From Somniosus microcephalus (taxonomy: Eukaryota), in NCBI GenBank assembly GCA_052327205.1, contig CM126222.1, positions 56,358,001-56,422,000 on the forward strand: a stretch of 64,000 nucleotides of DNA. The letters run 5' to 3'. This document shows positions 1 through 64,000 of the stretch, one piece after another. Under the pieces are notes generated by a model. That model ran no database searches. It saw nothing but the letters and a program-made list of their open reading frames with translations, and was not told the origin of the DNA. A program made the position numbers and the translations under genes. Every line of letters begins with the position of its first letter. Position 1 is the stretch's first letter.

Positions 1-154
1 GAGTTCTAACGGTTCCGTTGGCATCAAAGTCTTCTATTTCAAAAATTATCACTTGGTTTTGTGGAGATACAGGGATAGGATTATTTCCCCTAATAAAGCA
101 ATTGTTTGAATTTCCTAATAAAAAGACTTGGCCAATTCCGACAGGGTTTGCCAT
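1..154 (-). CDS. Putative gag-like ORF N-terminus (partial): MANPVGIGQVFLLGNSNNCFIRGNNPIPVSPQNQVIIFEIEDFDANGTVRT...
   Basis: GAAATGG Kozak-like start about 245 nt after the PBS; 51 open codons to the window edge; no recognised motif. Confidence 0.4.
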   Translation of the reverse strand, partial: MANPVGIGQVFLLGNSNNCFIRGNNPIPVSPQNQVIIFEIEDFDANGTVRT

Positions 155-398
155 TTCGTCAGGACCTAACCTCAGTTAGGGTTTAATATGAACTTTATAA
201 GAAATTGCTAGACTTCAATGGTATATTGAGGGAGTTCTGATTTAAGTTCTACAAGGCCTGATCAGGGACATGTCGTCTCTAGAGACTTAAATCTGGGTCT
301 TAGTACCACTGTCAGTAAAACACTCTTTCTATACTTAATCTACAAGATGGATATAGATATAAATGTAAGTATAGGTTCTGTATCAACTCATTAACACA

Positions 399-412
399 CA
401 CGTTGGGCGCCA
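399..412 (-). promoter_or_regulatory. Primer-binding site complementary to tRNA-Lys(CUU)/Lys1,2
   Basis: TGGCGCCCAACGTG equals the first 14 nt of the canonical TGGCGCCCAACGTGGGGC, 2 nt after a CA dinucleotide. Confidence 0.8.
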
Positions 413-951
413 ACTGAAGGGATAATTACTAGTCCTAGCCCCTTTCGGGCTACCCCAGATCAGGCGTATTCCCCAGATGTTCACATTCAACTAAAGTTAG
501 AGGTAGCCAAATCCTAAAGACGCTTAATTGGGTCTAAAGGTCCAGACTATCTCTTCCTAAAGGAAAAGAATGACCTGAAGATGTTACCGTACTCCAGATA
601 GCACTTTTAATAAGTTTAACTAGACTGTAACCTTCCGGGTATTATGAGGGTCCGGAAAACGCCCCCAGAATTCTGTAACCCCTCACCAAAGAGTGTACAG
701 AGATTGAGTTGGGTCTGGCCGTACTAACATACAGGCAACTGATATCTCAATCATTTCGAGCCGACATAGAAGATGAGAGAGAGAATGGGACCAGCATGGT
801 TCCCTAGGGATTCCTGCATAAAAGATAAAATTCCATTTATTGTGACCCAATGTTTGCAATCTCTGAGGAGATTATGTATCCAGTTCAGCAGCTCATCAAA
901 TGCCCCAAAAAAGGCCAGGTTCTTAAAGGGACCGCCTGTTAGGCTGCAACA

Positions 952-1348
952 GATAAAGTAAGTTTTTTAAATATACTTACCTGAACGTGTGCTCCTCACA
1001 ACCCCACATTTAAAGAGCGCAGGCTCTGCTGGATACCAATCGCCATCAGTCCCTCCCAATTACAGCCACTTTTTCTCAATCGCCACCGCTCCTCCCCCCA
1101 GCCACTGCTACCTTCCCACCTAATTGCCCCTTTTCCCAGTCGCCCCTCCTTATTTACCTGGGGTCGCAACGACACCAGCCACGGCCCAATCTTCGATCGT
1201 GCTTCGCTGGCGTCTATTGATCTCTGCAGCTCACCGGCTCAATGGAAATGAGGCCCGAGGCCCAATATCAGGCCCCCTTGGGCCTCAGCATTCAGGCACA
1301 GGGATTGATCGGCATGCCCATGGAGGGGTGTGCCTGAATTTCTAGGCC
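952..1348. mobile_element. Right portion of a Harbinger-type MITE
   Basis: Ends in CTGAATTTCTAGGCC (1334-1348), identical to TIRs at 35463 and 47398-47412. Confidence 0.55.
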
Positions 1349-1795
1349 AGACTTTTGGGAGGATGATATCTTCAAGTAAAAACTTTAACAAAAGCATTAA
1401 AAGACACAAAAGACAATGGACAAATGCAATCATGTTAATGTAACATATGTAATTTTTAAATCTTTTTTTGTTTAACTCCTTATTTTAGGTATTAGAAATT
1501 TCAATTACTGAGAAAAAATTGCAGCTGAACAAAAATTCAGAAAGCATTTTGAGAAATTTGTGGGAACCCAGTGGCCAGATTGTACAATGTACTCTATAAA
1601 ATAGCAACTGTTGTGTGTCACACACCATTAATATTGAAAATACCTATCACACCACAGGAGTAACAGATTACTATAATGAGTTTTCAATGAAACACGTGCT
1701 CCACATACCTAATTTAATATATAATTGATGCATAAGTGTTTGTTTGTATGTATCTATATAATCTTTAACTATTCCTTTTCTAGCCTTGATCCATC

Positions 1796-2006
1796 ATGGA
1801 TGCAGTTGCCTCAAGTGACAAGGAAATAAAGGATCTGGATGAGGAATCAATATGGGACCTGATCGAAAGCCAGCGCCACATAATCACCAACAAGGTCCGG
1901 CCCTGCCACATCACACCCTTTCTGCGTCAGTGCCATGTGATTGGGGAGACAGACGAGGAAGAAATTCTTTTTGCCCCTCACCTCAAACACCGATGTATGA
2001 GAACTG
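1796..2006 (+). CDS. CARD14: CARD14 coding exon 1 (CARD N-half), 211 nt
   Basis: Acceptor ttttctag ending 1783, ATG at 1796, [24 protein letters not shown] motif, donor gtaagt at 2007. Confidence 0.95.
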
Positions 2007-5000
2007 GTAAGTGTGCCTTTACGAACTTTGTGCTGCTGTTCTTTTTTTAAAGATATGTTAGTTGTGTTGCTTGGAAACGGAACACTTTCCATTTCGCCAA
2101 GCACTTCTAGGTCAGATTGCAGCAGAGTTAGATACATTAGTGAGACACTTTTCACGTCAGCCATCCTTCAGCTTCTCTGAGTAAAACTGGCAATTTGGTG
2201 CCAAATTACAACCAGTTATGTGCTGTTTTGAGACCGCCAAAAGCTCATTCCACATAGGAGTCTTGCAGCTAATACACAGTCTGGGCTGGATTTGAACGTA
2301 AATCCTAGACGTGGAAGGCCAGTGTCTAACCCATTGCACCATCTGGTTCCTTTGTTGTTAGGTTGTAGAAGACATTTTTTTTTGTTGCCTTCTCCTGTTC
2401 CAGCAGTTCGTTCTGATTCTGATGAGATAACTGAGGCCTGCTTGTACTCTGTGGCTTCACTGCATGTTCTGCAGAATTTTGGTTGTCAATGGCCTTTTCT
2501 CATTCCAGGTTCTATGTTCTAACTTCACACAATGCTCCAGCAGGCTTCACTGGATAGCAGTCAGGAATGGAACAGCCATTTTCCCCTCCCTAAACCGGGA
2601 GCGTTGAGAACAATTATAGTGGCCGTACCATTGGCCTGTGTGAGATCAGCTAACACAGCTAACTGACAGGATAAAAACTCATTGAACTATGGGGGAAGCG
2701 GCCAACCCATTTGTAATTATATTATGCAAATGATTTGATTTTTCGCTTTATTATTTTTATTATTAGTGAATATTGGTCCTTAAAATAGTCACTAGTTAGA
2801 AAATTAATTAATTGGCACAGACGGTCAAGATCATTAATATGTTATTTTTATCTCCAGGGTATATGCTCGATCTCTTAAGAACTCGTGGAAAGAAAGGAGG
2901 TGTCGCCTTTCTAGAGTCTTTAGGGTTTTATAATCCTGAAATTTATACATTAATAACTGGGAAGGAACCTACCAGGGATTGTAGCAGCATACTCGGTAAG
3001 ATTTATTTTTGTAAGCAAATTCCTCTTTTTCAAGTTATTTATTGCCTGCCCCCACCACCAAACCAGGCCATGCACTACCTGTGAGAGGGAGTGAGGACCT
3101 TCCCTCAGATTTCCACTGACATTTTTCTGAACCAACCTCTATGTGGTACATAAGAATATCTCTGTCTCTTGCTCTCTCTCTCTCTCTCTCTCTTTATTTC
3201 TCTCATTCTCTTATCTGACTTGTGGAAGCACCATGTTTCTGTATGGTGTTTCCGCACAGTGAATTGGCTGAGATTGGAACTCTGCTGACTACATGAATCA
3301 TAGAATGGTTACAGCACGGAAGAAGGCCATTTGGCCCATCGAGCCCGTGCTGACTCTTAGCTAGTCCCACACCCCCACCCTTTTCCCGTAGCCCTGCATT
3401 TTTTTTCCTTCAGATACTTATCCAACTCCCTTTTGAAAGACAAGATTGAGTCTGCCTCCCCCACCCTTTCAGGCAGTGCATTCCAGATCATAACCACTCG
3501 CTGCGTAAAAAAGGTTTTTCTTATGTCGCCTTTGGTTCTTTTGCCAATCACCTTAAATCTGTGTCCTCTGGTTCTCGACCCTTCTGCCAATGGGAACAGT
3601 TTCTCGCTATCTACTCTGTCCAGACCCCTCATGATTTTGAACACCTCCATCAAACCTCCTCTCAATCTTCTCTGCTCCAAGGAGAACAACCCCAGCTTCT
3701 GCAGTCTATCAACATAACTGAAGTCCCTCATTCCTGGAATCATTCTCGTAAATCTTTTCTGCACCTTCTCTAAGACCTTCACATCCTTCCTAAGGGTAGT
3801 GCCCAGAATTGGACACAGTACTCCATTTGGGGCCGAACTAATGTTTTATACAGGTTCATCATAATTTCCACACTTTTGTACTCTATGCCTCTATTTATGA
3901 AGCCCAGGATCCCATAAGCCTTTTTAACTGCTTTCTCAACCTGCCCTGCCACCTTCAACGATTTGTGCACACATACCCACAGGTCTCTCCATTCGTGCAC
4001 CCCCTTTAGTTTATATGTCCTCTCCTTATTCTTTCTGCCAAAATGTATCACTTCACACTTTTCTGCATTAAATTTCATCTGCCACGTGTCCGCCCATTTC
4101 ACCAGCCTGTCTATGTCTTCCTAAAGTCTATCACTCTCCTCCTCATTGTTCAGTATACTTCCAAGTTTTGTGTCATCTGCAAATTTTGAAATTGTGCCCT
4201 GTACACCCACATCCAAGTCATTAATATATATCAAGAAAAGCAATGGTCCTAGAACCGACCCCTGGGGAACACCACTGTATACCTTCCACCAGTCCGAAAA
4301 ACAACCATTCACCACTACTCTCCTGTCACTTAGCCAATTCCGTATCCATGCTGCCACTGTCCCTTTTATTCCATGGGCTTCAACTTTGCTGGCAAGCCTA
4401 TTATGTGGCACTTTGTCAAATGCCTTTTGGAAATCCATGTACATTACGTCAACCGCATTACCCTCATCAACCCTCTCTGTTACTTCATCAAAAAACTTGG
4501 ATCAAGTTGATTAAACATGATTTGCTTTTAACAAATCCGTGCTGACTTTCCTTAGTTAATCCACACCTATCCAAGTGACTGTTAATTTTGTCGATTACTG
4601 TTTCTAAAAACTTCCCCACTACTGAGGTTAAACTGACTGGCCTGTAGTTGCTGGGTTTATCTTTACACCCTTTTTTGAACAATGGTTTAACTTTTGCAAT
4701 TCTCCAGTCCTCTGGCACCACCCCCGTATCTATGGAGGATTGGAATATTATGGCCAGTACCTCCACCCACGTACCATCATCTGGTGCTCCAACATCCTTC
4801 ACTCAGTAAGGTCCTAAATTTTCTAGATTACTGTTAGTTTTCAATCTAAAAGCTTCATTATTTGCTTTATTTATAAAATACAAACACATAATCACACAAT
4901 GTTATGAAAAAACAAATGCTTTAACAACAGTAATGAAATAGGCCTGAGTTGGGAGTTATTTCCTGTTGTCATATGAAAATATGGCATTACTAAATTCTAT

Positions 5001-8000
5001 TCAAGTAAGCAAGTGATTTGGGGGGAAAGTTGTAACATTCAGTGTAGCTGGATACAATCCATCACGCTCACCTTATCCATTTTTAATGAAAAACTTTCAA
5101 AACATGCTTCAGCTGTGAAATTTTAGGGGCAGTGTCAGGTTTTACTTGCCAGCAATTGAGCTGAACTCCTTTTGCTGACTAATAAACAACTGGTTATGTT
5201 CTGCCCTGTAGGTAATGCCATTACAGTACCTGCTCTGATGGTACTCTCTCTTTCTCTCTCTCTCTCTTAGGCAGTCCCTCGGAACCGAGGATGACTTGCT
5301 TCCACACTAAAAATGAGTTCTCAGGTGACTGATGAGTCCAATGCGGGACCTACAGTCTCTGTCACTGTTGGGGTTGTCCGTGAGGGTCCTGACGTTCCAG
5401 GTCCCGAACTTCACTTTAAAGGGTGGAAGATGCCTGTGCGTGAATTCTTTTAACGTGGGGTGGCCGTTGCACACCAGCTACCACATGGGCTTGACAGAGC
5501 AAGGTCTTGGTCCAATGGCAAGGGGATCCAAGACGATTGGAGACCAGGCTCTGCTACATTGGCCTAGCACACGCACACACATACTCCTACTGTCCTCCTC
5601 CTTCCTTCCCGCAGGTCCTCTCTGCCTGGGTTTCATAGGCTATAACCCTGTAGTAACAAACCTAGGATCAAATTGCCTGCTCACTGCCTTGGCTAAGGAA
5701 TGAACATGGTCTAAAAAGGGTCCAAAGATTAAGAAAGCCAAAATTACTCCTCTTCCAAGGTACTGGCAGGGCTTCGTACACAAGCTCATACTGCCACCTG
5801 CAGATGCCTTGTGTTACTCCAGCATTTTAGAAAACATGCCTGCTCGTGGAAATCTTTCACTAGATTTGAATCTGTTCTCACAATAAATGCCGGTCCGTTA
5901 TGCACTATTTACAAATGTCTTCCCTGCTGGTTGGCAAAACTCTTGCAGCCTGAAGATGAGGGTACATTACTGATGGGCCAGATTAGTAAGCAGTTTATAA
6001 ATAACAACAGAAAATGCTGGAAACACTCAGCAGGTCAGGCAGCATCGAGCAGAGAGAAACAGAGTCAACATTTTGAGTTGGGGACCCTTCGTCAGAACTT
6101 GAACGTTAACTCTGTTTCTCTCTCCTCAGTGCTGCCTGGCCTGCTGAGTGTTTCCAGCATTTTCTGTTGTTATTTCAGATTTCCAGCATCTGCAGTATTT
6201 TGCTATTGTAAGCTGTTTCTAAAACTGCACCAACAACCTCTCTGCAGCCTTCTGCCTTGTACTTCTTTATAACAGTTGTCCCTTTTTAGAAAATGAAAAG
6301 ACTCAGTTTGGAATATTTAATGGTCACATTTGTTTTGAACATTTTCTCCCCTTTGCCCTGCTTCCTCTCCTGAAGGCATTAACTCTTGCTGAGGTACAGT
6401 TCCAAGTGGCCATTCTTCATGTGTCAGCCTGGACAGTGAGAGGCGGCAGGCTATTTGACTGGGTAGGGCCATATTACTGGGCCAAATTCTGCTCTCAGCC
6501 AGCATACACACACATCCACTTCTTAGCAGAAGCCACTGAATAGCAATCAGGAGTGGGAACTCCCAGCAGATTCTCCCTCCAATGAGACCAATTATAGCAT
6601 TCTTACTGCTGCCCTGGCTAAACTCCGCTAACTGGGAATCACATATAGACTAGGGGGAGTACGATAATACCAGCTTCTTAAGCTTAATTGCTTGGGGATG
6701 GAAGAAAATTGCCAGGAAAATGGAAGGAAAAAAACCCTAATTTTCGTACACATGGGATCTTTAAGCATCTGTTCTAGCGATCATACTTTAACAAGAATAA
6801 CTCTAATTTTGGTAATCTCTAGGTAATCTCTGTCACTTGTATTTACAAGTTTAAAACAAACACCAGTATATCCTTCCTCTCCTTTCTACACACTGCATGA
6901 ACAAACTCCCCTCAGTACTGCTTGGTTCCTTGTAACTAATTGTTCTGTCACAAAAGCTGATTTATAATCAGCTTTTCACAAGTGTGCTTATATTTACAAC
7001 CCATCTTGACGCAGTTGCAAAGCTTTATCTAGGTTACCTATAAGCACCTAAAGGCAACTTGTCCCTGCAGGGCAAGATTAAAATTATATTATGTTGGCTC
7101 ACCTGTGTAATAGTGATTATTTCCTATCAATACAGCTGTTTTCCTTGGATATATATAGGCTGGGGATTAAATACAGTTTTGTAGGTATTACAAGAAGGCT
7201 TTAATTTTTACAGTCAGTCCTCAGCCATCATGTGTACATTTTTTATAAGTACAACATTAACAAGTGCTGTAAGCAACACAAAATGAGGCAATACTGCAGT
7301 TGTCATAGCAAGTTGTAGACATCACAGCTAACGGTGAAGAGAAAATGTAAGCTGATTAAGAGAGCCTGATTCTTAGATGATAATCTTCATATTTCCAACT
7401 GCATTTGAGAAATCTATAAGTGTCGTCATCATTTGATTTGAGGTCTGCAAAGATCTTATTTCTTTGTCTTCAGTAGGGCCTGAGAACCAGTTCTTTTAAC
7501 CCATCCATATAGACTATTGGTCATATAGACATTCTGGTCATAGGGCTGCCAGTAGTTTTACAGTATATTGGTGAGAGGTACACAGCACAGTCATACACTA
7601 GTGTAAGGAGTTCTGACAGTAGACATTAAAGAAACAGCAATCAAAGTGACTCAGTTTACTTTCTTTTGTTGTAGTTGAAAAAGGAAATTTGGGTTTGATT
7701 CAGTTTCTAATGAATGAAGTGATGAAGTCTCAGAAATGGTTAGGAGAAGAGAAATGTCACAAACATCGGCTGCATGAGAAAGTTCGAAGCTTGGAAGAGC
7801 AAAACCAACAATTCAAGACTGAGCTCAAGAGTTTGAAGGCAGCTGAGGTTAACTTAAGCAGGATTAAAGTGGACTGGAACCGTCACCATGATGAAATGAT
7901 TCGTCTGAAGGAGGAAAATTATCAGATCTTAATGCGGTATACAAACACTCTGCAGGAGAAAGAAATGTCTGTGACACGGAGCAGAGAGTTACAACAACAG

Positions 8001-11000
8001 GTATTGCTTTATGGTTCAGTCATCCATTTCTATAACATATAATCCATCTTCAGCTCTGGTCTAAAGGGCAATGTTCAGACTGTGATTCCAAAGCTTTGAC
8101 CTCTGACAGTGAGTGGTGGGTGGGGGTGGGGAGGGAAATAGTTGCCAGTTTGTTTTCTTAATACAGTAGGCCAGTCATGCATAGCATAGGAAGCCAGAGA
8201 TTAAAGCTATCCTGCCAGACATTTTGAAACACTAGCCTGGCCTGGTTTGTTTCAGTAATGAACCACATTACTAGCCTTGAGCGGAGCAGTTTCAGTTGCA
8301 TACTGCAGTGTGTGGGCAAAGAATTCCACTTTAGGGCGATGATTTCAGGAATAATCGCAAGTCAGCATGTGAATGCAGAAAACATGGAGAGAAAGGAGAG
8401 GTAGAGAGTTAAGGCAAGAGCAATAATTTAAATAATGGAAGAAAAGAGTTGCAATTTGTTGGTATTCTACTACGATAGGAAATAGATTTACACCCATGAT
8501 TCCACATGTTGGAAGTTTTCGCTATTGGCTGCACTGTCACAAGGAGCTGCCAAGCAGAGACTCGCTGCTTTCTTGCAGGGAGTGAGGGAAATCAATGCCA
8601 TGCACTTTGCTTTTTTCATTTTTTGGAAACTCTGTGACAGTGTTTTCTTACATCAAAGGATCAGGGCACTACCAGTCATCACATTAAGCAACAGGAAAGC
8701 TCAGTGATGTGGGAATCTTTTTGCCAACATGCAACCAGAAAATAATCTAACCTCTGTTATATCTATTTATTAGCATTGGACATCATTAGGAGTATGTGAG
8801 TGCAGTCTGTACTGTTTATAATTATAGGCCAGTACAAATAAATAGCCAAGGTACAAAACTGGGCAGCACAATTCACTACAAGCAATTATAGCAGACACAG
8901 CAATGGACTAAAATTCAGTAGAAGCTTCGTTCGATCCTGATCCACTACAGAAAATAATTTAAATAAGAAGTCGTCTTTAGTCTTTTCATAATTCATATCA
9001 GAAATAAATAGCTATTGTGTTTCACTAATGTTTAAAATGAGCAACCAGAGTCAATCAAAGGCATAGACATAGAGGCGTGAAGTCTGTGTTAGAATAGATG
9101 CGCTCAAGTAAAGCAATTTTTCTCTCTAATCTCTAGGTGGAATATATTATTATAGGATGTTGTTGAAGCAATTGCTTTTGAAGAAATTTCATTTGACTTG
9201 AAAGATTGTACAGCTGTCATTAAACTACATATAACTGCTATCTGTCTAGATTGTGTGTGTCACGCTGAAAAGCTTTGTGCAATTATGCAATTGTAGAAAT
9301 AATTAGATATGAACAAGGAGACATGCAGCATAAAGGCAGTGTGGACATATTGCCCTCCCCTTCCCCCAGATTTAATAAACTTTACTAAAGGCTGTAGGTC
9401 ACGAATTAGCCTCATCCCTCAATGTCACATTTCTGTCGTATGAGCAGGGTTGATGGCACTAAAATCAATTGATTCAAATAAGGTGAAATATTACAATTGT
9501 GGACAAATGGGCAGTAAAAACTCCTTAATTTATGCTTGCATATTTCTCAATGACAAAGCTCTAAGGCCAGATGTTAGTATTCTTGATCATTTGTAATATT
9601 GATATTTCCTTGCATGCAGTTTAGAAGCTAGCAGCATTTGTCTACACTCTGTCATCACAAATGGTCAATGCTTTGTCCTTGTTGTCTGCCCTTACTGTCA
9701 TTTTCTAATATTTAATTGAGAAATATTAAGCTTTAATTTTAACAATTAAATTTGGAGGCTGTTCTCTATGTAAAAGTGATTTTAATAAATGTACATTGTC
9801 AGGGCCAGGTTGGCTGCATCTCTAACCCACTGACTTATTGGACAGTAGGCCTTAAGTCCTGCCTGCAGTAACCTGAGCCCAAAACAGTTCCCACATTCAC
9901 AGTACAGAGCCAATCTGTAACAGAAAATAGACTGTGGGTCACCAGTGAACAAGAATCTAAATGCAAACTGAAGAGAATTTCTATTAATCACCATCTAGTG
10001 GTTAATTAAAATTGCAGGTTCTCTCACAGTAAACAGTATACTATAGTTATACCAACTGTCTATCACTGAGACAAGCATTTCACCTTATTCTTATTTTCAG
10101 GATTTAATCATAAACTTAATTTGCGTTTGACAACAATTCACTCTTAATGGCAAATGATACCGAAAGCTCGATTGGTGGTGCACGTTTTAGAAATTGATGA
10201 TTTATCACTCATCTTTCTTGCACTTTAAAAGAAATTGCATATTGAAACATACTTCTAGATATGAAAATCCCCCTTTTATATACGCTACAATCTCAGTTAT
10301 GTTCTTGTTTAGAATTTGTTGTAAAATTCTTTATAATCTGAGATTAAATGAAAAAGGTTTTAAGATTAACATACAGAAACATTTGGTAGATCAGACTCTA
10401 CTAATGGAACTCTATCTTCAGTGCTCTGCTGAAACAGTCTGCTTTGAACCACCTGTCTAATTGATATATTGCCAGATGCTCATTGTTAAGGCAATGTGTC
10501 TAAATGACATACTCAAACTGATAAGAAACTGAGTCTTACTGAATTAAAGAGACTCTTTAAGTGTTCATACCATATCATTAGACGTCTCTCATGCAGTATT
10601 TAGGTGGAAAGGAAGAACTAAAACCTAATCAAAAATGAAAGGTGAGCTACCCTTGAGTCCTAAAAATTCTATATTTTTAAGTCTTGGTGATCTTGTTGAT
10701 GGACTAAAAATGGTGATCCTGTCTGACTTACTTTAAAGATGGACAATCTTACAATGGAGAATAAGAAGCTAAAAGTGGAATTTGATGTTGAGCGAAGAAT
10801 GTCCTCTAAGCTGCGAGATGAATTCAAGCCTAAACAAGATGAACTTTTTTATTTAAAAGAAGAAATTGATAAACTGAGATTCAGGATTCAAGAATTGCAA
10901 ATGAACCCAGTAAGTATAGTGCATTGTGTATATGTATCTATCTACATTACCTTTCTCTCAAGCTCTCCCTCTCAATTTGAACTTTTCTAACTTTCAAGTT

Positions 11001-14000
11001 ACCACACTGTTATCATCACCTTTTATAGAGTACAGTTAATTTCTGATTTTCCTGCCAATCAGAATATTTGGCCCGTATTTTCCGATCGGAGGCTTCCTGC
11101 GTGCGGATGCCTCCGATCTGGAAAAAATCTACGCCCTTACCTGAGGGCTCCGGAGGTCCGGACATTTCCGCTCCTGGGCCTCTGCTCTACGAAATGCGCA
11201 GGGCCCACGTATCCCAGGGGCGCATGCAGTTCGCAAGCGTCCCTGGGATCACGTGGGCCATGTGGAACCAATGAAAGAAGGGAATCCCCCTTCATACTTT
11301 TGACAGGTGGCTCCGCATAGACCTGTTAAAGGTATGAATGGGGATCACTCAAAAAACACATCAAAACATTAAATAATTTTTTTTTAAATCATGTTTTTAA
11401 AATTATGTTAAATTAAATATTTTAAACAATTTAATTTTTTGAAAAAATAATCATATGTTTACAGGGCTAAAAATAAACTTACCTTTTTTTAAAGTATTTT
11501 AAAATTATAAATGAGTGGGGAAAAAAATATTTTTTACTTTTTTAAACTCTTATGCTGGTAAAAGCAGGCCTAACATATGCTTTTACCAGGTGTAAGATTT
11601 TGAAAGGTTTTCAGCGGGCGGAGGTTGTGCAGAAAGCAGAACTCTCTACCCGCAGAGGCCCTTCTCCAGGGCAGGCGGAGGATGCCGGTTTTCTGCGCGT
11701 GCGCTTCGCATGCCTGAAACCGGCACTTGCGAGGTCCCAACGGGTGTGTACACAGCTCGTACACACCCGTAGGGATCGGAAAATACGGGCCTTTTTGAAG
11801 TGTAGTCACTGTTGTAATGTCCACTGCCATCTTTGATATTACTAAAGAAGCTTGGCTTTCAGAAGGAACATCACTATGTAAGAAATGTTTGTCATAAAAA
11901 AACTTTTAATTAATGCATTTTACATAAAGATTGTGAAGATGTTCAAGAATTTTTTTAAACAGGTGACAATAGATATCTTGGAACAGGACCGTGTAGAAGC
12001 TCTGGAGGACAGGCAGGATCTGATGAAAGAAATGAACTCACTGCGGTTGGGGCTAGATCAGGCTGAACGTCTGAGGAATGAGGTGAGCAACCTAACATTA
12101 GGCTTTGCAAGTGGGTTTGAAGGAGACATTACAAAACTGGAAAACAGTATGGAGAAATGAACACCTCCAATATTTCATCACCTTAACTAGTCCTTTCCCA
12201 TTGCAGGCCGATCTAAATCCCTATTTTGAGATCATAAATGAAACACACAGGCCTTGATTTTAATTCCCTCGCCCAGCGAGAATGGTGCATGGAAGGGGTT
12301 AAGATCAGGCCGAGTCCAGTTACTGGCGTGTGGCCTCACCATTCCTGCCCGGCGACATCTCAACTTCACCGACTTTGAAGTCGGCCGAGGCTCCCGCTGC
12401 ACCAAGCGAGAGCTTAATTTAAAATTAAAGATTGAGACCCGATGAGGTCATCGGCGCTGCAGTGTGATTTTACCTTCTGGACTCGGGAGGCCCGCACGAG
12501 GCCCACTCCTACAGCCGAACCATGGCGGGAGGCACCGACTGGCTAGAAGAAGCCATAGTAAGTATTTAAAAATTACCTTTCTATAAAATCCACATGGGCC
12601 AGGAGGAGGAGGAGGAGAAGCGCTCCTTACAGGCCCCACCAGGAGTCCTTGGGCCTCCCCAGCTTTGGCCTTGCCTCTCCCTCTCGGCGCAGGCATGGGT
12701 ACCAAAGCTCTTGCCCAGCATTAGCTTTATGCTGAGGACTATCCCCTTGGGTCCCCAATGTCCTAAGGTTCCCAAACCGATTTCCGCCCCTACCCGCCAG
12801 CCCTGTCGTCAGTCCTGTTGGTTTCGGGAGGGAGACTGTCCTGGATTATTTAAATGAAGCATGGGGGTTAAAATGGCTGGGCCTCACGCTGAGATCCCCA
12901 TGGGGGTTTCGTCGTCCCCCCCTCGCCCTTCCCAACATGCCCCCTTCCACCCCCCCACCCCCACCATTAAAATCGAGACCATAGAATTTGACTGCATAAG
13001 TTGCAGTCTGCTATTAGAACTTTGTAGAGAATGAAACTTACAGCTTTGGTCGTGTAGACCCTGCACAATCATACCTTATGACTTGATTGGGAGCTTTGCT
13101 TGCCTGTGGCCATATTTGGCCCACACCTTCTGGAACAATTTCAAAAATTATGTAACAGTCAGCAGAATGAAAACTTAACATTTAAAAACAAATGGAAAGT
13201 TTGTATCTGTCACCAGCTACAAAGGCTGAATACATCAAAGTGTGAGAGTAAATGTCAGAGCGGAGATGAAAAAAAAATTGATCGGTTTAAAAAAAAACTT
13301 AAAGGGCAAAAGTTCAGAAGGAGCCAATGTTTCTAACTAAACGAGGAGGGGGGGGATGGTGGCTGATAAAAGAAAAACACTGCAAATGATGAACATCAAA
13401 TAGAATCAGAAATGTGGGAAAATCAGCGTCTGAAAACAGGACAGACAAGTTAACCTTTGAGGTGCCTTCTCTCTTTTCAGTTGCTAACAGACCAAGGGGG
13501 TAGAAATTTGTCTCGGTGGTGGCGCGAAGCGGGCAGTATCGGATCAGATCGGCCGCCCGTTATACGCAGTGCCTGATATTCCTGAAGAGCAGACGCTGTG
13601 TATAACGGGCGGCCGACCCTATACCGCCCAGTTTACCCCACCGCCCGAGACAAGTTTCTACCCCCTGCTGTGCACTTGCACCATTTTCCATTTTTATTTC
13701 AGGATGATGAATTGCTCTGGTTGCTATGTATAGTAAGACTGTAAATTAGTTCATGAAGATTTCCTCTGGTCAATATTTCTGATAACATTGCAAACAAATG
13801 CTTTATGAAGCAGGAAGAAATCTTCATAAACACATTTATAATTTTGCTACATATGGGGACCAGATTTGAAAATTGAGCCAGTTTTTAACCGCAGGCTGGG
13901 TTGGAAAATGGGACCGGGATTAGAAATCCAATTTCAGATTAGAAACAAATCTGATTACCCTCCCGAAACCGACAGGACTGACATCAGGGCTGGCGGGTAG

Positions 14001-17000
14001 GGGCGGAAATCTTGCCAGCCCTGGGGAGGCGGGTATGGAGGCGGGACTGCCGGGAAAATGGCAGAATCTGGGGGCAGGTACCCATCCTGCCCCCAACCTG
14101 CCTCCGTGCCATCTTCCCAGGAGGCGGGTAGCCGACCCGCGCCGGGTCCCGTCTCCTGGAGGCGGGAAGGGGATTACAGCCACTTAACTGCCTGTTAACG
14201 GGCAGTTAAGAGGATTATCCCCATTTTTCCAGGAGAGGCGCGGGCTTCCCAACGTCAGGAAACCCTGCCAGGGTCACCGAGGCAAGCAGTGGGTCTGCAG
14301 GGGTTGGAGGGGTCCAAAAGTGCGCTGTGAAGGTAAGTGATGGCTGCAAGTGTGGAGGGGTAAGTATGTGAGGTGAGTGGAAAGTGATAGAAAATGTTTA
14401 CTTACCTTTGTTTCTTCCTGCAGGCTTCAACAGTTGGGGATGCGGAGAGTCTCGCATCTCACCAGCAGGGATGACAGATGGCTGCTGCATTCTCCGATGC
14501 AACAACCATCTAATTACTGCTAAAGAAAGAGGTTTGATGAATCTTGAATACAAGGACTCATCAAACAACATAGAATGTCAGTGTTTGACAGCTTCACAGA
14601 GCTGTCAAACGATGACAATTCATCTGTCAAAAATGTTTGACAGATGAAACGTCATACGCTTTCGTTCTCTGTAACTGGCTTCCCTTAATTGGCCTGCTAA
14701 GCCCGCTGGGCAGGCTTAACAAGGTCAGTCAAGGGAAAATAGCGTTGGTTGGCCACAAGTCGATGGAGACAGGACGACCCAACAATCAGCAGTCCCACCT
14801 CCAACGCGCCCCCATTGGCAAAATCGCCCCCAAAGATACTGAACAGTGGCAAAAACCAAAATGCAGTAAGGGAACTGGTTAGTCCATACAAACAGTAAAT
14901 TTACCACAACAACTTGCATTTATATAATACCTTTAACATGGAAAAATGTCCCAAGCTGCTTCACAAAGGTGTAAGCTTTCACTATGCCCACAACATGACC
15001 TTTTTCTATAGACCGTAATACAGAACTAATCCACCTTTGTTTTATCAACCTAATATTCTTAAATTTCATCTGATCTTGATTCCTCCAGACCCAGCCTTTG
15101 TCTTTCTCTTCTCTCTGAACTGAGGTTCCCATGAGTTCAAAAGCATTTAAAGTGTTTTACTTTCTTCTGCCCTGCCAGTACCTGGATGAAAAGGAGAATA
15201 TGCTGATGGAATGTGCCACTCTGAAGATTGACTGTGATATGTACAAAGATAAAATTACCTCACTCCAAACACAAGTCTTAGAACTACAAAAGGAACGTGA
15301 TGAGGTAAATAAAATATAACTTTACCTTCCCATTACTGAAGATGGTAACTCCTGCAGCAGTACTGGTGTCAGCAGCCCTGCAGTACCTCGCCCAACTGGC
15401 CATACTTCATATATAAGGCTCATCAGGGAGTACCAGCAGGTTATTCACTGTTTGGGCAATCATGGCCAAACGTAATCCTGTCTTCACTCATGTACTTCCA
15501 GCAAGAATCAGTGGAAGGTGATTGGGAGCAAGAACACTGGTTCCTATTTCTTTTTTTCTCCCATTCCCTAGGATATTGAAACTATTTTGAACATTCCCAG
15601 GGCTGGCTGAGATCATCTAATTCAGCAGTGGCTAGACATAATCATGGGACTTTCCTGATCCAAATGGCACAGTGCCACATTAAGTGGTGCACTTACACAA
15701 TGAGCTATAAAGATCCCTGAATTAATGATCTAGAAGGGGATTTTTATTTCATTGTACTGGGCTGTCTATATGTAATTTTTAAAAATGTACAAATTTTTTT
15801 TTCAATATGCTTCAACCTTCTTGAATACCTACTACTAACCGATGGAAGATAATTGTACCATTTAGAGAGGGAACCATTTGATTAATCAGGCACAGAGCAT
15901 TGTATGATTACTGCTGGAACAATTAACAGTCGGAAAGGTCAAAAATGGTGTGGGTAGTGTATATATTCGGGCAGTTAATGTTGGAGCAGGCAACACTTGT
16001 GAATGTGGTAAATGTAGTTAGGGTACACATTACGTAGTCACTGCTGGAGTAGGTAACAAAAAGGAATGGCACAGACGATGTAGTTAGTTTATATATTCAA
16101 GATGTTACTGCTTTAAAACATTTTTAATGTTGTAATTGGTGCAGTAGTACTGCTTGAGCTGCCGTGGAAAACAGGTAACATTTATAAAGACAGTTTTGCC
16201 TAAAGGCATCTCGGTCTCTACCTGAGAAGAATCTAGAAACTGGGAACCAAGATTCAATGATGGTATGGAAACGGCTAGCCGGTCAGGAAAGAATTCCAGT
16301 TGATCGTACTAAAATTATTTAAACATGGACATTTTCCATATATTATTGAACATAGAAATACATAGAAGTTACAACATGGAAATGGGCCATTTGGCCCAAT
16401 GAGTCCTTGTCAGCATCTACACTCCACACAAGCAAATGGTCCTAATCACAGTTACCCACCTGGTTCCCATATCCCTTCATCTCCTTCTCCTTCAACCATC
16501 ATTGTTTTGCAGAAAACGATTGCCTCTATTCTTTTTTGAGGGTATCTTTCCATCTAATTTTTCATTTTAGATTGTATGTATAAAATAATGCCCTTACAGT
16601 TATATGTTTGGTGCATTACTAAAAGTACCATTTGGCCTTTTGTTATTGAAATCCCAGAACCTTGGACAACAGGAAGATTTATTATTGCAGCAATGTGGTA
16701 CATATGTGAGTGATATCATAATGGCGATCTCACAGTGTAGTGAAAAATAGTAAGGAAGGATATTAGCTCTGATGACGTGGAATCTGTATGGGTAGAGCTG
16801 AGAAATACCAAGGGGCAGAAAATGTTAGTGGGAGTTGTATACAGACCCCCAAACATGCTGCGGTTGGGGATGGCATTAAACGGGAAATTAGAGACGGGTG
16901 CAATAAGGGCACAGCAGTTATCATGGGTGACTTTAATCTACATATAGATTGGGCTAACCAAATTAGTAACAATACTGTGGAGGAGGAATTCCTAGAGTGT

Positions 17001-20000
17001 ATGGTTTCCTGGACCAATATGTTGAGGAACCAACTAGAGATCAGGCCATCTTAGACTGGGTATTATGTAATGAGAAAGGATTAATTAGCAATCTTGTTGT
17101 GCGAGGCCCCTTGGGGAGGAGCGATCATAATATGATAGAATTCCTCATTAAGATGGTGAGTGAAGTAGTTGACTCAGAGACTAGGGTCCTGAATTTAAAT
17201 AAAGGAAACTACGATGGTCTGAGGCGCGAGTTGGGTAGGATGGATTGGGGAACGTTACTTAAAGGGTTGACGGTGGATATGCAATGGCAAACATTTAAAG
17301 ATCGCATGGATGAACTACAGAATTTGTTCATCCTTGTTTGGCATAAAAATAAAACAAAAAAGGTGACTCAACTGTGGCTAACAAGGGAAATTAGGGACAG
17401 CATAAGACCCAAGGAGAGGACATATAAATTGGCCAGAAAAAGCAGCAAACCTGAGGATTGGGAGCAGTTTAGGATTCAGCAAAGGAGGACAAAGGGATTA
17501 ATTAAGAGGGGGGGAAATAGATTATGAGAGTAAGCTTGCAGGGAACATAAAAACTGACTGTAAAAGCTTCTATAGATATGTGAAGAGAAAAAGATTGGTG
17601 AAGTCAAGCGTAGGTCCCTTGCAGTCAGAATCAGGGGAATTTATAATGGGGAACAAAGAAATGGCAGACCAATTAAATACATACTTTAGTTCTGTCTTCA
17701 CAAAGGAGGACACAAATAACCCTCCAGAGATGTCGGGGAACATAGGGTCTAATGAGAGGGAGGAATTGAATGAAATCAGTATTTGTAGGGAAATGGTGTT
17801 AGGGAAATTGACAGCATTGAAGGCCAATAAATCCCCAAGGCCTGATAATCTACATCCTAGGGTACTTAAGGAAGTGACGCTAGAAATAGTAGATGCATTG
17901 CTGGTCATCATCCAAAATTCTATAGACTCTGGAATAGTTCCCATGGATTGGAGGTAGCTAATATAACATCACTATTTAAAAAAGGTGGCAGAGAGAAAAT
18001 GGGGAATTATAGACCGGTAAGCCTGACATCGGTAGTGGGGAAAATGCTAGAGTCCATTATAAAAGATGTAATAGCAGAGCATTTGGAAAACAGTGACAGG
18101 ATCGGACAAAGTCAACATGGATTTACAAAAGGTAAATCATGCTTGACTAATCTACTGGAATTTTTTGAGGATGTAACTGATAGACTAGATAAGGGAGAAG
18201 CAGTGGATGTGGTGTATTTGGACTTTCAGAAGGCTTTCGATAAGGTCCCGCATAAGAGATTGGCGTGCAAAGTTAAAGCACGTGATTGGGGGTCAGGTAC
18301 TGACTTGGATAGAGAACTGGTTGGCAGACAGGAAGCAGAGAGTTGGAATAAACGGGTCTTTTTCCGAGTGGCAGGCAGTGACTAGTGGGGTACCGCAGGG
18401 ATCGGTGCTAGGACCCCAGCTAGTCACAATATATATTAATGATCTAGACGAGGAAACTAGATGTAATATCTCCAAGTTTGCAGATGACGCAAAACTGGGT
18501 GGGCGTCTATGCTGTGAGGAGGATGCAGAGAAACTCCAGTATGATTTGGACAGGTTGGATGATTGGGCAGATGCATGGCAGATGCAGTATAATGTGGATA
18601 AATGCAAGGTTATCCACTTTGGTGGCAAAAACAGGAAGACAGATTATTATCTGTACGGCAATAGATTGGGAAAAGGGGAAGTACAACAAGACCTGGGTGT
18701 CCTTGTGCAACAGTCGCTGAAGGTAAGCATGCAGGTGCAGCAGGCGGTTAAGAAGGCAAATGGTATGTTGGCCTTCATAGCGAGAGGATTCGAGTACAGG
18801 AGCAAGGATGTCTTGCTGCAGTTGTACAGGGCCTTGGTGAGACCACACCTTGAGTATTGTGTGCAGTTTTGGTCGCCTTATCTGAGGAAGGATGTTCTTG
18901 CCATGGAGGGAGTGCAGCGAAGATTCACCAGACTGATACCTGGGATGGCAAGAATGGCGTATGAAGAGAGATTGGGTTGATTAGGCTTATATTCGCTAGA
19001 GTTTAGAAGAATGAGAAGGGATCTCATTGAAACTTATAAAATTCTAACAGGACTAGACAGACTAGATGCAGGAAGGATGTTCCCGATGGCGGGAGAGTCC
19101 AGAACCAGGGGTCACAGCCTAAGGATAAGGGGTAAGCCATTTAGGACTGAGATGAGGAGGAATTTCTTCAACAAGAGAGTGGTGAACCTGTGGAATTCTC
19201 TACCACAGAAGGCAATTGAGGCCAACTTATTAAATATATTCAAGAAGGAGTTAGATATATTTCTTACGGCGAAAGGGATCAAGGGATATGGGGAGAATGC
19301 AGGGACAGAGTACTGAATTTGGATGATCAGCCATGATCTCATTAAATGGCGGAACAGGCTCGAGGGGCCGAATGGCCTACTCCTGTTCCTATCTTCTATG
19401 TTTCTATGATGTAATTATACAGCTCCTTGACTAACACCAATTTTGGAACAACCATGAACACCTCTGATCGTGGCAGGCTAATGATGAGAGCAATGTTGCA
19501 GTGTGTAGTAAATACTTGTTTCTTATTTTTCTACAGGCATATGGGGCCAGGGATGAGGCCCAATTGCAAATTAGCAAAATGATCATAGACAAGGATTCAT
19601 GTCGTCGGCAAGTTATTGAACTACAGGACATGTGCCGTGAGCTGAATAAGGAAATGCTGCAGTTAAGATTAAACAGGGACAGGCAGGAGGTAGGGCAATT
19701 TTTCAGTCCTTGTTCAAAAACAACAGGCTGGGATTTTCATTGTCACCCGATGAGGTGGACAGAGATCATGTCTGATGTCTAAAACAACACGACTGTCTAA
19801 AAATATAAGGACTGATTTTTCCTGACTCGTGTCCCCAGGTATTACGCAGTTTCTCAGGCGCAAAGGTCAGGAAAAAGGGATGGAGAGCTGGGCAACCACC
19901 CTTTTCGCGTTGCCCGGGGATTTCCAGGGTTTTGCAGGGGGTACAGAGCCTGGCCTGCAGCTCCAGTAGGTGCAGGCCCGTCTGAGCCAAATAAGGCTGC

Positions 20001-23000
20001 AATTTCTGTTGAAATGGCTGCCTTGGCACTTCAGTACAGTGGTGCCATGGCCTACCCTCAAGCCCTTGCCAACCGAAGGCACCACAGAGGTACCAGAGCA
20101 GGCCACAACATGAAAGAAGGCCTTTTCTTTGGTTTTAAAAGCTTAACTTGATCAGCAGCCATAAGGTTCCATCTGCAGATGCGCCTCACTTTCCCATCCT
20201 TTTTGCAGACTGCTGGTGGCATATTAGACGGAAGACATTGCGAGCCAGAGGGCGGGGGCTGCACCGCTTCTTGGCTGAAGAGCCTGGGAATCTGAATCTT
20301 AAGGGCAAAAAACAGAAAATGCTCAGCAAGTCAGTCAGTTTCTGTAGAGTGAATAGACAAGTTAAAGTTTCAAGTGTGGACCCTTCATCAGAACTAGGTT
20401 CACGGAAGCTCTACCCCATAAACATTAATTTGTCTGTTTTCTCCACAGCTGCTGTCTGACCTCCTGAGTTTGTCCAGCATTTGACTTTCATCATGTGGGA
20501 TGAATGGGAGCTATGTGAGTTGTTGCGCACAGAGAAGGAGGTGTAGCTGATTTCATATTTATCGAGGGAAGAGGGAAGGCATCGAGACAACAGTTAATGC
20601 AGAGGCCAGATGTTACGTAGAAATGACAACACAGAAACAGGCCGTTTGGCAGAACCAGTCTGTGTTGGTGTTCATTCTCTCCATGAGCGTTAGTCCTAAT
20701 TCCCTGAGCCTGCCCTGTTTACAGATGTGAAAAAAAGAAAGATGAACTTTTATTTATATGTTGGCCCAGAAATTCGGCTCTCCACGGGTGAGTATGCACG
20801 GAATACTCACCTGTGGGCCGAATGGAAGTGCCGGTTTCCTGCATGCACTGCGCATGCGCGGGAAACCGGCACTTCCGATCCTCTGAACGAAGGGGTTCAG
20901 AGGTCGAACGCGCGCACAGGAGAGACTGCGTGTGCGCTTTGAACTTAGTTTTTTTTTGCAGGTTTTCACACGAGGTTAAGCCTGCAGGATTTACACATTT
21001 AAAAAGCAGGTGTAAGGCCTGCCTTTTACAAGGTAAGTGGTCAATTAATTAAAATTAAAACATTTTTTCCACAGGTTTATTATTTTTAAATACTTTAAAG
21101 CAAGGCAAGTTTATTTTTAGCCCTGTTAGAATATAAAATTATTTTTTTCAAAAATTTAAATTATTGTTTAAAATAGTTATTTAATATAATTTATAGTTTA
21201 TTTAAAAAGTGTGATTTAAAAAAAAAAAAATTAATTGAAGGTTTACTGCTATTTTGGGGCCCGTAGTATTTATAAGTTTTGACAGGTCTTCCTGTCAATC
21301 TTATGAATGGGCTTTTCCCTCCTCCGATTGGCTGCCCATGGCCCACGTGATCCCAGGGGATGCATCGCACTTACTACGCCCCTGGGACACACAAGCACAG
21401 CGCACCGGCAGCTGGGCCAGGCCCTGGAGCGGAATTCCACGGGGCCCTACAGCTCAACTGCCGGCGCGCAAGGTAAGTGCAGTTCGGGGGCTTGCACCCG
21501 TGGGAAGCCCCCGACCCGAATTTCTGGGCCAATACCTTTCACAACCTCAGGACGTCCCAAAACGCTTTACAGTCAATGGCGTACTTTTGAAGAGTAGTCA
21601 CTGTTGTAATGTAGGAAACGGGGCAGCCAATTTGTGCACAGAAAGCTCCCGCAAACAGCCATGAAGTAAATGTCCAGATCATTTGTTTTTAGATGCTGGT
21701 TGAGGGATAAATGTTGGCCAGCACACTGAGAGAACTCCCCTGTTCTTCTTGGAATAGTGCCGTCGGATCTTCTACCGCCACCTGAGCGAGCAGATGGGGT
21801 TTCAGTTTAACATCTCATCCAAACGACGGCACCTCCAGCAGTGCAGTACTCCCCCAGTACCGCACTGAATTGTGATCCTAGATTATGTGCTCAGGTCTCC
21901 GGAGCGGGGCTTGAGCCCGCAACCTCCTGACTCAAGTGAGAGTGTTATCACTGAGCCAAGGCTGACCCCTGAAATAGAATGTCTCCTACATGAAAATGCA
22001 CAAATGTCTCTTTGCAGCTGGCATCATGTTGTCCTCCATATTATCTTCATGCTGCTGATGATGACCTTTGCTATCCATGTAGGCCTTTCTTCTCTGAGGC
22101 CTTGAAAATGAGGTCACTTTGTAAGGCAGAGTTTTGCAGCTTGCAACAAACAACAATGATCCGAGAGACCCAACAGGACAATATTGCAGGGTGCCCCCAG
22201 GTCGATCCAGGCACCTGAAGCATACCTTCAACATACCAACAGTCTGCTCAATTATTATTGTGGTGGATGAATACACCTCATTATAAACAAAGGACACACA
22301 TGATGAAACTCGTGGTTTCAGTCAAGTTTGCTATTTACTTCATTGTAGACTTGGAAAAATCCAGATAATATTATGGAAAAGAAGAACATATGGGTTAAAT
22401 TTGCTTCAATTTTCCTTTCTTTATTCCCTGACAGAAAATGATAACGGATAATAAAACCCCAGTACGTGAGAAACCCAAACTGAAGCGTCTGCAAGCAGTG
22501 AACCCCAGGACCATCAGCTGCGAGAGTGATGATAGCAGCAGCAGCCAAAGTGATGTAAGCTTTTCAAATAGTGTACACTTAAAAACAGCAGGAGAAAGAG
22601 AGAAACAGTGATGTGCGACATTACCACTCCCAGAACTGCTGTGCACTAGCCTGAAAATTACTCGCTTCTACAGTGAAAATAAGTCAGACTGAGATTGAAT
22701 TTAAAAAGACTTTGGATCCAAATTTCCTTTTAACAAACAAAATGGGATAAATGCATAGAATTATATAGAATTTACAGCACAGAAACAGGCCATGCAGCTC
22801 AACTAGTCAGTGCCAGTGCTTATGCATCATCCCTCCTCCCACTCTACTTCATCTAACCCTATCAGCATATCCTTCTATTCCTTTCTCCCTCATGTACTTA
22901 CCTAGTGCCTATGTTTTTCCCCATAATGAACAACCCACTAATGAAATTGTGGGAATTCTGAGAATGCTATTTTGGTGGGTCATCCATTACAAAAAAAACA

Positions 23001-26000
23001 TTTCTTCTAGTTTTTGTTTCTTAAAAGGAAGCTTTTCAAAATATTGTTGCACGTAACAAGTTAGTTTCATTATATTTGATTCTTGTACAAAATTTGATAT
23101 AGATATAGATAGACAGATATATACATATATATGAGAGAGAGAGACACATATTTATATATATATGAGAGCGAGAGAGACACATTTACCTAACAAAAATCTA
23201 TTGATTTCAGTCTTGAAAATTTCAATTGACCCAGCATCCACAGGCCTTTTTTGGGGAGAAAGTTCCAGATTTCCACTTCCCTTTGTGTGGAAAAAGTGAC
23301 TCCTGATTTCACTGCTAAATGGCCGAGCTCTAATTTTAAGATTATGTCCCCTTGTTCTGGATTCCCAATTATTTTAATATATGTATCCCACAGCTGTGTA
23401 TTTCATTACTTTTTCTGATGCACCAGTTTGTTTCATTGATAGTTTTATACAAATCTAAAGAAAACCGGAAGCTGTGAGTCACTGTGTAGTGTCAGTTCTT
23501 CCTTCGTTGAGCCACCCAGCAAGGAATCTATCTACAGACGCAAAACTGAAGATGCCATGGAAGAATCATTCAGGTGAGAGAGACAGCGCACACACACCTT
23601 TTCGGTGGTGGCAGCTTGTGTCAAAAATCAGTACTACTGTGCTTTAAACAACTTTCTTTCTGTAAGTCTATGTTCCACCATCCAGTCAAGAGGATGGGTG
23701 GATGATTTGTATTTATTCATTCTCGGGATGTGGGCGTCGCTGGCCAGGCTGGCATTTATTGCCCATTCCTGGTTGCCCTGAGAAGGTGGTTGTAGGCCTT
23801 CTTTCTGAGCTGCAGTTTGATACACCGGAGTGACTTGGTGGGCCCCTTCAGAGGGCAGTTAAGGGTCAACTGGAGTCACAAAGAGACCAGACTGGGTCGT
23901 CGTCGTCGTACGTGTCTTCATACTGTTCCCTTTGGGGAACGGTATGAAGTGGTGGAAGGATTTCTGGCCGCGATTAATGCTCCTTCCGTGACCGTAACCA
24001 TCTTCGTACCGGCCATTAGGGTGGTTAGTCCTATGGCGGGAGGGTTTTACGGGCTCCCACAACCCATACGAGGGGGGGGGGGTGCCACCCACACCCACGG
24101 ACGCAAGTATCCCGCTGGATATCAACCCAGAATTTAGAGCCGGAGCTCCGACTCCACTTGCCAGGACTGTCTGGAGCGGGGTTTGAAACCCTACGCCTTC
24201 TGGCCCAGCGGCGGGGATGCTACTGCTACGCCAAAGGCCCACTCCACCAGACTGGGTAATAACACAAGTTTCCTTCCCTAAAGGACATTAATGGACCAGT
24301 TGGGTTTTTATGACAATCTAACAACTTTGTGGTCATTTTTAGTGAAGACTAAAATGGTGTTGAGTAAGCTGATCTCCGAACCGGGGGCACTATAATTAAC
24401 CTCAATACTCCTCCGTTAGGGAGGAGACAGTCAGCCAGGGATTCTATTTCTCATTACTACCCACGTCAGCTGTGATGCTTTGTCAATAGCCGACCAACAC
24501 TCATTGTCTCGGCTCAAACATGAAGTTTGACCACTTGGGTAAAGTACCAGAGGGTAACAGCCGCCGTGGAACACTACTCCTAAAAAGAGTCAACGTCTTC
24601 AGCAGAAAACTGGGGGGGAGAAGCCTTCTATAGTTGGGTAACATTTCTCTTCTGTTTGTGTTTTTACAGCAACAGACATTATATTGATGACGATACTTTC
24701 ACGTCAGTAGATGATTGCACTGATACTGACAGTTGCAATGAAAATATTCCTGATGTCAGTGAGTTTTCATTTTCTCATTCATGATCTGGGTATAGCACAA
24801 AAGTAGGATAGAAATCTCGGCAACCTGACTCGCCATGTAATAAACTCGATCAGCAACTTGTGACACTAAGAGGCAGCAAGAACCTTTCAGTAGCTCAACT
24901 TAAAGGGCTCGTCCAATCCATACAAGTTATTTACTGGTTTGTCCTTTTAGTCTGCTGGTTAACTTCTGTGTGTTTTTTGCGGTTATTCTCTCTTTTGCAA
25001 CAGATTTGTGATTTCTGCTAACAACTTTGTGCTGATGCTGGACTGTTTTTGTCTGCCTTCAAAATGGTTTTATTGCTGTGGGTGGTCTGGAATGTCTAAC
25101 TTTGGGGCTGAAAGATGAGGAGGGGGGCAGCAAAGAAAACAGGAGAGAGCAGGGTATCTGGGAGAAGAGTGAGGAGGAGGGCACTATGCAGGAGACCACA
25201 GTGGATCTTCAGAGAGCATTTCTCCTATGTTAACGTCACTGAGGAGCAATGTGCCTTCGCTTCACCAAGGATGCTGCCACCAAGGAGGCTGTCACCTGCT
25301 GCAGCTACAACTGGAGCCCCATACCAGGGCAAGGACAGCTCTGACTTTGGCTGTCAAGGTCGCTGTGGCCCTTAACTTTTATACCACGAGGTCATTCCAT
25401 GTTGCAGCAGGTGACATTAGAGACATCTACCAGTTTGCTGTTCCTCGTTCTATCAGGGAGGTCACCGACTGTCTATGCTAGGAGGAAGAGCTACATTACT
25501 TTCTCAATGGATAGAGTGAAGCAAGATGGGAGAGCACTAGGCTTTGCCTGCATTGTAGGCTTCCCCAGGGTCTAAAGTGCCATAGTCTGCAGCCACATTG
25601 TCTTGTGTGCACCCCTTCACCATCCTGGCATCTTTCTGAATAGCGTGTTTGCAGCCACAGGCCACGTATCTTTTTTTTAATTCATTCATGGGATGTGGGC
25701 GTCGCTGGCAAAGCCAGCATTTATTGTCCGTCCCTAGTTGTCCTTGAGAAGGTGGTGGTGAGTTGCCTTCTTGAACCACTGCAGTCCATGTGGTGAAGGT
25801 ACTCCCACAGTGCTGTTAGGGAGGGAGTTCCAGGATTTTGACCCAGCAACGATGAAGGATCGGCGATATACTTCTAAGTCAGGATGGTGTGTGACTTGGA
25901 GGGGAACTTGGAGGTGGTGGTATTCCCATGCGCCTGCTGCCCTTGTCCTTCTAGGTGGTAGAGGTTGCGGGTTTGGGAGGTGCTGCTGAAGAAGTCTTGG

Positions 26001-29000
26001 CAAGTTGCTGCAGTGCATCTTGTAGATGGTACACACTGCAGCCACGGTACGCCGGTGGTGGAGGGAGTGAATGTTTAAGGTGGTGGATGGGGTGCCAATC
26101 AAGTGGGCTGCTTTGTCTTGGATGGTGTCGAGCTTCTTGAGTGTTGTTGGAGCTGCGCTCATCCAGGCAAGTGGAGAGTATTCCATCACACTCCTGACTT
26201 ATGCCTTGTAGATGATGGAAAGGCTTTGGGGAGTCAGGAGGTGAGACACTCACCGCAGAATACCCAGCACTTCTGACCTCACCTCTGCCCCTCCCTCCCG
26301 GAACCACGATAGGGTTCCCCTTGTCCTCACTTTTCACCCCACCAGCCTCCACATTCAACGGATCATCCTCCGCCATTTCCGCTACCTCCAAAGTGATCCC
26401 ACCACCAAACGCATCTTCCCCTCCCCTTTCAGCATTCCATAGGGACCGCTCCCTCCGAGACACCCTAGTCCACTCCTCTATCACCCCTAGCACCCCTTCC
26501 CTTTCGTCTGGCACCTTCCCGTGCAAGCACAGGAGATGTAACACCTGCCCCTATACCTCCCCCCTTCCCACTGTCCAGGGCCCCAAACACCCCCTTCCAG
26601 GTGAAACAGCGATTTACTTGTTGTACTTGCAATTTAGTATACTGTATTCGCTGCTCACGATGCGGTCTCCTCTACATTGGGGAGACCAAACGCAGATTGG
26701 GTGACCGCTTTGCAGAACACCTCCGTTCAGTCCGTAAGGGTGACCCCGAGCTTCCGGTCGCCTGTCATTTTAATTCACCGCTCCATTCCCACTCGGACCT
26801 CACCGTCCTTGGCCTCTTGCATTGTTCCACGGAAGCTCAACGTAAACTCGAGGAACAGCGCCTCATCTTCCGATTAGGCACTTTGCAGCCTTCCGGACTC
26901 AATATCGAGTTCAACAATTTCAGGTCATAACCTCGGCCCCTATTACATTTTTACTTATATTTTTTTTTCCCCCACCCCTTTGTTTTGGGTTTTCCCTTCC
27001 CCCCCCCCTTTCCTTTTTTTTTACATGGCAGCTGTCTCTCATTCTGCCAGTACATTTCACACCTAATCTGAGCCGTCTTTTGTCTCTTTACTAATCCTAT
27101 CACCATCTCGTCTCGTTTTGAATACCTCTTAATGTCTATTCACTTCTTTTGTTCCTTCCCCAACCCTCCTTTCGATCTATTTCATTTCCTTTCCAGTTTT
27201 GAAAAAGGGTTTCAACCCGAAACGTCGACTCTAATTTCTCTCCACGGATGTTGCCTGGCCTGCTGAGTTTTTCCAGCATTTTCTGTTGTTATTTCGGATT
27301 TCCAGCATCTGCAGTATTTTGCTATCTGACCTGCTCTTGTTGCCACAGTATTTATGTGGCTGGTCCAGTTAAGTTTCTGGTCAATGGTGACCCCCAGGAT
27401 GTTGATGGTGGGGGATTCGGCAATGGTAATGCCGTTGAATGTCAAGACGCTCGCTTTTTGGAGATATTCATTGCCTGTCACTTGTGTGGCTTGAATGTTA
27501 CCTGCTACTTATCAGTGCAAGCTTGAATGTTGTCCAGGTCTTGCTGCATGCGGGCATGGACTGCTTCATTATCTGAGGAGTTGTGAATGGCAGTGAACAC
27601 TGTGCAGTTATCAGCGAACATCCCCACTTCTGACCTTATGATGGAGGGAAGGTCATTGATGAAGCAGCTGAAGATGGTTGGGCCTAGGACACTGCCTGAG
27701 GAACTCCTGCAGCTATGTCCTGGGACTATGATGATTGACCTCCAACCACCACAACGATCTTTCTTTGTGTTGGGTATGACTCTAGCCAGTGAAGAGTTTA
27801 CCCCCCAATTCCCATTGACTTCAGTTTTACTAGGGCTCCTTCATGCCACACTGGGTCAAATGCTGCCTTGATGTCAAGGGCAGTCACTGTCACCTCACCT
27901 CTGGAATTCAGCTCTTTTGTCCGTGTTTGGACCAAGGCTGTAATGAGGTCTGGAGCCGAGTGGTCCTGGCAGAACCCAAACTGGGTGGAACCCCAGGTCT
28001 GTGCCCGGTTTCCTGGCAGCAATCATGATTCATAATTCCTGCGCCAGTCCTCTGTGCCACCTTTATTCCAACCAGGTTGTCAGGTCAGAGGCTGACTACA
28101 TGTCAACAAGGGGAATCCCTTTCAGATATGGCTCATGACTCCTGTCAGGGACCCAGGCACAGCCGAAGATCTGGCATACAATGAGAGCCATGTCGCTCAC
28201 CAGAAATATCGTCAAGCAGACCCTCAGCGTGCTCAAGTAACGCTTCCGCTGCCTGGACTGTTCTGGAGGAATTTTGCAGTTCAGCCCTAAGCAGGTATCC
28301 AGATTTGTGGTTGTCTGCTCCATAACTATCGTGAGGGACCAGCCCTTACTGCCACCTGGGCAGCAAGAAGTGGAGCAGGAGGAGAAGGAGCAGCATGAAG
28401 AGGAGGAAGACCAGGAGCAGCAATGACCAGCAGTGCCTGTAGCTGCCAAAGCTCTCATAGAGCAGCTCATCTAAGAGTGCTTCATTTGAACAATCCCTCC
28501 CATCTCTAATACAGAAACTGTTCCAAGATCCTTGTCAGCACCATCTAAACTACTACCATTGGATTGCCTACCTTCAGTCCAGCCTTATGGGTCTTGCCCT
28601 CATTTCACTATCAATATAAACAGCAACACCAAATCCAGAGTGAAAAAAATCCAACAACTCAATTCCATCTGCGTCTAATATTTAATAGAAATAATTAAGA
28701 ATCGCCCTTGTGCAACTCCTTAGTGCCTGTCTTCTATGCTCGTTTACCTATCCTAGTGCTTTAATGAGGTGCATCCCCAGTGGTTAAAGCTTGGGAGATG
28801 GAAGGTCGCTGTGCTTCCATTGAGGACACTTCAGATGGCTGTGGTGGACGACTTCAAACCTCTCTGGGCCCTAATATCCTGGCTGCAGACTGCAGCATCT
28901 CTCCATGGGCTGGGGCAGTCTGGCCCAGCTGACTGTATGACACTAACATGGCACTGGTGGAGTGGGTGGCGGGAGAGGACAGCAGCTGCCTCCCCCATAG

Positions 29001-32000
29001 AGCTAAGGCCACTCTCCTGGGACTACGCCTCAGCACTCCTACAGCTCTGCGCGAGAACAGCAGGACTAATGTAATGTGAAGCTTTGGAAGCCCCCGTCAA
29101 CACTGGCCCCTGTAATGTATGTACCTTTAAGGGGAGAACTACTTTTTACAGCTCCTGTATACTGTAGTACCGGCAGTGACCACACCTGTATATAAACCCT
29201 GAGTAGTGATCTGTACAATTAGTTCTAGAGTAACCCTCATTCAGTAAACACCTGTTGAATCGTTCCCTGCAGTCTTGTTGTCTAATTATTGAAGGACACA
29301 ACATCAAGATACACGGATCTAACATTGGCGATGAGCAGATTCGAACCTACCTGTAACTCTGCATCACCTCCCAGGGATTCGCTCCTGGAGAACAGTGGAA
29401 GGAGGTCGAGTCCAGAAGCACGGGCGTCGACCACGGGCAACCGCCCAGTCATCCAGCGGAGATTTGAGCATCGCAGGGGAGGCTGTCGAGAGCCAGGCTT
29501 GGCTTTCCAGTCACGGTGGTCCAGCGAAACGGGCTGGCAACAGGTACTGCGCAGACCCTTCCCGGACAGCGGCAGCTAGAGCCGACCGAGCGGCATAGAA
29601 AAAGGCGGAGCAGCATCGACGGGGGAGAGAGAGAGGGTAGAGCGCACAGGGCGCAGCCGGTGTTCAGGACCCAGCGGCGTCAACGGGGGAGAGAGGTGAG
29701 AGAGAGCAGAGCGCAGCCGGTGTTCAAGGGCCGAGCAGCGTCAGCGGGGAAGAAAGGAAAGCGCGGGAGACGCCATTTTAAGCCGCAGCGGGGAAGAAAG
29801 GAAAGCGCAGAAGACACCATTTTAAGCCAGTCTAACCACACCCAAAAATGCCGAAGAGTGGCAGTATCACAGCGTTCGACAATGAAGTCGAAGATTGGAC
29901 GACATATGTCGAACGCATAGAAGTATACTGCAAGGTGAATGAAGTGCCAGATGACAAGAAAGCGCAGGTATTGTTGAATTCAATGGGTGCAAAAACGTAT
30001 GGCTTACTACGAAACCTAGTAACCCCAGAGAAGCCAGTAGAAAAGGATTTTGAAAACATAGTGTCAATCCTACAGGACCACTTAAACCCCACACCGCTGC
30101 TGATAGCAGAAAGATTTAAGTTTCACAAAAGGAACCAGCATAAAGATGAAAGTAATGCTGAGTGTTTAATGGAACTGCGCAAGCTATCGAAACACTGCCA
30201 GTTTGGAACGGGACTAGCAGATACTTTAAGGGACAAGTTTGCGTGTGGGCTTCAAAGTGAAGGAACCAGAAACGGCTTCTATCCGAAAAGGATCTTACGC
30301 TGGACAAGGCTTTCAGCATTGCAGTATCACACGAAGCAGCAGCACGGGGCGCAGCAGAGATACAACGGAGACCGCAAGAATATGGCACAAATGAAATGTC
30401 ATACGGAACAGTGAAGTGCTTTCGCTGCGGCAGAACAACACACGACCATAATGATTGCTGGTTCAAGGACAAAGTGTGCAGACAGTGTGGAAAAGTAGGA
30501 CACATAGCAAGAGTCTGCAGGTCGGGAAAGAAAACCAGCAGCAAGAAATCTCTACAGGAGAAGTACCAGAAGGTACATAAGGTGACGGAGAGCAGTTCAG
30601 ATGAACAGAAAATTGATACAGACTCCGGAAGCAAGGAGCTGGGTTGTCTGAAACTACATAATGTGATCAAAACGGAGGATCACCAAACTATCTGGGTCAC
30701 GCTCAAGATAGCAGGAGTCCAAGTGAAAATGGAATTGGACACAGGATCAGCCCTAACAGTCATAAACCGAAGGGACTACAAGCAGCTATTCTCACATATA
30801 CCCTTGAGAGATACAAAGATTGTCTTGAAGACGTACACGGGGCAAAAAGTCTACCCCAAAGGAAAAATAAGGGTGAACGTTATATATAACGGCAAGGAAA
30901 CACCAAAAATGGACCTATATGTATTGCCAGATGGAGGACCACCACTACTAGGACGTGAATGGATCCGGAAGATACAGCTAGATTGGCATTCCATACAAGC
31001 ACTGACTGTAGATGCCAAAAAGGATGACGACGTCACACCTGGACGACTGTCAAAAATGCTAACTGACGCACAAGAAGTGTTCCAGCAGGGACTCGGAACA
31101 CTAAAAGGCATAACAGCAATGATCAAAATAGAGGAAAATGCAAGCCCAAAGTTTTTTAAGGCCAGACCGGTACCTGATGCGATCCGCCCAGCCGTCGAAG
31201 CAGAGCTGGAAGGTTTGGAACGCTCAGGAGTACTGTCCAAAGTGGACTGGAGCGAGTGGGCTATACCCATCGTTCCTGTAATGAAGAGGTCGTTGAGTAA
31301 TACGCCTGGGGAACCAAAGAAGGTTCGCATCTGTGGGGACTTTAAGGTGACAGTGAACCCAGTCCTTCACGCGGTACAATATCCGCTTCCGCGGATTGAA
31401 GATATTTTCGCCTCGCTATCTGGAGGGAAACGCTTCACTAAGATTGATCTGGCCCAGGCGTACCTGCAAATGGAGGTAGAAGAAGCCTCAAAACAGTACC
31501 TCACGATCAACACTCATAAAGGTCTCTACCAATACAACCGGCTGGTGTTCGGGGTAGCATCAGCTCCGGCTATTTGGCAAAGGGCAATGGAACAAGTCCT
31601 GCAAGGGATTCCAGGGACCCAGTGTTATTTGGACGACATCCTGGTCACGGGCGAAAATGACAGTGATCACCTCGCCAACCTGGAGCAGGTGCTCACTAGA
31701 TTGAAGGAATATGGGCTCTGAGCTAATTGCCACAAATGCGAGTTTTTCCAGAAGCAGATCTTGTATTGTGGCCACGTTATTGATAAAGAGGGGTTACATA
31801 AGTCCCCTGAAAAGATTGAGGCAGTAGTCAAGGCTCCAGCACCGGAAAATGTGTCACAACTGAGGTCGTTCCTCGGGCTGGTGAACTACTACCATAAGTT
31901 CTTGCCGAATTTGTCTACCGTACTACACCCACTGAACACCCTACTGCAAACGGGGGTACCATGGAAGTGGAGTGACGAATGTAAACGAGCTTTCCAGAAG

Positions 32001-35000
32001 AGCAAAGAATTGATCACATCAAAAGAGGTGTTGGCTCATTTCAACCCAGCACTACCAATTCGGTTGGCGTGTGATGCATCACCCTATGGCATTGGAGCGG
32101 TGCTGTCGCACAAATTCCCGGACGGCTCGGAGAGGCCAGTAGCCTTTGCATCTCAGTCACTAACCTCAGCCGAGTGTAACTACGCCCAGATTGACAGGGA
32201 GGCCCTCAGCCTAGTGTGGGGAGTGAAAAAGTTCAATCACTATCTGCACGGGCAGAAGTTCACCTTGCTGACTGACCACCAACCATTTGTCTCCATCTTT
32301 AATCCAAAGAAGGGCGTTCCGGTGATGACTGCGCAATGGCCACAAAGATGGTCCCTTTTTCTAGGGGCGCACCAATATGAAATCGAGTATAAGGGCACGA
32401 AACAGCATGGAAACGCTGATGGGCTATCACGCCTGCCACTGCCTACTGCGGAGGAAGCACCAGCAGTGGATCCTGTCGAAATATTTCATTCGACTATAAT
32501 TGAATGCTTGCCAGTAACTAACGCTGGTATAGAGAAGGAGACCCGAAATGACCCGACACTGTCTCGGGTATATGATTTGACGGTGAAGGGATGGCCAGCA
32601 CATGGCGACTCACTGTTGCCAGCATTCTCACCCAGAAGAGAACAGCTGTCAGTATGCCAGGGGACCTTGATGTGTGGATCCCGAGTGGTAATTCCACCCA
32701 AGTTAAGGGAGAGAGTGCTCAATGAGCTTCATGAAGGTCATCTGGGAGGGGTGAAAATGAAAAGCCTTGCTAGGGCTTATGTGTGGTGGCCGGGGATCGA
32801 TCAGCAAATCGAGGACCTGACAAAGAGCTGCTCAGGATGCCAGAAGATCCAAAATGCACCACCACATGCCCCTCTACACCCATGGGAGTGGCCCTCATCT
32901 CCATGGCAACGGGTGCATATTGATTTTGCTGGTCCATTCATGGACTCAATGTTTTTAATAGCCGTGGATGCGCACTCGAAATGGCCTGAGGTGATCAAAA
33001 TGTCCTCCACCACCACGGAGAAAACTATTGCAGTCCTACGGACCATTTTTGCCAGGAACGGCTTGCCAGAGCAGATTTGCTCTGATAATGGACCACAGTT
33101 TGTGTCCGAAGAGTTTCGAAGATTTATGAAAAGGAATGGGGTAAGGCATTACACATCCACCCCGTATCATCCAGCCACAAATGGATTGGCTGAGAGGTTC
33201 GTACAAACCTTTAAGAAGGCAATAAAGGCTATGTACAATGACAACATTCCACTGCAGCACAAGGTGGACAATTTCCTGTTCACCTACCGGAATGCGACAC
33301 ATGCAGTCACCAACCAGGCCCCGGCCATGATGTTCTTTAACCGAAGGTTGAGATCTCGTCTGGATTTGCTCAGACCAAATGTACGAAGAGATGTTGAGAA
33401 TAAGCAATTCCAGCACATCAATGAGAAGCCGACAAGGAGCTTCAATGTAGGGCAACCAGTCTTGGCCCGCGACTACCGAACAGAGAAATGGCAACCAGGA
33501 ACGATATGCACACGGCAGGGGCCACTAATTTACACAGTGGATGTTGGGGAGAACATTGTGAGACGCCATGCTGACCAGATCCTAGAGTCACAGGAACGAG
33601 TCAACCCCATGTCTCGGCCATACGTACCTGGTGAGGAACCCGACATACAGGTCGCATCTACCTCAGAAACAATAGCATTGGAAGCTGATGAATCAACTGA
33701 CGACAGGGTGTTAGAATCGCCTCCGCACCAAGAGCGAGACACTCGGGAAAGGCGTTATCCAGAAAGAATCAGGAAGCCTCCCCAAAGACTGAATTTATAA
33801 ATAGACTATTTTCAGTTAATGTTGCATGTTAAAAGTGTTAATTGTAATTAGTTTGATATTTAATTGTTAAGAGTGTTATGGTACTGTTAATCTAAAAGGG
33901 GAGGAATTGTAATGTATGTACCTTTAAGGGGAGAACTACTTTTTACAGCTCCTGTATACTGTAGTACCGGCAGTGACCACACCTGTATATAAACCCTGAG
34001 TAGTGATCTGTATAGTTAGTTCTAGAGTAACCCTCATTCAGTAAACACCTGTTGAATCATTCCCTGCAGTCTTGTTGTCTAATTATTGAAGGACACAACA
34101 TCAAGATACACAGATCTAACAGCCCCCAGAGCTAAGATGGCGGCTGTCTGATCCTCCATGGCAGTAGTGTAAGCTGCTATGGAAGCTGTCAGCAGAGGCC
34201 CCACTGTCATGTTTATGGAGCTGATCACTCACTCCATGTTGGACAGAATAATCTCCATGCTCTGTGCGAAGACCTGGCACAAGGTGGAGCCGGACTCCTC
34301 CATACCCTGAGCCATTGCGTGCAAGCTCATTGGCAGCTACCCAGTGCATCTAGCATTTCCCGGTGCATGCCCATCAGTCTTCTTTATTAGCCTGGGCCCT
34401 TGAAGTCTGCATCTGTTCTCGGCAGCAGAGCTAGCGTGTGATCTCGCCCTCTGGCGAGCTGGCACCTGTGGTGTTCTATTCCCTGCCCTAGGTCCTGCAC
34501 ACTTGTGGCCAGTGATTCACCATCCTCTAGCCTAGCTTCTAAGGTATGCCTGGTGCCAATCTCTCAACTGGTACATGCTCGGGTCAGCTGAAGCGACACT
34601 ACATCTTCAGGAAGCCTGGCCTCCATTTCCTGTAGTGTCACAGGGGGCACAACATTTTCAGCACCTGAAATGAAAGAGAGGGACGAAAATTAGGTTTTAG
34701 TTGAAGGGAAAGCAGGGAGAGATGAATAGATGCTGAAAGCAGCTGTAGTTTGTCAAGGAGTGTGTAGGGTGACATAGAAGTAGGAATAGAAAAAGAGGAT
34801 AAGGTCTGAAGAAACCCTGCATGACATCTCCTTCAGCATTGCCACACGCCACGGCCACGACTCTCCTCCTGCCCGCGATGGCCAGTATGTTTTCTTCCAC
34901 AGGGAAAGGATGTGCAGGCATGCTTGACCTCCTCCAGTCATGGCCCCCTGTCATATGTTGTGCAAAAGACCTCCTCCTGCAAGAAAGAAGGGAGTGTTTT

Positions 35001-38000
35001 AGTGACATCCTTCTGAGGTGTTTAGAGAATGTGTCTGTCATGCTCTAATAGTTTGTATGTTTTATGTAAGAGGAAGTACGGGTTGCAATAGTGGTGAGAG
35101 TAGGAAGCGCAGCGTGTGTGGGTCAAGGGAGAAAGAGGTGGAGTGAAATGTTGTGCAGTGATTGTAGGAGAGTGAAGGGTAGTGGGGGAGGAGAGTCTTG
35201 TGAGTAGTGAGGCTGGAGATGGTGGATGTGTGAGCAGGCAGTAAGAGAGGTAAGTGTTAAGATTCTGACCTTGATAGCTCTGGTGGGGTCATGAACTTTT
35301 TGCTGCATTGCAGTCATGTCCTTGGAGCTAAGCTCCTGTCAATAAGCTCCTCTGTAACCTCTTCCCACTGGGACCACATGAACAGGCAAGTGTAGTGCAC
35401 ACCACCAACTACCCCCCGCCACCCCCCCCCCCCACCCACCTTACGCCTGTTTTCGGGCACGACTGAATTTCTAGGCCCTCATCTTGAGTGATTCCAGAAT
35501 TTTTACTTCCACGATCCTATCTGGAAGCCTATTTTGGGTACTGTTACTTGTTGCATGATGGTGCTTCCTGACATCTGTCCTGAATTTGACTTTTACTAGT
35601 TTAAAACTATGCTCCCTTGTTTTGCAGTCAAGATTTATCTTTCTTTTTAATTCCAAATTTAACGTTTCTATTTTGTTTAATATATTATCTACCTCTTTTA
35701 AGGTCCCATCTGATTCAGCACCTTTCTGTTAGCTTTATTCATTTCTGCTCCACAATAATTGGGCATGCTCATTCTTGAGTCCACCATTACTCCCAAATCT
35801 CTTTCAGCTAGTTCAGCAATATCCATTAAGTGGGCTGCACATTCTTTCTTTCACCATGCACTTATCCACATTGAATTTCATCTGCCATTGTTCTGTCCAC
35901 TTGCAAATTTTCACCAGCAACTTTTGTAGTTCCTTGGCTCCCTCACCAGACTCGTCTGCCTCCCCCACCCCTCCTGCTCCCCACGTAACAAGAGTGACTG
36001 CCCTTCAAAGTAATTCATTGTAATATGAAGCACTTTGGGGAAGCACTGTTTGAGAGATATGTTAAGGTGCTATATAAATATAAACTCTTCCTTTCCTTCT
36101 TATCTGTCAATTTTACCAAATTGCATTTTGTTTCTGAATCGATTTTATGTAGATTAGGTATAGCATGGGCCCTAGCGTCAATCACTTGGGTATTCCACTC
36201 AGTACATCTCACCACCCTGATACCACCTTAATTAGTTCCTCTCCCTGGCTTCCTTTCTTTCAGCCAGTTCCTAATCCATATTCGGGTTTTACCATGGATG
36301 CCTACTGAGTTAAGCTTCTTTAGCAGCTTTTCGAGTGGAAACTTATAAAGATCATGTAAGGAACCTTGAGCTCAAACCCACATCCTTTCATGGCGCAATG
36401 CACCTCTGCACTAACACCGCACTGCCCATATATTGATGTATGTTTAACAGTTCCAGATAACTTGTGTAATCTGTGGGTGTGAGATGAAGCACCAGTTTCA
36501 GAGATATTTTTGGGCCATGCTTTGCAACATTTAAACTGACAATTTCAATGAATAACAACTAATAGTGATTATATCAGAGTAGTGTGGGAATGCATCTTCA
36601 AAGTCAGTAATATTAGAGCCAGTTGTCTGGCCAAAGGTTGCAAAGAAAGCATTCACCGTATTGTGGGTGCACAAACTTAGTTACAATTCAACTTAAAGCT
36701 AATTAAATTATCAACATTTAACGATACTTTTCAAGTTTGCAATTCAACTTCTACATTAGAGAAACTGCACTGAGGCTTGTAAATACAATGTAACATTTCA
36801 GCCATTAGCGTAAATCATATCTAAATTGTGTCAAATTCATTTCAGTACCATTCAAAAAGCCTGAGTCATCCACTCAAACGTTATTATCTATGACTGGAGC
36901 CACTCCACCATCTGAACAAGACTGGTAAACAATACATTTTCATTTACTTAAGTAGACTCGATGTATTTTTCAAATTTCTTCTTGTGTATCGCTGAGGAGA
37001 GGCAAAGAACAATTCTGCTTTCAACAGAGTTATAGGAGCAAGCACTCAATAAGTATAGGTCTCATAACCCCCCACTCCCTGCCCCAACCCCAATCTCCCC
37101 CTATCACTGCTTGGATAAGACGCTTTAATCCTCAATCTCAGAGGAATATTCTGCACCCTCTCTTCATCCTTACAGCTATTTAACCAAAGTGATATAGTTG
37201 TATCATACATGGTTTTGTACCATAGACTTGTCTAGAGACTGCCCAAACGTATTTATTTTATGTCCATCAACACAAGGCCTGTGCTCTAGTGTGATCCATC
37301 TCTCTGTCCTCTCGATCAAGGTTGCAATGGTGTCTATGTCAAATCTGTGGTAACTTCTATAGCAATAAATGTTATCCCACAGTGCTGATATAACTGTGGG
37401 ATAACATTGTTACTGGTAATGTGTCAGCTTGGTTGAGTTGGTAGCATTCTCATCTTTGAGTTAGAAGGTCCACCAGGATTTGAGCACACAATCTAGCCTT
37501 CAATATGGGGGGAAACAGGACGTGCCAGTAATGAACATCTCCCAGATTCTCTATTTATTTAAAGTCTTGTTTGGTCACATAATTTGACTTTGCAAATTCC
37601 ACCATGATTTATAGATCATATCTTCAGTAAACATTATATTCAGCCTCTCCAAACAAAATAATCATTTTTAACCAGCTTCCTGCCAATTGGGTGGGGAGTT
37701 GGAGGAGAGAGACTGCCAAAGGGAAAGGAGATCAACAGGAACATCTCCAAATATATCTGGGTCAACCGTTACCCCAACCATATTGTCCAGTTTTTACAAA
37801 AATAATCCCAAGTGTTGCCTAGTTACATAGTTGACTTTATCTGGTACCATAGCATCTCACATGATGTAAGTCATTTTGGTTTCCTTAGTAGAGGCATTAC
37901 CCTCATTCTGAGAAAGTGAAAATATCTGACAACAGTACGGTTTATATACTTGTTTATATTTTGGGGGGTTTATTTAATCGTGCAATATAAGTGAAGGGGA

Positions 38001-41000
38001 AATTAAAGTAACAAATTCAGAAACTTTCCACTAGAATCAAATCTAATTCCTGAATTTCTTGTGATTTTTTTTTGCCACAGGCCCTTCCCACCAGGACCTC
38101 CGCAAATGAAGTTAATGAGCAGAATATCTTTACTTGAATTCAATGGAGACAGCATCCTGGATCAGATTGAAATCATTGGCGGGAATGCAACTGGGGTTTT
38201 CATTCACAAAATCAAATCTGCCTCTCCAGCGAGTAACAGTGGCCTTGAGCCAGGATCTCAGATCATGATGGTAGGCTTTCAGACATGCTGCAAAAAATGT
38301 TTGGTCTGCGTACTTTGTTATTGAAACAAGATGAAAGCTTGGAGTGGCAGGTTTACACAGACGACAGATCAAAAGTGAGGGAGCTATGCAGTGCTTCTTT
38401 AACCCCTGTGAGAAACCAAATAACTCACAACTCAAGTGTCATCCTTATGATGGTCTTTCACAAAAGTTAAAGAAAGACTTAGAATTTACTGTCGCTGCTG
38501 AGATATTTTTTTCGATCTTATGAATGTGTGGTTCATGGTAGTTGAACTTTAGTTGAATTCTATATGCTACTGCTGACCATTAAAATGTATTCTGTATGTG
38601 TAAAGGATGTTTTTTGATTTCCATTTGTGTAAAATTACATTCCTGGACTGTGTGTGACACAGCACATTGATGACATTTAACTGTAAAGTGCACATTTGCA
38701 CTTTCAGTTCTCCAGACGGTGAGCTCCCTGCCTTGGTCCTACCACTGGGGAGAGGTTATGGGAAGGTTTCTCTTGCTCGTACTCCTTCAAGAGATGTTGG
38801 AATGAGTCATTAGCCCACCCTCCTGGCTGTGAAATGCTGTGTAGTGGGAAGGGATCTACAAATAGGGGTAAAAGTAGTTCTGTAATAATATCATTTTTGT
38901 TAATGATATATGAAGTCAAACATTTTTATTTTGAATACTTATTTCATTTTACTGGTTTCAGGCACTCTGATAGCTCATAAGTAAAATTTTGGGGGGTAGA
39001 AATTCATCGGCGCCTGGTTTTGGGTGTGAAGGTAGCGATGTGGCCTCAATGTGCCCCCAAACTGGGTGGCCAGCAATTGGGCTTCGGGGGTGGTGGGTGG
39101 TTAGGAGAACAGTGGCAGAAGTCAGCAGGAGTGCTGTGCATCTGGCAGGAGCACACCCACCCCTCCTGGCTCCGCATGAATTTAAAAATCAAATATTAAA
39201 ACTTACCTCTTCGATGATGGCCAGTTCCTCGGCCCTATCCATGCCTGGGAAACCTGACCTGGTGCCTGCTCCGCTCTGGCCAGCCCAATTTCTCAGAGGA
39301 GATCTAACGCAGGTGATAGGCCCATCATTAGCATATGCCAATTCATTAAATATATTCAAGAAGGAGTTAGATATATTTCTTAAGGCTAAAGGGATCAAGG
39401 GATATGGGGAGAAGGCAGGGACAGGGTACTGAATTTGGATGATCAGCCATGATCTCATTAAATGGCGGAACAGGCTCGAGAGGCCGAATGGCCTACTCCT
39501 GCTCCTATCTTCCATGTTTCTAGGCAAAGGATCTGATGCCTATTTTCAGCTGCCATCTTAAAATCATCCAAAGCCAATACGCCGCAGACGTTTTTTAGGT
39601 GTCCTTGGGGTGCAGAGCATAGCCGTCTGGAAAACGGGTGCGGTAATAACTAGTTTCTACCCCTCTGTCTCTGAGCCACAGAGATAAGTAAGGTCCTGGG
39701 TTCAGTCTTCAGGCTGTGCTGAGTTAGCTGGGTTGGCAGTAGGGTCACAACAGTTAATGGCAGCGCCTCGAGAGTTAGACAAGGGAAAAAGCCAGGAGTC
39801 CAGCTCCATGCTATACAATGCAATTGCAATTGAATGCACGTGTGGGTGGATGCTGGATGCTAGAAGTCTGCCAACACTCATTATTCAAGATGACATATGA
39901 ATAATGGCTACATGGGCGAGGTACCAGAGTGCAACCATCACCCTGAAGCTCCATGGAGTGAGTCAGTGCCTTCAGGAGCGGAGGAGGATGAAAAAAATTC
40001 AACTATAACTACATTCTAATGGCAGCAGGAGTAGAAATTCAATCCTTTTCCCCACCTCGCATTTTAACACATGCCTGAATGCTCATACAAGTTCTCACTT
40101 GTTTCTGAAATGCTGAGATTGACCACATCTTCATGTTGTAATTCATTTGTGACAATAAGTCAATGAAATAAAGTGACAATAAGTCAATGAAATAAAGTGA
40201 CAGTCATCGGGATGTTGTACACACTTGTGTAATTATTCTCACTTTTGTTGCACCACTTTCTCAGGTGATGTCAAACATTTCCATACCATCATTCACGTTT
40301 TATAACAAAATGCACATTCAGCAAATATCCGACCTTGGTGAGAACATGTCCCACTGATTCTGGCTGTGTCCCAATATCCAACCTTGGTTACAATATGTCC
40401 CTCAGATTCTGGTTGGGTTCCAAACACCACATTATAATGAGACTCTATTATACTCGATTATACTATAATACACTGGTATTCCCTACTTGTACCATTTTCA
40501 GATCCATCCCTTGACTTCCATTAGAAGTCTTTTTATTCAAAAACAGTGGTATAAATGTTCATATGTTATGTTGAACAAGGTAATTGTTTGGCTGTAAAGA
40601 ACTGAAATCTTTCTTGAAGACTACTTATATTGATGAATCTACAGGTGGAATATAATGGCAGAGAGCAAAAGAAGACCATACTAGAGGATGCCAGTTTAGA
40701 GGAGGCTGTTTGGACCTTGAAGCAAATTAAAGGGATGTGCTGTTTGACCATAAGGCGCAAGGGAGAGGGTGAGTGCCACAACAAATGGAATAAATACTGT
40801 GCTATTAATCCAACAGTCACTAGGATATGAAGCAAACTATGCGGCATGTGTTCCAAACATATTCAAATGCGCCATCCATGATTACAAAAAAGATTAAATT
40901 AATAACATTTTACAACCATTAAGAACAAAGTATAAGAGGGAGTCGCTGGGCCCTTTTAAAAAATCAGTTATAAAGATTACTAATTAATGTTGGATATTTT

Positions 41001-44000
41001 GTACTGTTGTTGTGATTTTGTTATTTCAATTTGAATAGTGAGAAGATTATTAGGGTTGCTCGTTAATTGAGTTATTGCAGCGAGCAGTGTAGGAAAGTGG
41101 AATTATTGTCAGTTAATCCACTCTGCTCAGTAACTTTTCCAAACCACGGTTTCTAGTGACGTTATCAGCTGGTTAAATGAAAACATTCACAAAATTATTA
41201 GAATGAAACAAAAGAGTGTTTGAATTAATCGCAATTCTCCATAACATTGCTTGTATAAGAGAATCCAGATGGTAAAACACTTCAAAAGTATGAATTCCAG
41301 TTACTTTTTTGTCTCCAGTAAATTATCACATTGCTGTGCTGTGGAATTATAACAGAATAAATTCATAAACTAAACCGCCCATATATTTAATTTGGTGTTT
41401 AAAAATAACATTTTTGAATTTTGATGTGACAGTGAAGGTGATATTTGGTTGGGGGAAAGGAACTAATAATAATCAATATTTTCTATCTGGAATACCTTTT
41501 CGCTGACTGTGGAACAAGGTTGGTGCCAGTCTTGGAGATAGCATTTACAGCCGGGAGTAGTTTGTCAGCTAAAAGAGGCCATGTGGAGGGGAATGGCAGT
41601 ATAAAAGCTGGAAATAGAAACATAATGACGATATTGGAAAAATAAGACCTTCAGTGCAGTGTTTGTGTATTTTTTAACAAACGTTACTCATCCAGATTGC
41701 TGAAATTTAAATCTGTACTACAGCAATGTAAAAGACTCCGGAGCAGAGATGGATTGGGAAGAAAGAAAATCACAAGTTTAAGTCTAGGATTTGACTGGCA
41801 TTGTATGTTGGTCCCATGCATTTCAAAATGACCACCACCCTCCCTGAATCATTTTCATAGTTTTTATTTAACCCCAGCCATTAAACTATTTCTTCCAACA
41901 CCAGCCACATCAAACTCGATTTTGCTCTATGAATTTACAGGCTATGGGGAATTAAAATGGGGACAAATGGGATGTTTTCACCATATTTATGGGACCATAT
42001 AGTTCAAATAAGTGATTTGTTGGGGCAAGTGAATTGTTTCCACTCGGAAACCATCCTATTCATGGCTGTCTTGACCTTTTAAGCAAAATTCCGGCACTTG
42101 GGCAACAAATTACACTACATGTGGTAAGTACGCAAATTCACATAAGAACATAAGAAATAGGAGCAGGAATAGGCCACTAGGCCCCTCGAGCCTGCTCCGC
42201 CATTCAATAAGACCATGGCTGACCTTGGGCTCAAAGCCACTTCCCCACCCGCTCCCCATAACCCTTCGCTCCCTTATCTTGCAAAAATCTGTCTATCTCC
42301 ACCTTAAATGTCTCTGGGGCAGAGAATTCCACAGATTTACAACCCTCTGAGAGAGGAAATTCCTCCTCATCTCAGTTCTAAAATGGCGACCCTTTATTCT
42401 AAAACTGTGCCCCCGAGTTCTAGATTTCCCCATGAGGGGGAACATCCTCTCTGCATCTACCTTGTTGAGCCCCCTGAGTATTTTACATGTTTCAATAAGA
42501 TCACCTCTCATTCTTCTAAATTCCAATGAGTATAGGCCCAGCCTGCTCAACCTTTCCTTATAAGTCAACCCCCTCAGCTCTGGAATTAACCTAGTGAATC
42601 GTCTCTGTACTGCCTCCAATGCAAGTATATCCTTCCTTAAATAAGGAGACCAGAACTGTACGCAGTACTCAAGGTGTGGTCTCACCAATACCCTGTACAG
42701 TTGTAGCAGAACTTCCCTGCTTTTATACTCCAACCCCCTTGAAATAAAGGCCAACATACCATTTGCCTTTTTGATTACTTGCTGTACCTGCATGCTAACT
42801 TTTTGTGTTTCATGCACAAGGACCCCCAGGTCCCTCTGAACTGTAGCATTTTGTAACCTCTCTCCATTTAAATAATAATTTGCTTTTTTATTTTTCCTGC
42901 CAAAGTGTATAACCTCGCACTTTCCCACATTATACTCCATCTGCCAAATGTTTGCCCACTCACTTAGCCTGTCTATGTCCCTTTGCAGATTCTTTGAGTC
43001 CTCTGCACAACTTGTTTTCCCACCCATCTTTGTATCATCTGCAAACTTGGCTACATTACACTCGGTTCCTTCATCCAAGTCATTAATGTAGCTTGTAAAT
43101 AGTTGAGGCCCCAACACCGATCCCTGTGGCACCCCACTAGTTACCGTTTGCCAATCGGAAAATGACCCATTTATCCCGACTCTCTGTTTTCTGTTAGTTA
43201 GCCAATTCTCTATCCATGCTAAAATATTACCCCCAATTCCGTGAGCTCTTATCTTATGCAGTAACCTTTTATGTAGCACCTTATCGAATGCCTTCTGGAA
43301 ATCCAAATGCACCACATCCACTGGCTCACCCTTATCCACCCTGCTCGTTACATCCTCAAAGAACTCCAGCAAATTTGTTAACCATGATTTCCCTTTCATA
43401 AAACCATGCTGACTCTGCTTGACTGCATTATGATTTTCCAAATGCCCTGCTACTGCTTCCTTAATGAAGGACTCCAGCATTTTCCCAATGACAGATGTTG
43501 GGCTAACTGGTCTATAGTTTCCTGCTTTCTGTCTCCCTCCTTTCTTAAATAGGGGTGTTACATTTGCGGTTTTCCAATCCGCTGGGACCTCTCCAGAGTC
43601 CAGGGAATTTTGGTATATTGCAACCAATGCATCCACTATCTCTGCAGCCACTTCTTTTAAGACCCTGGGATGGAGGCCATCTGGTCCAGGGGACTCGTCA
43701 TCTTTTAGTCCCATTATTTTACCAAGTACTATTTTCTTAGTGATAGTGATTGTCTTTAGTTCCCCCCTCCCTGTGGCCCCTTCATTATCCATTATTGGAA
43801 TGTTGTTAGTGTCTTCTACTGTGGAGACAGATACAAAATATTTGATCAGAGTCTCTGCCATTTCCCCATTCCCCATTATTAATTCCCCAGTCTCATCCTC
43901 CAAGGGACCAATGTTTACTTTAGCTACCCTCTTCCTTTTTATATACCTGTAGAAGCTCTTACTATCTGTTTTAATGTTTCTTGCCAGTTTACTCTCATAA

Positions 44001-47000
44001 TTCATCTCTCTATTATGTTTTTAGTCATCCTTTGCTGGTTTTTAAAAATTTCCCAATCCTCTGGTCTCCCACCAATCTTGGCAACATTAGAAACATAGAA
44101 GATAGGAGCAGGAGTAGGCCATTCAGCCCTTCGAGCCTGCTCCGCCATTCAACGAGATCATGGCTGATCATCCAAACCCTAGCACCCAGTCCCTACACTG
44201 ACAGCCATCCCACCCAAGCCCTATCCCCGTAACTCTGTAACCCCACGTATTTTAATCACCCCTAACACTAAGGGCCAATTTTTATCATGGCCAATCAACC
44301 TAACCCGCATATCTTTGGACTGTGGGAGGAAACCGGAGCACCCGGAGAAAACCCACGCAAACACGGGGAGAATGTGCAAACTCCACACAGACAGTCACCC
44401 GAGGCCGGATTTGAACCCGGGTCCCTGGTGCTGTGAGGCAACAGTGCTAACCACTATGCCACCATGCTGCCCACGTATGGCATAGTGGTTATTGTATGCC
44501 TTCATTTTCAATTTGATACCATCCTTTACTTCCTTAGTTAACCATGGATGGTGCTCCCTTCTCTTAAAATCTTTCTTTCTCACTGGAATATATTTTTGTT
44601 GAGACTTATGAAATATCTCCTTAAATGTCCACCACTGCATTTCAACTGTCTTACCCTTTAATTTATTTTTCCAGTCCACTTTAGCCAGTTCTGCCCTCAT
44701 GCCATTGTAATTGCCTTTGTTTAAGATCAGGACACTGGTTTGAAATACAACTTTCTCACCCTCCAACTGAATTTGAAATTCAACCATGCTATGATCACTC
44801 TTTCCTAGAGAATCCTTTACTTATGAGATCATTTATTAATTCTATCTCATTACACAGTACCAGATTCAAGATAGCCTGCTCCCTGGTTGGTTCCATTACA
44901 TACTGTTCTAGGAAACCATCCCGGATACACTCTATGTGCTCCCCAAGGCTACCATGGCCAATTTGATTTGTCCAATCAATATGGAGATTAAAATCACCCA
45001 TGATTATTACCGTACCTTTTTTACAGGCCTCCATTATTTGTTGATTTATACTCTGTCCAACAGTATTGTTACTGTTCGGGGGTCTGTAGACTATGCCCAC
45101 CAGAGACTTTTTCCCTTTATTATTTTTTATCTCCACCCAAATCAATTCTACATCTTGATCTTCTGAGCCAATATCACTTCCCACCACTGCACTGATCCCA
45201 TCCTTTACCAACAAAGCCACCCCCCTCCCTTTCCTTTCTGTCTATCCTTCTGAATTGTCAAATACCCTGGAATATTCAGTTCCCAGCCCTGATCACCTTG
45301 CAACCATGTCTCTGTAATGGCGATCAGATCATATCTATTTGTGCCGTCAACTCATCGATCTTGTTAGGAATGCTGCGTGCATTCAGATATAGAGCGTTTA
45401 ACTTTTATCTTTTTGCCATTTCTCACAGGATCTTATGCCACACCAAATTATTTGTTCTAATTATGTTTTTTTCTCCAGACAGAAAAAATTAGAAATATAT
45501 GACAGTGAATCAGGAATATCTAAATATTAGTCCTGCATGTTCTGGTACATGTTGAAGACGGTGTTGCTTAAATTTCATACTTTATTTGATCTGAAGTATT
45601 TATTTTTCTTCTAATACAATATTGCTTGAAGTATCACAGTTAAATTTAGTTAAAAATGTTAAACCTCTTGTGATTTTGTATCTTCGGTTAAACGTCTATG
45701 TTGAAGTTAAGCTGTGGTCTAAGAAAGCAAGCCAACCCAGAATATATGTTGTGTTGTGCTTTATTTAATCAGTTTACCAAACATTGGTGGAAAATATTGA
45801 GAAGAAGATTGTTACCTCTGGTGATTCATTCTACATCCGAGTCAATGTAACATTTGATAAGGAAAGTGGAGCCCTGGGTGGATTTACTGTCCAATGCAAT
45901 GAAATCCTGCATGTCACTGACACCGTGCACAGAGGCAGTAGTGAGTGGAGAACATTCAGAGTGAATCCCAACACAATGGTTGACAAGGACGGTGGTACTA
46001 TTCCAAATTACTACCGGTAAGCATGTAACATTGATGATACTCTCGGTACTGGCAAACCAGTCTTTGTGATCTGAACCACAGTAAATGTGTTTTATTTAGA
46101 GCATTGCAGCATTTGTGGCAAATTTTTAAAATGCTGAAAATCATTTTTATACACATCACGTTTGCAAATTTTGGTGTCTTACTAGCTGGTCGCTGGGAGT
46201 TGTGCAAATATGGCCTGCGATAACTATGCTCCTGGTTTTTGCCTCCTCTGATGAAGTGATGTTGAGCCAATGTCAGACATCCCCTGCTGCCTCCCTTCTA
46301 GGAAAATCAAGTCTGTGCTCCTGCACTCAGTGACACTGTGCATTAATGCTCTAAAGTATTGGACGATTTAACATGTTTTGCTGCAAGAAACGTTTGTGTT
46401 TGCCCTTTGAATATCTCTGACTTGTGTCCCTGGTGGGTCTGGTTCTGCACAGGGAGGGCCAAAGCGCAACATTTCCCCTTATATTTATTTTTATTCCATT
46501 TTTTTCTAGTAATTATTTTCCCTTTGTCTCATACATTAGCATCCCATAAGAGAACAGTTATGCTCATTTTGTAATCGGCTGCTAGGAGGTGAATTACTCA
46601 GGTTGACTCACACACTAATTCTTCTTATTCTCTGTATAAGATCGGGGACTTAGCCTGTGAGGAATGATGCTGTGAATCTGGCTCCCATTACTCTGAAATA
46701 GTGCTTTAAGACTGTGGCCTAGAAATTCAGTGGCCTGCGCCACCAGTTTGCGCCCAAAGAGGGCTTTTGCGCCACTGTGCAAACCTACCGCGATATTTAG
46801 TGGGGCGCTAATGGCGGCGTTAGCCAGTAGCGCTGCGCCGCCACCGATGACGTCATCGGTGTGCGCAGCGCCCCGCTATCACCCCGCTGGCCATATTTAG
46901 TCGCTGCCGCCTCCCCCGCGCCGGCTGCAAACAGCGACCGGTACACGGGGCCTACCTGTGCCGGTAGTGGGGCGAGTTAAGGTGGAGGTGCGGCCGGCCG

Positions 47001-50000
47001 CTTTTTCGGCGGCCGCCTGCCCGTACCTCCGTCCCCGGCCTCCTACACCCGCCCCCCCCCCCCCCGCGGCATTGCCGGCTGTTTCCAGAGAGCCCGGCAC
47101 TTCTCCTTGGTGCCGGGTTCATTTGCCGGCACTCGCGAGCGGGGATCGCGCTGTTGCAGGCACCTCCCCCTTAAGAGTGAGAGGAAGGCCTGCAGTACCG
47201 CAGGCTGCCGTGCCGCAGCGGGTGGCGCTGCGGCACTTTGCACGCCGATATTCAGTTTCAGCGCCCCAAGTGGGGCGCCGAAACCCTTGTTTAGCGGCCG
47301 GCTTCCACTTGGGGCGCTGAAACTGAATATCCCGCTGGCGCAAGTGGCTCCGCGCGCAGCGGTAATTCCGGCGCCCAGGCGAGCTGGGCGCCCCTAACTG
47401 AATTTCTAGGCCTGTCTTCCTTGACTTAGGGTTTCCGAATTTACTGATGAGATTATATCATATACTGCATGGCCTGGGGACATCGAAAGCTTAAACCTGA
47501 CCTAGTCTACAAGCCAACCAACCTGTTTCTGCACCCCAGCACCCAACTGCATTGGTCAGGTGCCAAAGCTATAAAAGTGTTAAATAAAGCTTGCCCAATG
47601 GTTCAGTTGGTAAAACCAACATATAACTGAACCATACAGACCAGAAGGTTCTTTGTTTAATTATTACTCTGTACTGAGTTAACTAATTTCTTCCAGGTGG
47701 CACTTGCAGCATTACAGTTAGCCTCAGTAATCTTGGGCTTATTAATTTAAATACTGAAGTCAATACGTTGTGGAAAAACTAGAATGACTTTGAATGGACT
47801 ACATAAGTTTAAAAAATGATGCACCCTCTCTAAACCATCTTTGTAGTATTAGTTACCCCAATGCTGTTGGGAACCACACAGATTGAAAAGTCCCAGGTTC
47901 AATTCCTGACCTATGCTGAGTTAGTTCATTTCAGTCAGGCGTGCTGCAATTGGCCTCAGCTAAGGAGGGGGAAATCATGCAGGATTCCTGCTTCTGAAGA
48001 AACTTATTTATCAATATTCTGTCAGCTAAAGATGTAAGTGTGAGTGTCTTGTTTCTGTTTAGGGCTCAGCAGCTGTTGATTGGGATGATTCAGAACATGG
48101 CTCGACAGATTCCATCAATTAAAAAGGTGAAATGTAATATACTAATCAAAGATAATTTTAAAAGGGCCTTCACCAGTACAATGGTGAGATTTTATCAGCA
48201 AAGAGTGTAAGATAGATTGGAACAATAGCAAAATACTGCGGATGCTGGAAATCTGAAATAACAACAGCAAGTGCTGGAAACACTCAGCAGGTCAGGCAGC
48301 ATCGAGGAGAGAGAAACAGAGTTAACGTTTCAGGTTGAACCGAAACGTTGACTGTTTCTCTCTCCTCGATGCTGCCTGACCTGCTGAGTGTTTCCAAGAT
48401 AGATTGGAAACCCATTAATAATTCACACAATAATAAAACAGTTCCTGTTCTTCTGATGCAGTTCGGTTTGTATGTTATGTTCTTTATACTGAGACTCAGC
48501 TCCATAATCTGGGCCCAGTGTATGGATTGGATGGAGCTGCCTGCGTTACAGTGCTGGATTTCAGCAGGGCAGTTCCACAGCTGTACTTAGAAGTGCTACT
48601 TCACACAATGCATGTTTTTTTTTGCATATATGGTGGGTAAAACAGATGGGCATTGGTACAGGGAAGATGTGATATAGAGTATATGTGATTGAATCAACCT
48701 TCTCCTGAGCTTGGCCTTTTAAAATAAATAAATAAATAAATAACACCTATGATGCATGTACAATCATATTTAATTCAACCTCCAAACGGCTGCATTACAA
48801 GCCATAGGTCTCGGTGTAAAAAGCATATTAATTATATGAACTAGGAAAATTATGCCACGCTGCACCACTGGGGCTGGAATACTAGAAGCTGAGGACTGAG
48901 AGAAGCTGTGCTGGTGACTGAGGAGCAGTGTTTGTCTCACGTCTCTTGGTGGCATACATGTTCCATACATATACATATGTACATAACATTGTGCAGTGTA
49001 AGTGAGGCAGATGCCTTACTGGCTTAACTGTTTACTTAAGTCATTTCACCCATTTAATATATACAATAATTCATCACATGAATCATTTAACTCATTAAAA
49101 ATATAGATACATTACTTGCTGTGTTTCAGGTCAGGTGTCATGCCTACTCTTTCCTAATACTCTGTGCCGTGCTTGTTTTTCCAGCGAGATCGGAAATCAA
49201 CTTCTTCAAGTCAAAATAAACTTGTGCGCATAGTCAGCACTGATAAAAGTCAGAGAAATCCACTCTGGTTATCATTCGACTGTGGCACCATCAATCCCGA
49301 CAAAGAACAAGGTAAGAATCGGCTGTCACAGACTAAAGTAGATCTCTTATCATAACAGGTTGTGACCATTTCATTTATAATGGCCCATAATTTGCGGTCA
49401 GCGGCGAAGCAAAGGCGTTTGCCGCTGGCCCCGAAGTAAGCGTCCCACAAAGATCTCGCGATCTCTGTAGTGAGAAGTTCAGCTTTTCCGAAGCGTAATT
49501 GAAATCGACGCAAGTTAATGGGGAATCCCTAACACGAGCTGCTGTGACGTCATCAAGCTGTCTAAGCAGCCAATCACAATGCAGAATTTTCACAGACAGC
49601 GAACCAGGTAGTGGGTAAGCTCCTTTAAATGGCTAGAAATTTGGCTCCTTTGCGCCTGCCATTAGTGGTGCTAATGGGGCACAAAGAGCCTATCGCCTGG
49701 GGGGGGGGGGGGGGGGGGCGAAAAAAGTGCCTCCTGAGAAATTTGGCGGGGCATTGCTGAGGCACTACCCGATAGCAGTGTGCTTCCACCAGAAGCGCCC
49801 CAGGCCACTGCGCTACTGGCAATGACGTCATTGCCGTGCACTGCAACCCCTTAGCGCCCCGCTGCGGCCCCTTACCGCCCCGCGGTAGAAATTCAGCTGC
49901 GTCCCGCGAGGCTGTCGCGGGCGATGTCAGCACCAGCCTCGCGAACCGGGCCGACCTCCGCTCACTGGGTGGTATTTAAAGGGGAGGTGCGGCTGTGACC

Positions 50001-53000
50001 CGTGGCGCCATTTTATTTATTTGGCCGACCTCCAGGTCGGCCCTCTGTGGTGTGTTCCTGACTGCCAGCACACCACCCGACACTGTGTCTCGGCACCGGG
50101 CTGCTGCCATGGCACCACATCGCCCTGGTGGCCTAGTGTGGACCATCGGAGGCCCTGCAGAGTGCGCAACAGCCCTCCCCTTTAACTGAAGGGGTGGGGC
50201 GTTCGCGGAGCACAGCCGATCACGCCCCGACATCACCTCGGTTACCACCTCACCAGGAAGTGGAGCGCCTGACATTGCGCTCCACTTACTGTGCAGGGCA
50301 GTAAGCCGAATTTAGTGGCTGGGGCAGTAATTCCGCGCCGGGCGCTAAATGTCCAGCCTTAACTCGGTTACTGCCCCCAAACGAGGAATAACCGAATTTT
50401 GCGCCCTTTGATTCTAACTTTTTAAAAATGTTAGAGAGCAAAACAAAGATTGGGGCTCTCACATGGGGAAAAGGCCAAGCTGAAATAAAGATGAACAAAC
50501 GTATAAAAAACATTTTTTTTTAAGTTTCTTAAATTTTAAATTTTTATTAAAATGGATAAATTTGACACCCCACAAAATTAAAATTAGTTTTTCAGGGCCA
50601 TAACCTTTGTTTAGCAGTCAATACGCTGTTGAACCCTCAGTTACACCTAATCCAAAAGGGTCAAAATTTAATTGGGTTTATAACAGCGGTATTACCGCGA
50701 AAGAGCCAAAGTATTTGCCAGTTTCCATGATTTGACAGATTACATTGATTGCCGGCTCTGTGGTTGGGGGCGGGGGTGGGGTGGGGGGGCGGTGGTGGTT
50801 GTGGGGGTTGGTGGTGGTTGTGGGGGTGGGGGTGGGGGACCCACAGCACAGCCTGTGGAGGAGCAGTGAATGACAGACCGCAACTTCAGGATTTCCACGT
50901 TAGGCTGTGCATACGCTAAATCCTAAAGTTGTGGTCAGTTTCAAAGGCGAAATGACAACAAACGCTGCCAGTTCGCCGTCATCAGGACCGCAAGTCTTTA
51001 AGTGATCATCATTCAAATGGTGATTTGACCATGCAGTAAAACTCTTCTAATATAAGCTGGCTAAGATCAAATTTGAGCACAAGATTGCCACTTCTATTAA
51101 AATCCCTAGCCTTTTGCAGTAGAGAGCAACTGCAAATGTACAGTTTTTCCTCTATTGGCTGCAATTCATTCTGTGAAGAATCTGACGTTCCAGATGGCAT
51201 GAACATGGCATTTTTGGGTTCATCGGATATTAGTTGATGCTCCCTCATATCATGAGCACGAGCTGGGTACCAGAACTAGCACACAGTGCCACTCATTAAG
51301 TTTATTATTTATATTTTGCATTTGAATCCGGAAAGTACACATCACAATTATTGCTTCTATTTCTAACATTTTAACATAATTTATTCTAGATGACCAGCCT
51401 GCTGGCAATTGCTTTACTTTAATGCCGTACTCACTAGTCAGGCCCTGCCACCCACCATCTCTGCGGCCAGTGATCATAGCGCCCACGCGAATTGGAAAAA
51501 TTGTGCTCGAGAAGCTGAAAGACCTAACAGAGTATGAAAAGTGTAAATCTGGTAAGAGTCACAAATATATTACAATTTGCTGAAGAAAAGAAACAGAAAT
51601 GATGATTTGTTTTATATTTCCAGTGAAGAGTTCTTTGAGACAAGAGACATTTATGCTTTTAGGCTTTGTTTTAATTTCCATCAATGCTGGAAATCAATGG
51701 AGGAGATTTTACTCTCGACCTGACCTGGACGAGACCTAATCTGAGAGTGCATGGCGTAGACAGTAGGTCGAAAAGTGTTTCATTTCACTGACATTCCGCA
51801 TCTTGATAAGCACACGAATTTTACAGTAAACCCCAACATATATGCATGGAGTACCCAATCTGAAAGAAACTGCATATTGCAGCTGCAGATTCAAAGATAT
51901 TTGAATATTTGTCTAAAATCTAGATATATATGGTAGAGGTTCCTTTAATTTGTAAATTTCACGTACTCGCTCATAATAGTCTATATATACTCAATAAGAA
52001 CTTGTAATCTTTATTTATTTTAGAGTGCTTGAACAATACTGAGTATTCCGAGAAAAACAAAAAAGGCGATATTTTGGGTGTGACAGAAGTACAGACCTCA
52101 CTTCGCTCCTGTTACACACGGAAGGCAGTAGAGACTGTAGTTGCTAAGGTAATATTGGTGCTTTCATGCATATTGTTGTAACTAATTTGGGTTTTGGTGT
52201 TCTTTCTTTCACTGGCTTTTTGTTTACCATTTTTGCTCTCCCATTGTTGCCCTTCCCATTATATCCCTTCTTTATCTGTGGTTTCTCTCCATCTACTTCA
52301 TGACCAGTAGATGAGGGGGAGTGCTTCTGCTAAATAGGATTAACAATTCAGCACTGCCACTTTTTACTCTTCCCATTACCCTTGTGTTTCCCATTGCCCT
52401 TGTGTTTATTATCTAGTGAGTTAGTCAAATAATTGGCAAAGCTTACTGAATTGTGGAAGACAAATATGAGTATCACAAGAAGATGAGATTAAACTTGTGA
52501 GCTTCTAAATCAGGTCAATGCTCTACCACAGAAACTACCAAAGTTTGTTGGTATATTGGTGTGTTTTATCTATCCACGGTTGTTTTAAGAACAAAAGAAA
52601 CCACAGGATAAGTAACGTCCATTTGTCCCATCAAGCCCTCAACTCCTATAGATAATATGTACGCCACCCAACATGAACTCCATTTAATCTTCCGAGGAGG
52701 AAAAACGCAAGTTAATCAGGTTAATTTTATTTAACTTCAAGCCAGCACCCCAGAAGGTGAAAAGGCAAAGGAAGGTTTACTGGATAATTAACAGGAGTGG
52801 AAAACTTATCTGATGTTTCCCTTCCTAGCCTAGTGACACTGATACCAATTGAAGCACTCCGCTGCTGAGATTAACGAACTCTGGAATAGCCAAGGATAAA
52901 AACTGAGACCTTTCATAGAAACATAGAAATATAGAAAAATAAGAGCAGGAGTAGGCCCTTCGAACCTTTCTGGTTCATATGGCTCAGTAAAGCAGTAGGC

Positions 53001-56000
53001 AGTGTGTATACCACTGAGTTAATGGGGAAAGCTTTGTGATGCGTTTCTAAGTTAATTTTCATTCACATAATCTTTCTTTTTCATTTGTGAATTTTTTTTG
53101 TTCTTTTTCCATCTCCCTTAACCCTTTCTCTCCTGAAGGTAATTTCTCTTCCTTCTTGGGATACAGTTTCACAGGTATTGGACACCCTCCAATACCTCAT
53201 CCAAGTGGCCGTTTTTTTCATTTGTGAGCCTAGGCAGTGAATGTCGGCAGGCCATTTGACCTGGGGGTGCATCACGGCCAAGCTTAATTCTGTTTTCAAC
53301 TGACATCAACAAACGCATATTTCCAGCTGGAGTCACTGGATAGTGTTCAGGAATGGAAACACTGGCTGAGTTCCTTACCCTGAGCCAATTGCAAAGTTCC
53401 TACAACTGCCTCCAATGACATCAGTTAACTCAGCTCAGCCCAGAGATTTTAACTGGGATCTTCCAAGTCAGTATGGCTCTGCTACTCACTGCCTTAACTA
53501 GCTGAGCTATTGGGAGCGCCCTCCTAAATTCTAATCGACATTTGCTGTTGGGCTGGCTGTAATTTGTATTTATTTGTTTTCAATCTGAAACAACGGTTTT
53601 AATATAAATTTGGATTAAGTTGATTGATTGAAAAGTTGATTGAAAAGTTGATTGAATGAAAATCCTGAAAATAATTGCTTTCGTTTCCATGATGTTTAAT
53701 TACAGAATGTCCACTGCCTACTGGAACTTGGTCTGGACTGTGTGAGGCGGTTACATGAGGTGGAGATCTATCCCATTGTCATTATCATCCGTCTCTGTGA
53801 AAAGAACATTAAGAAAATTAAGTAAGCCAAACTCTATTGCATGGACTAATGGGAAAACTGAGATCATTCTTGAATCCTAGTACGAATTTTATTCACTGTT
53901 TTGCATTGATCGCAATTTGCAAATGTATTTGTCTTCCAAATATTAGCTTATTGAGTGCAGAAACTGAGCTGTTATAAGTGCCTGAATTGCAACATTGATT
54001 GTACATTTATGTACAGTTTTCTTTCAATGACTTTTTCAAAGTTGTCAACAAACTGAATATAAACAAAGTGGCCTTCATGCTGTTGGGGACAGGTAACATG
54101 GCCAGAACAGGGGATTCCAGCCTGGCCTTAGAAATGCAAAGTGGGTTGCACTCAGAGGTGGAAGTAGTCATATTCACTGGGGAAAGCAGCAGCTTCAGTA
54201 GTCACGGACTCTGACTTTACATCAACAGTGCACACACAGGTTTGTTCATATACTGTTACATTAAAGAGAATCTAACTGATTAAGGACCCCCCTCCCCACC
54301 TCATTTTAAATGAAATGATTTCTATAGTAACACCTGCTTCGGTAAGCAGTTCTTTAATATAAACGCAGCATTACGAAATTCCATATATGGTCAAACAAAC
54401 TCTATGTAACTTACATGTATGCAAATTTATATTGTAGGAAAGTTTTCATCATATCCTATTCATTTACATTTGGCTCAATGCAAAATAGAGCATTTGTGTG
54501 CACCTGTATATACGGAAGCTGTAAGGCACTTTCACATTAGCATTTGTTCAATTCAGATCACAAGAGAGCAGCATCAGTGCACAGGTTCCCTGTTTCTGCA
54601 CTGCTGACGCTGGCTCCCTTACTGTCACGGGGGAATCTTGGGTGTGATAAATCCATGTAGGGAGACAAGGAACTCGAAGAGGCGAGGTATGAGGATTAAT
54701 ACGAGTGCTTTATTGAACGACTGCGAGACAACCAGGCAGGCCTGCTTCCAGGCATTGCACCTTTGCTGACCTTAGCAGGAAGCTAACCCCTGACCTTAAC
54801 AGGAAGCAACCCCTGACCTTAGCAGCAGCATTGGCTACAGCACCACCTGGTGGATAACCTTAATCATAACATCCCAGATTACTATATCCCTCCACCCTTA
54901 AGATTTCAGTATGAATTTCTTAACAAACAACCATTCCTAAGGGTCACATAAGAAGTCTCCATTCACCATGTTCCATACTTGACAAATCGAACAGGTCAGT
55001 ATCAATCTCTGGTGGCTTGCGAGACCTTTGTGAACGTCTGACAGTAAAGTCTCTGCTTGTTTGTGGTGAAGCCACCAGCTGCTCCTGAGCAGTGCTCGGA
55101 GTATCTGACTCTGCAACGATGGTTTCCTCTTGACGAATGGGTTCCTGTGGAATGGTCTCTGTCCCTGGTGGTGGCACCACAGATGCACTTGGACAACTGG
55201 GGGCAAACCTGTCCTCAGCCATTGCATCTGGAACCTTCATTTCAATTTCCCTTTGTCTGGTAAGTATCTGATCTACATGTCTGCGTACTACCCTACCATC
55301 ACCCAACATGACCTTGTATGATACGGGACCGGTCATTGAGTCTATGAAGCCAGGAATCCACTTGGGTCCATAACTGAAATTCCTGGTAAGGACCGCATCT
55401 CCTTCTCCAAAACTTCGGCTCTTTGTTCTTTTGTCATGGTTCTCTTTTTGTTTGTTTTGTCTGTTTTTCATTTTCTTTTTTAGGTCTGGGTGGACAAGGC
55501 CAAGAGTGGAGCGTAGTCTACGACCTAATAACATCTCAGCAGGAGAGAGTCCTGTGGTGGATTGAGGTGTTATTCTGTAGCTGAACAGAACCCGTGACAC
55601 TTTGGCTGCTAAACTCCCTTCTGCACTTTTTTTCATCATCTCTTTAAATGTTTGTACGGCTCTCTCCGCAAGTCCATTTGAGGATGGATGATATGGGGCC
55701 GAGGTCACCTGCACTATGCCATTTTTTCTCAAGAACTCTTTTGTCTCTGTACTCACAAAACAAGTGGCATTGTCACTTACCACGATCTCTGGTACCCCTT
55801 GATTACTGAAGCTCCGACGCAGGCAGTCTATAGTAGTAGTGGCGGAAGCAGAATTTACAGGATAAACATCCATCCATTTGGAATGTGCATCAATGATTAT
55901 GAGGAACATCTTCCCCATGAACGGACCCGCATAATCTAAGTGCAATCTTCTCATGGTTTATCCGGCCACTCCCAGGGGTGGAGAGGAGCCGCTGCTGGTG

Positions 56001-59000
56001 CCTTCCGGTGTTCCTGACAAGTGCTGCATGTCTTGACTAGATTTTCTATCTCCTCATCTAGCTTTGGCCACCACAAGTAACTCCTAGCCAAGGCTTTCAT
56101 ACACGAGACCCCAGGATGACACTGATGTAGTTGCTCTAGGATAGACTGTCATGCTGGCTGTGGAATAATCACTCGTGCGCCCCACAACACGCAACCATCC
56201 TACACACTCAGCTCTGTTTTCCTGACACTGTAGGGTGTGAAGTCAGCCCCTTCCGGATGCTGTGGCCATCCCCTCACCACATATTCTCGAACTCTAGACA
56301 GTACTGGATCTTTACCTGTCCATGTTCTTACTTGCTCTGCAGTCACAAGTGCTGTGTTAGTGTCCTCCAACATCAACACTCTGTCCTCTGGAGCTGCACG
56401 GATAGGTGTGCCTGGCAGTGGAAGACGGCTCAAGGCATCTGCGTTCCCATGGTACTTGCCCGCCTTGTAGACGATGACATACTCGTATGCCCTCAACGTC
56501 ACGGCCCACCTCTGGATCTGGGGTGACACCATCTGTGGAACTGCTTTCATTTCATTGAAAAGAGAGATGAGGTTTATGATTGGTGCATATGGTGAACTTC
56601 CTGCCATATATATACTTGTGTAACCTCTGTAACCCAAACATTACTGCTAACCCCTCTTTGTCTAACTGGGAATAGTTTTTTTCCACTGGTGTTAGAGTTC
56701 GGGACATAAACCCTATTGGTCTTTCAGTTCCATCTTCCATGCAGTGTGAAAGAACTAAGGTGAAGCGTCACAAGAGAGAATGATGTCTTTCTCTGCATTG
56801 TAGTGAACCAGCACATCCGACGACAGCATCAGTTTCTTGGACTGTTCAAATGAAACCCCCTGCTCCTCTTCCCACTGCCACTGTGTCTCCTTGCACAGTA
56901 GTTTGTGAGGAGGTGCTAAAACAGTTGACAAGTTTGGTAAAAACCTGTTATAATAGTTCAGCAGTCCCAGGTAAGCTTTTAACTCAGTCACATTTGTAGG
57001 AGCAGGGGCGTCCTGCAGTGCTTGTACCTTCTCCTTGAGTGGATGGAGCCCGGTGGCGTCCACTCTGTGTCCCAGGAACACTGCCTCATTCCCCAGGAAA
57101 GTGCACTTACTCCTCTTGAGCCGGAACCCTGCCCTCTCCAATCTCTGTAGTACCTCTCTCAGTGTGCTCAGATGCTCCTGGTCGGTTCTTCCCGTCACCA
57201 GAATGTCATCCAGATAGATGGAAACATGTGGAATCCCTTGCAGTACACCTTCGATTGTCCTCTGGAAGATAGCTGGACTAGATGAGACACCAAACGGTAA
57301 GCGGTTATATGTAAACAAGCCCTTGTGTGTATTTATGGTGACATACTTCTTTGATTCGTCATCCAGTGTAATCTGCAAGTAGGCATGACTCATATCCAAC
57401 TTTGTGAATTTCTTTCCTCCAGCCAGGTTTGCAAAGAGATCCTCTGTTTTGGGAATAGGATACTGCTCTAGTTTGGACACCCGATTGACTGTCAATTTAT
57501 AGTCTCCACAGAGTCTTACCGAATTGTCTGGTTTTAAAACAGGTACTATGGGAGCTGCCCATTCCGAACATTTCACTGGCTCCAGTATGTTCTCTCTCAA
57601 TAGACGGTCAAGCTCAGCCTCTACCTTTGGCTTCATGGCATAAGGCACAGGTCGTTGTTTAAAAAACCTTGGCGGTGCCTCCTTGTCTACATAAATCTTA
57701 GCTGGGGGGCCATTAAATGTGCCAAGTTCCTCCTTGAACACATTCTCATGTTCACTCAACACTTCTTGCAAAGTCAACTGTTTGTCCGCATCTATTTGAT
57801 GTACTGCTCCCCCGTCTAATTTAAGTTCTTTTATCCAGCCCCGACCTAACAGGTTTGGTCCGGTACCCGATACTATAGCTACAGGTAGCTGTTCCACTGT
57901 GTCCCTGTGTTGCACAGTTACCTTAGCTGTACCTAATGTCGCTACTCGTTCACCTGTATATGTTTTAAGATGCAGGGAGCAAGGCTTTAACTCTGGAACT
58001 TTTGCACGGTTCCACAATTTTGAGTACTCTGCCTTGTTCATTATGGTTACGTCGCACCCTGTATCCACTTCAAAGTTCACCTTAGAGTCATTTACTGTCA
58101 GTTGCAATGTGATAGTAGCCACTTTTGGAATGTTCTCTAACATGCCGTACATTATGAACATGTCCTCTTCTTCCTCAGCTTCCCCGCTGATGTGGTGTGC
58201 TCCATGTTTTTTCACTTCTCTCCCTTGGTTTTGCTGTCCTCCCCCTTTTGCTTTGGATTCCTCCACAGGTGATTTTGCCCTGCAAGCTCGTTTTATGTGT
58301 CCTTGTTTCCCACACTTGTAGCACTTTTCCTCCAGAAACCGGCATTCACTCGCCAGGTGATCGCCCTTGTATCTATAACATGCCTTCACATGCTCACGTT
58401 GTGGTTTCTGACACGTTTAACTTGTGCACAACAACCTGACCTGCAACTTGCGTAACATTAGCCCTGTCTGAACCCTGTATTTCTTTTACATCTCGGTTCA
58501 CTGTCTCTATGGCTTGAGCAAGTTCCAATGCTTTTTCATAAGTAAGCCCAGTCTCTGATAACAATCTGCGCTGCATTCGGTCGTCCATTATTCCGCAAAC
58601 TAGCCTATCTCTCAGCATTTCCTTCAGGTTGTTCCCATAATTGCAATCTTGTGCCAATTTACGCAACACCGCTACATAGTCCATTACACTCGCTTCCTCT
58701 TTCCTGTTCCTTGAATTAAACTTGAACCGCTGTACAATCTCACTAGGCTTAGGGTTGAAATGTTCTTTTAGCACGGCCACTAATTCAACAAATGATTTGT
58801 CTCCAGGCTTTTCAGGACTGAGCAGATTCCTCATCAAACTGTAGGTTTGGCTTCCCACTGAACTAAGCAGAATGGCTTTCCTTTTTCCGGCATCATTTAT
58901 TTCATTTGCTTCGAAAAAATAACCCAACACTTCACAGTATTCCTCCCAAGTTTGTGCTTGAATATCAAAAGCGGAGACCGTTCCTACCGTGGCAGCCATG

Positions 59001-62000
59001 CTTTCTTCCAACTGGTAGCTAACTGCAGCTCGTGATTTTGTTGTTTAAACGTCCTGGCAGACTTCTCTTATTCAGGGTCCTGTTTTACCTTGTCGCCAAA
59101 TGTGATAAATCCATGTAGGGAGACAAGGAACTCGAAGAGGCGAGGTATGAGGATTAATATGAGTGCTTTATTGAACGACTGCGAGACAACCAGGCAGGCC
59201 TGCTTCCAGGCATTGCACCTTTGCTGACCTTAGCAGGAAGCAACCCCTGACCTTAGCAGCAGCATTGGCTACAGCACCACCTGGTGGATAACCTTAATCA
59301 TAACATCCCAGATTACTATATTGGGTCTACTGTTTTGCTGCCAGGTTGCGGAAGTCAGTTTTAGCAGTGTAACTGGGAGAGCACTACTCTCCTGCAATCG
59401 GAACCAGGCAAAAGCTAATGTAAAAATGCCTATATTCACACTTACTGAGCATTTTCACATGTAATTAAATATGTCCTTTAACACCTCATTCATCAGCAAT
59501 GTGGCATATCTTGCACAGTCACCTTTAAAAATGCTAATAATTTATAAATCTATTAAATAATATATGGTCAGGGTCAATGGTTAACTTTTTATATATTATC
59601 ATGCCCATATAATAACCGAGCGACTATATCCCCAAAAGGGACATATGATTTTTTTCAAAAGGGAATCCTTAAACCTAAAACATTTTTTTTGTTATATCAG
59701 TCGGCAAGTCAGTCAGTACCCAGGTGGATCAGAGCACCCTTGACCGTATCAGAACTTAGCCGAGAAGCACTTTTGCAATTAGTGTTTAGATCACAAAAAA
59801 AGCAGCATTAAAACAGAGTGCCTCCTTCAGCCAGTCTCCCCAGTTTGTTTTGTGAACCATTGGCCTTTGCTGTTAGCTTGTCGGAAGTCAATGCTTAAGG
59901 CAATTGTAGCAACATCATGATGTACCAGATTAAAAGGCGCTGGGAGCTGCACACTTGTAAGGCTGAATGTCTTCCTTTCATCATCAGCATCGGCTCCACA
60001 ACTGCACAAAGTATGCAAGTGCCATAGTGTACGCACAAGTGTCATTTCCTCTGTCTGTGTGCACAGCAGATACTGCACCTTTCTGCATGCAGAATTTTGT
60101 TTGAAATGGCACAGAGAGCAGATGTATGGACGGAATAGATATGAGCTTTTATTCTTTATTTCTTCTTGCTAACTTGCAACCTCTCTTGCATGCCTGTTAC
60201 TAAATTCCTAAAGGCTTCCTATTCGTCATCTGCTTTAAATAATGTAACTGGGGTGCTGTAAATAACAAGAGCAGAATTTGTGTAGGCAAGCTTATTTGCA
60301 TATGTGCAGTTTGTGTGCAAATCATTTGTTTTTTGACAACTTGATGTTGCATCAAAAATGTTTTGACTGTGCATGGTTTCACAGCTCAGAATCACCTCCA
60401 GTTGAGGGGGGGATACACCTGTCAGAATTTTCTGAATAGCATTGTAAATCCATGGTGCTAAAATTAACGTTGGTGACATTTAATTAATTTACTCTAACTT
60501 ATTGAAATCACTCCTGGTCATTAGTTACAATGTTAGTTGGTCAAGTTCATCAATGATGAAGGGAGAGGTGTCTGAAAGCTAGACCAGAAAGCTAGGTTTT
60601 GGTATGGATTTTAAAGATGGAGGAATAGAGAGGCAGTGGGGAATAGGGAGGGTTCCAGAGAGTAGAGCTGAGGTGGCTGAAGGCTATGCTACAGTGTTGG
60701 GATGAGGGGAGAGGGGGATGCACAAATGGCTAGCATTGGAGGATTGAAAGATGCAGGAGGGAATATTAGACTGGAGAAGGTTGCATAGAGAGGGCAAAAT
60801 AAGACCATGGAAAGATTTGAAGAGGAGGTCTAGTATTTTAAATTCAATGAATTGGGAGGATGGGGAGCCAATGTAGGTGAGTGAGGATGGAGATAATGGG
60901 CAAATGGGTCTTAGTGAGGGATAGGATATAGACAGCTGAGTTTTGGACAAGTTGCACTTTATGGAGGGTGGAGGATGGGAATCAGCTAGTAGCACATTGC
61001 CTAAATTGGAGAGGCTGTAACAGAGCTATGCCAATTTCTCCAAGCTGGCCTGCAGGTGACTTCAAAATCTGGATGATTTGTCTGTAGCTGCAGAGGTCAC
61101 CACTGTATTAAGCTTCGATGCTACAGGATACTTCCAGCCCACCACAATGGACATCTGCCAAATCAACTAGTACGCTGTCCGTATATGCATAAAGCAAGTA
61201 ACAGATGCCACTTTTGCCTGGGAAAACATCTTTATAACTTTCCACGTGGCAGCTGGGGAGGGCACAGAAACTTTTCAATGTGTCGGTTTTCCAAAATTCC
61301 AGGGCATTATAGATGGCACCCATGTGGCCAGTCTACATCCCTCCTTGTATGAGGGTATTGCAATGCTGTTACTGGTTCAGAGCATGACTTTGATTGGTTA
61401 TGTTTCAGTGGCATGCCCACTAAAAGTGCCCTACACATTTTTGTAAAATAAAGAATGATAAGGTTATCATAAATGACTCCTTCTACAAGTTTGCTGATGA
61501 TTGGGTGATAATTAGCTGAGTTAAATTTTTACATTTTTTTGTGGCTAGGACAGACCTAAGTAATGTCCACATTGTCGGGTAGCTGTCAAGTGTCATAGCT
61601 GCACTGGAGTAGCTTGATTAGGGGAGCAGTTGGTGTTCAAGTATTTAATGTTATAACCGGGACGTTGTGAGGGCCCGTAGCCTTCACTGTGCCCAGTGCA
61701 CTCAGCGACTTCTTAATGTTACATGAAGCAAACTGAATTGGTTGGACATTGACATCTATGATGGTGGGGACCTTAGCAGGAGGCCGAGTAGGTTCATCCA
61801 TTCCATAAACTCCAACTTGTCCAAAATTCAGCTGCTCGAATCCTGTCCTGTACTAAGTCCCACTCATCCATAACACCTGCCATTGCTAACCTACATTGGT
61901 ACCAATTCTCTCTCCACCATTACAAATCTACTCAACACCTATGCTAATCTCCGCCCCCCCCCCCATATGGTTTGGTATTTGTTCCTCATCTATTTCCATC

Positions 62001-62501
62001 ACAAAGTGTCTTGGGATTCTTTTTACATTAAAGGCATTACATTAATGCATGATTAGCCTCCAAATTGGCCCCCTGGTCTGTTCCAGGATTATTCAGTGGA
62101 TGCCCTCCAAGGGAACCACCTTCACCTAAGTCATCCCATCATTTGAAAAGTGTGAACCCAGGATTCCACTGAGGAGACCTTTAACTAGAATTATTGTCTG
62201 GGGAGGAAAATGATTTTGCTGGTGTAACTAAAGTTTTTGGTTTTTCTACGCTTTATTTTCTTTCAAGACACATTAATGTATTCTTGATTTGTTTAGAAAA
62301 ATCTTGCAGAAATACGGAGTGACAGAGGATTTGCTTTTGGAGTGCTCGCGAAGGGAGGAGACTTGCTTGGACACACTGCCATGCCTGTACAACAGTATTC
62401 CCGACAGCTGGAGTGATCTTGATTCACTCATCACCTTAGTAAAAGCAGCAATAAAGGATGAGCAAAAGAAAATTGTCTGGATTGAACAAGCACCACTCTA
62501 A
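1796..62501 (+). CDS. CARD14: CARD14/CARMA2 orthologue, 20 coding exons, 3021 nt, 1006 aa
   Basis: Exons join in frame with GT-AG introns. N-terminus ...[15 protein letters not shown], coiled-coil [10 protein letters not shown], linker [19 protein letters not shown] and C-terminus [16 protein letters not shown] match recalled human CARD14 (LDEETLWEMMESHRH, HYSNALQEKE, REKQRLVRMHAI, KLVRIVS, IADEQKKVVWTEQSPR) better than CARD10/11. Confidence 0.92.
2858..2995 (+). CDS. CARD14: CARD14 coding exon 2 (CARD C-half), 138 nt
   Basis: ctccag| ... [38 protein letters not shown] ... |gtaaga; phase 1-1. Confidence 0.95.
3292..4770 (-). mobile_element. CR1 LINE, 5'-truncated, frameshifted ORF2 RT region
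   Basis: ORF fragments with [48 protein letters not shown] and a CR1 3' tail. Confidence 0.93.
5268..5580 (-). mobile_element. Internally deleted RTE-clade LINE derivative (5' end fused to 3' end)
   Basis: Minus strand: [14 protein letters not shown] (APE N-terminus) lies a few dozen nt from [11 protein letters not shown] (C-terminal motif), then a short 3' UTR and (GA)n. Confidence 0.7.
5999..6207. mobile_element. Penelope-derived fold-back element
   Basis: 36-bp perfect inverted arms (5999-6034/6140-6175); same sequence as the terminus of the Penelope copy at 27190-27324; 13/15 flanking direct repeat. Confidence 0.75.
7675..8000 (+). CDS. CARD14: CARD14 coding exon 3 (CARD-CC linker + coiled coil), 326 nt
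   Basis: ttgtag| [16 protein letters not shown]...RSRELQQQ |gtattg; phase 1-0. Confidence 0.93.
10739..10909 (+). CDS. CARD14: CARD14 coding exon 4 (coiled coil), 171 nt
   Basis: tttaaag| [12 protein letters not shown]...ELQMNP |gtaagt. Confidence 0.88.
11070..11791. mobile_element. Harbinger-type MITE (722 bp)
   Basis: 18-bp perfect TIR GGCCCGTATTTTCCGATC/GATCGGAAAATACGGGCC; TTT on both flanks; GC-rich arms, AT-rich centre. Confidence 0.8.
11963..12082 (+). CDS. CARD14: CARD14 coding exon 5 (coiled coil), 120 nt
   Basis: aaacag| [20 protein letters not shown]...AERLRNE |gtgagc. Confidence 0.93.
12250..12980. mobile_element. Harbinger-type MITE
   Basis: 15-bp TIR with 2 mismatches GGCCTTGATTTTAAT/ATTAAAATCGAGACC; CpG-rich interior. 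Confidence 0.6.
13496..13665. mobile_element. 170-bp fully fold-back MITE, inserted in a decayed Penelope-derived hairpin
   Basis: GGGGGTAGAAATTTGTCTCGG...CCGAGACAAGTTTCTACCCCC with inner arms TCGGCCGCCCGTTATAC/GTATAACGGGCGGCCGA. Confidence 0.78.
15179..15304 (+). CDS. CARD14: CARD14 coding exon 6 (coiled coil), 126 nt
   Basis: tgccag| YLDEKE...DCDMYK...LQKERDE |gtaaat. Confidence 0.93.
16760..19410 (+). mobile_element. CR1 LINE (HER1-like), APE + RT, several frameshifts
   Basis: GDFN, LDWVL, SDH endonuclease motifs; QGSVLGP and FADD RT motifs; 3' tail ggcctactcctgttcctatcttctatgtttctatg. Confidence 0.95.
19537..19689 (+). CDS. CARD14: CARD14 coding exon 7 (coiled coil end), 153 nt
   Basis: ctacag| [13 protein letters not shown]...[11 protein letters not shown]...RDRQE |gtaggg. 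Confidence 0.93.
20300..20485. mobile_element. Decayed Penelope-derived fold-back element with hammerhead-like core on - strand
   Basis: Similar to 5999-6207; - strand CTGATGA (20391->20385) ... GAAA (20371->20368). Confidence 0.6.
20763..21530. mobile_element. Harbinger-type MITE related to 11070-11791, in opposite orientation
   Basis: 15-bp perfect TIR GGCCCAGAAATTCGG/CCGAATTTCTGGGCC; 21337-21358 is the exact reverse complement of 11241-11262. Confidence 0.8.
21531..21965 (-). mobile_element. Deu-SINE-like element (SacSINE1/AmnSINE1-type core)
   Basis: Reverse strand has GGAGGTGCCGTCGTTTGGATGAGATGTTAAAC core and a tRNA-like head; the MITE at 20763 interrupts its tail. Confidence 0.6.
21985..22280 (-). 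pseudogene. PIF/Harbinger transposase C-terminal remnant
   Basis: [25 protein letters not shown] motif of the HARBI1-type DDE family. Confidence 0.7.
22435..22554 (+). CDS. CARD14: CARD14 coding exon 8 (linker), 120 nt
   Basis: Pyrimidine tract, tgacag| [40 protein letters not shown] |gtaagc. Not in the ORF track. Confidence 0.85.
23443..23573 (+). CDS. CARD14: CARD14 coding exon 9 (linker), 131 nt
   Basis: tgatag| [43 protein letters not shown] |gtgaga; resembles human PPSQQSLYKR; acceptor chosen for frame. Confidence 0.78.
24670..24758 (+). CDS. CARD14: CARD14 coding exon 10 (acidic linker), 89 nt
   Basis: Strong tract ttttacag| (S)[29 protein letters not shown] |gtgagt; phase 2-1 fits neighbours. 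Confidence 0.72.
25150..25660 (+). pseudogene. Harbinger transposase N-terminal half (decayed)
   Basis: [40 protein letters not shown] and [13 protein letters not shown] correspond to HARBI1-type motifs. Confidence 0.8.
25671..27990 (-). mobile_element. Non-LTR retrotransposon (L2/Crack-like, CR1 group) RT region, split by a Penelope insertion
   Basis: [42 protein letters not shown]; tail cacatcccatgaatgaat plus A-run. Confidence 0.85.
26280..27324 (+). mobile_element. Penelope-like element 3' fragment (GIY-YIG endonuclease and terminal repeat)
   Basis: ORF 26601-26930 [30 protein letters not shown]; TCTGACCT direct repeat at 26272-26279 and 27325-27332. Confidence 0.9.
27995..28460 (+). 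pseudogene. Harbinger transposase C-terminal half (decayed)
   Basis: [50 protein letters not shown]. Confidence 0.8.
29111..34121 (+). mobile_element. Full-length Ty3/Gypsy (Mag-like) LTR retrotransposon, 5011 bp
   Basis: 214-bp TG..CA LTRs (29111-29324, 33908-34121) with 4 mismatches; TSD GCCCC; PBS TGGCGATGAG at 29326; [16 protein letters not shown] 33894-33906. Confidence 0.97.
29848..33800 (+). pseudogene. Gypsy gag-pol (gag, 2x CCHC, PR, RT, RNase H, IN) with one frameshift and one stop
   Basis: [14 protein letters not shown] and [14 protein letters not shown] knuckles; LDTGS protease; YLDD; LACDAS; HHCC plus DDE integrase. Frameshift near 30265 and in-frame TGA at 31719-31721. Confidence 0.93.
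34850..35320 (-). pseudogene. Harbinger Myb/SANT-like partner gene remnant (intron-containing)
   Basis: [12 protein letters not shown] followed by gtcag donor (trihelix QCRKKFNDL-like) and TGGGQA motif typical of Harbinger Myb proteins. Confidence 0.55.
36846..36924 (+). CDS. CARD14: CARD14 coding exon 11 (linker), 79 nt
   Basis: atttcag| (I)[25 protein letters not shown] |gtaaac; phase 1-2 bridges exons 10 and 12; little sequence homology support. Confidence 0.62.
38081..38270 (+). CDS. CARD14: CARD14 coding exon 12 (PDZ N-half), 190 nt
   Basis: ccacag| ...[23 protein letters not shown]...LEPGSQIMM |gtaggc. Confidence 0.93.
38993..39663. mobile_element. Harbinger-type MITE with a nested CR1 3' end (about 39335-39520)
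   Basis: GGGGTAGAAA/TTTCTACCCC termini; the inner segment is nearly identical to the CR1 tail at about 19220-19405. Confidence 0.7.
40149..40202. repeat. 24-bp tandem duplication (2.25 copies)
   Basis: GTGACAATAAGTCAATGAAATAAA x2 plus GTGACA. Confidence 0.9.
40645..40768 (+). CDS. CARD14: CARD14 coding exon 13 (PDZ C-half), 124 nt
   Basis: ctacag| VEYNG...[29 protein letters not shown] |gtgagt. Confidence 0.92.
42140..45400 (-). mobile_element. CR1 LINE with a 570-aa open RT segment, interrupted by a SINE
   Basis: ORF 42293-44005 (QGSVLGP, FADD); APE motifs YRPP and GDFN in 44795-45220; tail (ttcttatg)n. Confidence 0.95.
44088..44473 (-). mobile_element. tRNA-derived V-SINE (HE1-like) with CR1-type tail
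   Basis: A box TGGCATAGTGG, B box GGTTCAAATCC, V-domain GTGTGGAGTTTGCACATTCTCCCCGTG...TCCGGTTTCCTCCCACAGTCCAAAG, tail shared with the CR1 3' end. Confidence 0.88.
45773..46016 (+). CDS. CARD14: CARD14 coding exon 14 (SH3), 244 nt
   Basis: aatcag| ...[11 protein letters not shown]...[10 protein letters not shown]...GTIPNYY |gtaagc. Confidence 0.94.
46716..47412. mobile_element. Young CpG-rich Harbinger-type MITE (697 bp)
   Basis: 16-bp perfect TIR GGCCTAGAAATTCAGT/ACTGAATTTCTAGGCC; 3-bp TSD TGT. Confidence 0.88.
48063..48126 (+). CDS. CARD14: CARD14 coding exon 15, 64 nt
   Basis: gtttag| (R)[21 protein letters not shown] |gtgaaa; resembles human RAQQQLIALIQDM. Confidence 0.9.
48223..48395. 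mobile_element. Penelope-derived fold-back element with 14-bp TSD
   Basis: 45-bp perfect arms 48275-48319/48352-48396; AAGATAGATTGGAA at 48209-48222 and 48396-48409. Confidence 0.88.
49185..49311 (+). CDS. CARD14: CARD14 coding exon 16, 127 nt
   Basis: ttccag| [21 protein letters not shown]...LWLSFD...KEQ |gtaaga. Confidence 0.9.
49382..50995. mobile_element. Composite of nested Harbinger-type MITEs (inner element about 49630-50406)
   Basis: Outer ends TTGCGGTC/GACCGCAA; inner ends GGCTAGAAATT/AATTTTGCGCCC; inner sequence resembles 46716-47412. Boundaries approximate. Confidence 0.55.
50761..50838 (+). repeat. G/GT-rich low-complexity tract (G-quadruplex-prone)
   Basis: Many runs of 4 or more G separated by short T/C linkers. 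Confidence 0.7.
51390..51551 (+). CDS. CARD14: CARD14 coding exon 17 (GUK start), 162 nt
   Basis: ttctag| ...[12 protein letters not shown]...[18 protein letters not shown]...YEKCKS |gtaaga. Confidence 0.92.
52024..52148 (+). CDS. CARD14: CARD14 coding exon 18 (GUK), 125 nt
   Basis: ttttag| (E)CLNNTEY...GDILG...[13 protein letters not shown] |gtaata. Confidence 0.9.
53706..53821 (+). CDS. CARD14: CARD14 coding exon 19 (GUK), 116 nt
   Basis: ttacag| [28 protein letters not shown]...KKI |gtaagc. Confidence 0.93.
54643..59320 (-). mobile_element. Full-length Ty3/Gypsy (Mag-like) LTR retrotransposon, 4678 bp
   Basis: LTRs 59101-59320 (220 bp) and 54643-54886 (244 bp); TSD TTGGG; PBS TGGCGACAAGG; PPT AAGGGTGGAGGGA. 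Confidence 0.96.
54944..59011 (-). pseudogene. Gypsy gag-pol with several frameshifts and stops
   Basis: gag [12 protein letters not shown] knuckle, EVDTG protease, YLDD, SCDAS, integrase HLDYAGP / VSDN / NGLAER. Confidence 0.92.
60560..61000 (-). mobile_element. Old L2 LINE 3' fragment
   Basis: [25 protein letters not shown] resembles the L2 ORF2 C-terminus. Confidence 0.6.
61070..61335 (+). pseudogene. Harbinger transposase remnant
   Basis: [15 protein letters not shown] (first catalytic Asp motif), preceded by IKQVTDA. Confidence 0.7.
62297..62501 (+). CDS. CARD14: CARD14 terminal coding exon 20 (GUK end), 205 nt including TAA
   Basis: gtttag| ...[28 protein letters not shown]...[16 protein letters not shown]. 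Confidence 0.94.
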
Positions 62502-63705
62502 TGTACTTGTCTAAGGATTATAGGCAAAGAAATCCGAAGAGTTTAATAATCAGTGGATGAATTTTTCCCCTCGCTCTTAATCCATGGGGTGGTGGAAGTG
62601 GAAATGGAAATTCCAACTGTTATGTTTTCATGCATACCGCTGGAAATCCAGTTTAATGTTTTTATTATACATCAAAAGCCAATGGTTTATTGTATAATTT
62701 CAGATGCATCCCACCCCCTCCCCCCTCCCCCCTCCAGTTGGCATAATTTTAGCTTGTGAGGAGAGCAATATAGAGAGAAGGGGAATACTCTTATTGGGTA
62801 CAGAACAAAAGTAAAACCTCCTACTTCTGTACTTGTGGCGTACAGTGATGTCATGAGTGCTAAATGGGAAACTATTTCCCCATAGCCCTTTGCTTGTAAG
62901 TAGTCTTCTCAATATAATTAAATATTTATATAAAAACAGGCAAATTATGGTGGGGGAGATATTTCCAATGAATTTTTATGACAATGGTTAAAGTTATAGA
63001 AAGATATTTTTTGCAAAAAGTTGCGTAGGATCATTAATAGCTCCACTATTTTTTTCCTACTTTGTAAAGCACTTGGTGATATCTTTCTGTATGTGAGAAA
63101 GACTACAGAAATGTAAGTTGTAAATGTGATATAGTCACAATGATAAACAAGTTGACACCTGTCAATGCATGCATACTTACCAGGTACCAGTGAGGTTATG
63201 TATCTTGTCTTTTATAGTAGCAAAACAACTGAGCGGCACCGTAGCATTTGTCTTATTGCCAGATACCTATGATGCTATCCGTTGTTTAATTATTATCTGG
63301 AACTTTTTGTATTTATATATGTATAAGATATATTTAAAGTGTTTGCCTTTTTTTGCAACCACTGCATGCTTGCATGAACTAAAAACACTGCAAGTCCATT
63401 TGCTTTTGTATGAAACAAACATTAAAGGCTGTAAATGCTTGTGATGTTTTAAGTGGTGCCTGACTTGTCAGATTTGCATGAACCACCAGTGCTTTGTGAT
63501 CGATACTGTAAGTACTTATTGAAGTGTTAGGACTGAGTGAACTGTAATCTAAGCTACACCATTATAAACACTGCCTTGTTGCCTCCAGGAGAACAAATAT
63601 TTAATGGCTTGAAATTGTTTCAAATGTAAAAATTAAATAGGGTACTTCTCTAAAAACAGTACTAAATATTTGTGTGTCTCAGAGATGTATTATCCAATTT
63701 CAATC

Positions 63706-63711
63706 AATAAA
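63706..63711 (+). terminator. Candidate CARD14 polyadenylation signal AATAAA
   Basis: AATAAA about 1.2 kb after the stop, followed by T/GT-rich sequence. An alternative ATTAAA lies at 63421-63426. Confidence 0.45.
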
Positions 63712-64000
63712 AAAATGATTTGTCCCCTTTAAGTACAAACAAAGCATTGTTTTAGTTCAGTAAGGGTATAATTGAAAACCAAATAGGTACAAATAGTGGT
63801 GGTAATCAACTAGCAGTTTTTACTTACGACTTTCTATATATGGAAGCGTGTACTTGATAAAATTGTGTAAAAATTGTTTGCAAACAGATGGAAAGAGTGA
63901 GCCCAGAATTACAAGCAGCAGAAGGCCACAGATCAAGGGAATGGTCCCTGGCACTTGGGTTGTGGGGAGGGGCTTCGGAAGGGCCAGGGGAGCCTTAAAC

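Follow-up and report, generated by a model that had tools for sequence, protein, structure and literature searches.

A high-copy shark LTR retroelement family, possibly foamy-like, represented by an incomplete copy antisense to CARD14

Introduction

Foamy viruses carry a splice donor upstream of the poly(A) signal, an order that is described as unique to them in the consulted portion of PMC3694450. Their fossils are termed extremely rare in the accessible part of a review that also reminds us that unrelated endogenous retroviruses (ERVs) can share primer sites (PMC8922424). RT grouping in clade Tu, a Gag without a Cys-His box, a separate pol frame, env, an internal promoter and accessory genes further mark the foamy group, and excerpts of PMC5210030 add a GGGTG border between polypurine tract and LTR, a 4-nt target-site duplication and a long LTR. 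Most teleost foamy-like ERVs are primed by tRNA-Lys according to the same excerpts, and this mostly holds for the fish and amphibian elements AciFLERV, AliFLERV and NviFLERV as far as the available text of PMC5512871 and PMC5210030 extends. From cartilaginous fish, the consulted text of PMC5512871 has CmiFLERV, which is known from pol only, and the part of PMC10699275 at hand describes ERV-Spuma.0-Sca of the small-spotted catshark, with a Lys-type primer site and 293 elements. ERVs related to snakehead and epsilon viruses are reported from the elephant shark in the accessible sections of PMC4422223.

The locus considered here lies at the start of a 64,000-nt stretch of DNA, analysed as a whole and referred to below as the window. 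A preliminary description had presented positions 1–951 as the 5′ end of a possibly foamy-like ERV on the - strand, inserted in a MITE ahead of CARD14. A literature search found no description of the LTR family in question. Wang, Chen and Cui reportedly described an endogenous foamy virus of cartilaginous fish in 2023; this report, known by its title, may cover the family, and its element could be identical with it.

Methods

The window covers the 5′ end of the element only; any RT, env, second LTR and 3′ end would lie beyond its edge, and none of these, nor a target-site duplication, was seen within it. Four of 24 runs were mapped onto positions 1–2100 at 85 % likeness, these being contigs of organisms B, C and D (runs X3, X4 and X7) and RNA reads of organism A (run X21, ~24 % read). 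Individual contigs cited are among those listed in the part of the mapping tables consulted. A scan for CA-NN followed by the 14-nt primer site yielded 45 loci: 14 foamy-type, eight beta-type and five lenti-type, labels that we presume from their Gag starts, two further retroviral loci (L027, and L051, which belongs to the 3′ end of one of the records above), and 16 that were set aside as non-retroviral. One foamy-type record, L046, was confirmed as such by Pfam Gag_spuma_N.

Results

The element lies antisense to CARD14

The CARD14 protein of Heterodontus francisci maps to 20 stretches of the + strand, from 1796 to 62498, at 61–100 % identity, and the window thus corresponds in essence to a shark CARD14 gene. 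The exon at 1796–2005 matches 18 of 31 candidate proteins, all from cartilaginous fish, with 17 named CARD14 and one CARD11-like; the closest is that of H. francisci (99 % identity over 70 aa). A splice acceptor AG ends at 1783 and is preceded by a pyrimidine tract. Alignments of two ray isoforms begin at 1784 with extra sequence upstream, which indicates an upstream exon in these relatives and makes it likely that the LTR element sits in a 5′-UTR intron, as was first supposed. The element is on the - strand and thus antisense to CARD14, ahead of its coding start, and protein matches confirm the identity of the gene that had been named. The CARD14 exon has no depth in RNA run X21 (~24 % of the run), a figure that says nothing about the 5′ UTR.

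One copy of an abundant family, lacking part of its LTR

At position 415, 163 contigs of X3, 301 of X4 and 92 of X7 depart from the sequence of the window, as do 55 RNA reads, and more leave at 413–414. The flanks beyond 415 disagree with each other (agreement 0.33–0.42) and are therefore unrelated, which fixes the U5 end at this position and reveals hundreds of insertion sites in public shark contigs. A repeat that is scattered in this way, always breaking off sharply at CA into differing flanks, is an LTR retroelement. Bins 421–700 are deeper than bins 71–350 by approximately 21, 24 and 46 times in the three contig runs (depth is no copy number), an LTR excess as expected of many solo LTRs; the leader has a depth in the thousands in the same runs.

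At the opposite end, 40, 46, 19 and 65 records share letters past 710 (agreement 0.75–0.89) that differ from those of the window, so that the family LTR is longer than the LTR of the present copy. Family sequence in the window stops here, and bins 771–910 are at single-copy depth in all three contig runs, refuting the view that the element reaches 951; an LTR start at that position is likewise ruled out by contig mapping. The short piece that follows the break is matched by neither other family copies nor the flank from organism C. For organism B, one contig spans 681–1263 without any difference and stops where shared 31-mers start. For organism C, a 714-nt contig matches 733–983, with its remaining 463 nt mapping nowhere on the window; this appears to be an empty site, as seen in one contig only. 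No TATA box occurs in 611–760, and the promoter (U3) of the present copy has probably been lost. The element is, in short, one genomic copy from an abundant shark LTR family, with part of its LTR missing (Table 1). Its LTR end, primer site and multi-copy family bear out the original reading of a 5′ end of an LTR element on the - strand.

Table 1. Positions of the LTR element, its parts and its surroundings within the window
Feature	Position	Strand	Basis
First long frame from an ATG, 51 codons up to the window edge	2..154	-	Translation; multi-copy
Leader, 244 nt	155..398	-	Sequence, contig depth
tRNA-Lys1,2 primer-binding site, 14 nt perfect	399..412	-	Motif scan, record comparison
Spacer GT, 2 nt, between LTR end and primer site	413..414	-	Sequence
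Retained part of 5′ LTR, probably R-U5, ending CA at 415	415..710	-	Contig flanks, end of shared sequence
Putative U5 hairpin, 6-bp stem, 5-nt loop	436..452	-	Folding
Likely poly(A) signal (ATTAAA), 197 nt ahead of LTR end	606..611	-	Sequence
Candidate splice-donor motif TTG|GTGAG, cut 687/686	681..689	-	76 nt upstream of poly(A) signal
Junction piece, 23 nt, beginning TG at 733; LTR tip or filler	711..733	-	X3 contig 681–1263, X4 contig 733–983
Single-copy host DNA, non-LTR	734..910	.	Depth 19, 12 and 5–8 in bins 771–910
MITE-type sequence, right terminal repeat 1334–1348; left limit approximate	911..1348	.	Mapping, repeat match
First coding exon of CARD14	1784..2006	+	Acceptor AG 1782–1783, ATG 1796

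In RNA run X21, 461 reads map on 1–2100 but none is at least 99 % identical, and the reads hence come from other family copies. Reads pile up at 419 and 684, with nine molecules at each. Across 1–350 there are few leader or frame reads (depth 0.2–2.8), whose first mate is always on the - strand; LTR reads are on both strands. One X3 contig jumps from 118 to 443 and thus represents a deleted family copy in which 324 nt, including the primer site, are missing.

Primer site and leader

Read on the - strand, the LTR ends in CA (416–415), followed by GT and TGGCGCCCAACGTG (412–399). This primer motif has no second match in the window even when two mismatches are allowed, and with ~0.0002 exact matches expected it is far beyond chance; the CA, the 2-nt spacer and the Lys1,2 site that the preliminary description singled out are present, as is its ATTAAA at 611–606. 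An LTR ending CA followed by a primer site of 8–18 nt is common to all LTR elements. Pairing extends over 14 consecutive nt and 15 of 18 overall, the 4 nt after the primer core harbouring three differences from the 18-nt form. The leader, first given as about 245 nt, measures 244 nt between primer site and ATG 154, the latter standing 258 nt from the start of the primer site. Within it are two very short ATG-initiated frames (2 and 9 codons), and a 6-bp hairpin at 180–165 lies directly ahead of ATG 154. The hairpin suggested before the LTR end does fold, with a 6-bp stem at 452–436, but its region shows no excess of structure over shuffles (z -1.26 and z -1.15).

The traits first put forward for a foamy affinity, namely Lys1,2 priming, a 2-nt spacer and a Gag without Gly2, are not diagnostic, and the last would apply only if the first frame, which lacks Gly2, is Gag. 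Site and spacer occur together in 14 foamy-type, eight betaretrovirus-type and five lentivirus-type records, and all five of the last also lack Gly2 and so combine the three traits. Conversely, Gly2 is present in 2 of 14 foamy-type Gags. The spacer is 2 nt in 29 of 34 Pro- or Lys3-primed loci, and a Gypsy element at 59101 of the window has CA, 2 nt and TGG as well. All 27 Lys1,2 records pair over 18 nt, against 14 nt in the window, where a full 18-nt primer site is absent. The LTR ends TTCA, an ending common among Pro-primed loci, whereas ACA closes the LTR in all 14 foamy-type loci. At the nucleotide level, nothing in the LTR resembles foamy R-U5.

Locus L027 (10,207 nt), which we take to be an amphibian epsilon-related ERV, possesses a pair of related ORFs (109 and 132 aa) at 1328–2088, ahead of a Gag-like frame; the one that was scanned gave no Pfam match. 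Scanning DNA for the LTR end joined to the primer site returned one viral and seven metagenome matches, all of them chance matches of 19–22 nt. A scan for His-type primer sites yielded seven loci.

A splice donor ahead of the poly(A) signal

The candidate donor TTG|GTGAG stands 273 nt before the LTR end, and the sole GGTRAG within 1–760 is located inside the LTR. The arrangement was expressed as a layout test, in which a poly(A) hexamer lies 150–200 nt before the LTR end and a GGTRAG donor 40–150 nt upstream of the hexamer. With these ranges, which were chosen after the data had been seen, the window and all 14 foamy-type loci pass. Among other retroviral loci, of which many records are short and start at R, none of 48 does so (0/8 beta, 0/5 lenti, 0/1 for L027 and 0/34 Pro- or Lys3-primed loci). 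One of them, L072, has a hexamer 150–200 nt from the end but no donor, and L014 fails on donor spacing. Both Gypsy LTRs of the window fail.

By chance, the layout arises in 16 of 5000 dinucleotide shuffles and in 14 of 3390 genomic windows; among the 177 shuffles that have a hexamer in range, 16 also have a donor (~9 %). The hexamer distance of 197 nt falls outside the foamy range of 153–186 nt, and gamma-type loci mostly have 96–98 nt. The class I pattern of a short U5 with a donor downstream of the primer site was not found. At the level of motifs, the donor-before-poly(A) layout thus provides a moderate argument in favour of a foamy reading.

The first long frame

An ATG at 154 opens a frame without Gly2, as had been noted; it begins MANPV and runs for 51 codons to the window edge. 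It is likely that gag begins here, or else that the frame is an accessory ORF preceding it. The ATG is flanked by a purine at -3 and by G at +4. Shuffles of 1–398 give an ATG frame of such length in 406 of 5000 cases. Three listed long contigs that lie mostly over the frame (X3 45–189, X4 2–189 and X4 42–206) show 10–14 % substitutions and no gaps, and the listed LTR contigs are likewise mostly gap-free.

Pfam gave no match to the 51-aa peptide, with neither a Gag nor a zinc knuckle in the 51 residues visible (the positive control L046 matched), and PDB gave none. Five matches were obtained among 1.84 billion representative proteins, of which the two inspected are repeat proteins; there were no longer homologues and none of near length. 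An Atlas search returned no match, with low recognition. The predicted fold is of low confidence (pLDDT 52.6), and with it a BFVD structure search had no match at E 0.001. For so short a peptide, blank protein searches are weak evidence.

A foamy Gag profile scores -0.8 bits, a value equalled or exceeded by 600 of 2000 shuffles, and 744 of 3000 shuffles are as good in a start-anchored alignment with foamy Gag. A likeness to foamy Gag seen by eye was rejected, as only L011 of 33 records beat 300 shuffles and the group test failed. Similarly, a by-eye likeness to the L027 ORFs did not hold, with 445–1046 of 3000 shuffles as good. No Gag_spuma_N-type domain was found in the 51 residues; fish foamy-like Gags often escape similarity, as stated in the consulted part of PMC5512871.

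Neighbouring repeats

A MITE-type terminal repeat at 1334–1348 recurs in an intact element near 46716–47412, and high-copy patches are found at about 911–990 and 1191–1400. The proposed insertion of the element in a MITE is unproven, as about 200 nt of single-copy DNA separates the LTR from the first high-copy patch, and the partner repeat is absent from 1–1330 and from the window; it may lie beyond the provirus. In two X3 contigs the LTR end directly adjoins MITE-type sequence (948–415 and 1272–415), which places further copies of the LTR inside members of the same MITE family. Between the MITE and the CARD14 exon, a medium-copy repeat occupies 1370–1750, with many internal deletions among its copies.

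Further repeats lie deeper within the window. A Gypsy-type element at 29111–34121 (+), in a CARD14 intron, has LTRs 98 % identical, a 5-nt duplication (GCCCC), a 1-nt spacer and a pol split by a single stop at 31719–31721. In a second, at 54643–59325 (-), both LTRs appear to begin TA and not TG, the duplication is CCCAA and the 3′ LTR exceeds the 5′ one by ~24 nt. A LINE-type RT frame of 575 aa is situated at 42293–44020 (-), and a second copy, 70 % identical and in opposite orientation, at 17449–19408 (+); both are presumably CR1-like. At 5999–6175 and 48275–48396, short repeat ends stand head to head as near-perfect palindromes, with arms of 74 and 45 nt.

Discussion

Comparison with described systems

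The 14 mammalian foamy virus records resemble the window in their Lys1,2 site, 2-nt spacer, long U5 and donor upstream of the poly(A) signal; a TTGGT donor core (11 of 14) and a Met-Ala start (12 of 14) are also held in common. They differ in their 18-nt primer match (14 nt in the window), in an LTR end of ACA in place of TTCA, and in leaders of 77–115 nt, as opposed to 258 nt. There is no Gag or nucleotide similarity to the window, whose family is of very high copy number. Fish and amphibian foamy-like ERVs, compared with the window by their descriptions, resemble it in their mostly Lys-based priming and differ in their spacers of 0–2 nt. In the available portion of PMC5512871, the fish and newt elements have, by eye, leaders of roughly 300–380 nt, near the 258 nt of the window, the AliFLERV LTR ends TTCA as in the window, and newt primer sites are imperfect.

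ERV-Spuma.0-Sca resembles the present family in its shark host, Lys-type site and abundance. Unlike the window element, it has, by eye and within the accessible part of PMC10699275, no spacer, a different LTR end and a repeat-rich leader of 670 nt. Six short motifs were tried against its LTR as given there, and none match except the primer core; on this visual comparison it is a different family. Ty3/Gypsy elements, among them the pair in introns of CARD14, are alike in an LTR ending CA, a short primer match, a 1–2 nt spacer and copy number. The two intronic elements have no sequence match to the LTR element, use other tRNA primers and carry LTRs of ~216–245 nt without the donor/poly(A) layout, in agreement with the initial statement that it is unrelated to these Mag-like elements.

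Alternative readings

Taken together, we put the chance that the element is the 5′ end of a foamy-like (spuma-clade) ERV at about even, much as the preliminary description implied, though on account of the donor/poly(A) layout and not of the traits it named. As two tested features are absent and the RT is outside the window, the element is not filed under Spumaretrovirinae. It might instead be an ordinary Ty3/Gypsy LTR retrotransposon, primed by tRNA-Lys and without env, in which the layout arose by chance. The very high copy number suits this explanation, as do the presence of two Gypsy-type elements in CARD14, one with an equal 2-nt spacer, and the frequency with which shuffles that already hold the hexamer supply a donor. 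ERVs, by contrast, more typically combine a high LTR-to-internal ratio with an LTR of >296 nt, as found here. The Gypsy LTRs of the window, moreover, fail the layout and end ACA, and no Gag or zinc-knuckle match emerged from the 51 residues visible. The 14-nt match, for its part, fits the 8–18 nt of retrotransposons, and Lys priming is known in Ty3/gypsy clades according to the available text of PMC13524379. On balance, a Ty3/Gypsy origin is rather unlikely.

Less probable still is an ERV of another class, be it epsilon/gamma-like (class I), snakehead-like or loki-like, with a first frame that may be an accessory ORF before gag. A class I Gag would start with a myristoylated matrix (Gly2); the frame seen here has no Gly2 but could, as in L027, precede gag. 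L027 offers a precedent, with its CA, 2 nt, Lys1,2 site and paired ORFs before a Gag-like frame, and TTCA ends are frequent in Pro-primed loci; however, the layout is absent from all 48 non-foamy loci, and the peptide is unlike the L027 ORFs. The epsilon- and snakehead-related ERVs of the elephant shark (PMC4422223, as far as consulted) speak for such an assignment, whilst the lokiretrovirus paper has no sharks or cartilaginous fish in the consulted portion of its main text (PMC7947760). A final possibility, which overlaps the others and which we regard as distinctly improbable, is a non-autonomous LTR element or a chance frame, whereby LTR and primer site are real and the 51 codons are non-coding. 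The ease with which shuffles produce an equal frame, the lack of a homologue in four protein searches and the low pLDDT agree with this, but the strong start context does not, and nor do the three gap-free contigs over the frame, although LTR contigs are mostly gap-free too.

A possible history of the present copy

Should the foamy-like reading hold, the parent element would, by analogy with retroviral biology, have primed reverse transcription with tRNA-Lys1,2 and entered the germ line by integration, with many solo LTRs as the result. Going by the layout, Gag would begin at ATG 154, and the 5′ poly(A) signal would be kept silent, as it is in foamy viruses, by U1 snRNP bound at the R donor. 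The U3 region could have been deleted once the element had integrated, with only a 23-nt tip of the LTR (TG at 733) left in place. Alternatively, a LINE enzyme may have copied viral RNA, such that the copy begins in R, with filler bases at the junction. LINE enzymes can generate retrocopies in this manner, with junction filler. On foamy geometry the break at 710 is near the start of R, and LINE RT frames are present in the window. As most of the promoter region appears to be missing, the present copy is likely unable to transcribe itself.

More broadly, there may be an undescribed foamy-like lineage whose LTR copies number in the hundreds or thousands in several sharks, with a Gag unlike known proteins and a retained donor-before-poly(A) order; we advance this tentatively, as a doubtful rather than a probable outcome. 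The present copy might then be a LINE-made retrocopy of RNA from such a lineage.

Significance

Given that LTR elements and foamy-like ERVs have already been reported in sharks, a single locus is of modest importance, and it is valuable chiefly for giving access to a large family missed by protein searches. If its RT groups with foamy viruses, this would be an unusually abundant foamy-like ERV, the many natural copies of which could test whether R-region poly(A) control dates to jawed vertebrates. The insertion, apparently present under some organism labels and absent under another, could be of use as a phylogenetic marker. If true, the reading as an undescribed foamy-like lineage with a retained donor-before-poly(A) order would extend U1-dependent poly(A) control to a retrovirus of cartilaginous fish.
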